This document shows, one piece after another, positions 1 through 64,000 of a DNA stretch of 64,000 nucleotides. The translations under genes and the position numbers were made by a program. The notes under the pieces were generated by a model. That model had not been told where the DNA came from. It made no database searches and worked only from the letters and a program-made list of their open reading frames with translations. Source of the stretch: Escherichia coli (GTDB lineage Bacteria > Pseudomonadota > Gammaproteobacteria > Enterobacterales > Enterobacteriaceae); the NCBI RefSeq assembly GCF_003790525.1, contig NZ_CP033635.1. One strand, written 5' to 3'. How positions within the stretch are numbered: position 1 is the first letter of the stretch; each line of letters begins with the position of its first letter.

Positions 1-38
1 GCTGCAGCGCCAGGTGGAAGAAGAGAACGTGGAGGGGC

Positions 39-773
39 GTGATGAATAATGATGCAGCACGTCAGGAGCAACTGATTAAACGGATAAGAAAACTGCTGGC
101 GCTGAGCCGGAATAACAGTAATCCCCATGAGGCAGGTCAGGCTCTTTCCCGCGCACAGGCGCTGATGCGGAAGCATGGTATCACCGAACTGGATGCTGAT
201 ATTTCGGTGATAAAAACCTCATCATCAAAGGGAGCACCGTCAGAAGCGGAAAAAGTTCCGGTATGGATGGGGCGTCTTATGAATGTTGTTGCAGGGGCAT
301 TCGGATGCCATACATACCTGGATTGGCGTATCACAACCGGAGGATACTGGCGGCGGATTGTCACATTTTATGGTTTTGGGGAGCGTCCGGTTGTGGCTGC
401 GTATGCCTTTGATGTTCTCTGCCGGCAGATGCAAAAGGCGACAAAAGAGTATCTCTCAACCCAGAGCCGGAAATTAAAACACTCAACCCGTCGTGCAAGA
501 GCTGCGATGTTTCGTGACGGCTGGGTTTATGGGGTGCGTGATGTGGTGGATGCATTCCGGCTCACGGAAGATGAGACGCGTGTAATGAATACGTGGCTGC
601 AGAACCAGCAATTTGAGGGAATGGTCGTCTTCCGGGAGGTAAAGGACTGCCATGGCGGTGACCATGCACGCTGGCAGGGATACAACGAGGGGAAAAAGGC
701 AACGCTGAATCACGGTGTTGGTTCCCGGGATCTGAGACCGGAAAGCCTGATATCAGGCGGAGGTGAGGTATGA
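39..773 (+). CDS. conserved island-associated hypothetical protein (DUF2786-like)
   Basis: 244-aa ORF; N-terminal basic helical region; resembles hypotheticals at the edge of SPI-7-type islands by recollection only. Confidence 0.35.
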   Translation: MMNNDAARQEQLIKRIRKLLALSRNNSNPHEAGQALSRAQALMRKHGITELDADISVIKTSSSKGAPSEAEKVPVWMGRLMNVVAGAFGCHTYLDWRITTGGYWRRIVTFYGFGERPVVAAYAFDVLCRQMQKATKEYLSTQSRKLKHSTRRARAAMFRDGWVYGVRDVVDAFRLTEDETRVMNTWLQNQQFEGMVVFREVKDCHGGDHARWQGYNEGKKATLNHGVGSRDLRPESLISGGGEV

Positions 774-1348
774 GTAATAACTTGTCACAGGCCACCAACG
801 GACTGTTGATGCAGCTGGTGATGGATCTCAAAAGTGGCTATCTGCGCCGCTGTGAAGCGCTGGGGCTTTCCCGGGAAGAAATGCAGATGCTGCAGGGGCT
901 GAGTATTGAGGAAATTCACTATCTGTCAAATTCAGAGGTGTCAGTGCTGCGGCTGGATATTAACCACAATAACCTTGTACGCATGCTGCAGCAGGCCAGG
1001 ACTGAACAGAAACGCCTGCAGCGAATCGATCGCGCTCTTGCACTGGGGGGATCGATTGAACTCATGGCGTTTTATTTTGGCCTTTCCAGTGTGGACGTTG
1101 CAGCACGGCGCCGTATTTCAGGAATTGATGTGCGCCCGGGGCGGGGTATCACACTCAGCGATGATGAAAACTCTGAACTCTGGAGACTGTGGCAGAAAGC
1201 AGGGATTAACGATGTGGAGAGCGCTGACGGGCTGGACGTCATGATGCTCTGTGCAGAGCAGATGAATATCCCGCTCACGGCCGTCTGGCATGCTGTCAGG
1301 GGGTGGCATACAGCCGGAAGCCCTGAACAGGTAAGGAATGCGTCATGA
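770..1348 (+). CDS. STY4526/YPO1902-family pathogenicity-island protein (putative)
   Basis: 192-aa ORF, start overlaps upstream stop (operon-like); family assignment from memory of N-terminal motifs. Confidence 0.4.
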   Translation: MSNNLSQATNGLLMQLVMDLKSGYLRRCEALGLSREEMQMLQGLSIEEIHYLSNSEVSVLRLDINHNNLVRMLQQARTEQKRLQRIDRALALGGSIELMAFYFGLSSVDVAARRRISGIDVRPGRGITLSDDENSELWRLWQKAGINDVESADGLDVMMLCAEQMNIPLTAVWHAVRGWHTAGSPEQVRNAS

Positions 1349-1593
1349 AGATGAAAGAGCTGGTTCCCGGTCTGCTGAGCTGTCCCGGGGTACCGCCAGC
1401 CTGCCAGCGGAAGGCGGTGGACCTCGTTAACCGGTTTCGTCGCGGGGAGAGGAATTACCATGAACTGAAGGAAAAGGGATTCGGGTATATCAAGATTAAT
1501 GTTGGTCCGGACTGGCGGTTACTGAGCAGGAACCGGGGACAAACCTGGGCGCTGTTGAGTCACGAGCGATACAACAATATGAGACTGAGGTAG
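1345..1593 (+). CDS. hypothetical small protein
   Basis: 82-aa ORF translationally coupled to upstream gene. Confidence 0.3.
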   Translation: MKMKELVPGLLSCPGVPPACQRKAVDLVNRFRRGERNYHELKEKGFGYIKINVGPDWRLLSRNRGQTWALLSHERYNNMRLR

Positions 1594-1772
1594 AGCAAAA
1601 TGACTGATTTTGGTTCAACTAAATATAACGCCAGTTTTGAAGAATGGCATGAAGTGTTAATGGACTATGCCGGGTTACGTGGTGGAAGTGCCGCCGATGC
1701 CGAAGCATGGCGCGATGACTATGAAGCTGGAAAAACGCCTGTCGAAGCATATTGCGATGAGTGGGGTGATGA

Positions 1773-1985
1773 ATGAGCAAAATTGACTATCAGGAGCTGC
1801 GTGAGGCGGCAGAAAAGGCAATGCATGACGACTGGGGATTTGACACGGACCTTTTCTATGAGCTGGTAGAACCATCGATTGTGCTGGCTCTGCTGGATGA
1901 ATGCGAGACGCTGGCAACTGAGAATGCGAAGCTGAAGACAGCACACCCTCAACTGTTCGGGAAAGCTGAAGGAGCGACAAAATGA
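1773..1985 (+). CDS. phage Ea22/ead-like small protein
   Basis: N-terminus MSKIDYQELREAAEKA resembles lambdoid early-region Ea22-type proteins. Confidence 0.3.
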   Translation: MSKIDYQELREAAEKAMHDDWGFDTDLFYELVEPSIVLALLDECETLATENAKLKTAHPQLFGKAEGATK

Positions 1986-2203
1986 GCAAGCCAACCGACG
2001 AAGAAATAGTTCGGGTGTTGGAAGAACACGGGCGCTGTATGACTTACGTCGTGACCAACTGGCTTAGGGATAAATATCGCACACTCAAAACGGCATACGT
2101 TTTGCGTCGTCTAAAGAAACTGGAGTTCGACGGGAAAGTAAAGCGCGTTAACAGTTCTTATATAAGACAAATTTGCTGGGAGGCAACCAGTGAGCGAGAT
2201 TGA
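1982..2203 (+). CDS. hypothetical small basic protein
   Basis: 73-aa ORF overlapping neighbours by 4 nt. Confidence 0.3.
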   Translation: MSKPTDEEIVRVLEEHGRCMTYVVTNWLRDKYRTLKTAYVLRRLKKLEFDGKVKRVNSSYIRQICWEATSERD

Positions 2204-2789
2204 TTATCAGGCGCTACGGGAACGTTATTCACCTAAGCCAGTACCTGAATGCTCTGTTTGTGGCGAGGAAATGTCAATACAGCGCATATCTGGAGCACAT
2301 GTTGTTTATGCCTGTTCCGGTGAGGGTGATGACGGATATTTTAAGATAGGGCGTACTTTTGCAGACGAACATTATGAAGAATCACGCGTAACAGTAGTTG
2401 ATGATAGTGATCCCGATGTGATTGCACTACTGGACGAACTGGAGGCAGCAAAATCAAAACTCAACGAGCAGCGTGAATATTACGAGGGAGTAATCGCGGA
2501 TGGGAGTAAGCGTATTGCAGAACTGGAAGCACGGGAAATAAAACCAGCCAAAGGCGAAGTTCTTGTCGTTGTATCTGGTTTTACTGGTTGCGGAAAAAGC
2601 GCCATTGCCGGGGAAATAGAAATCGCGATGAAGGCTATTGGTGTGCCGGTTCTATGGACTAATGGCGATGCGGAAAAGCGCATGACAGGAGCTGACTGGC
2701 TGACAGCGATTGAGATGTACAAACCAAATGTGCGCATCGTGGAAGTTAATGTGCCACGCGTCGCTGGCATTCGCACCAAAGGAGAGTGA
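2190..2789 (+). CDS. Ea22-like protein with Cys-pair and P-loop-like motif
   Basis: N-terminal MSEIDYQALRE, CSVCGEEM...YAC Cys pairs, coiled-coil segment, GFTGCGKS Walker-A-like motif. Confidence 0.35.
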   Translation: MSEIDYQALRERYSPKPVPECSVCGEEMSIQRISGAHVVYACSGEGDDGYFKIGRTFADEHYEESRVTVVDDSDPDVIALLDELEAAKSKLNEQREYYEGVIADGSKRIAELEAREIKPAKGEVLVVVSGFTGCGKSAIAGEIEIAMKAIGVPVLWTNGDAEKRMTGADWLTAIEMYKPNVRIVEVNVPRVAGIRTKGE

Positions 2790-2790
2790 T

Positions 2791-3306
2791 ATGGCGTTAA
2801 CACACCGCGAACTCTGTCAGATTGCGTACAAGTTCCTTAAGCGCAACGGGTTCAAGGTTTGTTTTCATGACCGCTTTATAGCTGTAACCAGTACCGGAGA
2901 GCAGCCAGATGCTATGGGATTCAGAAATTCAGCATCATGCCTGATAGAGGCGAAATGTTCTCGTGCTGACTTGTTGGCAGATAGAAAAAAGCGTTTTCGT
3001 AAAAATCCATCTCTTGGAATGGGCGACTGGCGATTCTTTATTAGTGAGCCGGGAATTATTTCAATTGAGGATTTACCACCTGGCTGGGGATTACTTCACG
3101 TTGTTAACGGAAGAGTACGGAAAGTACATGGGTGGCCCAGGGGTAATTGCTGTTGGGGTAATCCTGACGATAAGCCATTTACTGGAAATAAGCAGGTTGA
3201 ATGCGATTACATGTTATCTGCATTAAGGCGCATGGAGTTGAGAGGGCACCTTAATGAAATATATGACGGTGTAATTGTTAATAAGAAAGAAGGAAACGCA
3301 GCATGA
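2791..3306 (+). CDS. putative PD-(D/E)xK-type nuclease-like protein
   Basis: ATG at 2791 directly after upstream stop; motif PDAMGF ... LIEAKCSR fits D...(E)xK core; C-terminal Cys/Trp-rich tail. Confidence 0.3.
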   Translation: MALTHRELCQIAYKFLKRNGFKVCFHDRFIAVTSTGEQPDAMGFRNSASCLIEAKCSRADLLADRKKRFRKNPSLGMGDWRFFISEPGIISIEDLPPGWGLLHVVNGRVRKVHGWPRGNCCWGNPDDKPFTGNKQVECDYMLSALRRMELRGHLNEIYDGVIVNKKEGNAA

Positions 3307-3701
3307 TCACTATTACCAAAGAGCGACTGCTGACAATCCAGCAGTGGCGCGAAACATACGGACCTGGTAGCAACGTTGTATTGCCAGCAGAAGAAGCGGA
3401 AGAACTGGCACGAATTGCACTGGCATTGCTGGAAGCAGAACCGCTGGTGCCCGTCATGTATAAAGGAATGAAACTGTTAACAAAAGAGGGGCTTGAGCTT
3501 ATTCGTGACGGTATTGCTGAGGCTACAGGACTGGAAGCAATGTGTATGGCTGAGGCTTTGCTGTCTGGGGCGTCAGTGCCGTCAGTGCCAGAAGAAATGT
3601 ATTGGCAGGATGCGCCTGTTGGAGGCAGTAGCAAAGCAGCTGCATACGCGACAGGCTGGAATGCCTGTCGCGCCGCAATGCTTCAGGGAAAAGGAAAGTG
3701 A
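3303..3701 (+). CDS. hypothetical protein (paralog of 4134..4547)
   Basis: First ~47 aa nearly identical to the ORF at 4134. Confidence 0.4.
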   Translation: MITITKERLLTIQQWRETYGPGSNVVLPAEEAEELARIALALLEAEPLVPVMYKGMKLLTKEGLELIRDGIAEATGLEAMCMAEALLSGASVPSVPEEMYWQDAPVGGSSKAAAYATGWNACRAAMLQGKGK

Positions 3702-3703
3702 TA

Positions 3704-3924
3704 TGGCTAACTCGTTACTTGAAACCTGCAACAACTGGCAGATTCAGAGGGCGGAGATTTTATCTCGCAATCCAGATATGGCAATGACAATTGATAATCT
3801 GGACACGCTAATTGAACGGACCGTGCGTTCTGCAATTGATATAGCACATCGAGTGGATTGGGATTTCAGAGAAGCGGAGCGGCTTGCTAAAGAGCAGGAG
3901 AAAGCAGCGGGTAAAGGAGACTGA
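3704..3924 (+). CDS. hypothetical small protein
   Basis: ATG at 3704 preceded by AAGGAAAG; in frame within track ORF 3493..3924. Confidence 0.3.
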
Positions 3925-3925
3925 T

Positions 3926-4123
3926 ATGGATAAAAACACCACTGCTTACTGGAATCTGTCACTTGATACCGAATGCCCAAAATGCGGTCACAATTTCGAT
4001 CTGCTTTGTGATCCAGATTTCTGGGAATTTTCTGGAGCAAAACAGGCATGTGAAGAAATAAAAGGTTACGAAACATGCTGTCCAGAATGTAACCATGAAT
4101 TTAAAACAGATTTTGTGTATTGA
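3926..4123 (+). CDS. zinc-ribbon small protein
   Basis: CPKCGH ... CCPECNH Cys pairs; ATG at 3926 preceded by AAAGGAGA. Confidence 0.35.
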   Translation: MDKNTTAYWNLSLDTECPKCGHNFDLLCDPDFWEFSGAKQACEEIKGYETCCPECNHEFKTDFVY

Positions 4124-4133
4124 GGCATAACAA

Positions 4134-4547
4134 ATGACCACTATAACCAAAGAGCGACTGCTGACAATCAAGCAGTGGCGCGAAACATACGGACCGGGTA
4201 GCAACGTTGTACTGCCAGCAGAAGAAGCGGAAGAACTGGCACGGATTGTACTGGCATCGCTGGAAGCGGAACCGGTGGCGTGGATGTGTGATGACGAAGA
4301 TGGTCGTGAATATAACGGTCATAACGAGTTTTCTTATGGAAGACGCGGGATTCCCCTTTACGCCGTCCCGCCAGCGCCGAATGGATTGGTTAAAGCCGTA
4401 GCTTTCTATGAGCAGGTTAAACGTGAAAATCCGCCAGTTGAAACGGGAGCATGGAAAGACGCCGTTGACTGGGTGCTTAAACAAGCTTGTCAGGCTGTAA
4501 ACACTGGCATCAATGAAAGAAGAACAATTGAAGAAAATGATGATTGA
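4134..4547 (+). CDS. hypothetical protein (paralog of 3303..3701)
   Basis: Shared N-terminal module MTTITKERLLTIKQWRETYGPGSNVVLPAEEAEELARI. Confidence 0.4.
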   Translation: MTTITKERLLTIKQWRETYGPGSNVVLPAEEAEELARIVLASLEAEPVAWMCDDEDGREYNGHNEFSYGRRGIPLYAVPPAPNGLVKAVAFYEQVKRENPPVETGAWKDAVDWVLKQACQAVNTGINERRTIEENDD

Positions 4548-4595
4548 GCCGGAAGCAGCAAAAAAGCGCATTGCAGAACTGGAGGAGCGCCGGTC

Positions 4596-4811
4596 ATGAG
4601 AAAAATCAGTGGAATGTTGAACCTGGAGAAGGCCAGGATGCAGTTGCGTGTTTTGTTATCAGGACCGGTTCCTGCGATCACTCCGATGTCGCATGCCGTG
4701 GCAATTAAAGTTGTGCCTGATGCTCCGGATGCGAGTGAGCGGAGGGTGGCTGAACTGGAACAGGCCTGCGCTGCCGCGGGCATTCGTATCAAAGGGGAAC
4801 AAGTGAAATGA
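4596..4811 (+). CDS. hypothetical small protein
   Basis: 71-aa ORF in same-strand gene string. Confidence 0.25.
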   Translation: MRKISGMLNLEKARMQLRVLLSGPVPAITPMSHAVAIKVVPDAPDASERRVAELEQACAAAGIRIKGEQVK

Positions 4812-5029
4812 AACTGAAGATGCAGGCAATGGACGGCCCGGTGATTATAGAGAGTAGTGATGTGACACAGTTTTACCCTGACCATGAAAGTGGCGGGGAA
4901 CTCACCGCTGTTGAGTACCTTGCTGACGGGGGAAGAATCACCGCGAGGGTGAGTCACTCTTTTTATCAGGTTGCTGCGGCACTTGCCGGGGCATGGCGTG
5001 CGGATGATGCATCAAAAAGCGGTGGGTGA
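4808..5029 (+). CDS. hypothetical small protein
   Basis: 73-aa ORF overlapping upstream stop. Confidence 0.25.
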   Translation: MKLKMQAMDGPVIIESSDVTQFYPDHESGGELTAVEYLADGGRITARVSHSFYQVAAALAGAWRADDASKSGG

Positions 5030-5289
5030 GGACTGTGCCGGAATGATTGTCTGTTCCGAAGCTGCTGAACCGCGACATAAATTTTTTATGTTGCGGTGAA
5101 GCAGCCGGCAAACGAAGAGCGTCAGCGTATCAACAGTTAAGGAAAATATCTTCTGAAGCCGGACGCGACAGTCAGTCCGGTGGTGCTCGTGTGGTGAAGT
5201 GTTTAGCCTGCATCTTTGACAGGGTTCAGTTATAAGCATTTCGGAAACCGTTCCCCGGCGCAGTCTGCCGGGATTTAAGGAGTTTATTT

Positions 5290-6555
5290 ATGGCGCTACC
5301 TGCAGAAAGCCTTATTGCGCATACGCTCAGAAAAATGAAGGCCAGCATGGCAGAGAAAGCCAGTCGTGAGGACGGGAGGATACGCAGTGGGCTGTTGTTT
5401 ACCGGCAATGTTCACGATTCGTATCCCCGCAGGCTGTTGCTGGATACGCGCCTTTCTCCCCTTGATAAAACTGCGTGGATGATGATTCGTCTGCATGCCC
5501 TGAATAATGAGGGCGCAGTATTTCCGACGTACGATGAACTGCAGTTACAACTGGCATCTCCCGGGTGCGGGAAGGCGTCCCGTGAAACAGTGAGCCGGGT
5601 GCTGACAATGCTGCGGCTTACGGGCTGGCTGAGTCTGTGTAAGCGGGTCAGGGATGAAAAAGGGCGGGTCCGGGGGAATATTTACGCCCTGCATGATGAG
5701 CCACTGACCTGCTGTGATGCAGAAAAGTTTGACCCACGATACCTGGATATGGTTCTGGATACTGTGAGCAGGAGCCGGAACAAGACAATCCGGCACACAG
5801 CCAGTGAAGTGCTCAGTGATATCAAAAATGAGCCCGGTATGCGGCATTACCACAGCCATATCACTCTGTTTGAATCGCGTATGGGGGCAGCACAGACACC
5901 TGGTCAGCTGGCGGCGCGTCAGCGGGTGAACCCGATGGTGAATGAAAACACAGGCAGAGAGAGTGGTTCGGATTCCGTACATACCCCTGCACCTGTCGTG
6001 CAGGTAACCGAACTCAGTGCTCCGTTAACCGAACTCAGTGAAAAACAGGAAATGAGCCCACTCAGTTCGGATTCCGTACCGCCTGAAAAATCAGTAACTT
6101 ATCACTCGGTTCGGAAACCGAACAATTACGTACGTAATATCACACACAGTGTGATTAAAAATACGTACGTATTGCCTGAGTCGGTGAAATCGCAAATCAG
6201 CACAGAAGACACGGACATGCTGACAAAACAACTGCAGGCGTTGCCGGAAGAACTGGCAGGTAGTGTGCTGAGCAGCCTGTCACAGATGCTCAGCAAAAAC
6301 ACGCTCCAGAATCCGGTTGGCTGGATGCTGGCTGTGATGAAACGTGCGCGTGAGGGAAGTTTTAATACGCCGGATATGTCCGTGCATGAATCCCGGTCGC
6401 CAGCCCGTGCACCATATCAGCCTGTGTACAACCGTGATGAACGTGAACGTCGTCGCAGGAAAGTGGCGTCACCTGAAACGGTGAGCAACATTGTCGCAGA
6501 ATTCCGTGCCAGCCTGAAACGTGCAAATGCTGCCCGTCTGGCGGCGCGTGTTTGA
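5290..6555 (+). CDS. STY4528-family pathogenicity-island replication protein (putative)
   Basis: 421-aa ORF with AGGAG RBS; family name from memory; immediately followed by iteron-like tandem array. Confidence 0.45.
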   Translation: MALPAESLIAHTLRKMKASMAEKASREDGRIRSGLLFTGNVHDSYPRRLLLDTRLSPLDKTAWMMIRLHALNNEGAVFPTYDELQLQLASPGCGKASRETVSRVLTMLRLTGWLSLCKRVRDEKGRVRGNIYALHDEPLTCCDAEKFDPRYLDMVLDTVSRSRNKTIRHTASEVLSDIKNEPGMRHYHSHITLFESRMGAAQTPGQLAARQRVNPMVNENTGRESGSDSVHTPAPVVQVTELSAPLTELSEKQEMSPLSSDSVPPEKSVTYHSVRKPNNYVRNITHSVIKNTYVLPESVKSQISTEDTDMLTKQLQALPEELAGSVLSSLSQMLSKNTLQNPVGWMLAVMKRAREGSFNTPDMSVHESRSPARAPYQPVYNRDERERRRRKVASPETVSNIVAEFRASLKRANAARLAARV

Positions 6556-7381
6556 TGGTTAAAAATCGTACGGTGTTGGCAGTGCCAACAGTGGTTAAAA
6601 ATTGTGCGGTGTTGGCAGTGCCAACAGTGATTAAAAAATGTACGGTGTTGGCAGTGCCAACAGTGGTTAAAAATTGCGCGGTGTTGGCAGTGCCAACAGC
6701 GGTTAAAAAGTGTACGGCGTTGGCAGTGCCAACAGTGATTGAAAAATGTACGGTGTTGGCAGTGCCAACAGTGATTAAAAAATGTACGGTGTTGGCAGTG
6801 CCAACGGTGATTAAAAAATGTACGGTGTTGGCAGTGCCAACAGTGGTTAAAAATTGCGCGGTGTTGGCAGTGTCAACAGTGGTTAAAAATTGTGCGGTGT
6901 TGGCAGTGCCAACAGTGATTAAAAAATGTACGGTGTTGGCAGTGCCAACAGTGGTTAAAAATTGCGCGGTGTTGGCAGTGCCAACAGCGGTTAAAAAGTG
7001 TACGGCGTTGGCAGTGCCAACAGTGATTGAAAAATGTACGGTGTTGGCAGTGCCAACAGTGATTAAAAAATGTACGGTGTTGGCAGTGCCAACGGTGATT
7101 AAAAAATGTACGGTGTTGGCAGTGCCAACAGTGGTTAAAAATTGCGCGGTGTTGGCAGTGCCAACAGTGGTTAAAAATTGTGCGGTGTTGGCAGTGCCAA
7201 CAGTGATTAAAAAATGTACGGTGTTGGCAGTGCCAACAGCGGTTAAAAAGTGTACGGCGTTGGCAGTAGCAACAGCGATTAAAAAATGTACGGTGTTGCC
7301 AGTGGCAACAGTGGTTAAAAAGTGTCCGGCGTTGCCAGTGGCAACAGTGTTTGAAAATTGTACTGAGTTGGCACTGCCAAC
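6556..7381. repeat. tandem array of ~23 x 36-bp repeats, each with a 17-bp palindrome TGTTGGCA-G-TGCCAACA (iteron/centromere-like)
   Basis: Read directly: 36-bp period (palindromes at 6574-6590, 6610-6626, ...), unit GTTAAAAATTGYRCGG + palindrome; last copies carry symmetric variant TGTTGCCA-G-TGGCAACA. Confidence 0.9.
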
Positions 7382-7486
7382 ATGACGTAATTTCAGTCAT
7401 TCCTTTTTTTATTTTTGATTGTCAGATCTCCGTCTGCAGGCTGACTATTTCAGCCCGATATCCTTTTCTTTTGCCGGAGATATAAC

Positions 7487-8212
7487 ATGTCTGAAGAACA
7501 AATGAAGGAACCCGCATCCCGTCGTGTAGGTGCGCTTACTTCACCAGTGAATATCGAGTTGCACTCCCGTTATGCAATCATGCTGTGGGAAGGGAGACGA
7601 GGCACGAAAAGTAAAAGTGCTGAAGATCGCAGGGCAGCGAAAATAATGAGTATGCCGGAAGCTATTAAGATGACTGGCGGCCTCTACAGAGATTCTCTTG
7701 CTGATAATCCCTATGCGGATGAAACGATGTGGAAAGTTGAAAATGCGATTGTTGAGGCAACCGATAAAATTAATGCTGAAGTTCGTGTACTTGAAGGGAT
7801 CCTCAGAAATATTCCGTCAGTGATCACTGTCCGGGATGCTCTTTCTCGTTCTCCTGTCGATATTGGGGTTTTCAGCCGCTCTCCTCTGGGCTACCGCTGT
7901 GTATGGCTTCTTGTCGGGTATGATCAGCTTGCATTAAAAACGTTTCAGGCAGCACATCTGGGGCTTATTTCACGAAACAGGCGTGATGAGTTGTTGTCTT
8001 CTGGTGCGCATCTTATCCGCAAAATTTACGGTATTCTGCAGGGGTATCGCACTATGGCGGTAACTCGGGATGATATTGAGAATAAAACAGAAAAGGCAGA
8101 GAAAGCTATTGCCCGTTATGGTATGCCTCATGATGATATTCTATCCGGTAAGCTCAGATCTTCATTTTCTCCGCCCCTGAACCGTAAGTCCCGTGATGCA
8201 TCCCGGCAATGA
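7487..8212 (+). CDS. conserved ICE-associated protein
   Basis: 241-aa ORF between repeat array and topB; position conserved in this island class by recollection. Confidence 0.4.
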   Translation: MSEEQMKEPASRRVGALTSPVNIELHSRYAIMLWEGRRGTKSKSAEDRRAAKIMSMPEAIKMTGGLYRDSLADNPYADETMWKVENAIVEATDKINAEVRVLEGILRNIPSVITVRDALSRSPVDIGVFSRSPLGYRCVWLLVGYDQLALKTFQAAHLGLISRNRRDELLSSGAHLIRKIYGILQGYRTMAVTRDDIENKTEKAEKAIARYGMPHDDILSGKLRSSFSPPLNRKSRDASRQ

Positions 8213-8228
8213 CAGGTGAGGAGAATTC

Positions 8229-10247
8229 ATGCGTCTCTTTTTGTGTGAGAAACCTTCACAGGCCGGTGATATAGCCAGAGTACTTGGGGCTGCCAGACGT
8301 GTTGATGGTGCGATTGAAGGTAAGGACTTTGTTGTGACCTGGGCCTTTGGTCACTTGCTGGAGCAGGCGCCACCGGAGGCGTATGGTGAGCAGTTTGGCA
8401 GTCCCTGGAAAATTGACGTTTTGCCGGTCTTTCCTGAACAGTGGCAGATGGTGGTGAAGGATAATGTCGGGAAGCAGTTTAATGTGATCAGCCGCCTTCT
8501 CCGTAAGGCTGATGAAGTGGTGATTGCCACTGACGCCGATCGTGAAGGCGAAATTATCGCAAGGGAACTGCTGGATTATTGTGGTTATACCGGCGTTGTG
8601 CGCCGTCTCTGGCTGTCCGCACTGGATGAGAGCAGTATCAGGGAGGCGCTGGGCAGGATACTGCCCGGAGAGGAGACCGAGAAGTTATATGAAGCCGGTA
8701 AGGGACGCAGCCGGGCTGACTGGCTGACGGGGATCAACCTGACGCGTCTGTATACCCTGAAAGCCAGGGAGTGTGGTGTGTCCGGCGTCCTCTCTGTTGG
8801 CAGGGTGCAGACGCCCACGCTTGCGATGGTGGTCAGACGGGATGCAGAAATCAAAAATTTTATTCCGGTACCTTACTGGCAACTGTATCTCTGGCTGGAG
8901 AAGGACAATGTGCGTTTTCGTACCTCCTGGATTGCGGCAGCGCAGTACTGCGATACTGAAAAACGGTGTGTGAATGTGCAGGCGGCAACAGCCGTCCTGT
9001 CACAGTGTCGTCAGGCCGGTGTTGCTGTTGTCAGGGATGTCAGCAGCAGACGGGAGAAAAAGCAGCCTCCGCTGTGTTTTTCGCTCGGAACGCTGCAGGA
9101 GGTCTGTTCGCGCAAATTTGGCCTCGGCGCGCAGGCCGTTCTTGATATAGCCCAGTCGCTGTACGAAAAGCATAAGGCGACAACATATCCGCGTACAGAT
9201 TGCGGTTATCTGCCTGTGTCGATGTACAAAGAAGTGCCTGACGTACTGGCAGCGCTGGAAAAAACCGATCCGGATATTGCCCCGGAGCTGGCAAAACTCA
9301 GTCCTGATATTGTGTCGGGGATCTGGAACGACAGGAAGATCACCGCGCATCATGCGATAATCCCCACCCGTCAGCCGTTTAATATTGGGGCGCTGAGTGA
9401 TAATGAGCTTAAGGTGTACCGGTTAATTCGTCAGCATTATCTGGCTCAGTTTTTACCCGTTCAGGAGCTGGATGTCACAGAGGCCACTTTTCTTGTTGCG
9501 GGGCAGTTGTTTGGAACGCGGGGGCGAGTGGAGGTTGTCAGGGGATGGCGTGCGCTTTTTGTGTCAGATTCGGCGGGAGAGGAAGAGGATGTTGCAGACG
9601 ATGAGCAGGCGATGCCCCTTCCCGTACTGGCAAAAGGCGATGAATGTCGTCCTGCTGAAGCTGAACTCAAAGAGATGCAGACCACGCCACCGCGTCATTA
9701 TACGGAAGGCACGCTGATTGCGGCGATGAAAAACGCTGCGGGGATGGTGAGTGATCCGGCACTGAAAAAAGTGTTACGCGAAAATGCGGGGCTGGGCACT
9801 GAAGCGACCCGCGCAGAAATACTGGAAACGTTGTTCACCCGCAAATATATCGAGAAGCAGGGTAAGCATATCCGTGCCACGCAACTGGGGGCGGAGCTGA
9901 TAGCGGGATTGCCGGAGGCGCTGACCAGTCCGGGGACAACGGCGCTGTGGGAACAGGCTCTGGATGATATTGCACAGGGTAAACTGTCACTGTCGTCATT
10001 TATGGAAAAGCAGAAACAGTGGCTTAACCACCTGGTGGCCGGTGCAAGGCAGCAGCAACTGCAGATCACGGCACCGGTTACGCCGGCATGCCCTCTTTGT
10101 GGGAGCAGAATGCGGAAAGTGAAGATGAAAAGCGGGAAAGGGGAATTCTGGAGCTGCCAGCGTTATCCGGAGTGTAAGGGAGTGATTTCAGAGCAGAAAC
10201 CGACATCCGGGAAACGGGGCGGCAGAAAAATTAAAAAGCATGGATGA
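8229..10247 (+). CDS. topB: DNA topoisomerase III
   Basis: N-terminal Toprim motif MRLFLCEKPSQAGDIARVLGA, conserved topoisomerase IA core, C-terminal zinc ribbon CPLCGS...CQRYPEC. Confidence 0.9.
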   Translation: MRLFLCEKPSQAGDIARVLGAARRVDGAIEGKDFVVTWAFGHLLEQAPPEAYGEQFGSPWKIDVLPVFPEQWQMVVKDNVGKQFNVISRLLRKADEVVIATDADREGEIIARELLDYCGYTGVVRRLWLSALDESSIREALGRILPGEETEKLYEAGKGRSRADWLTGINLTRLYTLKARECGVSGVLSVGRVQTPTLAMVVRRDAEIKNFIPVPYWQLYLWLEKDNVRFRTSWIAAAQYCDTEKRCVNVQAATAVLSQCRQAGVAVVRDVSSRREKKQPPLCFSLGTLQEVCSRKFGLGAQAVLDIAQSLYEKHKATTYPRTDCGYLPVSMYKEVPDVLAALEKTDPDIAPELAKLSPDIVSGIWNDRKITAHHAIIPTRQPFNIGALSDNELKVYRLIRQHYLAQFLPVQELDVTEATFLVAGQLFGTRGRVEVVRGWRALFVSDSAGEEEDVADDEQAMPLPVLAKGDECRPAEAELKEMQTTPPRHYTEGTLIAAMKNAAGMVSDPALKKVLRENAGLGTEATRAEILETLFTRKYIEKQGKHIRATQLGAELIAGLPEALTSPGTTALWEQALDDIAQGKLSLSSFMEKQKQWLNHLVAGARQQQLQITAPVTPACPLCGSRMRKVKMKSGKGEFWSCQRYPECKGVISEQKPTSGKRGGRKIKKHG

Positions 10248-10514
10248 TGATTACATGCTTTTTTTTATTTGTTAAAGTACATACGCTTTGATGTATACCC
10301 CCGTTATCAGCGGGAAACAGAGTGGCGATTAAACAACGGCGTTGCTCTGTTTCTGATACAGCAACGACCACTGCGTCCGGTTGTGTTGCAAGGCGCACGA
10401 ACTCCGTGAAAACCGCGTCGGGAGTGATCCCCGGAGAAAAGTGAGATAACCTCAGGGCTGGTAACCCGTGACGGCGCTGAATTTTCAGCGCCGTTTTTTA
10501 TTGGTGTTTTCTGC

Positions 10515-10815
10515 TTGACTTTATTTATGGCTGTTTTAAAAATGAGCATGCTAAATAGCTGCTTTGCAGCCAACCAATCTCCCGGTGGTCTGAGAGGGAG
10601 GCTTACGCGACCACACTGTCATCTTCGGATGACCAGCCAATGTTCCAGCAGTCTGAGAGGAGCGCCTTCGGGTGACTGCCAGCCAATGTTTCAGCGATCT
10701 GAGAGAAACGCCTTCGGGTGATTGCAATATCCTCGTAGCCTGAAAGGGGATGCCTTTATGGCGGTACATCCGTTTAGCCTCTGGGAACGGATATCACCAC
10801 TGGTGATTGAGGTAC
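10515..10815 (+). ncRNA. candidate structured RNA or ssDNA element with three hairpin modules (copy 1), unclassified
   Basis: -35-like TTGACT at 10515; modules at 10587-10612, 10649-10678, 10695-10724 each with outer stem, UGAGAG-rich internal loop and CGCC-UUCG-GGUG tetraloop stem; extra hairpin GTCATC-TTCG-GATGAC at 10618-10633. Confidence 0.45.
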
Positions 10816-10937
10816 GTTTAACTGCACAGACAGCCGGAAATTCAGCTGATTCCGGCATCCCCGACGGGAACTATCACTCCCGTCAGGGCTGGTGATGTTC
10901 TCCGTCATATCTTTTTTTACTCCATGGAGAAATCATC

Positions 10938-11402
10938 ATGTCTGCAACTAACTCTACTTCTGCAAAAACTGAATACTTCAACCTGACCATGAAAGGTCTT
11001 GGGTATCTCAGCAATGTACGTCAGGTTAACCATCAGAACGGTTCGTTCCTCAGCTGCGTGATTAACGCACTGAGTGGACCAACGGACAATCCGTCCTATA
11101 CGCGTTTTGATGTCACGGTTGCCGGTAAAGAGGCGACCACCCTGATCTCCCGCTGCCAGAAAGCAGTGGATGAGGACCGCAAGGTACTGCTTGGTTTTAC
11201 GTTAAGCAACCTTGCCACCGACATTTTCACCCTGAACAAGGGGGAGCATGCCGGTGAGCAACGCGTCAGCCTGAAAGCCCGCCTGATCAAGGTGGACTGG
11301 ATAAAAATAGGCCAGGAGCAGGTCTATAAGGCTGAAAAAGCGGAGTCCCAGCCACCGAGCCATGGCACCACAAAACGTGAATACGCAGAAGACTCCTTCT
11401 GA
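10938..11402 (+). CDS. STY4534-family ICE protein (putative)
   Basis: 154-aa ORF with GGAGAAA RBS; family assignment from memory, uncertain. Confidence 0.4.
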   Translation: MSATNSTSAKTEYFNLTMKGLGYLSNVRQVNHQNGSFLSCVINALSGPTDNPSYTRFDVTVAGKEATTLISRCQKAVDEDRKVLLGFTLSNLATDIFTLNKGEHAGEQRVSLKARLIKVDWIKIGQEQVYKAEKAESQPPSHGTTKREYAEDSF

Positions 11403-11501
11403 TCGCGTATTTTTCTCACTGCCTCCCTGATAAAGAAAACAGACCACCATCAGGGAGGTCTGTTTTCTTATTGTTTTTACTGAACTTTAAGGAAACAAAT
11501 T

Positions 11502-11705
11502 ATGACTTCTACAAACGGTATTCTCGCAGCTGCGGCAGGTTATACATTACCTCTGGAAATACTCAAAAGTGGGCGCGGATATTATATTGGCACTCAGTGT
11601 TCTGAAGGACCGGTATCCCGTGAATCAGAAGAGTATTTCAAAAAATATGAGCAGGCTGAGCGGGCGCTGAAAAATGGCACCTGGACACAACGTCATGCCT
11701 GGTAA
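11502..11705 (+). CDS. DUF905-like small protein (YkfF-like)
   Basis: 67-aa ORF; resembles small proteins co-occurring with ssb in CP4-type islands (recollection). Confidence 0.35.
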   Translation: MTSTNGILAAAAGYTLPLEILKSGRGYYIGTQCSEGPVSRESEEYFKKYEQAERALKNGTWTQRHAW

Positions 11706-11717
11706 TGAGGAGGTGCT

Positions 11718-12275
11718 ATGGCTTCACGCGGCGTAAACAAAGTTATCCTGATAGGACATCTGGGGCAGGATCCGGATATCCGGTATTTCCCCAATGGCGG
11801 TGGCGCTGTGGCGAATCTGTCACTGGCGACCAGCGACACCTGGCGGGATAAACAGAGCGGTGAAATGAAGGAAGTTACTGAATGGCACCGCGTTGTTCTC
11901 TATGGAAAACTGGCTGAAGTTGCCGGCGAGTACCTGCATAAGGGGTCGCAGGTGTATATAGAAGGCCAGCTTAAAACCCGTAAATGGTTTGACCAGCAGA
12001 ATGGTGTGGACCGTTATTCAACTGAGGTTGTTGTGGGCGTGAATGGTGTCATGCAGATGCTGGGTTCATCGCGTCAGCAGGGCGCTTCCGGTAATGGTGC
12101 TTCAGCACTGGCACAAGGGGGCCAGGGACATCCGCCGAAGACGACCGGACAGACTGGTCGTGCCACCCGGACGACGTCAACGGGTAATGGTGCTCCACCA
12201 ATGGACTTTGACGATGATATCCCCTTTATGGGGCTCGGGTATGGCATGGAACGACGAATTATTCATGCCATGTAA
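11718..12275 (+). CDS. ssb: single-stranded DNA-binding protein
   Basis: OB-fold N-terminus [28 protein letters not shown], Gly/Gln-rich linker, acidic tail DFDDDIPF. Confidence 0.92.
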
Positions 12276-12285
12276 TATTAACCAC

Positions 12286-12308
12286 GGGGCGTTACGCCCC
12301 ACTTTTTT
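12286..12308 (+). terminator. rho-independent terminator after ssb
   Basis: GGGGCG-UUA-CGCCCC hairpin followed by T6 run. Confidence 0.6.
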
Positions 12309-12321
12309 ATCCGGAGGTTCC

Positions 12322-13290
12322 GTGAGTGAAAAAGTTAACAAAATCACTATGATTCATGACGGGGCGTTCAAGAAGACGCTTGAAGATCCCGCCGCAGTAA
12401 GGGACTTTCTTGAACAGGTCTTGACACACGATCAGATATCCCGCTGTAATCTTGATACAATAGAAGTTGAAAAGAATTCGTTCGTGACGGAAAGTTTGCG
12501 TCAGCATGCCTGTGATGTTTTGATCAGCATGAAGACAAACGACGGCAGGGACGGATACATTTATACCTTAATCGAGCACCAGAGTTCGCCGGATAAATTC
12601 ATCCCGCTGCGTATGATGCGATATATCCTGGCTGTAATGGAGCAACATGTTGAAAAGCATAAGTGTGCACCTGTGGTGATCCCCGTGTTGTTTTATCATG
12701 GTGCAATGCGGCCATATCCGTATCCGCTGAACTGGGTGGATTGTCTGGATGACCCGGAGTACGGACGGGAGATTTATGGCGAGTCAAAGTCATTCAGTCT
12801 GGTGGATGTCAGTACGCTTGATGATGATGAAATTGAGCAGTATCGCCGGATGGCGGCGCTGATGTACACCATGAAGTCCGGAACTCAAGGTGATTTGATT
12901 GAGCTGATTGGTAAATCGATCACACTGACGGATAAGTATGGCAGTAGCATTCACCTGAATACGGTGCTTACTTATCTGATGGAACTTTACCAGATGGATG
13001 TTGCTGAACTTTTTGAAGCAATATCCACACACTATCCCAGCCATAAGGGGGTGATTATGACGATAGCGGAACAACTGGAAGAGAAAGGTCGGGTTGAAGG
13101 TCTGGAGAAAGGCCTTGAGAAAGGCCTTGAGAAAGGCCGTGCTGAAGGCCGTGCTGAAGAGCGTCAAAAAGCGCTTGCAGAAACTTATGCATCTGTCCGT
13201 CGCATGAGCGATATGGGGATGTCAACGGAAGTTATTAAGCAGGCACTTCATCTTTCTGATGAACAGATTCAGGAAGCGCTTAATAATTAA
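12322..13290 (+). CDS. rpn: Rpn-family recombination-promoting nuclease (YhgA-like, PD-(D/E)xK)
   Basis: GTG 12322 four nt after GGAGG; motifs IEHQSSPDKFIPLRMMRY and VIPVLFYHG; C-terminal GLEKG repeats; track ORF 12043..13290 extends upstream in frame. Confidence 0.7.
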   Translation: MSEKVNKITMIHDGAFKKTLEDPAAVRDFLEQVLTHDQISRCNLDTIEVEKNSFVTESLRQHACDVLISMKTNDGRDGYIYTLIEHQSSPDKFIPLRMMRYILAVMEQHVEKHKCAPVVIPVLFYHGAMRPYPYPLNWVDCLDDPEYGREIYGESKSFSLVDVSTLDDDEIEQYRRMAALMYTMKSGTQGDLIELIGKSITLTDKYGSSIHLNTVLTYLMELYQMDVAELFEAISTHYPSHKGVIMTIAEQLEEKGRVEGLEKGLEKGLEKGRAEGRAEERQKALAETYASVRRMSDMGMSTEVIKQALHLSDEQIQEALNN

Positions 13291-13385
13291 CCTCGCATCG
13301 TAATGATGTGGCAGAGCGCGACTGATGCGTCAGAACGTGTGATGCCCTGTGAACACAGCGCCTGCCATTGTGCAGGCGTTTTTTT
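12978..13385. repeat. direct repeat copy A (3' end of rpn plus downstream hairpin region)
   Basis: About 400 bp nearly identical to 13407..13770 apart from number of 15-nt GGCCTTGAGAAAGGC-type units. Confidence 0.8.
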
Positions 13386-13405
13386 ATCAATCAGTCTGGT
13401 AAATT

Positions 13406-13672
13406 GTGATGGAACTTTACCAGATGGATTTTGCTGAACTTTCTGAAGCAATATTCACACACTATCCCAGCCACAAGGGGGTGATTATGACGATAGCGGA
13501 ACAACTGGAAGAGAAAGGCCTTGAGAAAGGCCGTGCAGAAGAGCGTCAAAAAGCGCTTGCAGAAACCTATGCATCTGTCCGTCGCATGAGTGATATGGGG
13601 ATGTCAACAGAAGTTATTAAGCAAGCTCTTCAGCTTTCTGATGAACAGATTCAGGAAGCGCTTAATAATTAA
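13406..13672 (+). CDS. stand-alone duplicate of Rpn C-terminal domain (RpnS-like small protein)
   Basis: 88-aa ORF about 90 percent identical to last ~95 aa of rpn, fewer GLEKG units, own GTG/ATG start. Confidence 0.5.
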   Translation: MMELYQMDFAELSEAIFTHYPSHKGVIMTIAEQLEEKGLEKGRAEERQKALAETYASVRRMSDMGMSTEVIKQALQLSDEQIQEALNN

Positions 13673-13770
13673 CCTCACATCGTAATGATGTGGCAGAGCG
13701 CGACTGATGCGTCAGAATGCGTGATGCCCTGTGAACACAGCGCCTGCCATTGTGCAGGCGTTTTTTTTGT
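13407..13770. repeat. direct repeat copy B
   Basis: Second copy of rpn 3' segment including conserved downstream hairpin GCCTGCCATTGTGCAGGCG + T-run. Confidence 0.8.
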
Positions 13771-13862
13771 CAACCGGAAATCAGTTGTTCATTGAGCCTC
13801 CCCTCACTTCTTCTGCAAATTGACCTCTGACTTTATCACTTCACTGCAGAGGTAATTCCCTG

Positions 13863-14441
13863 ATGAAAATATCCCTTCTTTTTTCCGCGCTGTCTGTCTG
13901 TGTGTTGCTGGCGGGGTGCCAGAGTCCGCAAAAACTGCAGCAGAGGGCGGCTGCCGTCCCGGTACCGTCGGTGACAGTCAGCAACAATGTCCGTCCGGCA
14001 AATCCGGATGTGTACGCCGGTGCGGCGACACCGGAGGTGGTGCGTTATGACCGCTATCTGCTGGTTAACACGGCACCGGATACGGTACAGCGTGACCCGC
14101 TTTCCCAGGTGATTGACATCCGCATTCCGGCATCACTGAAGCCGACGGTGGCGGATGCGATGCGTTATGCCCTGAAACAGTCCGGCTACACACTCTGCGC
14201 CACGGGGCCTGCCAACGGTGTGCTCTACCGTCAGCCGCTACCGGCCGTGCAGTACCAGACCGGGCCGGTCAGACTGCGGAGCGCGCTGCAGATGATGGCG
14301 GGGCCGGCATGGCAGCTTGAGGTGGATGATGTGCAGCGCGTGGTCTGTCACAGTCTGCGTGAGGGTTATCAGTTACCGGCACGCCAGCTGGCGCCGGTAC
14401 CGGCGGTGGTGAAGGTATCCGGTGCGGAGCAGAAAAAATGA
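13863..14441 (+). CDS. pilL: PilL-family lipoprotein of the ICE conjugation region
   Basis: Signal peptide with lipobox LLAGC; first gene of the T4SS block. Confidence 0.55.
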   Translation: MKISLLFSALSVCVLLAGCQSPQKLQQRAAAVPVPSVTVSNNVRPANPDVYAGAATPEVVRYDRYLLVNTAPDTVQRDPLSQVIDIRIPASLKPTVADAMRYALKQSGYTLCATGPANGVLYRQPLPAVQYQTGPVRLRSALQMMAGPAWQLEVDDVQRVVCHSLREGYQLPARQLAPVPAVVKVSGAEQKK

Positions 14442-15217
14442 GTGAAAAGCAACAGGAGATATCAGCCGCTGCAGGTGGTTCAGGTGGCACCACACCGTCA
14501 GGAAGGGCGAAACGGCGTCCCTCTCCCGGTCTGTTCGCAGGGCTGGTGACGGTGGTGATGATGGCGATCGCGGTTGCCGGTCTGGTTCGTTATACGGGAG
14601 AGCAGGACAGGCGAATGACTGCGCTGGCGGTGCAGATGAAGGCGTATTCTGATGCGCTCGCCTTGTCCGGAACGGAACTGGTACCACTGAGGGAGAGGCT
14701 GGCTGAGACCGAAAAACAGCTGAAGAGTGTGGCGGAACGTATTTCTCAGCTGGAAAAGCGTCCTGCACTGACGGAGGAAGAGCATGCGCGTACGGGAGAG
14801 ATGGCCGCCAGCCTGGCATCACTGCAGACCTCACTGGCGCAACAGGGAGAAACGCTTCGCACGTATGAGCAGCGACTGGAGAAGGTGGAGAAGACTTCAG
14901 TCACCCCGGTATCACCGTCATCTGCGAAAGGCGCGGGCGGGACGATGAAGGGCACAGCGGCGGTTGCGCCACAGAAGAAACGAATGTCTGCCGGCGTGCC
15001 GGTGGTCAGTCGTACCGCGCCGTTTGTTCTGACCGGGACAGAGCAGCGGGGAGGCCGTACGTATGCGGCAGTGGCCCCCCGTGGATTCAGCAGTCTTGCT
15101 GATGTGACGTTACTGGGTGAAGGGGAGAGCACGACAGGCTGGGTGCTTGAGCGTGCAGGACGTGGCGAGGCCACGTTCCGGGTGAATGGTCGTCAGGTCC
15201 GGGTCATGGTGGAGTGA
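14438..15217 (+). CDS. conserved ICE conjugation protein (TM anchor + coiled coil)
   Basis: N-terminal TM helix then coiled-coil; overlaps neighbours. Confidence 0.45.
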   Translation: MSEKQQEISAAAGGSGGTTPSGRAKRRPSPGLFAGLVTVVMMAIAVAGLVRYTGEQDRRMTALAVQMKAYSDALALSGTELVPLRERLAETEKQLKSVAERISQLEKRPALTEEEHARTGEMAASLASLQTSLAQQGETLRTYEQRLEKVEKTSVTPVSPSSAKGAGGTMKGTAAVAPQKKRMSAGVPVVSRTAPFVLTGTEQRGGRTYAAVAPRGFSSLADVTLLGEGESTTGWVLERAGRGEATFRVNGRQVRVMVE

Positions 15218-15941
15218 GAAAATGAAGCTGAAAAGTCTGTCACTGGCGCTCATGCTGCTGTCCCTGCAGGCGATGGCCGCCGTACAGGAGAGTACGCAGC
15301 AGGGAACGCGCACCTCCTCATCCTCTCAGGTCAGTACCACCACACAGGAACTGCAGCAGCAGGCCGGGCAGTGGGGACTCAGTGAGGAAGATTACCGGCG
15401 TTACCGTACCCTGATGGAAGGTCCCCGCGGTATTCAGTCTCCGGGGCTGGACCCGCTGACGGTACTGGGGATTGAAGCGCGGACGGATGCAGAGCGCAGG
15501 GTGCTGGCCGAAAAATGGGTTAAAGCTGAGTATGAACGCACTGAGAAGGAACTGGCTTTCCAGCGTGAAGTGAATGCCGCCTGGAAACGGTTGTATCCGG
15601 GGGTGATGCCGGTCAGCCTGGGGAATTCTGCCGGCATCGCCCGTGACACCGGGGGACGTCTTGCCCTGTTTGTCAGGTCGAAAGACTGCAGTACCTGTGA
15701 TGCGCGGCTGGCCGCCGTGCTTTCATCCGGTCGTCAGGTGGATATTTACCTGGTCGACAGTCAGGGAAATGATGAAAAGCTGAGGCAGTGGGCCCGGGAG
15801 CACAGTATCCCGGCAGACCGTGTGCGCAGTCGCCACATCACGCTGAACCATGACGGCGGTCGCTGGCTGCGGTTTGGGGAGGGGAGAATGCCGGTGGTAC
15901 TTCAGCAGGGGGCTGACGGATGGCGCGTGGCAGCCTTCTGA
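15186..15941 (+). CDS. conserved ICE periplasmic protein
   Basis: Signal peptide MKLKSLSLALMLLSLQAMA (true start probably near 15222). Confidence 0.45.
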   Translation: MVVRSGSWWSEKMKLKSLSLALMLLSLQAMAAVQESTQQGTRTSSSSQVSTTTQELQQQAGQWGLSEEDYRRYRTLMEGPRGIQSPGLDPLTVLGIEARTDAERRVLAEKWVKAEYERTEKELAFQREVNAAWKRLYPGVMPVSLGNSAGIARDTGGRLALFVRSKDCSTCDARLAAVLSSGRQVDIYLVDSQGNDEKLRQWAREHSIPADRVRSRHITLNHDGGRWLRFGEGRMPVVLQQGADGWRVAAF

Positions 15942-16576
15942 TGTCGCTGCTGCTGATGGCAGTCAGCATTCCGGCGGGGGCGGCGCTGCATGATATCCCG
16001 GAGGGATACGTGCGTGTGGCGGAACAGCATGGAGTTCCGGCAGAAGTACTCTATGCCGTCTCGCTGACCGAGACGGCCATGGTCCCCTCCGCCATTGGTG
16101 CTGTAATGAAAAAACGGAATGAGGATTACAGGGTACCAGCAGTGGCACGTCCCTGGCCCTGGACCATCAATGTGGCGGGCCGGGGATACCGCTATGCCAG
16201 TCGACTGGAGGCCTGGCAGGCCCTCCAGGTTTTTCTGAAACGATATCCGGCCCGACGGATTGATGTGGGGATAGCCCAGGTCAATCTGGGCTGGAACGGG
16301 CACCGTTTTGCGTCCACATGGGCGGCATTTGACCCGTACACCAGTCTGAACACGGCGGCGGTCATCCTGAGAGAATGTCGCCGTCGCCATCCTGACAGCT
16401 GGCTGCAGGCTGCCGGCTGTTATCACCATCCGGCAGGCGGCGCACCCGCAGTACGCTACATCGCGCTGGTGAGGCGGCATATTGACCGCCTCCACCGTGA
16501 TGCGGTCAGTACGTCAGGTGTGACTGCCATGAATCCCCGTTATATCCGGACAGAACCCCGGGAGTTAACCCCATGA
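15920..16576 (+). CDS. lytic transglycosylase (SLT domain)
   Basis: Signal peptide; motif AVSLTETAM typical of SLT catalytic region. Confidence 0.65.
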   Translation: MARGSLLMSLLLMAVSIPAGAALHDIPEGYVRVAEQHGVPAEVLYAVSLTETAMVPSAIGAVMKKRNEDYRVPAVARPWPWTINVAGRGYRYASRLEAWQALQVFLKRYPARRIDVGIAQVNLGWNGHRFASTWAAFDPYTSLNTAAVILRECRRRHPDSWLQAAGCYHHPAGGAPAVRYIALVRRHIDRLHRDAVSTSGVTAMNPRYIRTEPRELTP

Positions 16577-17100
16577 AACGATTTAAACGATATGTCATGA
16601 CGACCGCAACGGGTCTGTTGCTGTGCGCGGCTCAGGCCGGCGCGGAGCTCAGGGTGATTGCTGACCTTGGTGGCAGTGATGCCGGCAGGTTTTATGAAGC
16701 AATAAACCGCCAGGTGGACAGCGGAACGTCGTCGCCTGTCACGGCGCTGCTGCCGCAGGGGGAGAGTGCGATGCTGCCGGTTTCCACGCCGGAAATGTCT
16801 CCCGGAGAGGTGACGCCGAGGCCACTGCAGTTACCGGGGCTGGGGGCACTGTTCCTCGTGGGGGATGATGCACTCTCCCGTCAGTGGCTGCAGGCGAATG
16901 CGGCCGCGCTGCTTGAAAGGAAGGCTGCCGGTATGGTGGTGAGCGTGACGAATGAGAGCGGTCTGCAGGCGCTGCGGGCGCTGGCTCCCGGTGTGATGAT
17001 GGTACCGGCTTCCGGTTCAGCACTGGCCCGCCGTCTGCAGCTTGACCACTGGCCGGTGCTGATAACGGACAGTGGTATCAGCAGTGTGGTGATGCCGTGA
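16573..17100 (+). CDS. conserved ICE periplasmic protein
   Basis: Signal peptide, Ala/Pro-rich; overlapping stop-start. Confidence 0.45.
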   Translation: MKRFKRYVMTTATGLLLCAAQAGAELRVIADLGGSDAGRFYEAINRQVDSGTSSPVTALLPQGESAMLPVSTPEMSPGEVTPRPLQLPGLGALFLVGDDALSRQWLQANAAALLERKAAGMVVSVTNESGLQALRALAPGVMMVPASGSALARRLQLDHWPVLITDSGISSVVMP

Positions 17101-17690
17101 TGCAGAGACAACTGACGGACCTGTTACAGGAAGGCGCGTGGCACGGCATTCTGCTGTGCGTTCTGGTCGTGCTGTTTCTGTTTTTTCCGCGCCTGTGGGG
17201 GCGATGCAGGCATCGTGAACGCGCCAGTGAGCGTCGTCACCGCCGTTACCGCGCTGCGGCTGAACGTGTGCTGACAAAGCTGCCGGAAGGTGGGGCGGGT
17301 GTGAAATACCTGCGAAAAATTAACCCGTATGTGTTTGAAGAACTGCTGCTTCTGGCGTTTGAACGCCGGGGGATGGCGGTCATCCGTAACACACGTTACA
17401 GCGGAGATGGTGGTCTGGATGGTCAGGTGCTGATTGACGGCGAGCGGTGGCTGATTCAGGCCAAACGTTACGGACGGACCATCCGTCCGTCACATATTGA
17501 TGATTTTGGTGACCTGCTGCGCCGTGAAGGCTGCCGTGGATTTTTTATTCACACCGGTCGTACGGGACCGGCCAGCCGGGCTCGCCTGGCGCTGTGGCCG
17601 GATATTGAGCTGGTCAGCGGGCAGCGTCTGCTGAAACTGCTGAACGGGGCATTGCTGCCGGATGAACTTACCAGAGGAGCGCGGAGATGA
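17097..17690 (+). CDS. Mrr-like restriction endonuclease domain protein (ICE core)
   Basis: N-terminal TM helix; PD-(D/E)xK-like core GDGGLDG ... LIQAKRY. Confidence 0.55.
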   Translation: MMQRQLTDLLQEGAWHGILLCVLVVLFLFFPRLWGRCRHRERASERRHRRYRAAAERVLTKLPEGGAGVKYLRKINPYVFEELLLLAFERRGMAVIRNTRYSGDGGLDGQVLIDGERWLIQAKRYGRTIRPSHIDDFGDLLRREGCRGFFIHTGRTGPASRARLALWPDIELVSGQRLLKLLNGALLPDELTRGARR

Positions 17691-17932
17691 TGACGGTAAA
17701 ACGGGTGTTTATGTTTTTATTCAGAATAACGATTGATTCGTTGCGCATAGTGGCACTGACACTTCTGCTGGCATCCGTGGTTCTGGAAGCGCTTTCAGCC
17801 TGCATTCTGCGCCGGGTAACGGCATCCGTCCGGGTATCACCACACTGTGGATATGGCTGCGGACGTGGTGCGGTGGCGTACTGGCCAGAGAGCCGCGTTC
17901 ACGCTGCACCGGAGAAAGGAGAGCGGGTGTGA
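17687..17932 (+). CDS. small membrane protein
   Basis: 81-aa hydrophobic ORF overlapping neighbours. Confidence 0.3.
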   Translation: MMTVKRVFMFLFRITIDSLRIVALTLLLASVVLEALSACILRRVTASVRVSPHCGYGCGRGAVAYWPESRVHAAPEKGERV

Positions 17933-18714
17933 ACGTTTCATTTACTGAACAGGTGCAGAGGAATATGCCGCAATGGGCGAATGACCCGTTACTGGCATGG
18001 GATGCCACCGCGTTTGCGGCAATGTCGGATTTTATTACAGAGCACTACTGGACGGGACAGGGCAGCATCAATGTGTTCCGCATTGTGGGAACTGACCATC
18101 CACAGTATGCCGGAATGACCTGGCTGGAGCTGATGGAGCGCGGTAAACGTATGGACATCAATATCCCGTTACTGGAAAAAAATCCGGGATACTACACGCA
18201 GGCAGAGCAACAGCATGCCGGGATGAGTTTTGTCAGCACGGATGGCGTTGACTGGTATGTCAGTGCAGACGGCAATCACCGCAGTTGCCTGGCACGCTTT
18301 CTGTTTCACCTGCAGGGGGAGGAGCGCACACAGCTTCACAACGTGGCACAGAGTATTTATCACACAGACCGGGCGTTCTGGTCTGCCTGCCGGGAAATCC
18401 ACAACCTGACTGACGCGCTGTCCCGGCATGGTGTGTATATCCGTCTGCAGACCCGACGGCAGTGTGTTGCCCGCGAAGACCTGGCCTGCTGGAAAGTGGA
18501 CCGTTTCAGCACAGAGGCGCAGCTGACAGTGGATGACGTGCGTGCCGGCGGACATGATATGCCTGCGGTGTATAAGACGTTGCTGCTGAATGCGGCAGAC
18601 GCATGGCGTGAGGTGATGGTATTACAGCGCAGACTGGAGGCGCTGTCTGCATCACCGGGGAACGATTTGCCACGCACATGGTGGCGACGTCTTTTACGGA
18701 AGGGGGACATGTAA
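17929..18714 (+). CDS. conserved ICE protein
   Basis: 261-aa ORF; stop overlaps traD start (TAATGA). Confidence 0.45.
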   Translation: MNVSFTEQVQRNMPQWANDPLLAWDATAFAAMSDFITEHYWTGQGSINVFRIVGTDHPQYAGMTWLELMERGKRMDINIPLLEKNPGYYTQAEQQHAGMSFVSTDGVDWYVSADGNHRSCLARFLFHLQGEERTQLHNVAQSIYHTDRAFWSACREIHNLTDALSRHGVYIRLQTRRQCVAREDLACWKVDRFSTEAQLTVDDVRAGGHDMPAVYKTLLLNAADAWREVMVLQRRLEALSASPGNDLPRTWWRRLLRKGDM

Positions 18715-20831
18715 TGAGCAACCGCTATGTCATTGAGGCATTGCTGAGACCGGCTGTGGAGTTCAATACGGCAGTGGTGGCAGCAACAGCAGCATGTATC
18801 TGTGTGACAGCCCCCTGGGCGGTGGCGCTGGCACCCACCGTCAGTTACGCCACTGCCGGTGGATTTGCCCTGCTGGCCGTGGTGCGTTTCCGGCAGGGGA
18901 TGAACATCATCCGGTATCGCCGTAATCTGCGCCGGCTGCCCCGCTATGTGATGAGTACACGGCAGATCCCGCTCAGCCGTCAGCGGCTGTTTCTGGGGCG
19001 GGGATTTCGCTGGACCCAGAAGCATACCCAGCGTCTCCAGGATACGCTGCGACCGGAGGTGGCACACTATCTGCAGCCGGGCGGACTTTACCGGCTGGCG
19101 CGCTGGCTGGAAATGAAAACGGAACACCGTCTGCCCGCGCTGGGGAAACTGCTCCGGCATGAGTCGTCTCTGAATCCTGTGCGTCCTCTGCCGCCGGTGG
19201 GGGGAAATCCCGCCCTGCATGGTATTGAGCCGGATGAACAGGATGTGACGCTGGCTCTGGGGGAGCGTGTGGGGCATACCATTGTCTACGGCACCACCCG
19301 TGTCGGTAAAACCCGCCTGGCAGAACTGCTGGTCACTCAGGATATCCGCAGGGGAGAGGTGACCATTGTGTTTGATCCCAAAGGTGATGCTGATCTGCTG
19401 CTGCGTGTCTGGGCGGAAGCACACCGTGCCGGGCGGGGTGATGAACTGTATATTTTCCATCTGGGATGGCCGGAAATTTCGGCCCGATATAATGCGGTGG
19501 GACGCTTCGGGCGTGTTTCGGAAGTGGCTTCTCGTGTGGCCGGGCAGTTGTCCGGTGAAGGGAACTCTGCGGCTTTCCGCGAGTTCGCCTGGCGGTTCGT
19601 CAACATCATTTCCCGCGCCCTGGTGGCACTCGGTGAGCGCCCGGACTACCTGCTGATTGTGCGGTATGTGAACAACATAGCCGATCTCTATATCCGCTAT
19701 GCCGGAAAGGTGATCCGCGAGCGCATGCCGGAACTGGAGCAGGCGATTGCGAATAACCAGAATGTGATCAGCGAGGAGGATGTTCCCCGCACCATGCAGA
19801 ACCAGCCGGATGCGGTACGTATCTGGTCCATCGAGATGGCCCTGAGCAGTGAGGAGGGTAAAAAAATTTACGATCCGATCCTGGACGGGCTTCGCAGTGC
19901 GGTCCGCTATGACCGTACCTATTTTGACAAAATCGTGGCGTCCCTGCTGCCGCTGCTGGAAAAACTCACCACGGGCAGGATCGCAGAGCTGCTGGCACCG
20001 GACTATCTGGACATGAACGATGCGCGACCGATTTTTGACTGGGAACAGGTGATCCGTAAAAAGGCGGTGGTCTATATCGGCCTGGATGCACTCAGCGACA
20101 GTGTGGTAGCCAGTGCTGTGGGGAATTCGATGTTTGCGGACCTGGTGAGCGTGGCGGGGCATATCTACAAGCACGGCATGCATGCCGGTCTGCCCGGTAA
20201 GGGGGAAGGCAAAAATGTGGTGAACCTGCACTGCGATGAGTTTAACGAACTGATGGGGGATGAGTTTATTCCGCTCATTAACAAGGGGGGCGGTGCCGGT
20301 ATGCAGGTCACCGCGTACACCCAGACATCGTCAGATATTGAAGCGCGTATCGGTAATGCAGCCAAAACGGCGCAGGTTCAGGGAAACTTCAACAACATGA
20401 TCATGCTGCGTGTCAGGGAGAACAGGACGGCAGAGCTGCTGACCACACAACTGCCTCAGGTGGAGATCTACACCAAGACGCTGGTCTCCGGTCACCAGGA
20501 TACGGCGGACGTGTCTGCCGGTCAGGATTTCACGTCCAGCACCCAGGATCGTGTCGGCACGGTGAAGGTACCTCTGCTGGAGCCGTCAGATATTGTCACC
20601 CTGCCCAAGGGACAGGCGTTTGCCCTGCTGGAAGGGGGGCAGTTGTGGAAAATCCGGATGCCGCTGCCGGCAGGGGATACGGATGACGTGCTGATGCCGG
20701 AGAACATTGCCCGGGTGGCAGAGGCGATGAGACAGAACTATCACACCGGTGAAGGATGGTGGAATGAGCCGCCGTCAGCGCAGGCCGCCGGAACAGATGA
20801 AGGAGGCGGATATGGCGGAAGCGCGTCGTGA
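18714..20831 (+). CDS. traD: conjugative coupling protein (T4CP, TraD/VirD4-like)
   Basis: ATG 18714 after GGAAGGGGGA; N-terminal TM helices; Walker A GTTRVGKT. Confidence 0.85.
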   Translation: MSNRYVIEALLRPAVEFNTAVVAATAACICVTAPWAVALAPTVSYATAGGFALLAVVRFRQGMNIIRYRRNLRRLPRYVMSTRQIPLSRQRLFLGRGFRWTQKHTQRLQDTLRPEVAHYLQPGGLYRLARWLEMKTEHRLPALGKLLRHESSLNPVRPLPPVGGNPALHGIEPDEQDVTLALGERVGHTIVYGTTRVGKTRLAELLVTQDIRRGEVTIVFDPKGDADLLLRVWAEAHRAGRGDELYIFHLGWPEISARYNAVGRFGRVSEVASRVAGQLSGEGNSAAFREFAWRFVNIISRALVALGERPDYLLIVRYVNNIADLYIRYAGKVIRERMPELEQAIANNQNVISEEDVPRTMQNQPDAVRIWSIEMALSSEEGKKIYDPILDGLRSAVRYDRTYFDKIVASLLPLLEKLTTGRIAELLAPDYLDMNDARPIFDWEQVIRKKAVVYIGLDALSDSVVASAVGNSMFADLVSVAGHIYKHGMHAGLPGKGEGKNVVNLHCDEFNELMGDEFIPLINKGGGAGMQVTAYTQTSSDIEARIGNAAKTAQVQGNFNNMIMLRVRENRTAELLTTQLPQVEIYTKTLVSGHQDTADVSAGQDFTSSTQDRVGTVKVPLLEPSDIVTLPKGQAFALLEGGQLWKIRMPLPAGDTDDVLMPENIARVAEAMRQNYHTGEGWWNEPPSAQAAGTDEGGGYGGSAS

Positions 20832-21573
20832 TGCGGAACGCAGCCCGCAGTCCCGGGCGCCCCGTCAGCATGGTCTGCTGTACAATCTGGTGTGGGGCTG
20901 GCCGTGGGCACTGGTGGGGCTGATTTTATCCTCCCTGCTGCTGAGTCTGTTGATTGAGTATGCCGGTATGACGTTTTTCTGGAGTGAGGAGGGGGCGGCG
21001 CACAGCCGCGCTGTCATGAACACGGAGCTGGGCTGGCTGTCAACGGAGTTCACCCGCAGTCTGCTGCTTTCCGCGCCGGCAGAAACGGTGCCGGCGTGGA
21101 TTTCCGCCGCGTATCAGTGGCTGTTTGTGGACAGTGGCATGCAGACATGGCTGCATGCACAGCAGGCGGGGACGGCGGCAGGCAGAAGCGTGTCTGAATT
21201 CAGCAGTGAGCTGAGTCAGTGGCTGGCTTATCATCTTCATGACTACCTGCTGGCGACGGTGTATGTGACGGTGGTGACGATGGTCAGGGTGGTTATTCTC
21301 GTCCTGTCCGTTCCGTTGTTTGTGATGGTGGTTCTGGTGGCCGTTGTGGAGGGGCTGGGGCGCCGTGATTTGCGGCGTTACGGCGCGGCTTATGAGTCCA
21401 GCTTTGTCTATCATCATGCAAAAAAATCAGTCAGACCGGCGATTTATGTCCCCTGCATTATTTACCTTTCCTGGCCCGGCGCGGTATATCCGAACCTGCT
21501 GATATGGCCGGCGGCCATGCTGCTGGGACTGGCGGTTACCGTGACTGTGGCATCGTTCAAAAAATATCTCTGA
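20812..21573 (+). CDS. conserved ICE integral membrane protein
   Basis: ATG 20812 preceded by AGGAGG; multiple TM helices; track ORF starts earlier at 20749 inside traD. Confidence 0.5.
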   Translation: MAEARRDAERSPQSRAPRQHGLLYNLVWGWPWALVGLILSSLLLSLLIEYAGMTFFWSEEGAAHSRAVMNTELGWLSTEFTRSLLLSAPAETVPAWISAAYQWLFVDSGMQTWLHAQQAGTAAGRSVSEFSSELSQWLAYHLHDYLLATVYVTVVTMVRVVILVLSVPLFVMVVLVAVVEGLGRRDLRRYGAAYESSFVYHHAKKSVRPAIYVPCIIYLSWPGAVYPNLLIWPAAMLLGLAVTVTVASFKKYL

Positions 21574-21656
21574 TTCATGCGCCGGACACCCCGGTGCAAA
21601 ACGTGTTTTGTGGCGGGGTGTCGGCAGACAAGCCACGTACTGACTGTCACAGCGCG

Positions 21657-21848
21657 TCAGCGTAAGAGCACCGGCAGCAAGGGAATGACAACAATGGTGA
21701 TGACGATGATGAGCAGGTTGATGCCCCTGATGACGTCATATAACCAGACAGGGCACTGTGGCTCTTCCCTGACGATATATAACACAACAAAAAACCAGGT
21801 AAGACTGAACAGGGCCCGGTACGGAAGGGCGGTGAGGAGAAATTCCAT
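21657..21848 (-). CDS. small two-helix membrane protein (hypothetical)
   Basis: 63-aa ORF with AAGAGGAAA RBS 8 nt upstream; antisense to the tra string. Confidence 0.35.
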   Translation of the reverse strand: MEFLLTALPYRALFSLTWFFVVLYIVREEPQCPVWLYDVIRGINLLIIVITIVVIPLLPVLLR

Positions 21849-22091
21849 GCTGATGTTTCCTCTTTACGGGGGGTCATTAGCGGGAAACTGTAGTGATGAC
21901 CTGTTTCAGTAAACAGAAAAAATCATTAAAGATGGAATAAAATTGCGCCCCGGCGCGGGGATATGTTCCGGCATTCAGCCATGTCCGTTTTCCCTTAAAA
22001 ATTTTCAGTTTTACAAATAGAGTTTATCGCTGACCGGCACACCTGCCTTCTTCATGCTGTACGCACCCACAGATTCTTAACGGAGGTGCGT

Positions 22092-22433
22092 ATGTTTTCT
22101 CTTCCCGCATTTCCCCGGCGTGCCGCTGCCCTGGCAGGTACTACCGGGATGATGCTTCTTGCCATTGTGGCTGTGCCGGCTCAGGCCGCCGAAAAGGATG
22201 AGCTGGCAACGGCCATGCGCCAGCTTGACCAGGTACGGGCGGCGCTTGACCGTGCCAGAACGGCATCCCTTCAGGCCACGCCTCATGACGGGCGTTATTT
22301 CTTCGACTACCCGCGCGCACAGGCTGACATTCAGACCATGCAGGCGGGTATTGACCGTTATCTCACGCCGTCCCGTGCCCAGCCCCGAAACGGCAGTGCC
22401 GTGACCGGTGAATACCGGCGGGAGCGTCCCTGA
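22092..22433 (+). CDS. conserved ICE periplasmic protein
   Basis: ATG 22092 preceded by GGAGG; signal peptide. Confidence 0.45.
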   Translation: MFSLPAFPRRAAALAGTTGMMLLAIVAVPAQAAEKDELATAMRQLDQVRAALDRARTASLQATPHDGRYFFDYPRAQADIQTMQAGIDRYLTPSRAQPRNGSAVTGEYRRERP

Positions 22434-22675
22434 TGGCGCTGACGTCGGCACAGATCACGGCCTTTAAGGTGGCATCCGGTGATGTGGATCTGAATGTGGT
22501 GCATCTGACATCGGTGGGAATGCTGGTTGCCGTTCTCTTTCTCTGGGCCGCCTGGGGACTGTCGGATGCATGGTCCGGGTGGCGTAACGGTGACGTCAGG
22601 GAATCTGCGTTTATCTGGTTTACCGTCCGTACCGCACTGCTGCTTGTCAGCAGTATCTGGATGTTTGCGGGCTGA
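22433..22675 (+). CDS. conserved ICE small membrane protein
   Basis: 80-aa ORF with TM helices. Confidence 0.45.
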   Translation: MALTSAQITAFKVASGDVDLNVVHLTSVGMLVAVLFLWAAWGLSDAWSGWRNGDVRESAFIWFTVRTALLLVSSIWMFAG

Positions 22676-22702
22676 TTTTCCGTTTTCTTTAAGGAGACAT
22701 AT

Positions 22703-23068
22703 ATGTTTAAAAACGCTTTTACTTTCCGTCACCTGCGTCTGGCGGGAATGGGGCTGATTGCTTTTCTGCTGGGCAGTCTGACCCCGGCACTGGCCGATTT
22801 GCCCAAAATTGAGCCGCCATCATCCGGTGGGGGTGGTGGTTTTTTTAATCAACTCAAAGGCTATATCCAGGATGGCATTGTGCTGTTTGGTCTGGTAGTT
22901 GCAGCGGCGGCCTTTGTGAAGGTGGCGGAGGCTGCCGTTACCACTTTTTCTGAGGTGCGTGACGGCAAGACGGGCTGGGGACAGTTCGGGGCCATTATCG
23001 TGGTCGGGGTGGTGCTGCTGGTTGCGGTTATCTGGCTGCTCGGCAAATCCGCGAACATCATCCTGTAA
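22703..23068 (+). CDS. T4SS pilin-like membrane protein (VirB2-like)
   Basis: Signal/leader, Gly-rich segment, two hydrophobic helices. Confidence 0.5.
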   Translation: MFKNAFTFRHLRLAGMGLIAFLLGSLTPALADLPKIEPPSSGGGGGFFNQLKGYIQDGIVLFGLVVAAAAFVKVAEAAVTTFSEVRDGKTGWGQFGAIIVVGVVLLVAVIWLLGKSANIIL

Positions 23069-23087
23069 TCCACCAGGAGGGCTGTTT

Positions 23088-23453
23088 ATGGAAACCATTC
23101 GTTTTCTGCCCGATCGTCTGAATGCCGAACCGACGGTGTTCCGGGGATTCACCACGCCAGAGCTGGGTCTGGCCGCACTGAGCGGTGTCTTTCTCGGTCT
23201 TCTCTGGACACTGCCACTGATACCGCTGTTCGGCTGGGTGATTATTCCCACCGGTGCCCTGCTCACTCCACTGCTTCTGGTCTGGACCGGCGGCGTGTGG
23301 ATCACCCGGCTGAAACGGGGCAAACCGGATAACTGGCTCTGGCAGCGTATTGAAGAGAAAAAAGCGGCGCTGGGTGTGGGGCGCCCTGCATTTATCAGGG
23401 AAGCACAGGGCTGGTCCCTGCGTCGTTCCCGCGTCAGGGGAGGAAAAGGATGA
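23088..23453 (+). CDS. conserved ICE membrane protein
   Basis: METIRFLPD start inside track ORF 22959..23453; TM helices. Confidence 0.45.
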   Translation: METIRFLPDRLNAEPTVFRGFTTPELGLAALSGVFLGLLWTLPLIPLFGWVIIPTGALLTPLLLVWTGGVWITRLKRGKPDNWLWQRIEEKKAALGVGRPAFIREAQGWSLRRSRVRGGKG

Positions 23454-24097
23454 GTCGTTTTCGTCATGCCCTGCAGGATCGTGACCAGCATATTTTGACG
23501 CTTCGTGTGTTCAGTGGTGTGCTGGCGGGGCTGCTTCTGATGGTCACCCTCGGCTGGATGTCTGCACCTGACCGGCTGACCATCCATAATCCACCTGATT
23601 TACGTTCCGGCAGTACCCGTTCGTGGTGGGAGGTTCCGCCTTCCACTGTCTATTCCTTTGCGTATTACATTTTCCAGCAACTGAATGCCTGGCCGAAAAA
23701 CGGTGAGGTGGATTATCCGGCAAAAATTCATGCCCTGTCGGCCTATCTGACACCGTCGTGCCGGGAAATCCTTGAAACGGATGCACGACGCCGTAAGGAC
23801 GCGGGGGAACTGCTGGATCGTGTTCGTGTGGTGTATGAGATCCCTGAGCACGGTTACGGCGGACGTTACAACCGTAATCCGGTCACGGTGGAAGGCCGGG
23901 ACAACTGGCAGGTTCGTCTCGACCTGGTGGTGGATGAGTATTTTCATGCTGAGCCGGTCAAACGGGCGCTGGTCCGCTATCCGATGAAGGTGGTGCGTAT
24001 GGAGGGCGATCCGGAACTTAATCCGTTTGCTCTGGCGCTGGACTGTTACAGCTCCACGCCGCAGCGTCTGGAAGCCGTGAAGGGAGGTGGTGAATGA
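23450..24097 (+). CDS. conserved ICE protein
   Basis: N-terminal TM helix; overlapping stop-start. Confidence 0.45.
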   Translation: MSRFRHALQDRDQHILTLRVFSGVLAGLLLMVTLGWMSAPDRLTIHNPPDLRSGSTRSWWEVPPSTVYSFAYYIFQQLNAWPKNGEVDYPAKIHALSAYLTPSCREILETDARRRKDAGELLDRVRVVYEIPEHGYGGRYNRNPVTVEGRDNWQVRLDLVVDEYFHAEPVKRALVRYPMKVVRMEGDPELNPFALALDCYSSTPQRLEAVKGGGE

Positions 24098-25014
24098 GAA
24101 CCTGTGTACTGCGCAACCTGCTGCGTCCTGCCGCTGTGATGTTGTCGCTGTCAGTGATGTCCCTGACGGCGCAGGCAGATGAACTGATGAAGTGGGAGCG
24201 TATTCCGCTGGATGTCCCGCTGATGGTGGGGCAGGAGCGGGTCATTTTTGCCGATAAAAACGTGAGGGTGGGCTTTCCGCCGGCACTGAACGGCAGGCTG
24301 CGGGTGCAGAGCACCGGCGGTGCCGTTTACCTGAAAGCGGACAGCGCGTTTCCGAAAACGCGGATCCAGCTGCAGGATGTGGAAAGCGGGGAGATGATCC
24401 TGCTGGATGTGACGGCCGCAGAAAAGGGGCCCACCGAGCCGATACGGATTGTGTATGACGGGGAGGTGAACACGGTGAGCCGTGCCGGCGGCAGCGCTCC
24501 GGAGAGCGCGAAGGCGGGCAGCAGTGACGGACGTCCCGGGAAAGTCGGTGCGGATGACGGCACGCAGGCCCGCCGGACCGCCCCCCGTTATGACGAGCCC
24601 CTGCCGGTTCTGCTGACCCGGTATGCGGCACAGTCCCTGTATGCTCCGCTGCGCACCCTTGAACCGGTTGCGGGGATCAGACCGGTGGTGCCACCTCTTC
24701 CCCGGCAAATCACCACGCTTTACCCGTCTGAACCCCTGACGGTATCCCCGGTGGCGGCATGGTCCGCCGGCGGACGAACCGTGGTGGCCCTGAAACTCAC
24801 CAGTACGGTGAGCCGGCGTATTGTGCTTGATCCGCGAGCCCTGCAGGGCCGTTTTGTGGCGGCCACCTTCCAGCACCGCTGGCTGGGTGCTGCCGGGACA
24901 CCGGAAGACACCACAATGCTGTATGTGGTGACGGCAGGCCGCCCGGAGAAGGCCTTTGTGGCAGAGCCTGTGGCACCGCGCAGGACGGGCGGGGAGGTGA
25001 AACATGCAGATTAA
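24094..25014 (+). CDS. conserved ICE periplasmic protein (VirB9-like role suspected)
   Basis: Signal peptide ending AQA. Confidence 0.45.
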   Translation: MRTCVLRNLLRPAAVMLSLSVMSLTAQADELMKWERIPLDVPLMVGQERVIFADKNVRVGFPPALNGRLRVQSTGGAVYLKADSAFPKTRIQLQDVESGEMILLDVTAAEKGPTEPIRIVYDGEVNTVSRAGGSAPESAKAGSSDGRPGKVGADDGTQARRTAPRYDEPLPVLLTRYAAQSLYAPLRTLEPVAGIRPVVPPLPRQITTLYPSEPLTVSPVAAWSAGGRTVVALKLTSTVSRRIVLDPRALQGRFVAATFQHRWLGAAGTPEDTTMLYVVTAGRPEKAFVAEPVAPRRTGGEVKHAD

Positions 25015-26482
25015 GTCCAATACCCTGGTGAAATTTGTGGTACCTGCTGTGGTACTGGCGGGGCTGGTGATCACGATGAAAAGCTGCAGCACACCGGAGA
25101 GCGGGAGTGAGAGTACAGCACAGAGCGGTGCGCTGGCCGGATTATCGTCAGAAGAGCTGCGTGCGCTGGGCGTGGAAGGGGACACGCCGGAGGATACCCT
25201 GCGGACCCTGGTTGCCCGCCTGAACCAGGTCAGGGATAACCAGAAAACGCTGGAGAGCCAGAATGCGCAGTTGCTGAAGGACAACGAACAGCTGCGTCGC
25301 CGGGGGACGGATGTGTCCGGCCAGGTCAGTGAAGCCGTGGCGGGAATGCAGAAAACCTACGATCAGAAGCAGCGTGAACTGCAGGAGCAGCAGCGCTCCC
25401 TGATGTCGCAGATTGATGTGCTGCGGGGGCAACTGAGTGACCAGCTGACGGGAAGTCACACGAAGCTCAGCGATATTCCTGACGGGCTGGGACTGGATTC
25501 AGGCAGTGGTGCCGGGTCGTTGATCTCGCAGGGGGCGGACGGGCTGATGTGGGTGAGTCCGGCCGATCAGTCACAGGATGATCCGCTGAGCAGCGGCGGA
25601 AAGAGCGGTCCGCGTTTTCCGACCTCCTTCCTTGAAGATAACCCCCTGACCCGGCAGAAAGCAGCCTATGAGCAGCAGGTGAAGGGGTACAGCAATGAGC
25701 AGCAGGCGGCCACCACGCAGGCCGTGTACACCCTGCCGGAGAACTCAACCCTGACGGGCAGCCGTGCCATGACGGCCCTGCTGGGCAGGGTGCCGGTAAA
25801 CGGCACGGTGACCGATCCGTATCCGTTCAAGATCCTCGTGGGGCGCGATAACCTCACGGCAAACGGCATTGAACTGCCGGATGTGGAGGGGGCTGTGGTG
25901 TCAGGGACGGCCAGCGGTGACTGGACGCTTTCCTGTGTGCGCGGACAGGTGAACAGCATCACCTTTGTGTTTGCTGACGGCACGGTACGCACGCTGCCAC
26001 AGGCGGATGTGAACGGTACCACCAACAGCAATCAGCAGGCGAAAAACGGGAATAACGCAGGCGGGATTGGCTGGATTTCGGATGAGGATGGGATCCCGTG
26101 TATCAGCGGCACCCGTAAATCCAATGCGTCAACCTACCTGCCGACGATATTCGGGCTGGCCGCAGCCGGCGCGGCCGGGGATGCCCTGAGTGAGGGGCAG
26201 TACACCTCGCAGAACAATGTCAACGGTATCACCTCGACGCTGACCGGCAGTGCCGGTGAAGCGGCGCTGGGTAAGGCCCTTTCCGGCGGGATGAATGAGA
26301 CCGCGGACTGGGTAAGACAGCGTTACGGGCAGACCTTTGATGCCATTTATGTGCCGCCGGGAAAAACGCTGGCCGTTCACATTACCCGTCAGCTGGCGAT
26401 TGATTATGAAGAGCGTGGACGTCGTGTGCGTTATGACTTCACCCTGCCGGGAGAAGCGGGCGACCGGGGCGGCCTTGACTGA
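25004..26482 (+). CDS. conserved ICE protein (VirB10-like role suspected)
   Basis: N-terminal TM anchor, coiled coil, large periplasmic domain. Confidence 0.45.
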   Translation: MQIKSNTLVKFVVPAVVLAGLVITMKSCSTPESGSESTAQSGALAGLSSEELRALGVEGDTPEDTLRTLVARLNQVRDNQKTLESQNAQLLKDNEQLRRRGTDVSGQVSEAVAGMQKTYDQKQRELQEQQRSLMSQIDVLRGQLSDQLTGSHTKLSDIPDGLGLDSGSGAGSLISQGADGLMWVSPADQSQDDPLSSGGKSGPRFPTSFLEDNPLTRQKAAYEQQVKGYSNEQQAATTQAVYTLPENSTLTGSRAMTALLGRVPVNGTVTDPYPFKILVGRDNLTANGIELPDVEGAVVSGTASGDWTLSCVRGQVNSITFVFADGTVRTLPQADVNGTTNSNQQAKNGNNAGGIGWISDEDGIPCISGTRKSNASTYLPTIFGLAAAGAAGDALSEGQYTSQNNVNGITSTLTGSAGEAALGKALSGGMNETADWVRQRYGQTFDAIYVPPGKTLAVHITRQLAIDYEERGRRVRYDFTLPGEAGDRGGLD

Positions 26483-26499
26483 ACAGGGAGAATGAGTCC

Positions 26500-26904
26500 G
26501 TGAAACGATTACTGTTCGTGATGAGTGTGGCACTGGTGCTGTCGGGCTGTGCCACCTCTAAAGAAGAGCTGCTGCCTGCCGGAGAGCAGACGATGCTGGA
26601 GCTCTGGCAGGGTAAAACCGCAGGTGGCGGTCAGCGGCATGCGCTGGCCGCCCGGGAAACGTTGCGCCGTCCCCTTACGGTAACGGAGCAGCAGGGGATG
26701 AACGCGGAGGCGTACAGCTACAGCCGGACGCAGGAAAGCGAAATCAGCCAGCAGTTTCCGCGTCTGCCGAATCCCGACATGGTGATGTATGTGTTTCCGC
26801 ATCTGGCCGGCGGTACGTCGCCGGTTCCGGGCTACAGCACGGTATTTCCTTTTTACAGCAGGACGCAGTATGCGCTGCCAGGTGAGCGTACGGAGGCTCT
26901 GTAA
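26500..26904 (+). CDS. conjugative transfer region lipoprotein
   Basis: Signal peptide with lipobox LSGC. Confidence 0.5.
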   Translation: MKRLLFVMSVALVLSGCATSKEELLPAGEQTMLELWQGKTAGGGQRHALAARETLRRPLTVTEQQGMNAEAYSYSRTQESEISQQFPRLPNPDMVMYVFPHLAGGTSPVPGYSTVFPFYSRTQYALPGERTEAL

Positions 26905-29753
26905 TGACATTCTCGCTTTTCAGACGCCGTGAGGAAAAAGGTACAGCAGAGACCAGGGAACGACCGGAAGCAGAAGCGGGGGCATCTTCATCGGCCTTTG
27001 TTCCGCCCTGTCCTCCGGGGGCACAGCCCCTGCGACGTCCGGGACAGATGACCCGTGATGCTGAGGCGGCGGTTTATCATGCCGGTCCGTCGGTTATTGA
27101 TTTTCTGCCATGGGTGGAATATCTGGATGAGGAGCAGTGTCTGCTGCTTGACGACGGGGTGTCGGTGGGAGCGGTCTATTCGGTGACGCCGGCCGCAACG
27201 GAAGGGCGTACGGAAGAGCGCCTGGCGCAAATCAGGGACATGGTGGAGGATGCCCTCCAGGACAGTTTTGATGAGTACGACACGCATCCCTGGGTGGTGC
27301 AGTTCTACTGTCAGGATGAAAATGATGTGGATGCGTACCTAGACTATCTGAAGGGGTATGTGAAACCCCACGCGCAGGGAACGGCATTCACGGAGGCCTG
27401 GCTGGGTGAAATGGCCCGCCATCTCAGGGGGATTGCCCGTCCTGAGGGACTGTTTACGGACACCCTGGTCACCGGTCAGCCCTGGCGGGGACAGCAGCGA
27501 CGAACCCGGATGGTGGTTTACCGTCGTATCGGGAAGAACAATAACGATCCGATGTCGCCGGTGGCGATGCTGAACCAGGTCTGCGACCGCGTGGTGTCCG
27601 CACTGGGTGGAGCCGGTATCCGCTGTACCCGGATGAACGGTCAGCAGGTGCACAGCTGGCTGCTGCGGTTATTTAATCCGGCACCGGACTGGATTGCCCG
27701 TGAAGAGCTGTACCGGATGGCCTCACGGGTTGATCCGCGTGAGCGTGGTGATGATGTGATGCCGGTGATGACGGATTTTGCCGAGAGCCTGTGGTTTAAC
27801 CCGCCGTATTCCGATCCGGAGAACGGGGTGTGGTGGCTGGACGCCATGCCGCACTGTGCCGTGGTGGTGGAAAAGCTGCGTACGCCGCCGGAGCCGGGGA
27901 CCATCACCGGAGAGATGCCCCGTGGGGAAAAAACGGTGAATGCGCTGATGGACACCTTTCCGGAGGGAACGGTGATGTGCATGACCATCGTGGTGCAGCC
28001 CCAGGACACCCTGGAGGACCGTTTCACCCGGCTGTCGAAAAATGCGGTGGGTGAGAACACGGAATCCATCCGGGCGCGTCAGGACGTGAAGGTGGTGAAG
28101 GAGCTGCTGGGGAACCGGCACAAGCTGTACCGGGCAGGGCTCACCTTTCTTCTGCGGGCAGAGGATATGGACAGCCTGAAACGCCGGCGTGTGGAGCTGA
28201 CCACGGTGCTTCTGGGGGCTGGTCTGCAGCCGGTGCGGCCTGAGTTTGACGTGGGGCCGCTGAACAGCTGGCTGCGGGCGCTGCCGATGTGTTTTGATCC
28301 GGATACGGACAAAAAGCAGTGGTACACGCGTCTGATGTGGGTACAGCACATGGCAGGATTGTTGCCGGTGACCGGCCGGGATACGGGGACCGGACATCCG
28401 GGGTTCAGTTTTTTTAACCGGGGTGGTGATGTGCTGACTTTCGATCCGCTGAACAAGCTGGACCGTACCCAGAACGCGCATCTGCTGCTGTTCGGACCAA
28501 CGGGGGCCGGTAAATCGGCCACGCTGTGTGCTTCACTGTCGCAGGTGATGGCAGTACACCGTCCCCGCCTGTTCATTGCCGAAGCGGGGAACTCGTTTGG
28601 TCTGCTGGCCGATTATTTTGAGAGTCTCGGGCTGTCGGTGAACAAAATCAGCGTCAGACCGGGAACCGGTGTGACCCTGCCGCCGTTTGCAGATGCGCAT
28701 AAACTGGTTGAGGAAGGGCAGGATCTGCAGTGCGTGGATGAGCACTCACTGCCTGATATTGAGGATGAAGCCGGGGATGAAGGGGAGGATAAACGAGACA
28801 TTCTGGGCGAGATGGAAATCTCAGCCAGGATGATGATCACCGGGGGGGACCCGAAAGAAGAGGCCGCGCTGAAGCGTGCGGACAGGGCGATGATCCGCGA
28901 GGCGCTGCTGATGGCCACACACCGGACATACCGTGAGGGGCGGCAGATGCTGCCGGAGGATTTGCAGTCCGCCCTGTGGGAGATCTCCCGTGACAGCAGC
29001 CGTAACGATGTGCGCAATGCAAAGGCGGCGGAGATGGCGGAGTCTCTGGGGATGTTCACCCAGAAGGGGAGTTTTGAGGCGGAGTTGTTCAACCGCGAGG
29101 GCGAACTGTGGCCGGAAGCGGATGTGACGCTGATTGACCTGGGGCATCTGGCCCGTGAGGGGTATGAGGCACAGATGGCGCTGACCATGGTGTCGATGAC
29201 CAACATGATCAATAACATTGCCGAACGTGATCAGTATCTGGGGCGTGACATCGTGTTTGCGGTGGATGAGGCGCATATCGTGACGGTCAATCCGCTGCTT
29301 TCGCCGTACATGACGAAGGTTGTGAAGATGTGGCGTAAGCTGGGAGCGTGGCTGTGGCTGGCGACACAGAACCTGAAGGATTATCCGGATGTGTCGGAGA
29401 AGATGCTGAATATGGCGGAATGGTGGGTGTGTCTGACGATGCCACCGGAGGAAGTGAACAACATTGCACGCTTTAAATCACTGACGGAGGAGCAGAAAGC
29501 GGTGCTGATGTCGGCGAGTAAGCTGTCCGGCTGTTATACCGAAGGCGTGGTGCTGGCGAAGCAGATTGAGGCGCTGTTCCGTGCGGTGCCGCCAAGTCTC
29601 TATCTGGCGCTGGGCATGACGGAGAAGGAGGAGAAGGCTGAGCGGCGTATGCTGATGAAGGAACACCAGTGCAGCGAACTGGAGGCTGCGTTCCATGTGG
29701 CGCGTAAGCTGGACAGGCTGCGTGGTCTGTCGGCCATGGAGGCGGAGGTATGA
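26904..29753 (+). CDS. conjugative transfer ATPase (VirB4/TraC-like)
   Basis: 949-aa ORF; Walker A GPTGAGKS; Walker B-like IVFAVDEAH. Confidence 0.85.
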   Translation: MTFSLFRRREEKGTAETRERPEAEAGASSSAFVPPCPPGAQPLRRPGQMTRDAEAAVYHAGPSVIDFLPWVEYLDEEQCLLLDDGVSVGAVYSVTPAATEGRTEERLAQIRDMVEDALQDSFDEYDTHPWVVQFYCQDENDVDAYLDYLKGYVKPHAQGTAFTEAWLGEMARHLRGIARPEGLFTDTLVTGQPWRGQQRRTRMVVYRRIGKNNNDPMSPVAMLNQVCDRVVSALGGAGIRCTRMNGQQVHSWLLRLFNPAPDWIAREELYRMASRVDPRERGDDVMPVMTDFAESLWFNPPYSDPENGVWWLDAMPHCAVVVEKLRTPPEPGTITGEMPRGEKTVNALMDTFPEGTVMCMTIVVQPQDTLEDRFTRLSKNAVGENTESIRARQDVKVVKELLGNRHKLYRAGLTFLLRAEDMDSLKRRRVELTTVLLGAGLQPVRPEFDVGPLNSWLRALPMCFDPDTDKKQWYTRLMWVQHMAGLLPVTGRDTGTGHPGFSFFNRGGDVLTFDPLNKLDRTQNAHLLLFGPTGAGKSATLCASLSQVMAVHRPRLFIAEAGNSFGLLADYFESLGLSVNKISVRPGTGVTLPPFADAHKLVEEGQDLQCVDEHSLPDIEDEAGDEGEDKRDILGEMEISARMMITGGDPKEEAALKRADRAMIREALLMATHRTYREGRQMLPEDLQSALWEISRDSSRNDVRNAKAAEMAESLGMFTQKGSFEAELFNREGELWPEADVTLIDLGHLAREGYEAQMALTMVSMTNMINNIAERDQYLGRDIVFAVDEAHIVTVNPLLSPYMTKVVKMWRKLGAWLWLATQNLKDYPDVSEKMLNMAEWWVCLTMPPEEVNNIARFKSLTEEQKAVLMSASKLSGCYTEGVVLAKQIEALFRAVPPSLYLALGMTEKEEKAERRMLMKEHQCSELEAAFHVARKLDRLRGLSAMEAEV

Positions 29754-30136
29754 TGTGTCTGAAATACCCGAAACCGGAGGTGATGACAGAGGTCATGCCC
29801 GGGGGCAGCGTGTTTTTTCTGCCGCCGCAGGGAAAACCGGGTGTTGCGGATCTGGCGCAACCGCATCTGCAGCGCCTGCGGTCACAGCTTGAACGCAGGC
29901 TGGGTACGCTGCATCGTGTGGTGTGTCAGCCCCAGCGGGTGGGGCAGAGCAGCAGTGTGGCCGTGACAGCAGAAGGGGCGTGTGGCGAGGTGCATCTTCT
30001 GCTGACAGTAGGGGGGCATGAGAGCTGGCCCTCTGAAGAGGAATACCGGCATCCGCGCTGGTATATCCAGGTGGTGGATGCGGCCGATCTGTTCTACCTG
30101 CTGCTCTGGCTGTGTGATGGCGGGCAGGAAGCCTGA
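29750..30136 (+). CDS. hypothetical protein
   Basis: 128-aa ORF coupled to upstream ATPase gene. Confidence 0.35.
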   Translation: MMCLKYPKPEVMTEVMPGGSVFFLPPQGKPGVADLAQPHLQRLRSQLERRLGTLHRVVCQPQRVGQSSSVAVTAEGACGEVHLLLTVGGHESWPSEEEYRHPRWYIQVVDAADLFYLLLWLCDGGQEA

Positions 30137-30509
30137 AAAAACTGCCGCTACTGGCAACTGTGTCGTGGTGGCATGTTACTGGCAGGTGGTTTACGGAGTA
30201 TGGGCCCAATTCTGGCCTGCCGGAACATGCCCTTATAACCTTTAACACAGCGGTTACATAAAAAACAATGTCTTTTATGCACAGCAGTATTATGGCTGAA
30301 AGTGAAATAAAAGCGCGATATTATACTGCTTCGCGTCCGGTTGTCATTATCATGGATAGTGCGTTATGTTTATAAAGGCGTGACGGACGCTTAATTCTCA
30401 CGCAACGCACCCCTCTTAAATTTTCAGTTTCCGGTTTTGAATTTATTGCTGCTATTGGTGCTGCTTATGCGCACGCTGTAAGTCGGATATTGTCTGACGG
30501 AGGCGTACA

Positions 30510-30905
30510 ATGTACCGGATTTTCTGTTCCCTGTTTTTCCTGCCGCTGGCAGCGTCTGCTGGCACAACAATTTATACCGATTCTCAGCACCTCCCCGTTA
30601 ATACTCCCGATGGTGTCAGGGTGGTTCTGCTGGATGCACCGGAGCAGCTTCAGAACCGCTTTTTTGGCTCGTTGCCTGCTGATGCGGATAAGGCTGAAGC
30701 GCTGGTCAGGGCACGTATGCAGTCTCCCGAATGGCAGATGATGCAGGCGGAACTGGCTGCTCATTACCGCGATGTGGCACATGCCTGGTCGCTGGGCGTG
30801 AAGAAATATCCTGCCGTGGTGTTTGATGACAGTGAGGTGGTTTACGGCACCACTGATGTGGTGGTGGCCGGGAAACTCCGTACTGAGGGAGGAGTGCAGC
30901 CATGA
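30510..30905 (+). CDS. conserved ICE periplasmic protein
   Basis: Signal peptide; follows a ~370-bp AT-rich intergenic region (likely promoter). Confidence 0.45.
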   Translation: MYRIFCSLFFLPLAASAGTTIYTDSQHLPVNTPDGVRVVLLDAPEQLQNRFFGSLPADADKAEALVRARMQSPEWQMMQAELAAHYRDVAHAWSLGVKKYPAVVFDDSEVVYGTTDVVVAGKLRTEGGVQP

Positions 30906-31876
30906 TATCCCTGAAAGGTCGTCTGCGTGCCGGCGCGCTGTTACTGAGTGTGGCATCACTGCCTCTGGCGTCTGCGTCACTGAATACTGCCAGCATTATC
31001 GCCAGCGCGGCGGCACCGGACTGTATCAGCTGGCGTGTCAGCGGGATTTGTTACTGGCTTTACTGCAGCGCGTTTGGCTGCAAGGTCAGAACCTCCGTGA
31101 AGGTGACGCATTTCATCCCGGAAGTGGTTGTTTCCACCTATACGGCACCGGGTGGTAATCCCTGGAAAGAGATGTCGCTGGTCAGCCGGACGGCAGGTGG
31201 CCCGGAGAATGCCATCACTGACGGTCTGTCCGGACTGAGTGCCGGCGGGGGAAATCCGGCGGATATGAAAGCACAGGGAGAGCGGCGTTCAGCCATTCGC
31301 TTCAAATACGCAGATGCGCTGGGGCATCCGGCCACACAGATTATCGGCAGGATGGTGCCCGGATTCAGCTGTGATTCACCGGTGACGCCGGCCATGCCCT
31401 ATTTCCTGAGTACCCTGGACAGCATCGTCTGGCGAACGGGATTACCTGAATCCCTGTATCCCGAAGCACTGGTTCCCGGCAAACGCGAGATTGGCAGCCA
31501 GGCCGATAAAAACATGTGGGGGAGTGTTTATCCAAGAAGCGGTTTTGTGATGCAGACCGATGATGACCGGGCCGCGGCGGTGGTGGCCCAGCGGGTGGCC
31601 GACATTATCACGCGGACGGGGGAGCCGCATGTCTACAGGGAGGTGAAGGGCGTGAAACGTGACGGCTACTGGCCCCCGGAGGCGGTGGAGGAAAACACCG
31701 GCACCCGCAATCACAAATGGCAGCGACTGACGCCGTCAGTGTCGCGTTCCTGTGCCGTTTTCCCGGATGGTGAACACCAGGCAGCGGAGAACGGTAATGC
31801 CGCCTTTGCACTGTGGCAGCCCTACAGTTGCTGCAAAAAGCGCGGGCAGCGATTCCTTGGCAGTACGAATTTTTAA
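30902..31876 (+). CDS. conserved ICE periplasmic protein (TraU-like)
   Basis: Signal peptide; conserved Cys residues. Confidence 0.4.
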   Translation: MISLKGRLRAGALLLSVASLPLASASLNTASIIASAAAPDCISWRVSGICYWLYCSAFGCKVRTSVKVTHFIPEVVVSTYTAPGGNPWKEMSLVSRTAGGPENAITDGLSGLSAGGGNPADMKAQGERRSAIRFKYADALGHPATQIIGRMVPGFSCDSPVTPAMPYFLSTLDSIVWRTGLPESLYPEALVPGKREIGSQADKNMWGSVYPRSGFVMQTDDDRAAAVVAQRVADIITRTGEPHVYREVKGVKRDGYWPPEAVEENTGTRNHKWQRLTPSVSRSCAVFPDGEHQAAENGNAAFALWQPYSCCKKRGQRFLGSTNF

Positions 31877-31885
31877 GGAACCATA

Positions 31886-33304
31886 ATGATGAAGATGAAA
31901 ACAGGTGTGGTGGCACTGAGTGTGATGCTGTGCTGCAGTACTCCGGTGATGGCTGATCTTCTTTCCCTGCCGAAACTGAATGACAGCACGTTCGGTTACG
32001 GGAAATCCGTGGATGGCGCCGTATCTGACAAACTGTTCTATACGCTGGGTGGCGGCTCGGTGATCTCCCAGCCAGCCACGCGCAGCAACATGCAGAAGCT
32101 GGGTATGGACCTGGGCTGGAGCAGCGATCTGATGTGCGGCAACTTTGACCTGAAGACCACGGTGGGTAATCAGCTTAACGGCGTGACCGAAGGTTTTAAA
32201 AATCTGATGGGGGATGTGATTCAGGGGGCGACCGGCGCCGTTGCCAGTCTGCCGGCGATGGTGATACAGCGTGCCAATCCCGGCCTGTACGACATGATCA
32301 CCAACGGTGTGCTGCAGGCGAATGTGGCTTTCGACAAGGCGCAACTGAACTGCCAGAACATGGCAAAACGGATGATGGACTTTTCTGATCGCAGCAAATG
32401 GACGCAGGCTGCGATGCTGGAAGAGTACAAGAAGGTGGTGAACAGCGGTGACGGCGATGCGGTGAAAGGGGATGAGGCCGGGCGTCAGGCCACCGGGAAG
32501 GAGGGTAAGAAATGGATTGGCGGACAGCAGCGTGGCGGGGCAGGTCAGCCCGCCATCCGGCCGGTGCATGATCTGACAGCGGCCGGGTTTAACATGATGA
32601 ACGGTCTGCCCGTGACCAGTACGGCCAGCGTCAGTGCCGGCAACTGTAACGGCAGCGCCTGTGAGATGTTCCGGAATGCAGAAGAGGCCGCGAAGGCGGT
32701 GGTGAAGGTGCTGGGTGATCGTACCATGCGCACCTGTACGGATGCGAAGGCCTGTACCAGCGGGGATAATGAACAGCAGCAGGGAACCGTTGCAGGAACG
32801 GGGTTTGCGCCGGTGCTGGAAGAGGCGACCCGGGTGAACACGGAACAACTGGTCCGTCTGGTGAATGGTCAGGAGAAACCCACCGCGGAGAATCTGGCAA
32901 AACTGAAAACCGGCAGTCTGGCTGTCTCTGCAGGGGTGATCAATGCCCTGCGTCGTGACCCGGACAATATGTCCCTGACATCGCGGCTGGCGGGAGAACT
33001 GGCGATGGCGCATACCGTGGAAACGGCTCTGGTGATGCGCAGAATGCTGCTCACCGGGATGTCTGAGCCGTATGCGGCCGCAGAAGATGCCGCGATTCAG
33101 GAAGGCGACCGGCGTATCGCTTCACTGGACAGGGAAATCATGGCGCTGAAGAACGAGATGGAGCTGAAACGCGATCTGGCACGTAACAGCGTGCTGACCA
33201 TCATTGAACGCGACAATGAGCGCGTGGGCAGCAACCCGATGATCCAGCCTGCAGACAATACTGACAGTCGTGTCCGGGCACTGGAAACTCCGGACGGGGA
33301 GTAA
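31886..33304 (+). CDS. conserved ICE periplasmic protein
   Basis: Signal peptide MMKMKTGVVALSVMLCC; coiled-coil C-terminus. Confidence 0.45.
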   Translation: MMKMKTGVVALSVMLCCSTPVMADLLSLPKLNDSTFGYGKSVDGAVSDKLFYTLGGGSVISQPATRSNMQKLGMDLGWSSDLMCGNFDLKTTVGNQLNGVTEGFKNLMGDVIQGATGAVASLPAMVIQRANPGLYDMITNGVLQANVAFDKAQLNCQNMAKRMMDFSDRSKWTQAAMLEEYKKVVNSGDGDAVKGDEAGRQATGKEGKKWIGGQQRGGAGQPAIRPVHDLTAAGFNMMNGLPVTSTASVSAGNCNGSACEMFRNAEEAAKAVVKVLGDRTMRTCTDAKACTSGDNEQQQGTVAGTGFAPVLEEATRVNTEQLVRLVNGQEKPTAENLAKLKTGSLAVSAGVINALRRDPDNMSLTSRLAGELAMAHTVETALVMRRMLLTGMSEPYAAAEDAAIQEGDRRIASLDREIMALKNEMELKRDLARNSVLTIIERDNERVGSNPMIQPADNTDSRVRALETPDGE

Positions 33305-33308
33305 GCGT

Positions 33309-33668
33309 ATGGCGATGACTCAGGGGACAAAAGCGGGGCTGGTCCTGAAGGGCATTAAGGTGGCCGGCATGTGGCTGTCGGGCCTTATTGCCATGATGAT
33401 TCTGGCCCTCCTGGTGGCTGATACGGGCATGCGGCATACGCAGGAAGTGGAAGCATTACGGCTCTGGCTCCACGAGACACGTTTCGGATGGCTGGGGTGG
33501 CGGGTGTGCCTCTACGGTGCGCTGGCATGGGGATGCCGGAAAATCTGGCGTGCGCCGGGGTTCAGACCGGAATACCGCCGTCCCTTTGCGCGGATTTGTC
33601 TGGTCAGTGCTCTGTTTGCGTTACTTTGCGAGTACAGCATTTTTTTCGGACCGGGGGCTGAACTGTGA
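33309..33668 (+). CDS. conserved ICE membrane protein
   Basis: ATG 33309 preceded by GGGGAG; two TM helices. Confidence 0.4.
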   Translation: MAMTQGTKAGLVLKGIKVAGMWLSGLIAMMILALLVADTGMRHTQEVEALRLWLHETRFGWLGWRVCLYGALAWGCRKIWRAPGFRPEYRRPFARICLVSALFALLCEYSIFFGPGAEL

Positions 33669-35173
33669 CCACGAATAACTATCTGGAACACTTTCTGACC
33701 CTGCTGGGCTGGCTGGTGAATAACGGCCTGTGGGATCTGCTGACGGGGACGGGGCTGTTTGCCCTGCCACTGGCCTTCAGGGTTATCGGGATCTGGCTGA
33801 AAGTGCGGGAAGAGGGGGCGGATGAGGGAAATAAAGGGATGCTCTCACTGCCCCGCATTGAGCATGCCCTGTATGGTGCATTTTTTGTGATGGTGGCCTG
33901 CTGTGTGCCGCTGGTACAGGTGACGCTGGACACGCTGAAATTTGATCGCAGCCGTGCCCAGACCTGCGGTGTGTGGACACCGAAAGCACCCGGTGATACC
34001 GGGTACAGCGGGGTGATCAGCAGCCTGGGTGACAGGACAGCGGCCGCCCCGGTGTGGTGGGTGGTGGTGCATAAACTCTCCAAAGGTGTGACGCAGGCTG
34101 CTGTGGCGTCCATTCCCTGCCGGCCGGATATACGGCAACTGCGTTTTGAGGTGCAGCGGACATTCATTGCGAACCGGGCGCTGGCCGACGAGCTGCAGGA
34201 CTTCACCAACGACTGTTACTCGCTGGCGCTGTATCAGTGGAAGCAGCGTGACCAGGGGATGACGAAGGACAGGAAGCTGCTTTCGGATATCAGCTGGATT
34301 GGCAGCAGTACGTTCATGCAGGGTGACTACGGGACACTGCAGTCGAAAATGCCACGTGCGGCATTCCCGTGGAATAGCGCCCGTGACAGCGGCCGTCCGG
34401 ATACGGGACGGGGGGGTTATCCCACATGCCGTGAATGGTGGAGTGACAGTAGTGTCGGGCTGAAGAAGCGGGTGACAGAGGAAGTTGATGAAGGACTGTG
34501 GTTACGTATTTCGGCGGCAATGAAAATGCTGGGGAACGCGCAGGCGAACTACCAGGAGGAAATCATCAAACGTCTGGTGAGTCCGGCGAACCTGACCCTG
34601 TCACAGGGGGGTGAGGTGTACCGTGGCTATGGCGGTAATGCAGATATGACGGCGGCGAATGCGGTCACGCGTGCAGCAGGCACGGCGGGTTCTGCCGTTG
34701 CTAGTCTGGCAGCGTTTCCGGCGTTTGATGCGATGCGGCAGGCGCTGCCGATGGTGCAGAGTATTCTGCTGATGGCGGTGTATATCATGCTCCCGTTGAT
34801 TCTGGCGTTTGCGGCGTATGAATTCAGCACGCTGATCACACTGACGTTTGTGGTGTTTGCACTGAATTTTCTGACGTTCTGGTGGGAGCTGGCGCGGTGG
34901 CTTGACAGCTGGATGCTGACGGCCTTGTACAGTTCGGACACGCATTCCCGAGTGAACATGATGGGGCTGCAGAATACGTCGGACGATATCATCATGAATT
35001 TTGTGATGGGCACGATGTTTATTGTATTGCCTACAGTATGGCTCGGAGCGTTAACATGGGCAGGGATTAGTGTTGGAAGTATTGGAGCAGCTATTGGCAA
35101 AGGTGTATCTGACGCACAACAAGCAGGAAAACAGGAAGGAAATATTGTCAATTTATTAAGTAGGAAAAAATAA
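33665..35173 (+). CDS. traG: TraG-like conjugal transfer membrane protein
   Basis: 502-aa polytopic membrane protein; last gene of the contiguous T4SS string. Confidence 0.65.
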   Translation: MTTNNYLEHFLTLLGWLVNNGLWDLLTGTGLFALPLAFRVIGIWLKVREEGADEGNKGMLSLPRIEHALYGAFFVMVACCVPLVQVTLDTLKFDRSRAQTCGVWTPKAPGDTGYSGVISSLGDRTAAAPVWWVVVHKLSKGVTQAAVASIPCRPDIRQLRFEVQRTFIANRALADELQDFTNDCYSLALYQWKQRDQGMTKDRKLLSDISWIGSSTFMQGDYGTLQSKMPRAAFPWNSARDSGRPDTGRGGYPTCREWWSDSSVGLKKRVTEEVDEGLWLRISAAMKMLGNAQANYQEEIIKRLVSPANLTLSQGGEVYRGYGGNADMTAANAVTRAAGTAGSAVASLAAFPAFDAMRQALPMVQSILLMAVYIMLPLILAFAAYEFSTLITLTFVVFALNFLTFWWELARWLDSWMLTALYSSDTHSRVNMMGLQNTSDDIIMNFVMGTMFIVLPTVWLGALTWAGISVGSIGAAIGKGVSDAQQAGKQEGNIVNLLSRKK

Positions 35174-35221
35174 ACAAGCTTTCAGCAGGAGGAGAATAAT
35201 AATTGCTTCTCCTGCTGAATA

Positions 35222-35467
35222 TTAATATCGATCGTATGAATTAACGATGTTGATGGGACCACCTTTTGATTCAATCCAGCCCTCGCTATCTCCATATGAC
35301 CGGATTTTTACAAGTTCAATATCGTTCTTGTTTTTTTCATTGCAAGTAGAGTCTGGTCCAGCGTTAGACAAAACCGCGCAAACAGCTTTTTTCAGCAGAG
35401 AGCTGAAAGTCCATGGGGTATCAGAGGTTTTGCAACTCCACATTGCTTTTTCTGTTTCATTGGTCAT
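35222..35467 (-). CDS. hypothetical small protein
   Basis: 81-aa ORF with AGGAGG RBS 6 nt upstream. Confidence 0.4.
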   Translation of the reverse strand: MTNETEKAMWSCKTSDTPWTFSSLLKKAVCAVLSNAGPDSTCNEKNKNDIELVKIRSYGDSEGWIESKGGPINIVNSYDRY

Positions 35468-35765
35468 CGCGTGCCTCCTGTAAGTGGATAATCATCCTGG
35501 TACTATCATACGTGTTGTATGATAAATGTTCAATGCTTGCGAATCCAGGTGTAATTGTCTGATTTTGCTCTTCCATTTGTACAGTTTGTGATGTGGGGCC
35601 GGACATGTCTCAGCATGTCACAATAGCTCCAGAAACTGCCGTCTCATCGTTACTGAACATAGTGTGATTAATTTTTAAAAATGTGAAAAGAATAATCTCT
35701 CTTTTTAGTCGTCCGGCTATGTCTTATATTCTCCCTGAATCAAACCCTGTATCAGGAGAAGCTGA

Positions 35766-36338
35766 ATGAAAATATCAAAACTGGTTGTTGTGGCTACAGT
35801 ATGCTCCACGCTGAGTGCATGTTCCGTGGAAGAGATGGCTGCTGTGAACAAGAAAATCAGTGACGGTGCATTTGCTGTGACGAAAGCGCTCAATGGGGGA
35901 ACGGGCGACGCGGATAATGGTATGCCGATCCTTAACAAGCAATTGCCGCCGGAGCAGGATAAACGCGAAAATGTTATTGATGTCCCTGTTGATGTGGATA
36001 CCGCAGCAGGCCGACTGAAACGCTATTACAAGTTTTACTCGAATGATGAGGTAAATGCGATCCGCAATAACGGCACAACTGACGGAAAATGGCAGGCAAG
36101 TGCGATTATTGACAATGGGCATATCTGGGATGCGATGCCGGGCAGTTACTACAAAATGGGAGGAAACTGGCGTAAAGGCAGCTTTGATGATCACCTGACG
36201 ATTGAGGTGGAAAAGAACGGTAAGGGAAGCCGGGTCTATATCACCTATGCTTCAGCTTCTCAGGCGCATTTGCAGGCAAGTTCTCTTGAGCCTCTGTTTA
36301 AGCGAGTGAAGGATGTGGCTGAAGGAAAGGTTCGTTGA
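35766..36338 (+). CDS. hypothetical lipoprotein
   Basis: Signal peptide with lipobox LSAC; AGGAGAAG RBS. Confidence 0.5.
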   Translation: MKISKLVVVATVCSTLSACSVEEMAAVNKKISDGAFAVTKALNGGTGDADNGMPILNKQLPPEQDKRENVIDVPVDVDTAAGRLKRYYKFYSNDEVNAIRNNGTTDGKWQASAIIDNGHIWDAMPGSYYKMGGNWRKGSFDDHLTIEVEKNGKGSRVYITYASASQAHLQASSLEPLFKRVKDVAEGKVR

Positions 36339-36562
36339 TGAGCACGCCACGGGCAAGCCCTTATGGCTAAAGGAGAGGGAGATTGCCCGTGGCGGCCCAC
36401 TTTTTTTAATCATTTTTTTACCATGTTGTCCAGTATTTTTACATAAGTGAAACATCTGGTGTTGTTTTCTGTTCATCGTGCTGGAAGTTACAGGGCTTGT
36501 AATTGAACGGGGAGAGATGTAATTTACGTGCGCAAAAATTTTACTCAAGGGGGAGAAAACCG

Positions 36563-36826
36563 ATGAAACCGAATATCCATCCTGAATACCGTACTGTGGT
36601 GTTCCACGATACCAGTATCGATGAGTACTATAAAATTGGTTCGACCATCAAGACTGAACGTGTGATTGAGCTTGATGGTGTCACCTATCCGTACGTAACA
36701 ATTGATGTTTCCTCTAAGTCGCATCCTTTCTACACTGGCAAACTGAGAACTGTTGCTTCAGAAGGTAACGTGGCGCGCTTTAACCAGCGTTTCGGTCGTT
36801 TTGTTGACACCAAAAAAGGCGCATGA
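36563..36826 (+). CDS. rpmE2: 50S ribosomal protein L31 type B (zinc-independent paralog)
   Basis: [18 protein letters not shown]...[19 protein letters not shown] matches YkgM-type L31; in frame within track ORF 36503..36826. Confidence 0.8.
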
Positions 36827-36949
36827 GCAGAAATCGATCACAGGCGCGATTGATATGGAAAGGTATTGCATGAGTGTCTGAGGTCGGTTATTTTACGTTT
36901 CACAAGAAAGAAGCACTTAAACAGAAACTCACAGTCCATATTCCTTCAT

Positions 36950-36972
36950 CCCCGGTTACGGGGATTTTTTTT
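36950..36972 (+). terminator. rho-independent terminator after rpmE2
   Basis: CCCCGG-UUAC-GGGG hairpin followed by T8 run. Confidence 0.5.
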
Positions 36973-37083
36973 AGCTGTTGTCTGGGGAGGGAAGGGGGCT
37001 GTGTCGGGCTGGGAGCTGTAAGGCTGCGATTGTCCGGGTGATGTCTGAACATGCGGTATGTTTGCGTTAAACAAGGGGGGAGT

Positions 37084-37272
37084 ATGTGGATACTGATTTT
37101 CTGGCTTTCAACACCATATTCAGTGTCATCCAGTGTTGCCAGACAACCAACGCTTGCTGTTCATTCTCAGGAGTTCGCCAGCGAAAGGGCCTGCAGGAAT
37201 GCGCTGGCTGAGATGAAGAAGGTGAATGTCGGAGAACTGACCCTGAGGGGGATCTGTGTCTCAAAAGAATAG
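37084..37272 (+). CDS. hypothetical small secreted protein
   Basis: MWILIFWLSTPYSVSS signal-like start inside track ORF 37051..37272. Confidence 0.3.
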   Translation: MWILIFWLSTPYSVSSSVARQPTLAVHSQEFASERACRNALAEMKKVNVGELTLRGICVSKE

Positions 37273-37602
37273 TGGGGTAGAGGGAGCGAACCAGGCTGTT
37301 TTATCAGGATGTGATTCTGGAGAGTCCGCTCGCCGCAGTCCGGCGACCGAACGGTAGTGAGCGAGCGGACGAGGAAGCGGAACGTCACAGTTCTTTCATA
37401 ATGCACCTACGCTGTGTGGTTACATGGGTAAAGGATGAATATCACCATTCTATATCTGTTTCTGAAAAACAGTTTCGCTTGTTGCCTGTCATTGCCGGCT
37501 GGCGTTAGCATACAGAGGCGGTATTATCCCCTGTGATATTACGGGTTATTTTGTTTTGCTCTGTAAGACCTGGCCAGCTATTATGCTGGCCTTTTTTGTG
37601 GT

Positions 37603-37938
37603 TTATTGTTCGCAGTCCAGCATTGCAAATAATTTTCGTTTCTGTTCCTTCACATACTCAACATCAACAGTACAATCCAGATAACTTAACTCATCTTCTG
37701 TCCAGGCATTGATGGATTCTTTTATTCGGTGTGTCACATCCGGTGTGAGTATGTCGCGCATTTTCTCAATGGTATCCCGGCTTATTTCTCCTCGTGGAGA
37801 TTCAAGCAGAGGAATTACTGCCTGATGTCCCGGAGGGAGTATAAGACGTAATTCATATTTAAGTGTTTCGTTGAGTAAACGACAGAAAGCACTGTATTTC
37901 TCTTTCCGGGTACTGTTCATCGTTTTATTCCTTCTCAT
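37603..37938 (-). CDS. hypothetical protein (AT-rich cassette)
   Basis: 111-aa ORF downstream of the membrane protein gene, same strand. Confidence 0.4.
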   Translation of the reverse strand: MRRNKTMNSTRKEKYSAFCRLLNETLKYELRLILPPGHQAVIPLLESPRGEISRDTIEKMRDILTPDVTHRIKESINAWTEDELSYLDCTVDVEYVKEQKRKLFAMLDCEQ

Positions 37939-38015
37939 TACTGTGCATGGTGTAAGATTAAAGCGTTTTGCAAAAGATGTACAAGTTGTTTTTATCCGGA
38001 TTTAATATCATGGAC

Positions 38016-38696
38016 TCACTTTTCTTTTGTGTCAGTGGGTACTGCATTGTTTATTAGCCACGGCAATTGTTGATTACCCTGTATTTTTCGGATGTAGTTA
38101 TCAATAATATCTTTTGTTTCATCACTATTATTATAAAAAGATTCAAGTGTGCATATAAAATCATCATTTAATGCAGGTAGCAGGATTATGTTTTTTACTG
38201 TGAACCGGATATGACGATTACTCAGTGTTTTTAAATAAAGTTTCTTTCCAATAACAGGATTTACATTGAAAATATTGTAACAGATTTCCACTGTGTTTTC
38301 TGAAGGTGCGTATAATACGTATGCCGGATATTTTTTATGAAGTTTTATCAGGCAATTTATAAAGTCTAAGGAATTTGTTTGTTTTGCTTTTTCTCGCATC
38401 TTATTTACGTGTTGCGAAAAGAAATATGCTTTTGTAAATATAAAAAGAAAAATAAGCGCAGTGTTTAACAGAAATGTGATGGCAATTGTTATAAATAACC
38501 ATTTACCTGAACCTGTATTAAAGATATGGGATGAAAGATACCCACCTGTCAGCAACAAAAATATAAATAATAATGACTGCATTTTTTCCTGGTTGTTTAT
38601 TGATGATTTCAGACACAGAAATATAACAACACATGCAAAGCTCCAGAAAAATATAACAGCAAAATCCATATTATCACCTTTTGTCTGACAGTTCAT
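38016..38696 (-). CDS. hypothetical membrane protein (AT-rich cassette)
   Basis: Three N-terminal TM helices then soluble Lys/Asn-rich domain; very AT-rich codons. Confidence 0.4.
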   Translation of the reverse strand: MNCQTKGDNMDFAVIFFWSFACVVIFLCLKSSINNQEKMQSLLFIFLLLTGGYLSSHIFNTGSGKWLFITIAITFLLNTALIFLFIFTKAYFFSQHVNKMREKAKQTNSLDFINCLIKLHKKYPAYVLYAPSENTVEICYNIFNVNPVIGKKLYLKTLSNRHIRFTVKNIILLPALNDDFICTLESFYNNSDETKDIIDNYIRKIQGNQQLPWLINNAVPTDTKEK

Positions 38697-38795
38697 TTGT
38701 TGATGCTATCACGATATTCGCGATGCGGTAAATATATCAATATGTTGGTTTATTTGTGTAATACATTATTTCCCATGCGCCATAAAATCAGTCTG

Positions 38796-39070
38796 TTGAC
38801 GATAGCTTTTTTCTTTTGTTATTCTGTACCCGCTTTAACTGTCGCTTCGGCGACCAACCAATCTCCCGGTGGTCTGAGAGGGAGGCTTACGCGACCACAC
38901 TGTCATCTCAGGATGACCAGCCAATGTTCCGGCAGTCTGAGAGGAGCGCCTTCGGGTGACTGCAATATCCCATGAGCCTGGAAGAGGATGCCTATATGGC
39001 GGCAACATCCGTTTAGCCTCTGGAAACGGATGTCACCAGTAGCTGGTGACTGAGGTACGTTATTTTTACC
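38796..39070 (+). ncRNA. candidate structured RNA or ssDNA element, two modules (copy 2)
   Basis: -35-like TTGACG 38796; hairpin GTCGC-TTCG-GCGAC; modules matching copy 1 A and B; terminal hairpin GTCACCAG-TAGC-TGGTGAC + T-run near 39031-39068. Confidence 0.45.
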
Positions 39071-39818
39071 TTCGGATTACCCGTACGGTTTTGTATGTCA
39101 TGAAACTTACGAGTTTTCCTCTCGCAGAGTGGCGAAAATGCCTTATATATCTGCGTCTTAAAGATTTTCTGTCTGGCTGCATGAGCTTCTTGTGACTGTG
39201 CGCACGGCATAAGGCCATTTGAAATTTGGCTGCTTGCGTGTGTACGTGGAGTCTGAAGCTGTGCGGCGTCACTTGCGTGCGACCGGAGGGAACACCAAGT
39301 GACGCCACAACAATCTGCCCTGAAAGCAGCATCACGTAAGGCCAGCCAGAAAATCGTCGCTCGTGACCAGCGTTCTGATGACCGTTTCGTCTGTCTGACA
39401 GCGTCTTTCAGTAACGTGTCCATGCCTTTCCGGCGCGTCCGTTTTCACGGACGGCCACGCCGGAATGTCTTTTTAAACTTCATAATACATGAGAGGTAAG
39501 TGTATTAAATAGTTGAAAAAAGGAATAAATATGAAAAATCGTTCTGATGTCGGAAGGCGTCATCGTAAGATGACGGGGAGTAAAAAATCGCCCTGGTGCA
39601 CAGGTAGCGAACTCCTGTAAAAACTCAACATGTGCAAGCTCTGCTACATCGACATCAAACGAGCCAGGAAGGCGAGCAACCGCGTTACAGAGCCGTCCGT
39701 GATGACGAAAAACTAACAATATCAACGATCTGGTCTGTTTATCGGAAGGGCATCTCATGCAGTTGAACTTTCAGAACGGATGGTTTTCTGCATCTTTTTT
39801 AACAGGGGGATTGACGTT

Positions 39819-40736
39819 ATGTCCCGTAAATCGTCACGTTCCAAAGTTGAAGTCTTTCGCAAGTCATTCATCTCACTTGCCCGTGATTGTGGTGGCAGCT
39901 ACGCAACAACCGCTGACAGAATGCGAATTGCCAGATACTTTTTGAATTATTTGCAAGTAAACGGTATCAAACTTCGTCAGACGGGCAGTATTAAGACGAG
40001 GCATATTTCTGGTTATCTTCTCAGCAGGAAAGAGCAGGGGATCTCTCACCGCACAATTCAGAATGAACGGGCAGTTATGCGCGCAATTCTAGAGAAAGAT
40101 GGTCGCCTTAAAATAGCGGATCCGTCCAATCCTTTATTGAGCAATGAAGCTCTTGGACTCAGGGATACATGCCGTGATGGTAAAAAGATACCACTCTCAC
40201 AGGATGAGTTTAATAAAGCCTTCAGTAAGGTTGAAAAAAATAATCCCGGTGTTGCTGCAGTAATGCAAATTTCTTATGTTCTTGGACTGAGGACAAAAGA
40301 AGCTGTTCAGTCTTGTAAATCAGTTAACTCGTGGCTACGTGAACTTGATTCAGGGCATGATTCTCTTCTCGTTGTTTTTGGGACGAAAGGTGGAAGGCCC
40401 AGAGATACAACGATCATTAATCGTGATGCAGTGAAACATGCGCTCATTTATGCAAAAAACATTATGGATAAACAGAATGGTAAACTTATCGATTGCCCCA
40501 ATATTAAACAGGCTATAAACGTATATCGTTACCATGTAAGAAAAGCTGGTTTATCTGGAGTGAAGGCACCACATAGTATGCGTTATCATTTTTCGCAGGA
40601 AGCAAGGCAGTTTTATCGAAAAAGTGGATATGGAGATAAAGAAATTTACGCAAGGGTTTCCATGGACCTTGGTCATGGTGACGGAAGAGGGCGTTATGTA
40701 AAACAGGTCTACTTTAAAGGCGATGATGAGAGCTGA
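39819..40736 (+). CDS. tyrosine recombinase/integrase-like protein
   Basis: ATG 39819 preceded by GGGGGA; SAM-like N-terminal region; candidate catalytic residues GLRTKEA, HSMRYHF, GRGRYVKQVY. Confidence 0.5.
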   Translation: MSRKSSRSKVEVFRKSFISLARDCGGSYATTADRMRIARYFLNYLQVNGIKLRQTGSIKTRHISGYLLSRKEQGISHRTIQNERAVMRAILEKDGRLKIADPSNPLLSNEALGLRDTCRDGKKIPLSQDEFNKAFSKVEKNNPGVAAVMQISYVLGLRTKEAVQSCKSVNSWLRELDSGHDSLLVVFGTKGGRPRDTTIINRDAVKHALIYAKNIMDKQNGKLIDCPNIKQAINVYRYHVRKAGLSGVKAPHSMRYHFSQEARQFYRKSGYGDKEIYARVSMDLGHGDGRGRYVKQVYFKGDDES

Positions 40737-40739
40737 TAT

Positions 40740-41480
40740 TTAAAATGAATCCGGAGGATATGTGTTTTTCGCGAACTTATTAATTTCTGTAATAAGAATT
40801 TCTGATGCACGATTACACATGCTCTCATTAAAGTATCCTATATGGCATTCATGGATGCGGCAATTTAGTTTTCTGGATAGCCATCTGTTTGCCTCGTTAC
40901 GGGATATATTTGTTTTTTGCTGATAGCTGTCAAAAAGTTTACGCACTTGTGCTCTGAGTATTCTCAAATTTTCTTTAGCTGGAGTACCTAATGGTCTCCC
41001 TGAATTTTTATGACATCCAACCCATGCATTGCATGGGCTGCAAATCCAGTAATATTTGTTTTCTGTAGTGGGTGTCGTGGAAAATGGCATAAGTGCACCT
41101 TTTCTGAGTTGTGCCTTATTACCACAGTAAGTGCAGATTACAATTGGACGAACATCTGCAATATTCAGTGCTGCATAAGTAAGACGTTCATTTTTCATCA
41201 TGTTTCGTTTTCCACAGTCAGTGAGAATATGCTTTATTGTGTCTAATTCTTCTCGGAGTATTTTTGAACGGACGCCAGTTCGATAACGCTGTTGAAAGTA
41301 GAGCTCAATATGGCGTAGTTTTATACTATTTATTGATTTTATCTGTATATTGGATTCTTTAAGAAATGAAGCAAATCTTCTGGCTCTCCCCATATATACC
41401 AGTATGTCTTCTGGTGTCGGGGCGCATGCTTTAGCTATTTTGATTAGCTCATCTTTTAATTTTTTGTATTTCGATTTCAT
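40740..41480 (-). CDS. integrase N-terminal-like domain fused to zinc-ribbon domain
   Basis: N-terminal ~100 aa resemble N-terminus of 39819 gene product; C-terminal CTYCG...CSPCN...C..H cluster; convergent, stops 3 bp apart. Confidence 0.45.
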   Translation of the reverse strand: MKSKYKKLKDELIKIAKACAPTPEDILVYMGRARRFASFLKESNIQIKSINSIKLRHIELYFQQRYRTGVRSKILREELDTIKHILTDCGKRNMMKNERLTYAALNIADVRPIVICTYCGNKAQLRKGALMPFSTTPTTENKYYWICSPCNAWVGCHKNSGRPLGTPAKENLRILRAQVRKLFDSYQQKTNISRNEANRWLSRKLNCRIHECHIGYFNESMCNRASEILITEINKFAKNTYPPDSF

Positions 41481-41593
41481 CCTGATATCTCTCTTTAAGG
41501 TTCATTAAGAGTGTTACTGAGTAAAAAAATATCAAATTAAGTATTTATTGTCATTCAGTTGTAGCTTCTCAGCCGCTCCACGACAATAACAAC

Positions 41594-41890
41594 TTGAAGT
41601 TTTATGCAGTTTGTGCTTACAATTTAAACGCTAACTTGTCGCTTCGGCGACCACCAATGTTCCATGTGGCCTGTGAGGAACGCCTTCGGGTGGCCCACGT
41701 CGCTCCGGCGACCACCAATGCTTCATCTGACCTGTGAGGAGCGCCTTCGGGTGGTCAGTTTTACACCTCCTGAGCCTGAAAGGAGCTGTGCGTGCTGAAG
41801 GGATATGTTCCCGGAAGTACGGGCAAATCTGCGCACCTTTGAGAGCAGATGTCACTGCGGTTTTCCGTGATGATGAAGGCTTTTTTATCA
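41594..41890 (+). ncRNA. candidate structured RNA or ssDNA element, two modules (copy 3, divergent)
   Basis: TTGAAG (41594) and TACAAT (41618) promoter-like pair; two modules with stems GUGGCC/GGCCCAC and CUGACC/GGUCAG around UGUGAGGA-CGCC-UUCG-GGUG; T-run near 41881. Confidence 0.4.
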
Positions 41891-42009
41891 CTGTATGACC
41901 TGAGTTATCTCTGGTCTTTAAGCGCATCGTGTTATCGCGTTGATGTGTTCACCTGACGGATTTTCCAGTCCGTCAGGGCGGAACGTCCGTCTTTTATCCG
42001 GAGGTTCCG

Positions 42010-42411
42010 ATGTTTATTCCACTTCTGTTTCGCGCAGAGATGCGCCTGACACCTTTCTTTCAGCGACTCAGACAACGTCTGTGTTATCCGGTGAGTCGTG
42101 TTCATACACAACATCCCTGGTCTTCTCCACAGTTGCGGCACCTTTACTGCACGCCGTGGTTTGTTAACGCCACCGGCAATCTGGCAGTCCGTGCCTGCAT
42201 TCTTTCCATTGACGGTTCTTTGCGACACTGCTTTGAGTTCCGTGAAGGCTCTCACAGCCGTGAATACCGTTTCTGGTTTGAGGCGCTTCCTTTGTCGGTA
42301 CTGCGTTTTAACGCTTTTACCGGTCGAATATCCGATCGCCGTACACTCTCTGCTGCCTCCCGTATGGCCGCGCAGCTTACTTCCTTTCGCTATCGCTTCG
42401 GTTTGCGCTGA
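42010..42411 (+). CDS. hypothetical Arg-rich protein
   Basis: ATG preceded by the same 18-nt TTTTATCCGGAGGTTCCG as rpn; antisense ORFs also open here. Confidence 0.35.
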   Translation: MFIPLLFRAEMRLTPFFQRLRQRLCYPVSRVHTQHPWSSPQLRHLYCTPWFVNATGNLAVRACILSIDGSLRHCFEFREGSHSREYRFWFEALPLSVLRFNAFTGRISDRRTLSAASRMAAQLTSFRYRFGLR

Positions 42412-42563
42412 AGCTGTTTGAGGTCGTTATGACCGTCATTTTCTCTACGAGCAGCGTTGTCTGATCGCGCCATTCAGAACGCGATGACAAAGCTGATTTT
42501 TCCTTAACCCGTCCGGGAGCGCTTCCGTTCGGGGAACGGTCTCTCTGTTTCTGGAGATTGTTT

Positions 42564-42950
42564 ATGGGACTCGATATTTTTTTCCTTGGGCGTGATCGTG
42601 TTTGTGTTACCGACGCAGTGGTATCGGTACCGGAAACGCGGGAAGTGGGGTACTTTCGCAAGGTTAACCCACTGATTGCCTGGTTTGAGAAGCATTGTGG
42701 ACCGCTTGAAAATGCCGTGGAGCGTCCGGTTTCCAGAACGGAACTGGAGGCACTACTGAGCGATCTTGAATGCCTTACGCCGGAGAACTGCCGGGAATTC
42801 TTCCCCACAACAGAAGGATTCTTTTTTGGCTCTCAGGAGTATGACCAGTATTACTGGAAGGATGTTGAGGACGTGAAGTCGTGGGTCAGACGCACGCTTG
42901 ATTCGTTTGATTTTGAACGAAAAATACTGTTGCTCTGGGCATGGTGGTAA
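42564..42950 (+). CDS. hypothetical protein
   Basis: ATG 42564 preceded by GGAGA; acidic. Confidence 0.4.
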   Translation: MGLDIFFLGRDRVCVTDAVVSVPETREVGYFRKVNPLIAWFEKHCGPLENAVERPVSRTELEALLSDLECLTPENCREFFPTTEGFFFGSQEYDQYYWKDVEDVKSWVRRTLDSFDFERKILLLWAWW

Positions 42951-43036
42951 CTATTTCTCAGTCCTTGTTTTTAACCATGTGATTATTCGCAGAGGCCCGA
43001 CAGCTCTGGCCTGCTTTTATTCCGGAGAATGAGATT

Positions 43037-43228
43037 ATGCAAATAAGTGCAGAAACTCGCGCTGTTTTACGTCACTACAGACAGATCATTAACGCCAGAC
43101 GGCGTGAAGATGGCATGAAAGCTCTCAGCACGCCGCAAATCGTTGATGAGATCTGTGAGTTTATGCTCAGCCAGCCAGCAGTGTATCTGGGGGGGCAGTT
43201 CATCATGCAGAAGGCCAGAACAAGATAG
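43037..43228 (+). CDS. hypothetical small protein
   Basis: 63-aa ORF with GGAGAA upstream. Confidence 0.3.
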   Translation: MQISAETRAVLRHYRQIINARRREDGMKALSTPQIVDEICEFMLSQPAVYLGGQFIMQKARTR

Positions 43229-43368
43229 CTGTCTTTGTTCATGGCTTTTCAACAGACCGTTATGCTTTCGCCACCACATGGTAAGGCGGGTCTGATTTTA
43301 CTGTTAACCGTACGGTTCACTCTCATACCGTACGGTGGGAGTGAACCCTTTTCATTAAGGACACTCTC

Positions 43369-43878
43369 ATGAAAACGAAAACTTCTGCACCTGCTGTATA
43401 TGTTGGTACCTGGGCTAAATACAACAATGGCAGCATAGAAGGATGCTGGTTTAATGATTTAACCGTTTTTGAAACTGAAAGCGATTTTTTATCTGCGGCC
43501 CGTAAGTTTCATCAGGATGAAAAAGATCCTGAATTTATGTACCAGGATTATGAAAACTTTCCTTCGGGAATGGCTTCAGAATATGGTTTCAACTGGGCTT
43601 ATGTTGAAGGTTATCGTCTTGCCCGTGAAGAAGGCTGTGAAGATGCATGGTATGCATGGGTTTCTAATACCGGTGATACCTGTTTCGAACAGTTCAGGGA
43701 GGCGTGGCTTGGTGGTCCTTATGACAGTGAACTCGAGTTCGCCGCGCAGTACGTGGATGAATGCGGTTTTCTGTCAGAGGTACCTGATACTGTTGCACGC
43801 TATTTTGATTATGAGGCTTTTGCGCGCGATTTGTTCATGGAACTGGATTTTGTCGACGGACACGTTTTCCATCGGTAA
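43369..43878 (+). CDS. ardA: antirestriction protein ArdA (DNA-mimic, anti-Type I R-M)
   Basis: Motifs AVYVGTWAKYNNGSI, DPEFMYQDYE and C-terminal ARYFDYEAFARDLFM match ArdA family; very acidic. Confidence 0.85.
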   Translation: MKTKTSAPAVYVGTWAKYNNGSIEGCWFNDLTVFETESDFLSAARKFHQDEKDPEFMYQDYENFPSGMASEYGFNWAYVEGYRLAREEGCEDAWYAWVSNTGDTCFEQFREAWLGGPYDSELEFAAQYVDECGFLSEVPDTVARYFDYEAFARDLFMELDFVDGHVFHR

Positions 43879-44074
43879 CTCACAGCCATGAGGGCGCATA
43901 TAAGCCGTGTACTGGCGGATGTGATTTCAGCATACATTCTGCTGGTTTTTTTACCGTTGTTGACAATTTTAATCATCGCGGATGAACAACCTGAACTCTG
44001 TTGTTCACCGCCCGGAGGCATCGTTCCTTCGGACGGTGTGCTCTTTCATCAGAAAGAATCAGACAGGGGGTTTT

Positions 44075-44434
44075 ATGTATTCGCGTTTTATTACTGGTTA
44101 CTGGCATCTTCAGACGCAGTCCGCTTTGCTGGCACATCTCTGTCAGCTTGAAGGTGAACTGACGATACTTCGCGCCTGGCAATGTCTCGGAATTACCCCG
44201 GTGCCGGAGGATGAAGATGAGCCTTCACCACTTTACTCAATTTTGTGGGATGTTGGTGAGGCTCTGGGCTGGTTGCTGTATGACCTGGAGATGGAAAATG
44301 TTCCTGCACCGGGAACGATTTTCCACGAGGTATTCGACAGGGTTATATCTCTGGGGTATGAGACTGAGCCCGGTATCTGGGCTGAAAGTATCAGTACCGG
44401 AAAGCGCTACGCTGCAATGCCTGACGAATTTTAA
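44075..44434 (+). CDS. hypothetical acidic protein
   Basis: ATG 44075 preceded by AGGGGG, inside track ORF 43982..44434. Confidence 0.35.
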   Translation: MYSRFITGYWHLQTQSALLAHLCQLEGELTILRAWQCLGITPVPEDEDEPSPLYSILWDVGEALGWLLYDLEMENVPAPGTIFHEVFDRVISLGYETEPGIWAESISTGKRYAAMPDEF

Positions 44435-44447
44435 TGTTTTCCACATT

Positions 44448-44488
44448 CCCACAGGGACTCATCCCTGTGGGACGGGTCCCGGCTTTTT
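44448..44488 (+). terminator. intergenic hairpin plus T-run (terminator-like)
   Basis: CCCACAGGGA-CTCA-TCCCTGTGGG 10-bp stem then GGGAC..GTCCC and TTTTT. Confidence 0.45.
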
Positions 44489-44501
44489 CAGGAGAAATTT
44501 C

Positions 44502-44840
44502 ATGAGACCCGATTTGAATACTTTACCCGGAGATTCCGGCTGCAGCGTCTGGTTCTATGACGGAATGTCTCAACCGCGTCTGCTGGCGGGCAGTATTGCC
44601 GGGTTACTGACGGATGTTACGATCACATCGAATTACCGTGGTGACGTCACATCTGAAATTCATGACGTGGTGCAGGAGTGGCTTGCGACCGGCAGGGGTA
44701 ACCTGGCGGATTTAAAGGAAGAACTCTGGTACTACAACCTCTACATAAATCCGTCGGCAGACGAACTTATGAATGCCAACAGGCGGTATGGCCTCGGACA
44801 TACCACCAGGCTGAAAGGCTTTATCAATAACGCGGCGTGA
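44502..44840 (+). CDS. hypothetical protein
   Basis: ATG 44502 preceded by AGGAGA, inside track ORF 44211..44840. Confidence 0.4.
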   Translation: MRPDLNTLPGDSGCSVWFYDGMSQPRLLAGSIAGLLTDVTITSNYRGDVTSEIHDVVQEWLATGRGNLADLKEELWYYNLYINPSADELMNANRRYGLGHTTRLKGFINNAA

Positions 44841-44915
44841 CACACCGCCATCCCGTGAGGGCTCAGCTCCTCACGGGGCTGTTCCCTCGGTGATTTTCAT
44901 ACAGAGAGGAGCAGA

Positions 44916-45353
44916 ATGATGAACGTTAAGTCTGTGACTGAGGTTGACGACGCTGTGGTTGCCCGTGTCAGTGAAGTTCTGGAATTCGCATTTCCGGGGC
45001 AGAAATTTGAAGTGCTGAAGGTATGCGATTCCGGCGTTTACAACATGATTAATGTGTACTGGCTGGACGGCCCGACACAGGCTGAAGTGCGGTTTATCAC
45101 CCGTGCGTTTGAAGGCAAAAACGGGCTGAGGTTTGTGCACGAATCCCGCGAATTCAGTAATGAATTTGTGCAGGAGTGCATTGACCGGCTTCGCCAGAAG
45201 TACGGGCATCGCAACGTTCCGCCAGAGGTGACCGTGGAGCGTTACTGGAAAAACGATCTGTGGAAGATTAAAACAGATCGTTTCCCGGGCACTATTGAGG
45301 TTGCCATCAACGAAATGGGGATGGAAACCAGTAAATACCGGAAGGTTGTATAA
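44916..45353 (+). CDS. hypothetical protein
   Basis: 145-aa ORF with GAGGAG RBS; preceded by hairpin CCGTGAGG..CCTCACGG. Confidence 0.4.
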   Translation: MMNVKSVTEVDDAVVARVSEVLEFAFPGQKFEVLKVCDSGVYNMINVYWLDGPTQAEVRFITRAFEGKNGLRFVHESREFSNEFVQECIDRLRQKYGHRNVPPEVTVERYWKNDLWKIKTDRFPGTIEVAINEMGMETSKYRKVV

Positions 45354-45460
45354 CCGGCTGGACTTTTGACGATGGCGGAATGTGACAATTCCGCTTTTCC
45401 CGTGAGGGCATTGTTCCTCACGGGACAATGCCCTCTTCATTTACCAGAGGAGCATTGATT

Positions 45461-46438
45461 ATGGCTGAATGGTGCAGAAATCGTTTTGAAATCACCGGTA
45501 AGTCAGTCTGTCTTGACGTACTGATTCAGTGGATTGAAGGGAATGATGCCCCCCGGTACCGTCATGCGATCCAGCAGAGCATACTGCTGTTTCTTGCAGG
45601 CTGTGCGGGGATACTGAAACCGGTAAGAACGGTGTCATATCCGCCTTATCCCGGGCTGGTCAGTCACGGTGCCGGCTCAACAACTGTAGCCAGTCAGGCG
45701 TTTGAACAATGGCTGGGATTACTGACCAGGGATGCCTTCCTTGATCACGAGACGGTGAAGACAATAGATCGTCTTTATCATCAGACAGGGACAGGCGCTA
45801 TCCGGTGGAGTAATCTGCCTGATACGGCGAAGGAGATAATCGGTGGTGTGCTTGCACAACAATATGCTGACTGGTTTGGCGTGGCGGATGTGTATGAACG
45901 CCCTGATAACGCCTGTCTCTGGGAGTCGTTGTTAACATTTGCGGAGTATTCGCAACCCTGTGATATGCTGCAGGTGATGCCAACACGACTGGCCACGGAG
46001 CTGAACGGAAGTGGTGGTTTGCTGAAAGGCACCGGAACGACCCGCAGTTTTTACTGCCGCCAGTTTGGTATGGAGTACCCACTGGGGCAGAATGTCCGGT
46101 GGAAACGAACCGGGCTGAGTACGTTGATACTGGAGTTTGATACCATCTGGTGTCCGCCTTCAGGTGTACTGGTGGGGGAGATTTCGGCAGTGTTTGACTG
46201 TGAGGTCCGTCACTGGTACAGCGAGCCGAAGAACGGAATCAGAGGCTATGACTGTTATGATGGTGGTGAACATACGGACAGCAATATGGAAGCCGAATGG
46301 CCACACTCTGACGATGAGGGGGAGGTCGCGGAGCATGAGCAGCCACAACTCTGTCTGATCAGGGACACGCAGCCAGGTGAACGCGTCATGGCATTAGCAT
46401 CAGTCGAGTCCCCGGGGCCAGTAGTAAAAATAGTGTAA
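45461..46438 (+). CDS. hypothetical protein with acidic C-terminus
   Basis: ATG 45461 preceded by AGAGGAG, inside track ORF 45428..46438. Confidence 0.4.
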   Translation: MAEWCRNRFEITGKSVCLDVLIQWIEGNDAPRYRHAIQQSILLFLAGCAGILKPVRTVSYPPYPGLVSHGAGSTTVASQAFEQWLGLLTRDAFLDHETVKTIDRLYHQTGTGAIRWSNLPDTAKEIIGGVLAQQYADWFGVADVYERPDNACLWESLLTFAEYSQPCDMLQVMPTRLATELNGSGGLLKGTGTTRSFYCRQFGMEYPLGQNVRWKRTGLSTLILEFDTIWCPPSGVLVGEISAVFDCEVRHWYSEPKNGIRGYDCYDGGEHTDSNMEAEWPHSDDEGEVAEHEQPQLCLIRDTQPGERVMALASVESPGPVVKIV

Positions 46439-46519
46439 TGAAACAATGCGCCACATTTTGTGGCGCTTTTTTAATAAATCAGTGATGGCAGAGTTGTTAT
46501 TGTAAATAACTCTCCGTGT

Positions 46520-49435
46520 TTACTGAGTCAGTTTTTTTATCAGGTCGTGAATTTTATCACCTGAAAACTGGGTCATGAAAGTTATCTTTATGGATTTACT
46601 GATTTGTTCGAAGAGTTTCTGTGCATGTTTTATTTTATCGCGTTCTTCATGTCTGAGTTCACGTTTGCCATCAACATTTTTGGTTTCAATAATAAGGTTC
46701 AGATAATCACCCTTTGACGTGTTTACAACATAAGCGAAGTCAGGGGAGTAAGTGTATCCTCCCGCTACAGGAATTTTTATTGAATTTTTGGGGATCTTTG
46801 TGAAGACAATGACTGACCTGACCTCACCCTCTGTCATATTGAGTTTTTCAAGTTCTGAATCATAAAATACTTCTTCAAAAAGATAAGAGTCCAGTGGAGG
46901 GCTTGTATTATCCTGTAAAACGCCAAGATCACTTGACAATACATCAGCAAGATAACCGCCGTCTGCATTGGTGAATTTCGTGGGATGGACAGTTCCTGAT
47001 ATTACATTATACCCAAGGCTGAATTTACTGAACGAGTTATTAAGCAAATACTTGCTGAAACCAGATTTAATTTTTCTGATTGTCTGAATGTTAAGGTATT
47101 CAGTTATATTTATGATGTCTTTTATATCACAAAAAACCTTATGCATGGTGTCATGTTTGACAAAAATAGTCTGTGATAATTTATCAAGGAATTCACGATA
47201 GCTCATTGTGTTTATTTTGTGAAAATTATCCTCATCAACACTGAGAATGCTTTTCGACATTGCCGTATCATTATGGATATAAATTCTTTCAATACGAGTA
47301 TGAGCACCGGATTTGGTAAATCTGTCTGCTTCTTCCAGCATAAACGCTCTGAAAAGGGATAAAAACTCACGTTCACTTTTTATTTTATACTCAATCACGA
47401 CCTTTTGATTGATCAAGTCCCATAGTTCTTTCAGCTCACTGAACTTACCAACACGCATTTTAGTGCGTCTTTTTCCATCAGAGGCTTTTTTTATTTTGCC
47501 TGGTTTCACTCCTGCAGGAAATGCTGCCGGATATCTGGCTTTTAAGCGGCTATAGGCATCTGAATCTTTGAAGTTATCATTATCATCAATGATCTCATCA
47601 TCAAAAATTTCATTCAAGAGTGTTCTGGAGGAAAGCTCCGGATATTGAGACAGGATTTTATCCTTAAGTTCCTGAGTAAACTTACCTGGAACAGTCTCTT
47701 TGAAAGAACTATCGTTGATCTCTTTGACAAGAGAATCGACAAAATCTTTTTCTGTAAAATCAACATAATAGTTGAGGGTAAAATTGCGGTCTTTCACACG
47801 ACACATGTATTCATTCACCGGAAGACGTAAACCACGCCCTACTTCCTGAAGTTTAGATGTGGTGCTACCGCTCGAACGGAGCTTACAAATCTGAAAGACA
47901 TTTGGGTTATCCCATCCCTCACGCAACGTCCATTTAGAGAAAATGAAACGGCGAGGATTTTCTAAAGACAATAGAAGCTCTTTATCATGAAGGATTTCGT
48001 TGATTTCCTGCTCAATTTTATCATCTTTATCACTATTATCTTTTGAAAAATAACCACCATGAACAGAAGATATATCCTTAACAGTTTTTTCAAGGTAGTT
48101 TCTGTAAAACTCATCTTTTTCTGTTTTTAACAGTTCATTTGCTTCTGCCAAAACGTATTCTTCGAACTTAGTTTTCAGGCTTCCTGCAATATCATTACCA
48201 TCACGATAGCCTTCAATGTCATCAATGAAGAAAAGAGTAAGAGGTTTTATGCGTGGCCTTTGTGTCAGATACTCTTTTTCTAACTTAAAGTGTTCTTTGA
48301 CAGCTTTACGTATCATGTTATCAGCAAGTGTCTGATCGTAAGAATAGGGGTTTATCGAACTACCAATTTTTAGCTCAATACCATTACTCAACACTGCTGT
48401 ATTCTTATTTAAAGCATCAAGAGTTAAATCATGGATCGCACTATGCGTCTTAGATAGTGATTCACCTTTGGCTAACTTAAAAATTTTTTTATTATTATTT
48501 TCGTTCAGTTCAAATGTAGCTTCTTTTCCGTCAGATTTGACCAACTTGAGGTTGGCATTACCATCACCAACTATATCCTCAATGTATGCATCAATACCTT
48601 TAACAAGATCTTCATTGAAGGCATCTACGGCTGTAAGACGATAAACTAAGTTCTTATAGCCTTCACTAAAGGTTGCACCATAGCGGATGATATATTGGGC
48701 ATTAAATTTTTGAATATGTTCCCATGTCTTTTTACCAGTAGGAAATTTATGAGGCTCATCAATGATAATGAATGGTTTTATCGCACTAAGTGCAGAAAAT
48801 GGGGTATCAAACTGATTATTAAGCAAGCCAACATCATAAGTGTCAGTTAAAGACTTAGAGTTAATCATCCCTGAATTGATCACAAGAATGTGTATATATT
48901 TCTTATTGAAATTACTTGCTTCAACAAAATCATGGATAGCTTGAGGCATATACGATTTTGTATTTTTACCCGAACGTTTCTGACTTTCAACAACGTAAGT
49001 CTTTAGTTCACGCTCGTAATCATCTCGAAAGTGTTCTTTTATAGCATCGCTTTTTAAAAAGTTAACGGTTCCGGCTTTGATCGATAGGGTAGGAACAATG
49101 ATGATAAACTTGTTAATACCAAATGATTTGTTCAGGTCAAAAATTGTTTTGGTGTAAGTATAAGTTTTACCTGTACCTGTCTCCATAGAAACATCAATTA
49201 CGTTGCTTTTAGCATCGTAATTATCTTTTGAGTGCTCAATACCATTGAACTCCTGAACATTTTTTATGTTGTTGTAGTATTGTTGTTCAGATAGATTCAG
49301 TTCTGGATTAGCTAACAGGCGAATTGCAACATGATCCGTCTGATGAGGTATGGCGGATACAAAGACATTCATTACCGAATCAACGCCAGCCTTTTGATGA
49401 GGTAAATTTTTTTCGAATGTGAACCCTTTAGACAT
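46520..49435 (-). CDS. res: Type III restriction endonuclease subunit Res
   Basis: SF2 helicase motifs METGTGKTYT and IIIDEPHKF; C-terminal PD..(E)xK-like YSPDFAYVV...IIETK; directly downstream of mod; AT-rich. Confidence 0.85.
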   Translation of the reverse strand: MSKGFTFEKNLPHQKAGVDSVMNVFVSAIPHQTDHVAIRLLANPELNLSEQQYYNNIKNVQEFNGIEHSKDNYDAKSNVIDVSMETGTGKTYTYTKTIFDLNKSFGINKFIIIVPTLSIKAGTVNFLKSDAIKEHFRDDYERELKTYVVESQKRSGKNTKSYMPQAIHDFVEASNFNKKYIHILVINSGMINSKSLTDTYDVGLLNNQFDTPFSALSAIKPFIIIDEPHKFPTGKKTWEHIQKFNAQYIIRYGATFSEGYKNLVYRLTAVDAFNEDLVKGIDAYIEDIVGDGNANLKLVKSDGKEATFELNENNNKKIFKLAKGESLSKTHSAIHDLTLDALNKNTAVLSNGIELKIGSSINPYSYDQTLADNMIRKAVKEHFKLEKEYLTQRPRIKPLTLFFIDDIEGYRDGNDIAGSLKTKFEEYVLAEANELLKTEKDEFYRNYLEKTVKDISSVHGGYFSKDNSDKDDKIEQEINEILHDKELLLSLENPRRFIFSKWTLREGWDNPNVFQICKLRSSGSTTSKLQEVGRGLRLPVNEYMCRVKDRNFTLNYYVDFTEKDFVDSLVKEINDSSFKETVPGKFTQELKDKILSQYPELSSRTLLNEIFDDEIIDDNDNFKDSDAYSRLKARYPAAFPAGVKPGKIKKASDGKRRTKMRVGKFSELKELWDLINQKVVIEYKIKSEREFLSLFRAFMLEEADRFTKSGAHTRIERIYIHNDTAMSKSILSVDEDNFHKINTMSYREFLDKLSQTIFVKHDTMHKVFCDIKDIINITEYLNIQTIRKIKSGFSKYLLNNSFSKFSLGYNVISGTVHPTKFTNADGGYLADVLSSDLGVLQDNTSPPLDSYLFEEVFYDSELEKLNMTEGEVRSVIVFTKIPKNSIKIPVAGGYTYSPDFAYVVNTSKGDYLNLIIETKNVDGKRELRHEERDKIKHAQKLFEQISKSIKITFMTQFSGDKIHDLIKKLTQ

Positions 49436-49437
49436 GA

Positions 49438-51474
49438 TTAGTTCCTTACCACCAAATCTAAATCAATAGATTTTTTATTAGCATAACTTTTTAGTGCTTC
49501 ATTGAGTTCCATCTGTTTCGCACTTTCGAAGTTGCTGCCATAAAATACAACTTTGTTAGGGGCAAAGTCTTTGTCTGCATCCAGCTTTTGAAGTAAAGCT
49601 TTCAAAGCCTCACTTGTGAAATTAGGCGCAATTAGATATAGCCGACCATCGCACAAGTGTGCTTTGTAGCCATTAAGGTCAATATCTTCAATTGGTGTTG
49701 TTAGCAAGCTGCCATCATACACGCACCATGTCGTCAATAGAGTGTCATACTGCTCTGGTGTCAATACAGCATCGTCAAAGAAACTAAGATTAGAAAGCGT
49801 AAGTTCAGACTCATCTTTCACTCGAAAATTATGAACTGTTTCAAATATTTTAAATCCCAAATCTCCATTATAATTAGGATTATCTTTTTTCAGCTTTTTT
49901 CCTGCCTTAATAATTCTGTCTTTTGTTATATTGAAGATGGATTTATACCCTTCTTTATAGGCTTGTTTCTTTTTATCTGTTTCTTCATCTAATTGAACAC
50001 AGATGAAGTTTCTTTTCCTGCCGTCTTCAATATTTAACTCCAGAATACCATGAGCTGTAGTTCCAGAGCCAGCAAAAAAGTCAAGATAAATGTCTTTATC
50101 TTCGGCTTTTACTGAACCAAATAGTGTTTTTATTAAACTTGTTGGCTTCGGGTAGGAGAAATATCCTTTCCCACCAAAAAGATTTTCAACCTCAACACCA
50201 CCATCACTTTTAGTTGAAATAATTGATCTTAGTAAAAACTCTTCAACTTCATCTAAAAATTTAACCGAACTGGGTTGGGTGTTTTCTGTACTGGCAAACC
50301 AAATTCCACCACAAATAACGCTACCATCATGTAGTTTTTTGATATCTGCATACTTTCCATCTATTCTTTTTGCAATATGATTAAAAGTGCCTTCTTTCCA
50401 ACGCCAGCCTCTGTCTGGGATTTTGACAGGGTTATTAGTCAAAGGGTGCAATACTTCATACGTGGGTCCAAATGAATCTGCATTAGGCCAGCTCATATTA
50501 ATTTTACCCCATGGCCTATAATCTTCGTTCAAACAGTTGTAAAGAGTAATTCCACGATCATATCCGTTGGAGCTGTAGAATTTTTTGAGTTGCTGCTCTG
50601 CTTTATCTAATGGCACCTTCTCCTTTTTTAACTTTTCAATAAACTGATATACATCATCAATACCATCTTTCCGCATTAAAAATTCTTTACTTATTTCGTT
50701 ATTCTTCGCATAAGCAAGGATGTACTCATGGATATTACCAATACCCTTATCATTTTTAGGGATACGTTTATTCCATACAATATTTTCTATGAAATTTGCT
50801 TCGCCAAAAATTTCATCACAAATAGTTTTAAGTTGATTTAATTCATTTTCGTCAATCGAAATAAATATCACACCATCTTCACGTAGAAGCTCACGAGCAA
50901 TATATAAACGAGGATAAATGAACGTTAACCATGCGCTATGGCTGCTTGAACCATTCGTGGTAAATTCAAGTATACGTTTAGCCTCATCAAGATCGATACC
51001 TGCCAGATCAGAAAGCTGTTCAGGTGTAAACTTGCGATCATCGTTATAGGCGAATCCATCCTTACCTGTATTGTATGGTGGATCAATGTAAATCATCTTC
51101 ACCTTTTCAGAGTAAGCATTAACCATATGCTTCAATACTTCGAGGTTATCCCCTTTGATTAACAGATTCTGACTGTTTTTGTTCTCTTCACGTTGGTTAT
51201 GGTCTTTATCTTCGGAGAGTAATGTCTTCGGCGGCAAGTTAGCTAACAGACGGGCATAGGATTTACCAAGCCAGTTCAGGCTGTATGATTCTTTGGAGAG
51301 TTCAACATCCGATGATTTGACGATTTCAAGCAATTTTTCCTGAATGAACGCTCCATTTTTATCAAAACACTGTGGAAAGTTAGCCTTTAAAATCGCAAGC
51401 TGTTTACTGTTTGTGGTTTCAGTTTCAGAGAAAAGAGTTTCTTTTTTCAGTTGAAATTGGGGTTGTGTATTCAT
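49438..51474 (-). CDS. mod: Type III R-M N6-adenine methyltransferase Mod
   Basis: DPPY motif (IYIDPPYNTG) before FxGxG motif (LDFFAGSGTTAHG); N-terminus resembles EcoP15I-type Mod; GGAGGT RBS. Confidence 0.88.
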   Translation of the reverse strand: MNTQPQFQLKKETLFSETETTNSKQLAILKANFPQCFDKNGAFIQEKLLEIVKSSDVELSKESYSLNWLGKSYARLLANLPPKTLLSEDKDHNQREENKNSQNLLIKGDNLEVLKHMVNAYSEKVKMIYIDPPYNTGKDGFAYNDDRKFTPEQLSDLAGIDLDEAKRILEFTTNGSSSHSAWLTFIYPRLYIARELLREDGVIFISIDENELNQLKTICDEIFGEANFIENIVWNKRIPKNDKGIGNIHEYILAYAKNNEISKEFLMRKDGIDDVYQFIEKLKKEKVPLDKAEQQLKKFYSSNGYDRGITLYNCLNEDYRPWGKINMSWPNADSFGPTYEVLHPLTNNPVKIPDRGWRWKEGTFNHIAKRIDGKYADIKKLHDGSVICGGIWFASTENTQPSSVKFLDEVEEFLLRSIISTKSDGGVEVENLFGGKGYFSYPKPTSLIKTLFGSVKAEDKDIYLDFFAGSGTTAHGILELNIEDGRKRNFICVQLDEETDKKKQAYKEGYKSIFNITKDRIIKAGKKLKKDNPNYNGDLGFKIFETVHNFRVKDESELTLSNLSFFDDAVLTPEQYDTLLTTWCVYDGSLLTTPIEDIDLNGYKAHLCDGRLYLIAPNFTSEALKALLQKLDADKDFAPNKVVFYGSNFESAKQMELNEALKSYANKKSIDLDLVVRN

Positions 51475-51531
51475 AACGCACCTCCAGAATGCACGGAGGT
51501 ACTTGACGCGGAATTTTTATACAGGCATATT

Positions 51532-51659
51532 GTTGCGTTGCGTTGCGTTGCGTTGCGTTGCGTTGCGTTGCGTTGCGTTGCGTTGCGTTGCGTTGCGTTG
51601 CGTTGCGTTGCGTTGCGTTGCGTTGCGTTGCGTTGCGTTGCGTTGCGTTGCGTTGCGTT
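51532..51659. repeat. pentanucleotide simple-sequence repeat (GCGTT)n, ~25 copies, 58-185 nt upstream of mod start
   Basis: Read directly: uninterrupted gttgc/gcgtt tract from about 51532 to 51659. Confidence 0.95.
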
Positions 51660-51740
51660 TCATTAAATAGCCTCGAGTTTCGTTTTACAGGTTTTTATTC
51701 TAACCTGAATTGTTGATTTTCTGAATAAGTCTGACGTCAG

Positions 51741-51900
51741 TTGTTACGGGAAGGTATCAGAGTGGCTAGATGCACTGTGGCACGTCTCATGGCGGTTATG
51801 GGGCTTGCCGGCGTTCTCCGGGGGGTAAAGCTCCGTGCTACTGTCACCTGGAACGCCGTTGCCGCAGGCGACCGCGTAAACCGTCTGTACCGCCCGGGCC
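51741..51900 (+). pseudogene. IS3-family transposase fragment
   Basis: Translation REGIRVARCTVARLMAVMGL resembles IS3-family OrfB N-terminal region; no integrase core follows. Confidence 0.35.
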
Positions 51901-51940
51901 CAATATTAAGAACTAACGTCATACCAGGGACGTTGTCTGA

Positions 51941-52954
51941 ATGGATGAGAAGCTAAAACATGCGGATTTATCGTCTTTGCCAGAGCAGGTGAGGGTTGCC
52001 GCTAGGGAGCTTGTTGACCTGAAGTTTCGTATCGATATGGCAGCAAGAGGCGGTACGTCAGGGATACCACTTGACCTGCATGGGAGGATGACAGGAGGAG
52101 AATGGGGGCCGCATTGCGGGCTGGAATTTTTCTGCAGCATCATTCCTTTTTTCCCGCGAGATTTTGAAACCTGTTCAGTAACTGAAATGTTGGTTCCTAC
52201 CTTACATACCTTCGGCTGCAACTGGCGTTGGTGGCCCGATCGTTATTGTAGCGACAAAGATGAACACTATATACGGCGTCACATTTTTTCTGATTACGGG
52301 CTGAAAAGTACGAGCTATACCTTCATTCCTCAGTTGGGATTGTTCTGCCCGAGTGAAGGTAAAAATCGTGTTAACTTCTGCCGCCATCACGGTATCGAAT
52401 ATATCCCCGCACAGGTTTATTCCCATGATTACCCAGAAGCAAATCGAATCTCTGTGTACGTTCAGGATACTGCCGGAGGGCTGGATGTGTGGGCCGTTCT
52501 TGATAATCGCTATGTTCAGAAGGTTACTCACTATGCCTTTGCGCTCCCACTTTTGTGCGCTTATGGGGTAGAGTTCCCAGGTAAGTGGCCAGCAGGATGG
52601 CCATCGATATCGGACCTCCTGGCTAATCAACTGTGTTGCACTGATGACACAACCTTTCATAAACCCGTGATCGATATGCAAGCTGTCAGGGATACGCTGG
52701 ATCGTGATGAGAACAGCAGAGAGGATGGGGAGATGTATGTCAAAACCAATGTGGTTGAGCTGCCGCTGGCCGGGCTGGTTCGCTTCATTCTGATCGCAAT
52801 GTTACTGAGTTTAGGTGCGTTGTTCATCCACGAGGTACTGGATGAGGGAAGCCTGTCCAGGATTGCACTGGGAATAAGCACTTTCACGGCTGGCGTGGTT
52901 GCTTCGTTTTTTATCCCAGCGTTCCGTATCAAGAAAAAATATCTTCGCAAATAG
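51941..52954 (+). CDS. hypothetical protein with two C-terminal TM helices
   Basis: 337-aa ORF, Cys/Trp/His-rich soluble domain, hydrophobic helices near residues 280-330. Confidence 0.4.
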   Translation: MDEKLKHADLSSLPEQVRVAARELVDLKFRIDMAARGGTSGIPLDLHGRMTGGEWGPHCGLEFFCSIIPFFPRDFETCSVTEMLVPTLHTFGCNWRWWPDRYCSDKDEHYIRRHIFSDYGLKSTSYTFIPQLGLFCPSEGKNRVNFCRHHGIEYIPAQVYSHDYPEANRISVYVQDTAGGLDVWAVLDNRYVQKVTHYAFALPLLCAYGVEFPGKWPAGWPSISDLLANQLCCTDDTTFHKPVIDMQAVRDTLDRDENSREDGEMYVKTNVVELPLAGLVRFILIAMLLSLGALFIHEVLDEGSLSRIALGISTFTAGVVASFFIPAFRIKKKYLRK

Positions 52955-52974
52955 TTGTGGCATTTCTTGAACAC

Positions 52975-53224
52975 TTTTTCGAGACAGGTTCAACCGCAGG
53001 CATTCAGGCCAAACATGCGGTTAAACTACGTATTCAATTAACTGCCCTAAATATGGCTAAGCGCCCGGACGATATGTCTGTCTGCACCTAGGTGGAAATT
53101 ACACCCTCTAAAGGGAGCTGATCTTAGAGGTCATTGGGAAATATCAGTAAACTCTAACTGGCGAATTACCTTTCGATTTGAAGGCGAAGACGCAATTCTG
53201 GTTGACTATCAGGATTATCATTGA
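52975..53224 (+). pseudogene. higB: higB-like (RelE/ParE superfamily) toxin remnant, frameshifted
   Basis: C-terminal frame reads KLHPLKGADLRGHWEISVNSNWRITFRFEGEDAILVDYQDYH*; N-terminal part in another frame, no intact start. Confidence 0.5.
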
Positions 53225-53232
53225 GGGATAAC

Positions 53233-53975
53233 TGAACCGCCCCGGGAATCCTGGAGACTAAACTCCCTGATAAAGAGGTAAACAGAATGGCTAAAAATAC
53301 TCGTTTTTCCCCCGAAGTCCGTCAGAGGGCGATTCGTATGGTTCTGGAAAGTCAGGGCGAATATGACTCACAGTGGGCGGCAATTTGTTCCATTGCCCCA
53401 AAGATTGGCTGTACACCGGAGACTCTGCGTGTCTGGGTACGCCAGCATGAGCGGGATACCGGAGGCGGTGATGGCGGGCTCACCACCGCTGAACGTCAGC
53501 GTCTGAAAGAGCTGGAACGTGAAAATCGTGAACTGCGCCGCATCGTCTATGGAAACGACATTCGTGCTGGATGCTCTGGAGCAGGCGTTATGGGCCCGTC
53601 GACCGTCCGGCACAGTCCATCACAGTGATAAAGGTTCTCAGTATGTATCGCTGGCCTACACAGCGGCTTAAGGAAGCCGGATTACTGGCATCAACAGGAA
53701 GTACTGGTGACTCGTATGACAACGCGATGGCGGAGAGCATCAATGGCCTTTACAAAGCGGAGGTAATACACCGTAAGAGCTGGAAAAACCGGACAGAAGT
53801 GGAGCTGGCCACACTCACGTGGGTGGACTGGTCTAACAATCGACGATTGCTGGAAAGGCTGGGCCATATCCCACCGGCAGAAGCAGAAAAAGCTTATTAT
53901 GCTTCCATCGGAAACGATGATCTGGCAGCCTGAGTTCACAGATAAAACACTCTCCAGGAAACCCGGGGCGGTTCA
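53233..53975 (+). mobile_element. IS629/IS1203-like (IS3 family) element remnant with internal deletion
   Basis: Left IR TGAACCGCCCCGGGAATCCTGGAGACTAAACTCCCTGA at 53233; orfA 5' part joined to orfB 3' part; imperfect right IR ending 53975; flanked by AAC direct repeats. Confidence 0.7.
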
Positions 53976-53979
53976 AACT

Positions 53980-54188
53980 ATGAGTCGTATTCATAATCCC
54001 GCCACTCAGGCGCGGTTCTTCGTGAAGATCTGGGAGATATGTCAGTCACAGACGCTGCCACCGCATTGGGCATTACTCGCACGGCGCTTTCCCGGATTCT
54101 GAACGAAAAAGCGGGTATTTCTGCGGATATGGCGCTCCGTCTGGAATCAGCACTCGGAACCAGCGCCGAAATGTGGACAGGTATGTAA
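53980..54188 (+). pseudogene. higA: higA-like HTH antitoxin remnant
   Basis: ATG 53980 (MSRIHNP) then frame change into ...AVLREDLGDMSVTDAATALGITRTALSRILNEKAGISADMALRLESALGTSAEMW. Confidence 0.4.
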
Positions 54189-54379
54189 TCACAGTATGAG
54201 CTTTGGGTTGCTTCGCAAACTGCTCGCCCAAACATTCGCCCATTATTTCACCATGCCTGACATGCATTCCCCAACATTGGACGGGGAGCCGTCATGGAGG
54301 GGGCTACGCAGGAACCGCCGAAAGCACGCTGTTTTATATTTGTTTTATTGAATATAAGAGGAGGCCATAAAACGGCCCC

Positions 54380-54720
54380 CTTGTTTTTATCAGAAAGAGT
54401 AACGGAAGCTGGCGTTCACCGCGTTATCCACGTTGTACTTACCAAATGCCGATTTCTCAAACTCCAGACCAAAGCGGAGATTATCGCGAATTTCTGCATT
54501 CAGACCAACATTCATGAGCATACGTCCGTCTTTCTCGCCTTTGATGCGTTTTTCACCAGAGGCATCGCGCGGAACGGTTTCACTGTTTGCCAGAATGTCA
54601 AACTGGTAACCGAGGCCGGCACGGGCAGTGACTTTCCAGTCCTTACCAGAGAAGGTTTTACCGACATCGATACCGGTACGGCCAATCAGCGGGTTGAAGT
54701 CCTTTCTGGTGTGAGAACCT
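54380..54720 (-). pseudogene. flu: antigen 43 (autotransporter) C-terminal beta-barrel fragment
   Basis: Reverse translation ...KDFNPLIGRTGIDVGKTFSGKDWKVTARAGLGYQFDILANS...NAVNASFRYSF*; in-frame stop at upstream junction 54721. Confidence 0.6.
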
Positions 54721-54869
54721 TAAGGAAATCGTCCGCAGCCCCATTACCGTCTTATATCACTGGCGCTGACATGTATTATCCGGGGAGTTAAGTCTGTCGA
54801 TGTCCGACAGACTTTTGATAATGGAAACAACATGCAGCGATAATGTGCATGCTGTTTTGCAGGTGGAAC

Positions 54870-56072
54870 TCAGAAGGTGAACTGCAACTGTGCGACCGCA
54901 CCGTAAGTGTTGTCCGTGCCGATCAGGCCTGCCACATCAAGGTGAACCACATCAAACGGTGAGATACCAACCCCGGCCGTGAATGCACTGCCGTTGTTGC
55001 TGGCCAGATTCTGGCGGTAACCGGTACGTAACTGTGCCCATTTCCAGGCATTAAACTCAGCACCAACGGCGGCAAACTGACGTTTGCTGTCTGATGTGAA
55101 GCCGCTGGCCGGGGTCAGATCCACATCCAGTGCCGTGGTGAACATGTCGTTGTGCCATGATACGCCGGTCGTTACCTGCGGACGGATCCTGAAGGTTTCA
55201 GTGACACCATGTACCTCTTTGGTCTCAATGCTGCGTGGGATCAGGTTTTGTGCGACCAGACCCAGCGTCCAGTTGTCATCCAGGTCCATGCTGGCACCGA
55301 TATCAGCGTTAATACCGTTTTGGGTGTTGTGGTAACGGTTACCTTTGAATGCGCTGCTGTCATAGTTTTTGATCAGCGTATTGTAGTTAAACAGGTCAAC
55401 ACGCTGGAATTTTGGTGTGAAGCCCAGTGACCATTTTTGTCCGGCCGTTTCCAGTTCAGTGGCCAGCGCAACGCCCACATCGGTGATCAGTGCGGCACGG
55501 GCAAAAGCCTGTGAGGTCAGTCTGTTTTTATCCACATCCTGGCTGCCACTGTCTGCAATGCTTTCCAGATAGTTCAGGTCGGCATCGCTGACTTTACCGT
55601 CGACGCTGACAGTCCCGAACGTTTTCAGCATCAGTGCAGCAGCGAGGGTATCACCGGGAAGGGCCGCCACAGCAGATACCCCGGCCTGTGCGCTGGCATG
55701 GGTGTTCCGGAAGTCCTGCAGTCTCTCTTTCAGGCGGGCCGCTGTCTGCGGTACCCCGGAGTGGCTGTCGACGGCACGGTCGAAGGCTTTCCAGTCATCG
55801 CTGATTTTGTCGGCGTTGTCGGCGATATTACCCGGATCGGACAGCTGCGCACCCACGGACGGAAGCAGAAGACTGAAGTCATCTTTTGCACCGGATTTTG
55901 TCAGCAGTGCCGGGTTTGCCAGTGGGGCCACACCATAGTGAGAGGAGGCAACCCCCGTTCCTCCCATCGCATCATTGCGGGCTTCAAAATATGACGTTGC
56001 TGCAGTCGAATTAAAGGAAAATAAAACGGCAGACGCGATGAGAGTACGGGTAATATGCTTTTTCATCATCAT
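54870..56072 (-). CDS. outer-membrane beta-barrel protein (TraF_2/FadL-like, putative)
   Basis: Signal peptide; C-terminal aromatic end QLQFTF. Confidence 0.45.
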   Translation of the reverse strand: MMMKKHITRTLIASAVLFSFNSTAATSYFEARNDAMGGTGVASSHYGVAPLANPALLTKSGAKDDFSLLLPSVGAQLSDPGNIADNADKISDDWKAFDRAVDSHSGVPQTAARLKERLQDFRNTHASAQAGVSAVAALPGDTLAAALMLKTFGTVSVDGKVSDADLNYLESIADSGSQDVDKNRLTSQAFARAALITDVGVALATELETAGQKWSLGFTPKFQRVDLFNYNTLIKNYDSSAFKGNRYHNTQNGINADIGASMDLDDNWTLGLVAQNLIPRSIETKEVHGVTETFRIRPQVTTGVSWHNDMFTTALDVDLTPASGFTSDSKRQFAAVGAEFNAWKWAQLRTGYRQNLASNNGSAFTAGVGISPFDVVHLDVAGLIGTDNTYGAVAQLQFTF

Positions 56073-56173
56073 TTCAGTTTCCTGTATTGAGGTATTTTGG
56101 GTATAACAACAGAGGGCACGGCTGTGCCATTAAAAATAGTTGGTGTATTATTCCGGTTTGTTGCTCAGTATTA

Positions 56174-56995
56174 TTACCAGGGGGATAACGGAACCCTGAA
56201 TAACGCAGTGGGTAATATTTTTCCTGTTATCAGATATTCTGCCTGTGCCGGAGTGAGTGTTACGGCGCGAACAGGGATATCCGGAGATATTTTTCGGGCC
56301 ATCTGAAACCAGCCTTCTTTTTCTATATCCATTCTGACCGGATATAACGAAAGTACCGGATAAATAATGGTGTTATTAATTTCTTTTTTCTGCCTGAGCA
56401 GAACGCCGCAATATTCTCCGGAATGCGTTCCGGCAAACGGAAAACCATGCCAGAGAATAATGTCCATATTCTCGCGGGCTGAAATAATCCTGCAGAATAT
56501 CTCCTGTGTGGCTGGCCAGTCTCCCGGACGATACAGTGGATAATGCACCCTGCCGTTCAGCCATTCCGGACTGAGATAAAACCAGTCAGCCAGTGCTGCA
56601 AGAATCTCCCCGCTCAGATAGTCAGTGAGTCTGTCCGGCTCCCGGAAGACGGCAGGGCGGATATTCCAGGGGGCCAGTAATGCAGCCATCGTTGTTGCGC
56701 TGATATCATGTGCCTGCATGATGTGCTCCATCCTGCTGAGAAGACGGCGGACGATGTTATCTGCAGGAAGAAACATTTCACTTAACGCGTCTTCGACCAG
56801 GATACGCGTCAGGTCAGAGACGGAAAGAGAAAGCTGTTCGCTCATGATACCAAGGGCATCCCTGACTCCCTGCGGATAACGAACCTGCAGGGGTGTGGAC
56901 TGCAGCTGGCGATGACTGAGCAGGCATTCGCAAATTCGCTCCCTGTCCAGGGAGAGCATCATACGGGCGGCAATACCTGTGCTGTCAGTTTTCAT
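56174..56995 (-). CDS. hypothetical protein downstream of rci
   Basis: 273-aa ORF on same strand as the pil operon. Confidence 0.4.
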   Translation of the reverse strand: MKTDSTGIAARMMLSLDRERICECLLSHRQLQSTPLQVRYPQGVRDALGIMSEQLSLSVSDLTRILVEDALSEMFLPADNIVRRLLSRMEHIMQAHDISATTMAALLAPWNIRPAVFREPDRLTDYLSGEILAALADWFYLSPEWLNGRVHYPLYRPGDWPATQEIFCRIISARENMDIILWHGFPFAGTHSGEYCGVLLRQKKEINNTIIYPVLSLYPVRMDIEKEGWFQMARKISPDIPVRAVTLTPAQAEYLITGKILPTALFRVPLSPW

Positions 56996-57207
56996 TTCAC
57001 CTCCATGCGGGTCAGCGTGTTTTGTTCATAAATTGAGTCTAAAGAGAGTGTTTTTTAAACGGAAGCGAGTTATTTCGATCGTTATGATCGAGTGTGTTTC
57101 AAGAGTGTTTGCAACTCTGTTTTAAGGGCGAATGAAAAGGATTCGGACAGGATGACCGTGATTAATTTAACCCGGAAGCAAAAGTTGATTTTCATTCTGA
57201 TATGCCT

Positions 57208-58332
57208 TCAGTTTGTTAACGGACAAATCATGACCCGTTCATCAATGTTTGCGGGTAGCTCGCCTGGCGTGGGAACGCGTTCACCCCGCTGAGCAGCCTG
57301 TGCCAGTGTGCGCAGCAACAATACGCTGGCATGAGATATAGCCAGTTCCCGGGTTTCTGCACGGGTTTCAAGGTCGAAATCGTGCAGTGTCACGACAAAC
57401 AGCCCGTTTCTGCACCCGACAGTTGCAGGGTAGGGAACAAAATAAGGTGAAATTTTGCTGGTCTGTTTACGCCTTGCATCGAGTTTGCTGACCAGCTGAT
57501 ATGCCCGGAGATGCGTGTACCGTTTTAACATGTTCAGGGAGCGGTGGCCTGAAATAGCGGCAACTTCAATGACATTCAATGTACCAAGTTCGAAAAATCG
57601 GCTGATGGCTTCATGACGGAGATCGTGAAAATGCAGATTTTCTATTTTCAGGTCCAGAAGTGCGGTACGCCAGGCGCTTTTGAAACCGGATGAGGTGTAA
57701 CTGAACACATTGCCGTTTATCTGTTGTGGCAGAATTTGCAGGTAGTTGCGAGCTTTCCGGGAGAGTGGGACATCGCGTGGTAAACCATTTTTCGTTTCAG
57801 GAAGATGCGCCACTCCGTGCTGCAAATCGAGGTGTTCCCAGCGTAATGTGAGAATTTCCCCCTGTCGCATTGCTGTTTCCAGGGCCAGATGGAAGATAAC
57901 GTAGAGCTGCTGATTTTTATCTCTGAAATAGCGGGAGAGTCGGCGTTCTTCGCCAGAAGTCAGGCGACGCTCTCGCCCATTACTGATTTTGGGTTTTCGG
58001 ACCAGTTCAACAGGATTCATACGGCATGTCCCCCATTCCACACGGGCGATATTGAATAATGATGATAAAAGAGCAAGTTCAAGACGGACGGTGTTTCCGG
58101 TGATTTGACGCCCAGTTCGTGGGTTAATTTGAGCCAAACGCTGATCCCGGTAACTGGCGATATAAACGGTCGTGATTTCATCCATATAGCGATCGGCCAC
58201 AGGGTGACGTTTAATCACATTGACGCGATAAACCTCCTGCAGATGCCCTTTTTTATGGACGGAAACGGTTTTCAGGTATTTGTCCAGCGCCCGGTTGAGA
58301 GTCATTTTGCGAATTTTGATTTTTCGAAACAT
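57208..58332 (-). CDS. rci: shufflon-specific tyrosine recombinase Rci
   Basis: ATG 58332 ([30 protein letters not shown]...) matches R64-type Rci; track ORF extends further upstream in frame. Confidence 0.85.
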
Positions 58333-58394
58333 ATCGGCCTTCCACGATAAAAACGGGGAAGGTAGGAATAGTGAAACGGAAATGCAATATCGCC

Positions 58395-58413
58395 GTGCCA
58401 ATCCGGTGTGTGG
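58395..58413 (+). repeat. shufflon sfx 19-bp repeat (left)
   Basis: GTGCCAATCCGGTGTGTGG, matching the R64 shufflon repeat consensus as I recall it. Confidence 0.85.
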
Positions 58414-58746
58414 CGAACGATTGGTGCACCTGACGGAAGTTACAGCAATCTGGGTTCTCACCGGGGAACATTTAACGGGAGAAATAACGGCAGAGGAACT
58501 TTGTTTGTGTACGCTTCCGGTGGAAATGGTGCCGGTGGCGGTGATTGCGCCAACACATCAAATCTTCAGGGCTATGTGAACGGCGCTTTCATTGGTATGA
58601 ATGCCAGCAATAACCCCTCCTACGGAAAGACAGCATTTATTTCATTTGCCGTGCCAGTGGGAGCGTCATATCAAATCATCTCCAGACCAACACAAAATTA
58701 CGCCTGTGGTAACGGTGTTTTCTCTGTGTATGCCTATCAGATGTGA
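58408..58746 (+). other. silent alternative PilV C-terminal cassette
   Basis: ORF reads out of left sfx repeat in the same frame (CQSGVW...) that pilV uses through right repeat; no independent RBS. Confidence 0.7.
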
Positions 58747-58750
58747 GTCC

Positions 58751-60079
58751 CTAGCTGGCTTTAACAATGTAGTTGAATGCAATATTTTTGGGACGCATTT
58801 CTGTGGTACTCCCCTGTGCCCAGTATGGCATACCACTATGATGCCCTTTCAGCCATCCGCCACGTTCGTGATAGACGCCTGATTGATCGGCCTGATAACT
58901 CAGGAGTTGTCTGTTCCGATCACCATCAAGTCCCTTCCCGTTATCCCAGCCACGGATAAAAACACCGCGCAGATCGGGCAATTTACAGCCAGGATAAGCA
59001 CGGGCAAGCTGAGGATACCGGGAACAGGAAAACGACTGGCCGTTCATCAACAGATAGCCTTGTGGAGGAGTGGCAGATGGCCATGGGATAGGGCTTCCCA
59101 CAGGGTAGGATTCAAAGCCAATCCACACACCGGATTGGCACGAAAGTATTGCCCCTTTACTGTCGCGGCCTACAAGTCCGTCCGGTGAGCAGGAAGTACC
59201 TGCGGTGGCTGTTTTTTCCAGCTGTAAATACTCACCCGTGGAAAGACGCCCCTCAGACCGGACAGTTCCACCACTGACTTTTCCTCCTTTGAGCTCTCCT
59301 TCGGTTGTGATCCCTTTGTTGTTAACAGCACGTATCCATTCGCTGTCCGTCATGGTGAAGCCGCCACCATTTGGATGTAACCAACGATTTGATGTGACAT
59401 CGCCTGAAAATCTGGCGTTTTTACCACTGGCTTCATTGATATTGGTGATGCTGTTATTATTCATATCAATGCCAGTATGCATTCTGTTTAAATCGGGTCT
59501 TCCCTGAACGCTGTAGCGGTAAAGCCGATCGCTTTCCTCCAGATCTTTTCCAGCCATTCGCATGGCGATATGCCCCTTGTTGCAGGTAATCTGATAATTA
59601 CTTCCCAGATCGGTCCAGCCGCCAAAGGCACCTGTAACGGAATTATTCTGGAGCATAAAACCACCGAGTCCATTAATCTGGCCCGCTATGCGACGTAACC
59701 CATCTTCTTTAATATCCTGTCCTCCGGTTGTGCAGGTAAGTGCTTCCAGACGACCGGATAAATTATTTTTTCTGATACCGGTAATATAGCTGTGTCCAAA
59801 GGGGGAGCGGGAAAAACCGTTGTTCAGATATCCCTGCTGAATTAATTCATTTACCGTGATGGTTTTACTGGAAAGTGAGCTGGTTTTATCAGCCACATAA
59901 TTCTTTATTGCATTATTATATTCATCAGCATGTAAAGCCGCACTTTGATAAAGTTGTTCATTCAGCCAGTCTTCAATTTCTGAATAAATCATTGGCGTGG
60001 CGATACCAATTACTATCAGGCCTGCCAGAATTTCAAGCAGAATAAAACCTTTATCGTCATCGTGTCTGAATTTTTTCAC
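58751..60079 (-). CDS. pilV: thin-pilus minor pilin/adhesin PilV (shufflon-variable C-terminus)
   Basis: Prepilin-type N-terminus KGFILLEILAGLIVIGIATP; constant region to sfx repeat, then variable 124-aa tail. Confidence 0.85.
   Translation of the reverse strand: MKKFRHDDDKGFILLEILAGLIVIGIATPMIYSEIEDWLNEQLYQSAALHADEYNNAIKNYVADKTSSLSSKTITVNELIQQGYLNNGFSRSPFGHSYITGIRKNNLSGRLEALTCTTGGQDIKEDGLRRIAGQINGLGGFMLQNNSVTGAFGGWTDLGSNYQITCNKGHIAMRMAGKDLEESDRLYRYSVQGRPDLNRMHTGIDMNNNSITNINEASGKNARFSGDVTSNRWLHPNGGGFTMTDSEWIRAVNNKGITTEGELKGGKVSGGTVRSEGRLSTGEYLQLEKTATAGTSCSPDGLVGRDSKGAILSCQSGVWIGFESYPVGSPIPWPSATPPQGYLLMNGQSFSCSRYPQLARAYPGCKLPDLRGVFIRGWDNGKGLDGDRNRQLLSYQADQSGVYHERGGWLKGHHSGMPYWAQGSTTEMRPKNIAFNYIVKAS
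59123..59141 (-). repeat. shufflon sfx 19-bp repeat (right, inverted)
   Basis: CCACACACCGGATTGGCAC = reverse complement of left repeat; lies inside pilV codons CQSGVW. Confidence 0.85.
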
Positions 60080-60726
60080 GTGAATATCTCCGATGTGTGG
60101 ATAACGGAATCAGGGAAGAGGGTCAGCACATACAGGGACGCGCAGAGAAACGGGGCAAACGGCAGCGCCAGCTGGCGTCTGCGACGGCAGAAAATGAGGA
60201 TAAACAGAAATGCTCCGGAGGCTGCGGCGGTGATTATGAGTGGAGTGTGTTGCGGTTGCGTCCACATTGCGATCCCCGCAATCAGGAACACATCACCAAG
60301 GCCGAGCGCTTCCGTCCCTTTCGCTGCCAGAAAAATGCGTCGTAACAGGTATATCATGCCGAACCACAGTGACGCGTTGAGCAGGGCATGAGCCAGTGAG
60401 TCCTGGCTGTATCTGAACGCTGCGCCCAGAATAATAAGAGAAAGCGTGAATATCCGGGGAAGCCGACAGACAGCAATATCCGTCAGCGTCATTACAGTTA
60501 ATAATCCCGTCAGAATGGAAAGGAATAACAGTCCTGTCGCGTCAACACCATATGCACCGTTGAGGCAAATGCTCAGGACAGCCAGAAGACAACAGATGCA
60601 CACCGCAGCGTTGTGTGGGCGGGTATTGTGTACTTCTGATAAATATACTGTGGCGGCGCTGTATGAAAGATACAGAATTGCCGCAAGGACAATCAGGATA
60701 ATGCATATCGGGAGTAATTCAGACAC
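60076..60726 (-). CDS. pilU: prepilin peptidase
   Basis: 216-aa polytopic membrane protein; position as in R64/SPI-7 pil operon. Confidence 0.7.
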   Translation of the reverse strand: MSELLPICIILIVLAAILYLSYSAATVYLSEVHNTRPHNAAVCICCLLAVLSICLNGAYGVDATGLLFLSILTGLLTVMTLTDIAVCRLPRIFTLSLIILGAAFRYSQDSLAHALLNASLWFGMIYLLRRIFLAAKGTEALGLGDVFLIAGIAMWTQPQHTPLIITAAASGAFLFILIFCRRRRQLALPFAPFLCASLYVLTLFPDSVIHTSEIFT

Positions 60727-60738
60727 AGTTACCTCAGC

Positions 60739-61215
60739 TTAATCTTTTCTGAAATACCGGTTGTGGATTATTCGGGCATATATCATGCGCCGGGCTGTGT
60801 TATTTTTGCTGAATCCTGCGTTGTAACTGCCAAGGCATTCCCAGTTAACGCCGCAGCGTTGAAAATGGCGGGCCAGTATCCAGGCACCGGTATGAATATT
60901 CAGGCAGGGCTTTTTAAGCAGTTCATCCTTGTTTTTAATGACGCCCAGTTTTTTCAGTTCAGGAATATGCACTGAATTAATCTGCATTATTCCGTAATCC
61001 GTACTGATGATTTTTCCGGATTTGTTTTTATTGTGATTTATCGCAGTGGCGACCAGGCCGCTTTCCTGCTGTGCAATGGTTTTCAGAAGCTCAGGGGCAA
61101 TCAGGTAACGTTTTCCGGCCTGAATAAAACAGGAATCGAGATGATTATTATTCATCACAGATGCGATTGATGTGTGACTGAATAAAAGCAGGACAGAGAG
61201 ATATAACCATTTCAT
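60739..61215 (-). CDS. pilT: lytic transglycosylase
   Basis: Signal peptide; SLT-like motif AQQESGLVATAINHN...GIMQINS. Confidence 0.7.
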   Translation of the reverse strand: MKWLYLSVLLLFSHTSIASVMNNNHLDSCFIQAGKRYLIAPELLKTIAQQESGLVATAINHNKNKSGKIISTDYGIMQINSVHIPELKKLGVIKNKDELLKKPCLNIHTGAWILARHFQRCGVNWECLGSYNAGFSKNNTARRMIYARIIHNRYFRKD

Positions 61216-61273
61216 TATGATAATCCCGGCAGTGACAGCATCCTCTGGTATTTAAGGATGCTGTCCGGAAACA

Positions 61274-61810
61274 TTAGCTGTTTGTTTCAAGGGTGATGTT
61301 ATTTTTGTCGTTACTACATACTGTTACGGGATCCACAGTAGCCGGGGCGGTATTCATGATTTTGGTAAACATGGATGAACTGCGCAGGCTGTTAATGAGT
61401 TCCACGCAATTTTCTTTCGGTACATTATTGCTGGTAATCGTATAACCATACTTGTCTGCCGTTGCCTTAATGGTGACATCACCGCCCCAGGCATTTTTGG
61501 CCTTGTTACCACCGGCGATCATATCGGCCGGCAGGGAACCACTCTGCGTCAGCGTTTTGATATAATCACTGCTGGTATATTGTCCCTGGAACTTGTACTG
61601 CTTCATTTTGGTTGCAATGGTCTGCAGGTTTTTCACTTCGCGCTGGTTATCACTGGATGACATGGTACTGGACATCTGACTCATTGCGAGAACAACCACA
61701 ATACCGATAATAATCAGTGCGCCGGCAACTTCCAGTAAGGTTAAACCTTTATCCTCCTCTTTCTCTTTTTTTAAAGCAAAATAAGAATAAAGACATGATC
61801 TGAAGTTCAT
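61274..61810 (-). CDS. pilS: type IV prepilin (thin-pilus major pilin)
   Basis: Leader then GLTLLEVAGALIIIGIVVVLA prepilin cleavage/hydrophobic segment. Confidence 0.8.
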   Translation of the reverse strand: MNFRSCLYSYFALKKEKEEDKGLTLLEVAGALIIIGIVVVLAMSQMSSTMSSSDNQREVKNLQTIATKMKQYKFQGQYTSSDYIKTLTQSGSLPADMIAGGNKAKNAWGGDVTIKATADKYGYTITSNNVPKENCVELINSLRSSSMFTKIMNTAPATVDPVTVCSNDKNNITLETNS

Positions 61811-61859
61811 ATATCACTCCTGGTTTATGGGATGTTTCAGAAATATTCTGTATGCGGGA

Positions 61860-62960
61860 TTATTGTTTCAGCATGTCGCTGATACTGTAGATGGCAGATA
61901 TCATGTTAAGAATAAAAAAGAAGACAAAAACTCCTGATATACCGGTAATAATTAATCCAATTCGTTTTACCCGTTTTTTTGCTTCCTCCAGCCACTGATC
62001 GGCATAGAGTGCCATGGTTGCCACACTGTCCTCCCTTTCGGAGTTCAGGAGCAGTTTATTGATGCATATTCTGGACGGAAAATCGTAACCGGAATTTCGC
62101 ATTGCTGTGGCCAGATTCTGACCGGATAATACATGTTTTCGTATTGCCTGAATTCTCTCCTTTAACCATTTATTCTTTTCTGCACCTTTTTCCATTCGGA
62201 GCAGGGCCTGCGAAAGAGGAATATTAATCTGCAGCATGGATGAAATACTGAACAGATAATTCACCCCGTGTAAGGTCTGATACAGTGACCAGGGGGGAGC
62301 CTTGTCCAGCATCCTCCGGCCGGGGCCGGTATACCGGCTGAATGAAAAACGGATCAGAAGCGTCAGGGCGAAAATGGTCCCACAGAGCCAGAATCCGTAC
62401 CCGATGAAAAATTCCGACATGCCGGCAAGCAATTTCATCTGGAATGACCATTTATCTTCTGAAGCAAACGCACTGACGATGGGGATGATACGGGTATGGG
62501 CGTTGTACATATTCACCACACAGAGCGAAAGCAGCAGAAGGGGGTAGAGGCAGACGGCAATGAGGCTGGATGTCATTTCCCGCCGGGCTTTAACGGTTCT
62601 GGCCACCTGGAAAAGGGCGTCGGCAATATTTCCGCGCTCTTCCCCGTTTCTGATTAACGTGGCTTCCTCCGGTGGCACCCAGGTTAACAGGGCACCGGAT
62701 AACATGCCGCTGGCTTTGATGGAATCGATGCATTCTTTTGCCAGAAAATACATGCCGGATGTGCCTTTCTTTTCACCAAAATCGGTTTCGATCTCGCAGA
62801 GAAATTCGAGTGCACGCAGGGACGGCGTTCCGTCACGTATCATGCCGCCCAGGGCTTCGTAGAACTCCACCCGGTTCAGGGCAAAGGTTTTTCTGGCTAT
62901 CCAGACAGTCAGTGCTGTCAGCTCAATGTCGGTGTTGTTGAGTTTTTCCAGAAATCTCAT
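61860..62960 (-). CDS. pilR: type IV pilus inner-membrane platform protein (GspF-like)
   Basis: ATG 62960 directly after pilQ stop; polytopic; track ORF 61860..63026 extends into pilQ. Confidence 0.7.
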   Translation of the reverse strand: MRFLEKLNNTDIELTALTVWIARKTFALNRVEFYEALGGMIRDGTPSLRALEFLCEIETDFGEKKGTSGMYFLAKECIDSIKASGMLSGALLTWVPPEEATLIRNGEERGNIADALFQVARTVKARREMTSSLIAVCLYPLLLLSLCVVNMYNAHTRIIPIVSAFASEDKWSFQMKLLAGMSEFFIGYGFWLCGTIFALTLLIRFSFSRYTGPGRRMLDKAPPWSLYQTLHGVNYLFSISSMLQINIPLSQALLRMEKGAEKNKWLKERIQAIRKHVLSGQNLATAMRNSGYDFPSRICINKLLLNSEREDSVATMALYADQWLEEAKKRVKRIGLIITGISGVFVFFFILNMISAIYSISDMLKQ

Positions 62961-62961
62961 G

Positions 62962-64000
62962 TCAGTGCAGCAGCGTATAGCTGTCCTCGTCGATGGGAGA
63001 GATGTAATGGGCCGCCAGCGGATCAACCTGCCCGCTGTTGATTTTTCCCAGCAGATGCTGATTTCGTGTCATGCCGCCCAGCTCCCGGTGCCAGTAGGTT
63101 CTGGCCTCAATACGCCCCTTTTCCCGGTACAACTGGAAAAAACGGGCATCCGGGGAGATGACTTCTGCGATCACCGTTCGTCCTGTCACGCCACGCCAGC
63201 AGTGCGGGCAGCCTTCATGATTTCGCAGATATACCTGGTCCGGGTTGCAGACGCTTTCCACCAGGTGCCGTTCATCATCCGTGCGCTCGGTAGCCACCTC
63301 ATGCCAGGGGCGACGGCAGTGCGGACATATCAGCTGAACCAGACGCTGGCTCAGCAGGCCAATGAACAGTTGCGGGTCGGCAATCATCCTGGCCTGTACC
63401 CCCTCCATCTCAAGACGTTCGAGGATGTTAATCGGGTCGTTCGCATGGATGGTGGTCAGCATCAGATGGCCGGTCATGGCGGCTTTTATTGCCGTAATGG
63501 CGGAATCGTGGTCGCGGATTTCACCGTTCAGGATCCCGTCGGGGTCAAGACGCAGTGCCGATTTGATGGAGTCCACCCAGCCCTGCGCGGTATCCATGAC
63601 GGCGGTCTGAATGGCACCGGGAATACGCCCTTCCGGCGGGGATTCGATGGTGAACAGCCTGCGACGGGGCAGAAGAATACCGCCGGTATTGTTGAAGCCG
63701 TACTGTTCAAGGTATGCCGCAGAGGCGGTTCTCAGCGTGGTGGATTTTCCTGAACCTGTTGGTCCTGAGAGCGTGATAATACCTTCAGGGCGCTGCAGAA
63801 TACGGCGCAGGGTGCGCTCCTGCTCAGGGTGGTAGCCCAGCATGCTGAAGGTCGGGATTTGCAGACTGTCATCCTTGATCAGACGGAGCACAGCATAGAG
63901 GCCGCCCACGCAGGGATAGTGGGAGTAGCGTGCACCAAACAGACCGGCCAGTTTCAGGTACTGCTCTGAAAGACGCGCATCCTGAGGCACCCCGGGATCA
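62962..64000 (-). CDS. pilQ: type IV pilus assembly ATPase (GspE-like), 5'-truncated by window end
   Basis: Walker A GPTGSGKST; Cys tetrad CPHC...CPHC; gene continues beyond 64000. Confidence 0.75.
   Translation of the reverse strand, partial: DPGVPQDARLSEQYLKLAGLFGARYSHYPCVGGLYAVLRLIKDDSLQIPTFSMLGYHPEQERTLRRILQRPEGIITLSGPTGSGKSTTLRTASAAYLEQYGFNNTGGILLPRRRLFTIESPPEGRIPGAIQTAVMDTAQGWVDSIKSALRLDPDGILNGEIRDHDSAITAIKAAMTGHLMLTTIHANDPINILERLEMEGVQARMIADPQLFIGLLSQRLVQLICPHCRRPWHEVATERTDDERHLVESVCNPDQVYLRNHEGCPHCWRGVTGRTVIAEVISPDARFFQLYREKGRIEARTYWHRELGGMTRNQHLLGKINSGQVDPLAAHYISPIDEDSYTLLH

Follow-up and report, generated by a model that had tools for sequence, protein, structure and literature searches.

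The mod-res operon and the DNA preceding it

The window (a 64-kb stretch of Escherichia coli DNA, analysed at its full length) contains a Type III mod-res operon, preceded by a short leader, a long pentanucleotide repeat tract, a candidate promoter and a fragment of an insertion sequence (Table 1). The predicted Mod protein matches EcoP15I Mod (PDB 4zcf_A; E = 7e-242), with residues 9-678 aligned to residues 1-644 of the latter. It contains the Pfam domains N6_N4_Mtase (PF01555; 1.4e-33) and T3RM_EcoP15I_C (PF18273; 3e-34), and is recognized by PADLOC as MTase_III (770 bits). The predicted Res protein (helicase-nuclease subunit) matches the NCBIfam profile PRK15483 with 1073.8 bits against a cut-off of 564, as well as the PADLOC model REase_III (1600 bits). 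The genes are arranged in the order mod then res, and the ATG of res is located 2 nt past the mod stop codon. The locus belongs to the EcoP15I-like family of Type III R-M systems, and the description of Mod and Res as intact and EcoP15I-like, given in the initial annotation, is borne out by the two full-length ORFs and the matches listed above.

The same annotation had placed the operon on an ICE, next to an IS3-family fragment, and both assignments proved correct. In strain TUM1886, the annotation of the syntenic region lists TIGR037xx ICE proteins, TraD and TraG, and the ICE backbones of TUM1886 and the window share 95-99.6% identity, which confirmed that the operon is embedded in a TIGR037xx/PFL_46xx-type ICE. 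This ICE also bears ArdA and a second R-M system. The IS3-family element, located beyond the tract, is an internal fragment of a transposase gene; thousands of IS3 copies align with this segment of the query and with nothing else in it. The fragment is a mark of the rearrangement by which the leader came to precede mod.

The tract was identified by Tandem Repeats Finder as an array of period 5 with 100% matches, no indels and a score of 256, in agreement with direct reading of the sequence, which turns the originally noted 25 or so uninterrupted copies of GCGTT upstream of mod into 25.6 perfect ones. It is the sole short-period array of this kind within the window, and a perfect period-5 tract of 128 nt cannot have arisen by chance. 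Its near end is situated 58 nt from the mod ATG. Read on the mod strand, (AACGC)n contains no stop codons in any of the three frames, each of which encodes (NATQR)n. For the tract RNA, which consists of 40% C and 20% G, folding predicts essentially no structure (z = +4.8; empty centroid).

Table 1. Features of the mod-res operon and its upstream region (positions are those of the window; L001-L011, other E. coli genomes carrying the locus; uORF, leader ORF; SD, Shine-Dalgarno sequence)
Feature	Position	Strand	Basis or carriers
res, Type III restriction endonuclease, 971 aa, intact	46520..49435	-	NCBIfam, PADLOC
mod, EcoP15I-like Type III N6-adenine methyltransferase, 678 aa, intact	49438..51474	-	PDB, Pfam, PADLOC
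uORF end in frame C (copies modulo 3 = 0), TGA 47-49 nt inside mod	51425..51427	-	L002 (30 copies), L003 (33 copies)
uORF end in frame B (copies modulo 3 = 2), TGA overlapping mod ATG (ATGA)	51473..51471	-	L001 (47 copies), L007 (29 copies)
ATGA overlap, mod ATG 51474..51472 sharing 2 bases with frame-B TGA 51473..51471	51471..51474	-	L001, L007
Predicted 9-bp hairpin GUACCUCCG-(7 nt)-UGGAGGUGC sequestering mod SD	51478..51502	-	folding, -12.5 kcal/mol
uORF end in frame A (copies modulo 3 = 1), TAA 42 nt before mod ATG	51519..51517	-	window, L004, L005, L006, L008-L011
uORF, 48 codons in window, ATG 51663..51661, stop TAA 51519..51517 (frame A)	51517..51663	-	translation, frame analysis, PGAP
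(AACGC)25.6 pentanucleotide tract (GCGTT on + strand)	51532..51659	-	Tandem Repeats Finder, sequence, 11 other E. coli genomes
uORF SD (GAGG), 7 nt upstream of uORF ATG	51671..51674	-	sequence; kept in 12/12 copies
Candidate sigma-70 promoter, TTCAGA-N17-TAGAAT	51697..51725	-	consensus scan; identical in 12/12 copies
Internal fragment of IS3-family transposase gene, bordering the leader	51727..51888	+	megablast, annotations

Variation and distribution of the repeat tract

Of 5,426 complete E. coli genomes searched by megablast with positions 51300-52000 of the window, 11 carry the locus, and all 11 were compared with the window (12 sequences). The tracts of these genomes are 38, 68, 98, 128, 148, 153, 168, 173, 188, 188 and 238 nt in length, which corresponds to 7.6 to 47.6 copies of the repeat. 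All 11 lengths are congruent to 3 modulo 5, and the differences therefore represent whole repeat units and not sequencing noise. The tracts are also very pure, with a single interruption (C>A, in L007) in approximately 340 repeat units over the 12 sequences.

Seven of the loci (the window, L001-L005 and L007) are nearly identical, differing by no more than 3 substitutions in 3,230 nt of the mod-side flank and by none in 330 nt of the other flank. Since six different tract lengths were found among these seven, the tract must mutate far faster than its flanks gain point mutations. The tract is hypermutable between isolates, as is characteristic of contingency loci. The initial annotation had regarded the tract as a possible phase-variation switch of the intact mod-res operon on the ICE, and had named an invariant repeat number across isolates among the findings that would speak against this; the copy number varies, even among near-identical isolates, and the proposal stands in this respect.

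The module composed of the leader and the tract is confined to E. coli, in which it was found in the 11 complete genomes, one low-quality NCBI assembly and one metagenome contig. The latter was the only contig detected in a metagenome scan with a pattern comprising the hairpin and the mod start; it contains 3.6 copies of the repeat and is probably a collapsed assembly. Neither an AACGC tract nor an equivalent leader was found with 79 mod relatives from other species (contigs representing one genome per species), and only two of them have a notable simple sequence repeat (SSR) near mod, i.e. six copies of GAACACA (L032) and 12 copies of GA (L069). Among plasmids (PLSDB), only the coding part of mod was matched, from base 177 of the query on. 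A search of viral contigs for (AACGC)5 yielded four unrelated loci with no link to mod. Given the absence of the module outside E. coli, there is no deep conservation to argue for its function.

Within E. coli, the loci of three genomes (L009-L011) differ from the others by about 580-625 substitutions in 3.2 kb of mod/res. Their mod alleles are of a different length, being intact with 653 aa in L010 and L011 and frameshifted in L009. The identity of these loci to the remaining ones nevertheless reaches 98.9% over the 5′ end of mod, the leader and approximately 130 nt beyond the tract. One leader module thus accompanies at least two mod specificity alleles, a common trait of phase-variable mod genes.

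The leader ORF and the mod ribosome-binding site

Inspection of the sequence immediately preceding the tract on the mod strand (GAGG-ctattta-ATG-A) revealed an SD-led ATG, with the first repeat beginning 1 base past this codon. Since the ATG is located at the tract edge and the tract is free of stop codons, a small leader ORF (uORF) results, whose body consists of the repeats. ORFs starting from the same ATG in the other isolates comprise 18-100 codons and end at one of three positions; in five genomes the uORF is annotated by PGAP as a CDS of a hypothetical protein. The single match to its product in a protein database was set aside, since it originates from an indel-ridden E. coli assembly in which mod and res are called as short fragments. 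The repeats had been described initially as lying outside the coding region, unlike the usual repeats of mod genes. This view required revision: the tract lies within the predicted coding sequence of the SD-led leader ORF, and not within mod.

The 57 nt separating the tract from the mod ATG set the point at which the uORF ends, and may be described by the sequence pattern GTACCTCCGTGCATTCYGGAGGTGCRTTATGAAT. Relative to the mod ATG, the uORF ends at -42 in frame A, at +4 in frame B (ATGA) and at about +50 in frame C. Frame B leaves the whole 57-nt leader open; the window itself represents frame A, and the ATGA is therefore not reached there. The frame-C uORF has been annotated as a CDS overlapping mod. 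The frame-A TAA, the ATGA overlap and the frame-C TGA are conserved in 12/12 sequences, eight of which are in frame A, two in frame B and two in frame C, and all three frames occur in nature among near-identical copies. By strain, frame B is represented by APEC E19035 (47 copies) and GF60 (29 copies), frame C by GF43 (30 copies) and CM2 (33 copies), and frame A by, among others, Br_112_kylling (13 copies), 2015C-3121 (19 copies), and 2013C-3033 and SCU-171 (37 copies each). A bias of the frames was considered as a sign of selection and dropped, as the distribution over the 10 distinct tract lengths (6 A, 2 B and 2 C) is not significantly different from uniform.

We also considered the possibility that the repeats lie inside the mod ORF itself. 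The frame continuous with mod is closed by the TAA at 51519..51517 in all 12 copies, and neither of the other frames is in register with mod, one ending at its ATG and the other 47-49 nt into the gene. This conserved TAA blocks any in-frame read-through into mod, which excludes the classical mechanism based on repeats within the ORF.

The SD of mod (GGAGG; 51485..51481), located 6 nt upstream of the mod ATG, lies wholly within a predicted 9-bp hairpin, which may limit the initiation of mod translation. The predicted stability of this structure (-12.5 kcal/mol; z = -4.1) was not attained by any of 200 shuffled sequences, and in the centroid folds of both the 87-nt and the 251-nt leader no element other than this hairpin is retained. 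The ribosome-binding site (GGAGG) and the inverted repeat (CCTCC..GGAGG) of the initial annotation are both real, and fold together into this hairpin. A ribosome terminating in frame A would be placed at least 13 nt upstream of the stem, whereas ribosomes translating in frames B and C must unwind it. The 57-nt leaders diverge by only 2-3 substitutions, which is too few for an analysis of covariation; a single stem position is variable among the 12 copies, the variant being a U>C change in L009 that converts the closing G.U pair into G-C and strengthens the stem. Pairing of the tract with the sequence TGCGTT, located just before the mod ATG, was rejected, since this sequence is replaced by TGCATT in 4 of the 11 genomes and is thus not conserved. 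An Rfam search yielded nothing above the threshold, with two sub-threshold matches to eukaryotic miRNAs.

As a control for chance, the first 46 nt of the 57-nt leader were shuffled 3,000 times with the SD held fixed. The combination of an early stop codon in the mod frame, an open frame that terminates at ATGA and complete pairing of the SD (≤-12 kcal/mol) appeared in 4.8% of the shuffles, and a buried SD of comparable stability arose in 22%. This architecture, a pattern recognized post hoc, is thus only modestly unlikely by chance (approximately 5%). A coincidence becomes less likely still in view of the SD-led ATG, which is placed exactly at the edge of the tract.

A possible switch in mod translation and its relation to other systems

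Judging from the features described above, the candidate tract very probably regulates mod-res. We propose that it is a phase switch which operates by frame-dependent translational coupling through the leader ORF, and not through a promoter or the mod reading frame; we give this reading about an even chance. Its more specific form is held tentatively, falling just short of even: a heritable three-state translational switch, in which the uORF would stop short of, at or beyond a hairpin-locked mod start, thereby producing an OFF, ON or intermediate R-M barrier, and possibly a phasevarion, on the ICE.

In such a switch, transcription would begin upstream of the tract, with a predicted start at about 51690, and ribosomes would initiate at the SD-led ATG to translate (AACGC)n as (NATQR)n. 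The slipped-strand gain or loss of one unit (5 nt) would then shift the frame in which the ribosomes exit the tract, with three possible outcomes: (i) in frame A, that of the window, they would stop at the TAA, too far upstream to open the hairpin, which would stay shut, so that Mod would be poorly made (OFF or basal state); (ii) in frame B they would melt the hairpin, stop at the ATGA with a strong SD (GGAGG) 6 nt upstream, in the standard geometry for termination-reinitiation, and reinitiate on mod (ON state); and (iii) in frame C they would open the hairpin intermittently, pass the mod start and stop 47-49 nt inside the gene (intermediate or ON state). Since Res requires Mod, restriction would also be switched off in frame A, and it may be lowered further there if the untranslated mod message is subject to polarity. 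Reinitiation at closely spaced stop and start sites is well established in E. coli (PMC2268962), in which short upstream ORFs, including synthetic ones, also raise translation (PMC13255528).

The state of the mod and res genes in frame-A genomes was also inspected. Damaged systems are present in three of the seven (eight frame-A sequences if the window is included): res is frameshifted in TUM1886, mod is interrupted by IS1 in STEC2018-553, and mod is frameshifted in FDAARGOS_1300. This damage would fit frame A being the OFF state, with relaxed selection, and it fits a decaying locus equally well.

Several other explanations of the tract have to be weighed against translational coupling. Phase switches based on SSRs within or ahead of promoters are known as a class, and the initial annotation had suggested that slippage would change the spacing of promoter elements. 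A consensus scan of both strands of the region detected two sigma-70-like sites against 0.5 expected. The only one on the mod strand (51725..51697) is placed upstream of both the uORF and the tract, and no -35/-10 pair was found on this strand between the tract and mod; the tract thus probably sits in a transcribed leader and not between promoter elements. Moreover, a tract of 38-238 nt is unable to act as a 16-18 nt spacer. Taken together, the position of the sole promoter candidate on the mod strand and the length of the tract speak strongly against the promoter-spacing reading. The sequence TATAAA, present just downstream of the tract (51521..51516, minus strand), might be regarded as a -10 element, but its -35 element would then fall in the last repeats, which are the same at every copy number, so that spacing would be unchanged by the gain or loss of repeats. 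Transcriptional phase variation, whether by promoter spacing or by a change in the position of an upstream activating element, is thus highly improbable. The alternative of an effect on leader structure, also raised in the initial annotation, came near the mechanism favored here by way of the ribosome-binding site hairpin, and overlooked the uORF running through the tract.

It is also conceivable, if rather unlikely, that the length of the tract tunes mod expression in a graded, frame-independent manner, with the C-rich (AACGC)n serving as a ribosome standby site, a Rho loading site or a stability element. The predicted lack of structure in the tract RNA and the very wide range of its natural lengths are in line with this explanation. 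Unstructured 5′ tails can override structured ribosome-binding sites, and a strong SD beside a long unstructured leader could permit standby initiation irrespective of frame (PMC5934652); in addition, a transcribed 5′ UTR SSR sets the level of HMW1A by its length in Haemophilus influenzae (PMC12721329). However, with an SD-led ATG 1 base before the tract, ribosomes should cover the repeats, which have no downstream hairpin partner (their sole complement is the non-conserved TGCGTT), and graded tuning leaves the arrangement of the TAA, the ATGA and the +47 stop codon unexplained. Somewhat less improbable, though still unlikely in our opinion, is a neutral hypermutable microsatellite in a leader rearranged by an IS, with a length of no meaningful consequence for mod-res and a merely coincidental uORF/ATGA geometry. 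Such neutrality would agree with the rarity of the module and its confinement to E. coli, the approximately 5% chance expectation for the geometry, the inactivated mod or res of several carriers and the non-significant frame bias. It is harder to reconcile with the fact that long perfect pentanucleotide tracts are abnormal for E. coli DNA (with only one in 64 kb), with the purity that the tracts retain, with the coincidence of the SD-led ATG and the tract edge above a buried SD, and with the occurrence of the same module next to at least two mod specificity alleles.

Under the translational coupling reading, the closest counterparts of the locus are the phase-variable Type III mod genes, including modA, modB and modD of Haemophilus and Neisseria, modM, modH, modS and M.Eco131I of STEC (PMC5909438). 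M.Eco131I, reported in the survey of Atack et al. as the first phase-variable mod of E. coli, contains CAGCGAC[n] repeats inside its annotated ORF, and neither AACGC nor GCGTT is mentioned in this survey (PMC5909438). The AACGC unit was not among the mod repeats reported in the literature searched. Our locus shares with these genes (i) the presence, at the 5′ end of the locus, of a long pure SSR with a strain-variable copy number, (ii) several specificity (TRD) alleles behind a conserved 5′ region and (iii) a unit length which is not a multiple of 3, so that each slip shifts the frame. In the phasevarion genes described so far, however, the tract is reported to lie inside the annotated ORF of mod, and slippage truncates the protein, whereas here a TAA parts the tract from mod, and the proposed effect would concern the initiation of an unaltered Mod from a tract in a separate leader ORF. 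A further difference is that Res is intact, and the whole R-M barrier, not only a regulon, would therefore be switched. The locus resembles a phase-variable mod but lacks the defining feature of a tract inside the mod ORF. No description of a frame-coupled leader-ORF switch for any mod gene was found in the literature on phase variation combined with coupling, leader peptides or upstream ORFs, and a phase-variation review from 2025 does not mention coupling, leaders or UTRs.

A precedent for a repeat-bearing upstream ORF that controls the next gene is provided by lex2A/lex2B of H. influenzae, in which the SSR (GCAA) is located in the small upstream lex2A, and the downstream lex2B codes for the enzyme that determines the phenotype (PMC3116884, PMC6479036). 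The organism, the repeat and the class of the gene are all different from those described here. The dependence of lex2B on lex2A is said to involve translational coupling, which we treat as a lead only, and we know of no SD-burying hairpin or ATGA overlap at that locus. Coupling by a leader peptide that unmasks a buried ribosome-binding site is exemplified by tap-repA of plasmid R1 and repY-repZ of IncI/IncB plasmids. These systems likewise have a short SD-bearing upstream ORF, a downstream SD in a hairpin and a leader stop codon at or overlapping the start codon. The anatomy of our locus appears to match this type of coupling, with an SD and start codon, a predicted buried SD and an ATGA stop in frame B only. 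The difference is that translation of the plasmid leaders is antisense RNA-modulated or constitutive, whereas here a heritable and reversible change of the repeat frame is proposed. The (ATCTTTC)n repeat in the 5′ UTR of hmw1A of H. influenzae is similar in being transcribed, widely variable in copy number and active at the post-transcriptional level; it forms a long hairpin processed by RNase III and acts in a graded, length-dependent manner (PMC12721329), whereas no structure is predicted for the AACGC tract, which is placed within a putative translated ORF.

If the proposed mechanism is correct, the locus would constitute the second candidate phase-variable mod in E. coli, after M.Eco131I of STEC (PMC5909438), and would represent a natural translational switch of simple design with three states. 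If an ICE carries a restriction barrier that can be switched, the range of DNA accepted by its host would change with it, which bears on epidemiology and horizontal gene transfer. The locus is known from commensal E. coli, from STEC, and from avian-pathogenic and poultry-meat isolates. In many host-adapted pathogens, phase-variable Type III methylases reprogram gene expression as well as the susceptibility to phages and plasmids; to our knowledge, repeat-driven phase variation is rare in E. coli. Searches limited to repeats inside annotated mod ORFs would overlook this locus, and, in view of its design (a repeat within a putatively coupled leader ORF), the number of phase-variable genes may be underestimated wherever repeats are located in unannotated small ORFs.

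The 5′ region of mod has 84-90% DNA identity to relatives located on P1-like plasmids and tRNA-Asn islands. EcoP15I/EcoP1I relatives share with the present locus the order mod then res and the alignable Mod sequence, but both the tract and the leader are lacking in the mod relatives of Citrobacter, Klebsiella, Providencia, Pectobacterium and the E. coli tRNA-Asn islands, as well as in those of P1-like plasmids and of marine gammaproteobacteria. Upstream regions were read for eight relatives, and in seven of them, including E. coli G47-1, mod is preceded instead by a conserved gene of approximately 94-120 aa. Its product has no Pfam match and only a weak ParC-like match. In the enterobacterial relatives, 11 nt separate the end of this gene from the mod ATG, which is preceded there by only a weak AGGT, and in two marine relatives it ends about 30-60 nt before the mod start; a P1-like plasmid (L093) contains a different upstream gene, about 160 nt from mod. 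Close spacing between the stop codon of an upstream gene and the start of mod may thus be ancestral in this mod family. The homology of the relatives to the present mod begins near codon 10 (KETLFSE). In this lineage, next to the IS3 remnant, the upstream gene and approximately the first three codons of mod were replaced by the promoter, the uORF with its tract, the hairpin and a new 11-codon N-terminus. This new N-terminus of Mod (MNTQPQFQLK) makes the protein longer by a net 8 residues.

A small gene upstream of mod in related systems

Most of the EcoP15I/P1-like relatives examined contain a conserved small gene located 5′ of mod, encoding a protein of 94-120 aa where annotated. No Pfam domain was found in this gene in these relatives, and its NCBIfam match, which is ParC-like, is weak and sub-threshold. 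In the enterobacterial relatives the gene stops 11 nt before the mod ATG, while in loci L012 and L030 the distance is about 30-60 nt. These features suggest an unrecognised third gene in the EcoP15I/P1-like branch of Type III systems, which is possibly translationally coupled.

Features of the window and of related loci (L012-L092, loci of tract-less mod relatives; L098, metagenome contig; L099, synteny reference for the window)
Feature	Position	Strand	Basis
Small gene preceding mod	L091 2120-2482; L092 2198-2482; upstream regions of L012, L017, L018, L020, L030, L090
Sigma-70-like site TTGACG-17-CATATT, directed into the tract	window 51503-51531	+	consensus match only
Terminator-like hairpin, weak, past the tract	window 51688-51707	+	consensus match only
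TGCGTT, directly 5′ of the mod ATG	window 51475-51480	-
Tract leader of the metagenome contig	L098 850-900
36-bp tandem array	window 6556-7382
Two-copy repeat, 46 nt unit	window 10633-10725
Two-copy repeat, 61 nt unit	window 41638-41754
Regions with cargo genes	window about 33500-36700 and 43300-43900		synteny with L099 33559-36680 and 43369-43878

The tract leader and damaged copies of mod-res

The mod-res pair is inactivated in three genomes carrying the tract, and these are independent events: res is frameshifted in TUM1886, and mod is frameshifted in FDAARGOS_1300 and interrupted by IS1 at codon ~9 in STEC2018-553. The leader ORF that runs through the tract is in frame A, the proposed OFF state, in all three of these carriers.

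Only one metagenome contig (SKEW01001349.1) bears the tract leader. It contains 3.6 repeat copies, the tract having probably collapsed during short-read assembly, a caution given for the STEC locus by Atack et al. (PMC5909438). Scoring of the leader ORF frame from draft assemblies should be avoided.

On the strand opposite to mod, the candidate promoter and terminator could together yield a short antisense RNA, composed mostly of (GCGUU)n. Such a putative transcript could vary in length and be perfectly complementary to the leader ORF.

The TGCGTT preceding mod is exactly complementary to the AACGCA that occurs within the tract. This match is probably coincidental, since it is lost in L006, L008, L010 and L011, four E. 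coli genomes with the tract in which TGCATT replaces TGCGTT.

Other repeats and cargo of the ICE

The 36-bp array comprises 23 copies (89% matches), each containing the palindrome GTTGGCAGTGCCAAC. Its start coincides with the end of homology to the TUM1886 gene encoding the STY4528-family ICE replication protein, and TUM1886 lacks a counterpart of window 6564-8229 at the equivalent position. In appearance it is a putative binding array, of iteron or centromere-like type, for a protein that serves replication or partition of the ICE.

By synteny, the ICE that carries mod-res also encodes (i) a second R-M-like pair, composed of an EcoRI-family adenine methyltransferase and an HNH endonuclease, (ii) a CcdA/CcdB toxin-antitoxin pair and (iii) ArdA antirestriction protein. 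The iha adhesin/siderophore receptor gene is present in TUM1886 and absent from the window. Both two-copy tandem repeats share the motif AACGCCTTCGGGTG.

Follow-up and report, generated by a model that had tools for sequence, protein, structure and literature searches.

A dead higBA pair, an internally deleted IS629-type element and an orphan SPATE fragment in the eroded cargo of an Escherichia coli integrative conjugative element

The debris interval and its higBA pair

The window analyzed here is a 64-kb stretch of Escherichia coli DNA, and the interval between 51.7 and 54.8 kb within it is accreted and eroded cargo debris of the kind that ordinary mosaic decay leaves behind. The host element is annotated as an integrative conjugative element (ICE), its carrier is an avian-pathogenic-like E. 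coli, and the debris is flanked by a type III restriction-modification operon on one side and by traF on the other (features in Table 1). Outside the debris, a (GCAAC)n tract lies upstream of mod; the placement within the ORF that is typical of classical phasevarions was ruled out for it, since no reading frame runs from the tract into mod. A sequence-only reading of the interval had described it as a decayed cargo junction in which an IS separates higB from higA, and this description holds: both hig genes are pseudogenes, as they also are in the RefSeq annotation.

The same structure, at 99.8% identity, recurs in six complete genomes of independent origin (Brazil, Korea, Japan and other places), and two further genomes, one of them L001, carry it with an empty site in place of the IS. 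Misassembly is common in IS-rich regions, and the private 2-bp AC loss that the window shows in an (AC)n run, together with one or two SNPs, at 53290 and 53833, could represent sequencing errors; yet with six genomes repeating the structure and two more repeating it minus the IS, the proposition that the mosaic is an assembly artefact, with IS repeats collapsed or wrongly joined, is scarcely credible.

Upstream of the pair stands an intact 337-aa ORF, the stop codon of which falls 11 bp ahead of the start of higB homology. It has no match in Pfam, NCBIfam or PADLOC and occurs in only 8 of the 5426 complete E. coli genomes that, with PLSDB as the plasmid set, were searched in this study. The spacer that follows the pair matched, among these E. 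coli genomes and plasmids, only the same locus in eight related genomes. A scan of positions 50500–56500 against Rfam (E ≤ 0.1) returned zero matches, i.e., neither a hidden ncRNA nor a remaining ALIL pseudoknot. With the possible exception of the 113-aa OrfA' peptide that the IS encodes (see below), we expect no part of the interval to be functional.

Table 1. Features of the debris interval (positions in the window) and the basis on which each was delimited.
Feature	Position	Strand	Basis
Internal IS629-family fragment, IS positions 586–747, no ends	51727..51888	+	Sequence identity
Intact ORF, 337 aa, function unassigned by profiles	51941..52954	+	ORF list
higB pseudogene	52966..53224	+	Alignment to intact plasmid higBA (L004) and empty-site L001
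Target duplication AAC, left copy	53230..53232	.	Empty site in L001
mini-IS629, 743 bp, non-autonomous IS629 derivative (putative)	53233..53975	+	Comparison with intact IS629 copies
Left inverted repeat (IRL)	53233..53257		
orfA' ORF, 113 aa	53287..53628		
Right inverted repeat (IRR)	53951..53975		
Target duplication AAC, right copy	53976..53978	.	Empty site in L001
higA pseudogene	53980..54260	+	Alignment to intact plasmid higBA
higA' ORF, 49 aa, open	54039..54188		
Spacer, ~119 bp, end of higBA homology to end of SPATE gene	54269..54387	.	Sequence comparison
Orphan SPATE (S6 serine-protease autotransporter) 3' fragment	54390..54704	-	Protein and DNA homology
IS21-family left-end remnant, 73 bp	54699..54771	-	Alignment upstream of istA in L009

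Measured on an intact homologue of 93 codons, homology to higB begins with codon 10, and all intact higB homologues start aligning at this same point; the start codon, with some nine N-terminal codons, and the promoter are gone. The frameshift that the sequence-only reading had seen in higB is real (a +4 shift caused by tandem duplication of TGTC at 53075–53082), but the 5' truncation is additional to it and had been missed. A TAG at 53089–53091 is private to the window. The reading frame ends in ...NWRITFRFEGEDAILVDYQDYH with its native TGA at 53222–53224, 8 bp before the left end of the IS, as had been noted, and the repaired translation matches PF05015 (HigB-like_toxin; E = 5e-15). On the far side, the higA ATG lies 4 bp past the IS, in agreement with the earlier placement of a higA-like region right after the right inverted repeat. 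Of the two kinds of damage suspected in higA, frameshift or truncation, alignment to intact higBA reveals both: a 1-bp (G) deletion between 54002 and 54003, in codon 8, and a CAA-to-TAA nonsense change at 54186–54188, i.e., codon 70 of 93, ahead of the original TGA at 54258–54260. Repaired higA matches HTH_3 (E = 8e-10), and an intact homologue matches TIGR02607 (antidote_HigA; E = 1.4e-28).

A PF05015 toxin ahead of a HigA HTH antitoxin is thus what the locus contains, the toxin-first order being directly seen, and with its spacer of 8–9 bp the pair resembles HigBA of the Proteus vulgaris Rts1 type; the intact homologue matches HigB of Rts1 (PDB 4mct, E = 1e-22) as well as PF05015 and TIGR02607. 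Unlike Rts1 HigBA, the pair has neither intact expressible frames nor a promoter/operator; what remains is two pseudogenes, with the promoter and some nine initial higB codons lost and the IS interrupting the spacer.

The reference intact higBA, carried on a plasmid (L004), is 92% identical to the window pair. Four lesions set the pair apart as inactive (5' loss, TGTC duplication, G deletion and TAA), and each is also present in both empty-site genomes. Because all four are common to IS-carrying and IS-less genomes, higBA was already inactive when the IS came in, and the insertion was not the cause. The view that successive insertion and deletion events had inactivated a toxin–antitoxin module therefore survives as to the outcome, a dead module, and fails as to the part assigned to the IS.

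The SPATE remnant and the IS21-family end

On the opposite strand, between the higBA spacer and traF, lies the 3' end of an autotransporter gene, which the sequence-only reading had taken for a 113-aa C-terminal fragment of an Ag43-type protein. Neither the family nor the length stands. The best BLASTP match to K-12 Flu has E = 54, which is not significant, and the E. coli and plasmid matches include no Ag43; instead, the fragment matches the SPATEs EspP (PDB 2qom, E = 2.5e-60), Hbp (E = 7.9e-39) and Pet, and the plasmid matches are Pet or "S6 family peptidase" at 85–90% nucleotide identity, every one ending at 54704. It comprises a stop codon (54390–54392) and the last 104 complete beta-barrel codons (54393–54704), equivalent to codons 1204–1307 of the closest full-length homologue (1307 aa, L007), a protein that carries GDSGS and to which it is identical at 97 of 104 residues. 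The phmmer match to EspP extends the fragment by one residue, so that homology covers 104–105 residues within an open frame of 109 codons (54393–54719).

Likeness to Ag43 goes as far as the general type (type Va autotransporter, C-terminal beta-barrel), and the fragment matches the generic profiles PF03797 and TIGR01414; its C-terminal motif reads ...NASFRYSF, as against ...QATLNVTF in Flu. Over these last 104–105 residues, identity to EspP and to the 1307-aa plasmid SPATE is ~91–93%. Compared with a full SPATE (EspP, Pet, Hbp/Tsh; family S6), the beta-barrel C-terminus is retained, whereas the signal peptide, the passenger domain and the N-terminal protease domain with GDSGS are absent from the window, and because the C-terminal 8% alone is left, the specific SPATE cannot be named. 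A related ICE (L014), in which homology to the window's backbone restarts exactly at 54772, holds a complementary SPATE fragment (codons ~1135–1185).

The SPATE codons run into a 73-bp left end of an IS21-family element, a feature absent from the sequence-only reading. Its outer terminus, TGTCAGCGCC, stands at 54771, and its interior, directed toward lower coordinates, is cut just upstream of the istA start. Positions 54699–54728 and 54743–54771 match the istA-upstream region of an IS21 in L009, where a truncated umuC starts exactly at the terminus, and internally the remnant mixes two end variants that occur elsewhere (the L009 type and the L010/L011 type). The match to the IS21 family (IS21/ISEc10-like) thus covers the left terminal region up to and including the terminus, which is set at a defined host junction; nothing remains of istA, istB or the right end. 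From 54698 downward the SPATE fragment replaces the IS21 interior, and the two overlap in a 6-bp microhomology, GTCCTT (54699–54704). The in-frame stop that had been placed at the junction is the TAA at 54720–54722, which lies inside the IS21 remnant, 16 bp beyond this true breakpoint.

A mini-IS629 at several sites

The element in the higBA spacer, here called mini-IS629, is bounded by 25-nt inverted repeats that are 92% complementary and are the only two IS629 ends within the window. Its AAC flanks had been proposed to be a 3-bp target duplication. Genomes with the uninterrupted site read GGGATAAC followed by TATGAG (L001), and because this empty site holds a single AAC, the duplication is genuine. 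The annotated IS629 copy likewise has a 3-bp duplication; IS629 target duplications measure 3–4 bp and follow no target consensus (PMC3271280).

Both the assignment to IS629 and the loss of a central ~570 bp, as first read, are confirmed by alignment. The mini-IS629 is identical at 711 of 743 positions (95.7%) to an annotated IS629 (LC567824, "insertion sequence: IS3 family IS629"), with identical termini (the left 32 nt and the right ~70 nt), and at 741 of 743 to an intact 1310-bp copy (L003:1512–2821). This intact parent isoform is itself identical to the annotated IS629 at 1251 of 1310 positions (95.5%). The 567 bp missing relative to 1310 bp consist of 565 bp (IS positions 309–873), joined at 53540–53543 with a CA microhomology (53541–53542), and of 2 bp, an AC lost after 53657 in the window alone; the six RefSeq ICE copies measure 745 bp.

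What remains is an orfA' ORF that retains the first 84–85 OrfA codons and a 3' part of orfB that keeps the rve_3 C-terminus, with Pfam matches to HTH_Tnp_1 and rve_3. The ALIL frameshift pseudoknot, which in the intact copy lies inside the deleted part, was not detected in the mini-IS629. Set against IS629 (IS3 family; isoforms IS1203 and IS3411; 1310 bp), the element shares TG...CA inverted repeats matching those of IS629 and a target duplication within the 3–4 bp range. It falls short of the full ~1310 bp in which orfA and orfB, linked by a -1 frameshift signal, specify OrfAB, an organization that the parent isoform has together with the pseudoknot; lost are the orfA 3' end, the frameshift site with its pseudoknot and the greater part of the orfB catalytic region, and a transposase is not encodable. 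The ISfinder isoform threshold is a nucleotide identity of at least 90%, and the mini-IS629 lies above it. Judged from its sequence, the element is an IS629 derivative and not an autonomous member.

A second IS629-family fragment, which the sequence-only reading had not listed, lies at 51.7 kb. It is 90% identical to the annotated IS629 over 162 bp, and it recurs in the related ICE L014, there truncated at IS position 650 and joined to a SPATE fragment. Its positions lie within the deleted span, and it was considered as the missing center of the mini-IS629 and rejected: it matches the parent isoform (L003) at 140 of 162 positions and is present in the empty-site genome L001, without the mini-IS. 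The fragment is independent of the mini-IS629.

Could any of this debris still be partly functional, with the 49-aa higA' acting as an anti-addiction or repressor peptide, or the 113-aa OrfA' as a trans-acting IS629 regulator? Both ORFs are open, higA' keeps its HTH, and OrfA' retains the HTH_Tnp_1 domain, is conserved in all copies examined and is annotated as a protein in RefSeq (WP_001442106.1). On the other hand, higA' has no promoter of its own (the higBA promoter region being deleted) and lacks its C-terminal third, the C-terminus of OrfA (the leucine zipper, judging from IS911) is only partly present in OrfA', and substitutions are too few for a measurable selection signal. We consider such residual function quite improbable.

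The identical 565-bp deletion occurs in 107 of the 5426 genomes, at no fewer than five unrelated sites. A 72-bp probe spanning the junction matches unbroken in 113 records from these genomes and in 68 PLSDB plasmids, and most copies reside at one ColV-plasmid locus. Copies of 745 bp with both inverted repeats stand at five distinct sites, three of them with perfect 3-bp duplications: the ICE higBA spacer (AAC/AAC, empty site verified in L001), the IMT5155 and DE17 chromosome (CTC/CTC), and malS of strain 1517k (TAC/TAC, with a single TAC in K-12 malS). The other two, a ColV-type plasmid locus (TAC/TAT) and a 5.7-kb ColE1-like plasmid (pEC332_05; GTT/GTA), have imperfect duplications, and here rearrangement or another mode of movement may have been at work. 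Full-length IS629 was found at the higBA site in none of the 5426 E. coli genomes.

Because the same junction recurs at five or more unrelated loci with duplications of their own, the mini-IS629 most likely arrived already deleted, entering the higBA spacer as a 745-bp non-autonomous element mobilized in trans. The order implied by the sequence-only reading, insertion and then central loss, is on this ground probably wrong. In that scenario a full-length IS629 would have inserted into a working higBA, helped to inactivate it and lost ~570 bp in place, next to an Ag43 (flu) 3' end. Seen at this single locus, the structure fits (intact ends, the AAC duplication, one internal deletion), but the scenario is very unlikely given the disabling lesions already carried by the empty-site genomes, the spread of one junction over several sites and 107 genomes, the lack of any genome with the full-length IS in the spacer, and an autotransporter fragment that resembles EspP and not Flu.

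Another route to the same distribution would have full-length IS629 inserting separately at each site and the 565-bp deletion then passing from one deleted copy (e.g., that of the ColV plasmid) to the others by homologous recombination or gene conversion, so that the deleted element itself never transposed. A donor is available, in that strains E19035 and TUM1886, which hold the ICE copy, also hold a ColV/IncF plasmid copy, and the 745-bp element exists as two sequence subtypes with 6 positions different, which have arisen either because copies diverged once the deletion had occurred or because full-length copies contributed sequence through gene conversion. Yet this route demands two events per site instead of one, leaves the higBA site without a full-length occupant in any genome, and does not share the prediction of direct transposition that the chromosomal copies of IMT5155 and 1517k bear out, these being the same as the ColV copy at every variable position found; we therefore hold it to be improbable.

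Arrival of an already deleted element places the mini-IS629 near MITE-like, trans-mobilized IS derivatives, with which it shares intact inverted repeats, the absence of a transposase, and one and the same deletion at several sites with individual 3-bp duplications (AAC, CTC, TAC). It differs from classical MITEs in being larger (745 bp) and in keeping a truncated orfA, and its distinct sites number about five, the spread being mostly by plasmid inheritance and not by transposition. IS3-family transposases are generally regarded as cis-preferring, and it is from the distribution of the 745-bp copies that we infer mobilization in trans. We lean, by a small degree, toward a distinct and currently mobile mini-IS629 family, housed for the most part on the ColV-type virulence plasmids of avian pathogenic (APEC) and extraintestinal pathogenic (ExPEC) E. 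coli, from which IS629 transposase acting in trans would carry it to chromosomes (malS, an intergenic site in the nanE region, the higBA spacer of the ICE) and to small ColE1-like plasmids, and in which OrfA' may be a trans-dominant IS629 regulator. No account of an IS629 deletion derivative was found in the literature searched, a search to which ISfinder was external.

Order of events and significance

The observed breakpoints, target duplication, shared lesions and multi-locus junction anchor an order of events that, as an explanation of the whole interval, we consider highly probable. A plasmid-type higBA cassette and a SPATE gene would have been present as cargo (event 1) when an IS21-family element inserted directly downstream of traF, at 54771/54772 (event 2). 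An illegitimate deletion via GTCCTT would then have joined the IS21 leader, upstream of istA, to SPATE codon 1204, removing the IS21 body and ~1200 SPATE codons (event 3). The higBA pair would have decayed, higB losing its promoter and ~9 5' codons and gaining the TGTC duplication, higA losing the G and acquiring the TAA (event 4). A pre-existing 745-bp IS629 derivative would next have entered the 8-bp higB–higA spacer and duplicated AAC; devoid of the frameshift region and of the first catalytic part of OrfB, it would have needed IS629 transposase in trans (event 5). The window copy would later have lost its AC (2 bp; event 6). The sequence of events 1–4 relative to one another is inferred, the genome collection containing no intermediates between them.

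The locus has little reach for biology at large, and its value is that of a worked example of how ICE cargo accretes and erodes. It corrects a likely mis-annotation, from Ag43 to SPATE, and it cautions that in-place decay is not to be assumed for an internally deleted IS with perfect ends, which changes how the order of events is inferred. With the 72-bp deletion junction, ColV-type plasmids can conveniently be tracked, as can recent IS traffic from plasmid to chromosome in APEC/ExPEC, and whether an already dead higBA carries the IS or not offers relative dating within the ICE lineage.

Insertion site and structure of the element

The higB-like frame (C-terminus ...NWRITFRFEGEDAILVDYQDYH; TGA stop at 53222-53224) is followed, eight bases past its stop, by an IS629-type left end (TGAACCGCCCCGGG...) that starts at 53233 and whose reverse complement ends at 53975. 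These two 25-nt arms, 92% complementary, are the only IS629-type ends in the 64-kb window; AAC lies on either side (53230-53232 and 53976-53978), and an ATG at 53980 opens the HigA-like frame. Direct reading of 52500-55300 and all-frame translation placed the higB end, the IS ends and the AAC flanks mostly where the sequence-only reading had put them, and the target duplication it proposed between higB and higA was borne out by comparison. Specifically, megablast of the interval against 5426 complete E. coli genomes recovered 52900-54800 whole at 99.8% identity in six genomes (isolates of chicken or APEC origin; Brazil, Korea, Japan and other places) and without the IS in two human STEC genomes. 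The empty site of STEC strain 2015C-3121 (L001; ...CATTGAGGGATAAC/TATGAGTCGT) has a single AAC, which fixes the inserted segment as exactly 53233-53975 and shows the doubled AAC to be a true 3-bp target-site duplication. Consistent with this, an IS629 copy in LC567824 is annotated with a duplication of 3 bp, and for IS629 in general duplications of 3-4 bp, without target consensus, are reported (PMC3271280).

The nearest intact relative, 1310 bp long, sits on plasmid NZ_CP029742 (L003, 1512-2821). It is annotated as an IS3-family transposase with a programmed frameshift and an ALIL pseudoknot, and along its whole length it shares 95.4-95.8% identity with Stx-phage elements deposited as IS629. 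The 743-bp window element is identical to it at 741/743 positions and to annotated IS629 at 711/743 (95.7%), termini included, so the earlier description (IS629-like, centre missing) holds. Absent are IS positions 309-873 (565 bp), with a 2-bp CA microhomology at the junction (53541-53542), and, after 53657, 2 bp more from an (AC)n run. With the 565 bp went the 3' end of orfA, the frameshift site, the pseudoknot and the greater part of the orfB catalytic region, leaving OrfA' and the rve_3 C-terminus of OrfB; because the deletion took the pseudoknot, an Rfam scan of the region found nothing.

The intact L003 isoform is likewise flanked by AAC/AAC (L003 1501-1511 and 2822-2824, compared with window 53222-53232 and 53976-53978), and the upstream 11-mers are alike (TGAGTGAAAAC and TGAGGGATAAC), which could reflect a weak target preference or coincidence. 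All six RefSeq ICE copies are 745 bp, the AC loss being limited to the window, which also differs from them by A-to-G in orfA' codon 2 (53290) and, in one comparison, A-to-C at 53833; either the window comes from a strain other than those six, or sequencing errors account for the differences.

Distribution of the deleted element

A 72-bp probe across the deletion junction (53506-53577), with an E-value limit chosen to exclude half-matches, matched unbroken in 113 records from 107 of the 5426 E. coli genomes (102 plasmid, 11 chromosomal) and in 68 PLSDB plasmids, four of them from Klebsiella. The majority are plasmids of the ColV/IncF type, ~190 kb in size, from avian or extraintestinal pathogens, and some junction-positive plasmids sit in strains that also bear the ICE copy (E19035, TUM1886). 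We extracted the element from five different sites and compared flanks and length (see table). K-12 malS is unbroken, with one TAC at the position of the 1517k insertion, and the IMT5155 and 1517k chromosomal copies equal the ColV copy at all variable positions.

Features of the locus (window coordinates) and sites of the deleted element
Feature	Position	Strand	Remarks
mod start codon	51474	minus	ATG
337-aa ORF, intact	51941-52954	+	hydrophobic C-terminal region
Lesion 1, higB 5' truncation	52966		homology starts here (codon 10)
Lesion 2, higB +4 frameshift	53075-53082		tandem TGTC duplication
OrfA' ORF, 113 aa	53287-53628		HTH_Tnp_1
Lesion 3, higA codon 8	between 54002 and 54003		one G lost
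Lesion 4, higA codon 70	54186-54188		CAA-to-TAA
ICE copy (window)	higB/higA spacer		AAC/AAC, 743 bp
IMT5155 and DE17 chromosome	between nanE-like gene and lysozyme-inhibitor gene		CTC/CTC, 745 bp
Strain 1517k chromosome	within malS		TAC/TAC, 745 bp
ColV-type plasmid locus	between nikB' and ISEc43'		TAC/TAT, 745 bp
ColE1-like plasmid pEC332_05 (5.7 kb)			GTT/GTA, 745 bp

On the most economical reading, the 565-bp deletion would have arisen elsewhere than at higB/higA, as one ancient event, after which the defective 745-bp element would have transposed with IS629 transposase from another copy. The main alternative, that full-length IS629 copies at each site were turned into the deleted form by gene conversion, requires twice as many events, and a full-length occupant of the higB/higA site was not seen. 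Under the preferred reading of one deletion followed by transposition, the "remnant" is probably a dispersed, trans-mobilised mini-IS629.

Decay of higBA

With the IS removed from the query, sensitive blastn turned up large E. coli plasmids whose higBA pairs are intact and 85-92% identical. In the pCFSAN004181P pair (L004; HigB and HigA 93 aa each), HigB matches PF05015 and P. vulgaris Rts1 HigB (PDB 4mct, E=1e-22) and HigA matches TIGR02607. Three-way alignment of the window, this homologue and the empty site of 2015C-3121 resolved four lesions (see table), confirming that both genes are frameshifted, higA also carrying the TAA; where the higB start codon and promoter/operator should be, the window has the 3' end of the unrelated 337-aa ORF. 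All four lesions recur in the empty-site genome, and a TAG at 53089-53091 is the sole change private to the IS-bearing lineage. The IS thus entered an already non-functional module and was not what inactivated it. On L004 (780-1755), an STEC plasmid, a truncated istB of the IS21 family (ISEc10) precedes intact higBA by ~140 bp, so this higBA type is flanked by IS21-family elements on more than one replicon.

A SPATE remnant and the surrounding ICE

The autotransporter fragment had been called Ag43-type and 113 aa long. The minus-strand frame (54719-54393) has 109 codons; its last 104 residues share 93% identity with the C-terminal end of a plasmid-encoded autotransporter of 1307 aa (L007), which bears a GDSGS motif and the extended signal peptide of SPATEs. 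The fragment matches the beta-domain of EspP (PDB 2qom, E=2.5e-60) as well as Hbp (E=7.9e-39), and among plasmid genes it is closest to pet and 'S6 family peptidase'; BLASTP against K-12 Flu/Ag43 gave a best E-value of 54, and the Ag43 identity was dropped. By homology, the fragment is a SPATE.

SPATE DNA homology ends at 54704 in all comparisons, while 54699-54771 aligns with the left-end region of IS21-family elements, oriented toward lower coordinates, with the terminus TGTCAGCGCC at 54771; the same terminus adjoins truncated umuC elsewhere (L009), and comparison with a related ICE, that of strain 2013C-3033 (L014), shows the backbone matching again from exactly window 54772. The stop placed at the junction (TAA, 54720-54722) therefore falls within the IS21 end, the true breakpoint being 54699-54704, where both segments share GTCCTT. 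This overlap indicates a microhomology-mediated deletion that would have removed istAB and about 1200 SPATE codons. A second IS629-family piece without ends (51727-51888; internal IS positions 586-747) is common to the window and L014, where (9388-9602) this piece, cut at position 650, is fused directly to an internal SPATE fragment, codons ~1135-1185. As this segment adjoins the window's fragment without overlap, both ICEs trace back to an ancestor whose SPATE gene was larger, and the two remnants are complementary pieces of that gene.

The locus has a type III R-M operon on one side and traF on the other, and the ICE that contains them carries a type IVb pilus, PilV shufflon, TraG, a TraI-domain protein and tyrosine recombinases. 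The 337-aa ORF, without a match in Pfam, NCBIfam or PADLOC, occurs in 8/5426 complete E. coli genomes, each time between the R-M operon and higB'. The traF gene (TraF_2 family, 400 aa; 54870-56072, minus strand) is intact in the window and N-terminally truncated by IS1A in the empty-site genome (L001 5226-6338), so the lineages decayed independently beyond the junction.

A perfect pentanucleotide tract, (GTTGC)x25.6 at 51532-51659, reads (GCAAC)n on the coding strand, 58 bp upstream of the mod start codon, and its length varies among eight related genomes, mostly by multiples of 5 bp. A leader ATG at 51663 precedes it, giving a 48-aa MK(RNATQ)n ORF. No frame runs from the tract through into mod; in one, the leader ORF would end at a TGA that shares bases with the mod ATG (ATGA), and mod has a GGAGG of its own. 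SSR control of mod expression, making it phase-variable, is a candidate role for the tract, which differs from the in-ORF CAGCGAC[n] published for STEC mod (PMC5909438).

Overall, the sequence-only reading stands as description; its gene label and causal order do not. The interval is ordinary mosaic decay, and mildly new is only the evidence that its IS629 "remnant" is a dispersed, probably trans-mobilised mini-IS629.

Follow-up and report, generated by a model that had tools for sequence, protein, structure and literature searches.

The pilV locus examined here is very probably the site of an active shufflon with a single segment, which serves the type IVb mating pilus of an ICE in the E. coli chromosome. 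In the window (the whole 64,000-nucleotide stretch of DNA that was analysed), a single invertible segment of 747 bp, counting both of its 19-bp repeats, extends over 58395..59141 and holds two converging tail ORFs. The recombinase Rci would bind the two inverted sfx sites, cut within their 7-bp core GTGCCAA and invert this segment, and the flip would give PilV, the adhesin at the pilus tip, the other of its two receptor-binding C-termini. Since an sfx site lies at the junction of the constant and variable parts of pilV, and the tail ORFs are in the same register, every flip should swap the PilV end. As a DNA-inversion switch the locus is ordinary and of a familiar kind, one-segment shufflons having already been described for S. 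Typhi SPI-7, and the finding matters little beyond the correct annotation of the locus; the public annotation already names this pilV a shufflon adhesin.

The repeat GTGCCAATCCGGTGTGTGG occurs exactly at 58395-58413 (+) and as its reverse complement at 59123-59141, and the original prediction that these inverted 19-bp repeats correspond to the sfx consensus is upheld, as both are exact and the consensus is identical to that of plasmid R64. The sfx pattern GTGCCAATCCGGTNNNTGG with 0 mismatches had 2 matches in the 64-kb window versus 0.00 expected from 100 shuffles, and the mismatch-tolerant search suggested at the outset, run to 3 mismatches, found no further sfx-like site in the window. In the arm and core layout described for sfx sites, which are inverted by Rci (PMC11852207), the rci-proximal site (58383..58413, +; an exact pattern match) comprises a variable left arm TGCAATATCGCC (58383-58394), the core (58395-58401) and a conserved right arm TCCGGTGTGTGG (58402-58413). 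The pilV-proximal site (59123..59153, −) lies on the opposite strand inside pilV codons 314-319, with its core and right arm at 59141-59123 and its left arm GGCAATACTTTC at 59153-59142. The left arms of the two sites are thus unlike each other, and that of the rci-proximal site is the same as at the rci-proximal site of the related loci of APEC E19035 (L001) and E. coli GF60 (L003). As a pair, the repeats can be extended to 30 nt with 87% complementarity. In place of the several invertible segments by which a shufflon is recognised, the window has two sfx sites and one segment. The composition profile was unremarkable, and a promoter and terminator scan of 56900-60300 gave sites that were fewer, or no more numerous, than in shuffled sequence, none of them meaningfully placed.

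The tip adhesin, a minor pilin of the type IVb conjugative pilus, is encoded by pilV at 58751..60079 (−) and is 442 aa long in the present orientation. Residues 37-317 match Shufflon_N (PF04917) and residues 328-375 match the phage tail Collar domain (PF07484, E=3.3e-12) in Pfam, while NCBIfam returned nothing for PilV or its expressed tail. The right repeat is read in frame within pilV, where it encodes CQSGVW (residues 314-319), and the left repeat opens with the same six codons followed by an open frame to 58746, an arrangement that had been anticipated from the start. The expressed, Collar-type tail accordingly covers 58751..59140 (−; 129 aa from CQSGVW) and the silent, A-type tail 58396..58746 (+; 116 codons from CQSGVW to VYAYQM, then a stop). 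The predicted exchange of C-terminal tails on inversion holds, with lengths past the shared W of 123 aa (expressed) and 110 aa (silent) in place of the 124 and 112 aa first given, so that PilV would change from 442 to 429 aa; the stop codons of the converging tails are close together as claimed, at a distance of 4 nt (GTCC, 58747-58750) and not 5 bp. The two predicted forms of PilV are therefore the 442-aa protein of the window, with a Collar end, and a flipped 429-aa protein with an end of the R64 A type. The comparison with R64 tails proposed earlier was borne out for the silent tail, which has 67% identity with the tail, 117 aa long, that is joined to pilV in the R64 record, and whose equivalents in other records are labelled 'prepilin, shufflon protein A'; it had no Pfam match, no meaningful PDB match and nothing in NCBIfam. 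The expressed tail has no R64 counterpart (0 of the 7 R64 tails matched), and instead resembles the collar of the phage T4 gp37 fibre tip (2XGF, E=2.8e-20), the C-terminal NIAFNYIV strand included.

The shufflon-specific tyrosine recombinase gene rci (57208..58332, −; 374 aa) starts 62 bp from the left repeat, confirming the predicted adjacency to the segment. Its product is 75% identical to R64 Rci end to end, 97% identical to the Rci of the IncK plasmid pCT and 99-100% identical to its counterparts in E. coli ICE relatives. Recombinases of the Rci type are defined by an Arg-His-Arg-Tyr tetrad together with an extra C-terminal domain (PMC11852207). The window's Rci has R156, H236, R239 and Y272 aligned with the R64 tetrad, as well as the C-terminal extension, which aligns with that of R64 with small gaps. 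NCBIfam gave weak XerC/XerA family matches only, which fits a tyrosine recombinase. Rci is apparently intact, and these alignments suggest that the allele is catalytically competent. It carries a lineage-specific substitution, D57Y (codon 58162-58164), where all other homologues examined have D; for example, Y57 is absent from ADI47028.1, which bears the name 'Rci' and matches the window's Rci at 97% identity. A longer rci reading frame of 417 aa (57208-58461) was rejected as a longest-ORF artefact running through the repeat, as homologues and the public annotation agree on 374 aa.

Upstream of pilV, and in the same operon, lie genes for a prepilin peptidase, a lytic transglycosylase, the major pilin PilS, a PilR-like platform protein and a PilQ-like ATPase (60076..63990, −), their names being transferred from the 99.3-99.9% identical APEC E19035 locus. 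Downstream of rci are traF and traE homologues (54870..56995, −), arranged as they are in R64 and pCT and 98-99.8% identical to those of pCT. The window is collinear with the APEC E19035 chromosome from 21240 to 58414 at 97-99.9% identity, with gaps at about 38958-41637, and in APEC E19035 the annotation of this region places a TIGR037xx/PFL_47xx ICE backbone, TraG-N and a conjugative ATPase beside the pil operon. On the basis of annotation transfer from APEC E19035, by which the window's ICE backbone genes were identified, the locus is assigned to a chromosomal ICE of E. coli of the PAPI-1/pKLC102/SPI-7 type. No tRNA genes were found in the window, so the ICE attachment site is out of view.

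Rather than in the single orientation that would count against a switch, near-identical loci are found in both orientations. For example, the predicted flipped allele of 429 aa is realised in GF60 with 2 aa differences, and each of the two pilV–tail junctions is matched in one piece over its full length, at 99-100% identity, in different chromosomes and plasmids of E. coli, one junction in APEC E19035 and the other in TUM1886 and GF60. Among relatives with an identical PilV, the orientation of the neighbouring segment also varies (L020 versus L021 and L022). In addition, many database PilV entries are partial and end at residues 306-312, just short of the repeat, which fits assemblies breaking at the switch; the switch would explain short-read assembly breaks at pilV. 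The orientations compared here come from different assemblies, rather than from the reads of a single culture, and differences between assemblies suggest that flipping also occurs within this strain.

Relatives that are 99.7-99.9% identical to the locus have two or four segments, and the window corresponds to the APEC E19035 locus minus 535 bp, from sfx(4396,+) to sfx(4931,+). In APEC E19035 this stretch holds the 74/87-aa segment (4415-4903). The deletion junction is a hybrid sfx site, whose left arm comes from the first of the two sites and whose right arm comes from the second, and there is no other scar. Because the missing 535 bp are precisely those that separate two direct sfx sites, the 'minimal' state is a deletion derivative of a two-segment ancestor. 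The locus thus shows how a segment can be lost in nature with breakpoints precisely at direct sfx sites. It is conceivable, if improbable, that the 535 bp were excised by Rci itself at the direct sites, that D57Y relaxed its directionality, and that segments bounded by sfx sites move as cassettes between ICEs and the IncI-complex plasmids residing in the same cell. Wild-type Rci is reported not to catalyse excision between direct sfx sites, the asymmetry of the sites being the reason. Cassette exchange would explain why the segment is 99-100% identical while flanking genes are 60-93% identical, with identity steps at sfx sites, and the segment is in fact 99-100% identical to that of plasmids pCT and pXDL-2, which makes it a near-identical segment common to an ICE and IncK/IncI-type plasmids. 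The drop in identity to pCT at the pilV-proximal sfx site was nevertheless rejected as proof of sfx-mediated exchange, since the identity breakpoint relative to pXDL-2 and to the ICE variant E23 falls at about 59369, inside pilV, and also fits ordinary homologous recombination.

The loss of one segment from the locus, together with a lineage-specific substitution at an otherwise invariant position of Rci, could also indicate a frozen remnant, that is, a one-segment locus that no longer inverts, perhaps because D57Y impairs Rci, with PilV locked as the Collar type. There is a precedent for this in S. Paratyphi C, for which a preprint (bioRxiv 10.1101/2025.10.13.681940) reports a one-segment shufflon that is inactive and no longer inverts. 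We nevertheless consider such a remnant extremely improbable, as both 19-bp repeats are perfect, the aligned active-site residues of Rci are intact, and two contigs whose Rci is exactly that of the window, Y57 included, have the segment at 100% identity in opposite orientations (L012 in the same orientation as the window, L011 inverted). These contigs show that the switch has flipped in this lineage, with at least one inversion after Y57 arose, if Y57 arose once. A different doubt concerns the one-segment state, as shufflons pose known assembly difficulties (PMC5430464), all examined relatives with an identical PilV have two segments, and among the best matches none of the complete RefSeq genomes of E. 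coli shows the exact structure of the window. The real genome might accordingly contain two segments, of which the 535-bp one collapsed in an assembly of mixed orientations. This is very improbable, given that the window's exact proteins lie on a 5.54-Mb contig representing a finished chromosome, that the junction is a clean hybrid sfx site, and that one-segment shufflons exist in other E. coli ICEs too, those of E23 and related strains. In three further Y57-lineage assemblies the segment likewise lies next to rci, although a reshuffled two-segment locus could look alike. An active switch with a single segment remains the preferred reading of the locus.

What an active one-segment switch would do is suggested by analogy with R64, TP114 and PAPI-1, from which it is expected that the two PilV ends recognise different structures on the cell surface, lipopolysaccharide being the most likely. 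PilV tails have been found to bind the LPS of the recipient (PMC5430464, PMC5297154), and alternative recipient specificity of the two tails, as originally proposed, is plausible by the same analogy. The silent tail is only 67% identical to its R64 counterpart, so ligand specificity is not transferable from R64. The pil operon is presumably expressed. If the two ends do bind different structures, donors of a single clone would spread their chances over two classes of recipient or surface; an E. coli ICE able to present two alternative pilus-tip adhesins may in this way widen its range of mating or adhesion partners. Alternatively, the switch may mainly regulate whether PilV is made, rather than choose a specificity. 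In the S. Typhi model, rapid inversion reportedly suppresses pilV expression, and pili without PilV are said to mediate self-association. The architecture of the window is as in S. Typhi, with one segment and rci immediately downstream, and identical sfx sites should favour frequent recombination. However, both tails are intact ORFs and have been kept at 99-100% identity across ICE and plasmids, which argues for selection on both proteins, and a mainly regulatory role is therefore judged unlikely. The regulatory and specificity roles of the switch are not mutually exclusive.

A close parallel by published description is S. Typhi SPI-7 (PilV1/PilV2), which likewise has one segment, two 19-bp inverted repeats and an adjacent rci, all on an island of the ICE type that lies in the chromosome and carries a type IVb pil operon. 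The original reading of the locus as a one-segment shufflon like those of SPI-7-type islands agrees with its two sfx sites and with an ICE family that includes SPI-7. In the preprint cited above, which summarises Tam et al. 2004, the S. Typhi shufflon is given one segment and two repeats that differ by one base, whereas the repeats of the window are identical to each other. Unlike the S. Typhi locus as described, the form in the window is a demonstrable recent deletion derivative of a two-segment locus.

R64 (IncI1; comparison sequence NC_005014) shares with the window the gene order traF-traE-rci-shufflon-pilV-pilU, the 19-bp consensus and CQSG(x)W in frame at the junction. In contrast to the one segment and two sites of the window, R64 has four segments, seven sfx sites and seven PilV tails, and it is an IncI plasmid, whereas the window locus belongs to an ICE in the chromosome whose conjugation machinery is of another sort (TIGR037xx genes). 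The IncK plasmid pCT (NC_014477) has traF-traE-rci and the same A/Collar segment at 98-100% identity, likewise next to rci and in the same orientation, but with three segments and six sfx sites in total, and identity to the window is no more than 60-80% in pilU and the constant region of pilV. The ICEs ICEEc2, PAPI-1 and pKLC102 have the same family of backbone genes and pil cluster as the window; the ICEEc2 pilus acts in mating (PMC4458695) and PAPI-1 PilV2 binds LPS (PMC5297154). PAPI-1 is described with a 10-gene pil cluster and a single fixed pilV2, with no rci listed, while the window has a shufflon.

A pilus adhesin tip built on a phage tail-fibre collar domain links pilus and phage receptor recognition, a link already noted in 2023, when a PilV/phage tail collar fusion targeted by programmed inversion was reported from genome CP084655.1 (Milman et al. 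2023, PMC9881135). That case has in common with the window the pairing of Shufflon_N (PF04917) with Collar (PF07484) and a gene altered by inversion; unlike there, the partner tail in the window is a classical A-type tail.

The invertible segment (58395-59141, 747 bp counting both repeats) is bounded by two 19-bp sfx sites, with GTGCCAATCCGGTGTGTGG on the + strand at 58395-58413 and a perfect inverted copy of it at 59123-59141. The pattern GTGCCAATCCGGTNNNTGG was matched exactly twice in the 64-kb window and in none of 100 dinucleotide-preserving shuffles, and the repeat follows the published sfx layout of a variable left arm, then a 7-bp core and a conserved 12-bp right arm. Beyond the repeats the flanks are weakly complementary (30 nt at 87%). 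A search for mismatched sites found no further sfx-like sequence in the window at ≤3 mismatches, in agreement with a single segment. Read on the - strand, the right repeat encodes Cys-Gln-Ser-Gly-Val-Trp, residues 314-319 of the 442-aa pilV ORF in its expressed orientation (58751-60079, -), and the left repeat (+ strand) encodes the identical six codons followed by 110 further codons, with a stop at 58744-58746. The expressed and silent tail ORFs are convergent, their stop codons lie 4 nt apart, and past the shared Trp they run for 123 and 110 residues, respectively, giving a PilV of 442 or 429 aa. The original prediction located both repeats, pilV and rci correctly and was right about the sfx match, the shared reading frame and the convergent ORFs of a two-tail switch with closely spaced stops, but its tail lengths (124 and 112) and stop spacing (5 bp) require these small corrections.

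The adjacent rci gene (57208-58332, -), also anticipated, is a 374-aa ORF starting 62 bp from the left repeat. Its product is 75% identical to plasmid R64 Rci across the full length, 97% identical to that of IncK plasmid pCT and 99-100% identical to E. coli chromosomal relatives. Residues R156, H236, R239 and Y272 align with R64 Rci and the protein carries the C-terminal extension characteristic of shufflon invertases, both being recognised features of these enzymes (PMC11852207). The substitution D57Y (codon 58162-58164, -) sets it apart: Asp occupies this position in the Rci of R64 and pCT, in that of four E. coli relatives, and in a further 14 proteins of its 90% cluster. The exact Y57 Rci was found on four assemblies, and NCBI holds a 5.54-Mb E. 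coli contig on which both Rci and PilV are identical to those of the window. The Y57 assemblies appear alike in having the window's segment beside rci, while the D57 relatives that were read have two segments.

Four lines of evidence, all from different assemblies and none from within one culture, indicate that the segment flips. Inversion in silico yields a 429-aa PilV that is encoded, with two substitutions, by E. coli GF60, where the Collar tail (the end expressed in the window) occupies the silent position. In a search of E. coli complete genomes, the matches to both pilV/tail junctions were single and full-length (99-100% identity), with one junction in APEC E19035 and the other in TUM1886 and GF60; each was also matched by many plasmids. 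An Rci identical to that of the window, private Y57 included, is encoded on three short contigs of other assemblies; one (L012) runs on into the segment as in the window and another (L011) has the whole segment inverted, both at 100% identity, so that if Y57 arose once, at least one inversion must have followed it. The fourth line is twofold. Among relatives with an identical PilV, the extra rci-proximal 74/87-aa segment lies in opposite orientation in L020 versus L021 and L022, which is independent evidence of active shuffling in this ICE shufflon family; and numerous PilV entries in databases are incomplete, ending at residues 306-312, just short of the repeat, which is where assembly would be expected to break at a switch of mixed orientation.

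Within PilV, the Pfam domain Shufflon_N spans residues 37-317 and a phage tail Collar domain spans residues 328-375, inside the variable tail. The expressed tail (58751-59140, -) is homologous to the tip of the T4 long tail fibre gp37, the receptor-binding part (PDB 2XGF, E=2.8e-20), including its C-terminal NIAFNYIV strand. It is much shorter, with 129 aa against 242 residues in the 2XGF chain, and most of the stretch between the two matched parts lacks a counterpart. A PilV-Collar fusion was reported as a programmed-inversion target in 2023 (PMC9881135). The silent tail had no relative in Pfam or PDB searches. Comparison with the R64 tails, suggested in the original prediction, gives a counterpart for one end: the silent tail shares 67% identity with the 117-aa tail that is joined to pilV in the R64 reference, and other records label a fragment of it 'prepilin, shufflon protein A', whereas the Collar tail resembles none of the seven. 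Related RefSeq records show no more of the silent A-type tail than a 79-aa 'hypothetical protein' (58507-58746, +; WP_000271302.1), and they call the Collar tail, when silent, a partial 'phage tail protein' pseudogene; both labels conceal alternative pilV ends. The 'constant' part of pilV also contains a hypervariable stretch (59369-59654, residues ~142-237) only 59-63% identical to pXDL-2 and pCT; in pXDL-2 the adjoining 227 nt are 98% and the segment 99-100% identical. This hypervariable stretch may form a second specificity-determining or antigenic region.

Textbook Rci/sfx inversion is the best-supported account of the switch. Rci would pair the two inverted sfx sites, exchange strands within the core and invert the segment and, as the pilV-proximal site marks the border between the constant and variable parts, every inversion would swap the C-terminal end of the adhesin. 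R64 tails bind defined recipient LPS structures and set recipient range in liquid matings (as summarised in PMC5430464), the PilV2 C-terminus of PAPI-1 binds LPS (PMC5297154), and a part in mating-pair formation has been reported for the ICEEc2 pilus (PMC4458695). Homology of the Collar tail to the T4 fibre tip fits a role in surface recognition, and by analogy the two tails of the window may likewise bind distinct recipient surfaces. In S. Typhi, inversion rate has reportedly been proposed to decide whether PilV is made and hence self-association, and similar control of PilV production may be an alternative or additional role of the window's switch.

All testable defining features of a shufflon were found except multiple segments; the first reading of the locus was correct and the kind was already known. 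The same one-segment form is described for S. Typhi SPI-7 (bioRxiv 10.1101/2025.10.13.681940). APEC E19035 and GF60 each carry two segments with four sfx sites, and YZLc1-3 carries twice as many of both (four segments, eight sites); contigs whose PilV is identical to that of the window carry two segments along with a D57 Rci. Relative to APEC E19035, the window lacks exactly 535 bp, which is the start-to-start distance between the rci-proximal sfx and the next directly oriented site. What remains is one hybrid site: its left arm (TGCAATATCGCC) comes from the first of the pair and its right arm (…GTGTGG) from the second, placing the crossover within a shared 15-base stretch containing the core. 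This loss is the expected product of recombination between direct sfx sites and, together with the relatives bearing more segments, makes the 'minimal' form a derived state here rather than an ancestral design. Rci could have catalysed the deletion, but site asymmetry normally prevents its action on direct sites (PMC11852207); slippage or short-homology recombination could also have produced it. Segment loss is known in IncI2 plasmids (PMC5430464), and other E. coli ICEs (E23 and related strains) have independently reached one segment from a different tail pair. Exchange with plasmids is suggested by the traF-traE-rci-segment block (54870-59142), which is 98-100% identical to pCT; over 59142-60726, in the constant region of pilV and in pilU, identity to this plasmid drops to 60-80%. 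The E23 ICE is the reverse mosaic (pil genes 98-99.7%, rci/traEF 81-88%), with a breakpoint near 59369 in pilV, and the invertible segment is 99-100% identical among ICE, pCT and pXDL-2. The shufflon end of the operon thus seems to have been repeatedly exchanged between ICEs and IncI-complex plasmids; sfx-mediated cassette exchange was considered as the cause, but homologous recombination explains these data equally well.

All of the window beyond ~21 kb is collinear with the APEC E19035 chromosome (97-99.9% identity), whose annotation places an integrative conjugative element there: the TIGR037xx/PFL_47xx gene set, a conjugative ATPase and TraG-N adjoin a type IVb pil operon that runs from a pilL-like gene to pilV, then come rci, a traE-like gene and traF. 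The element is of the PAPI-1/pKLC102/SPI-7 kind, and the order traF-traE-rci-shufflon-pilV-pilU is common to the window, R64 and pCT. Its cargo includes a type III restriction-modification pair (46520-51474, -; 971-aa endonuclease and 678-aa methyltransferase), with ArdA antirestriction and toxin-antitoxin remnants nearby, the names being transferred from the 99.7% identical APEC E19035 annotation. A non-collinear stretch at 38958-41637, holding 318-aa and 246-aa ORFs, may be a small insertion or replacement inside the ICE, and a ~250-bp repeat at 41608-41883 matches three places in the APEC E19035 element.
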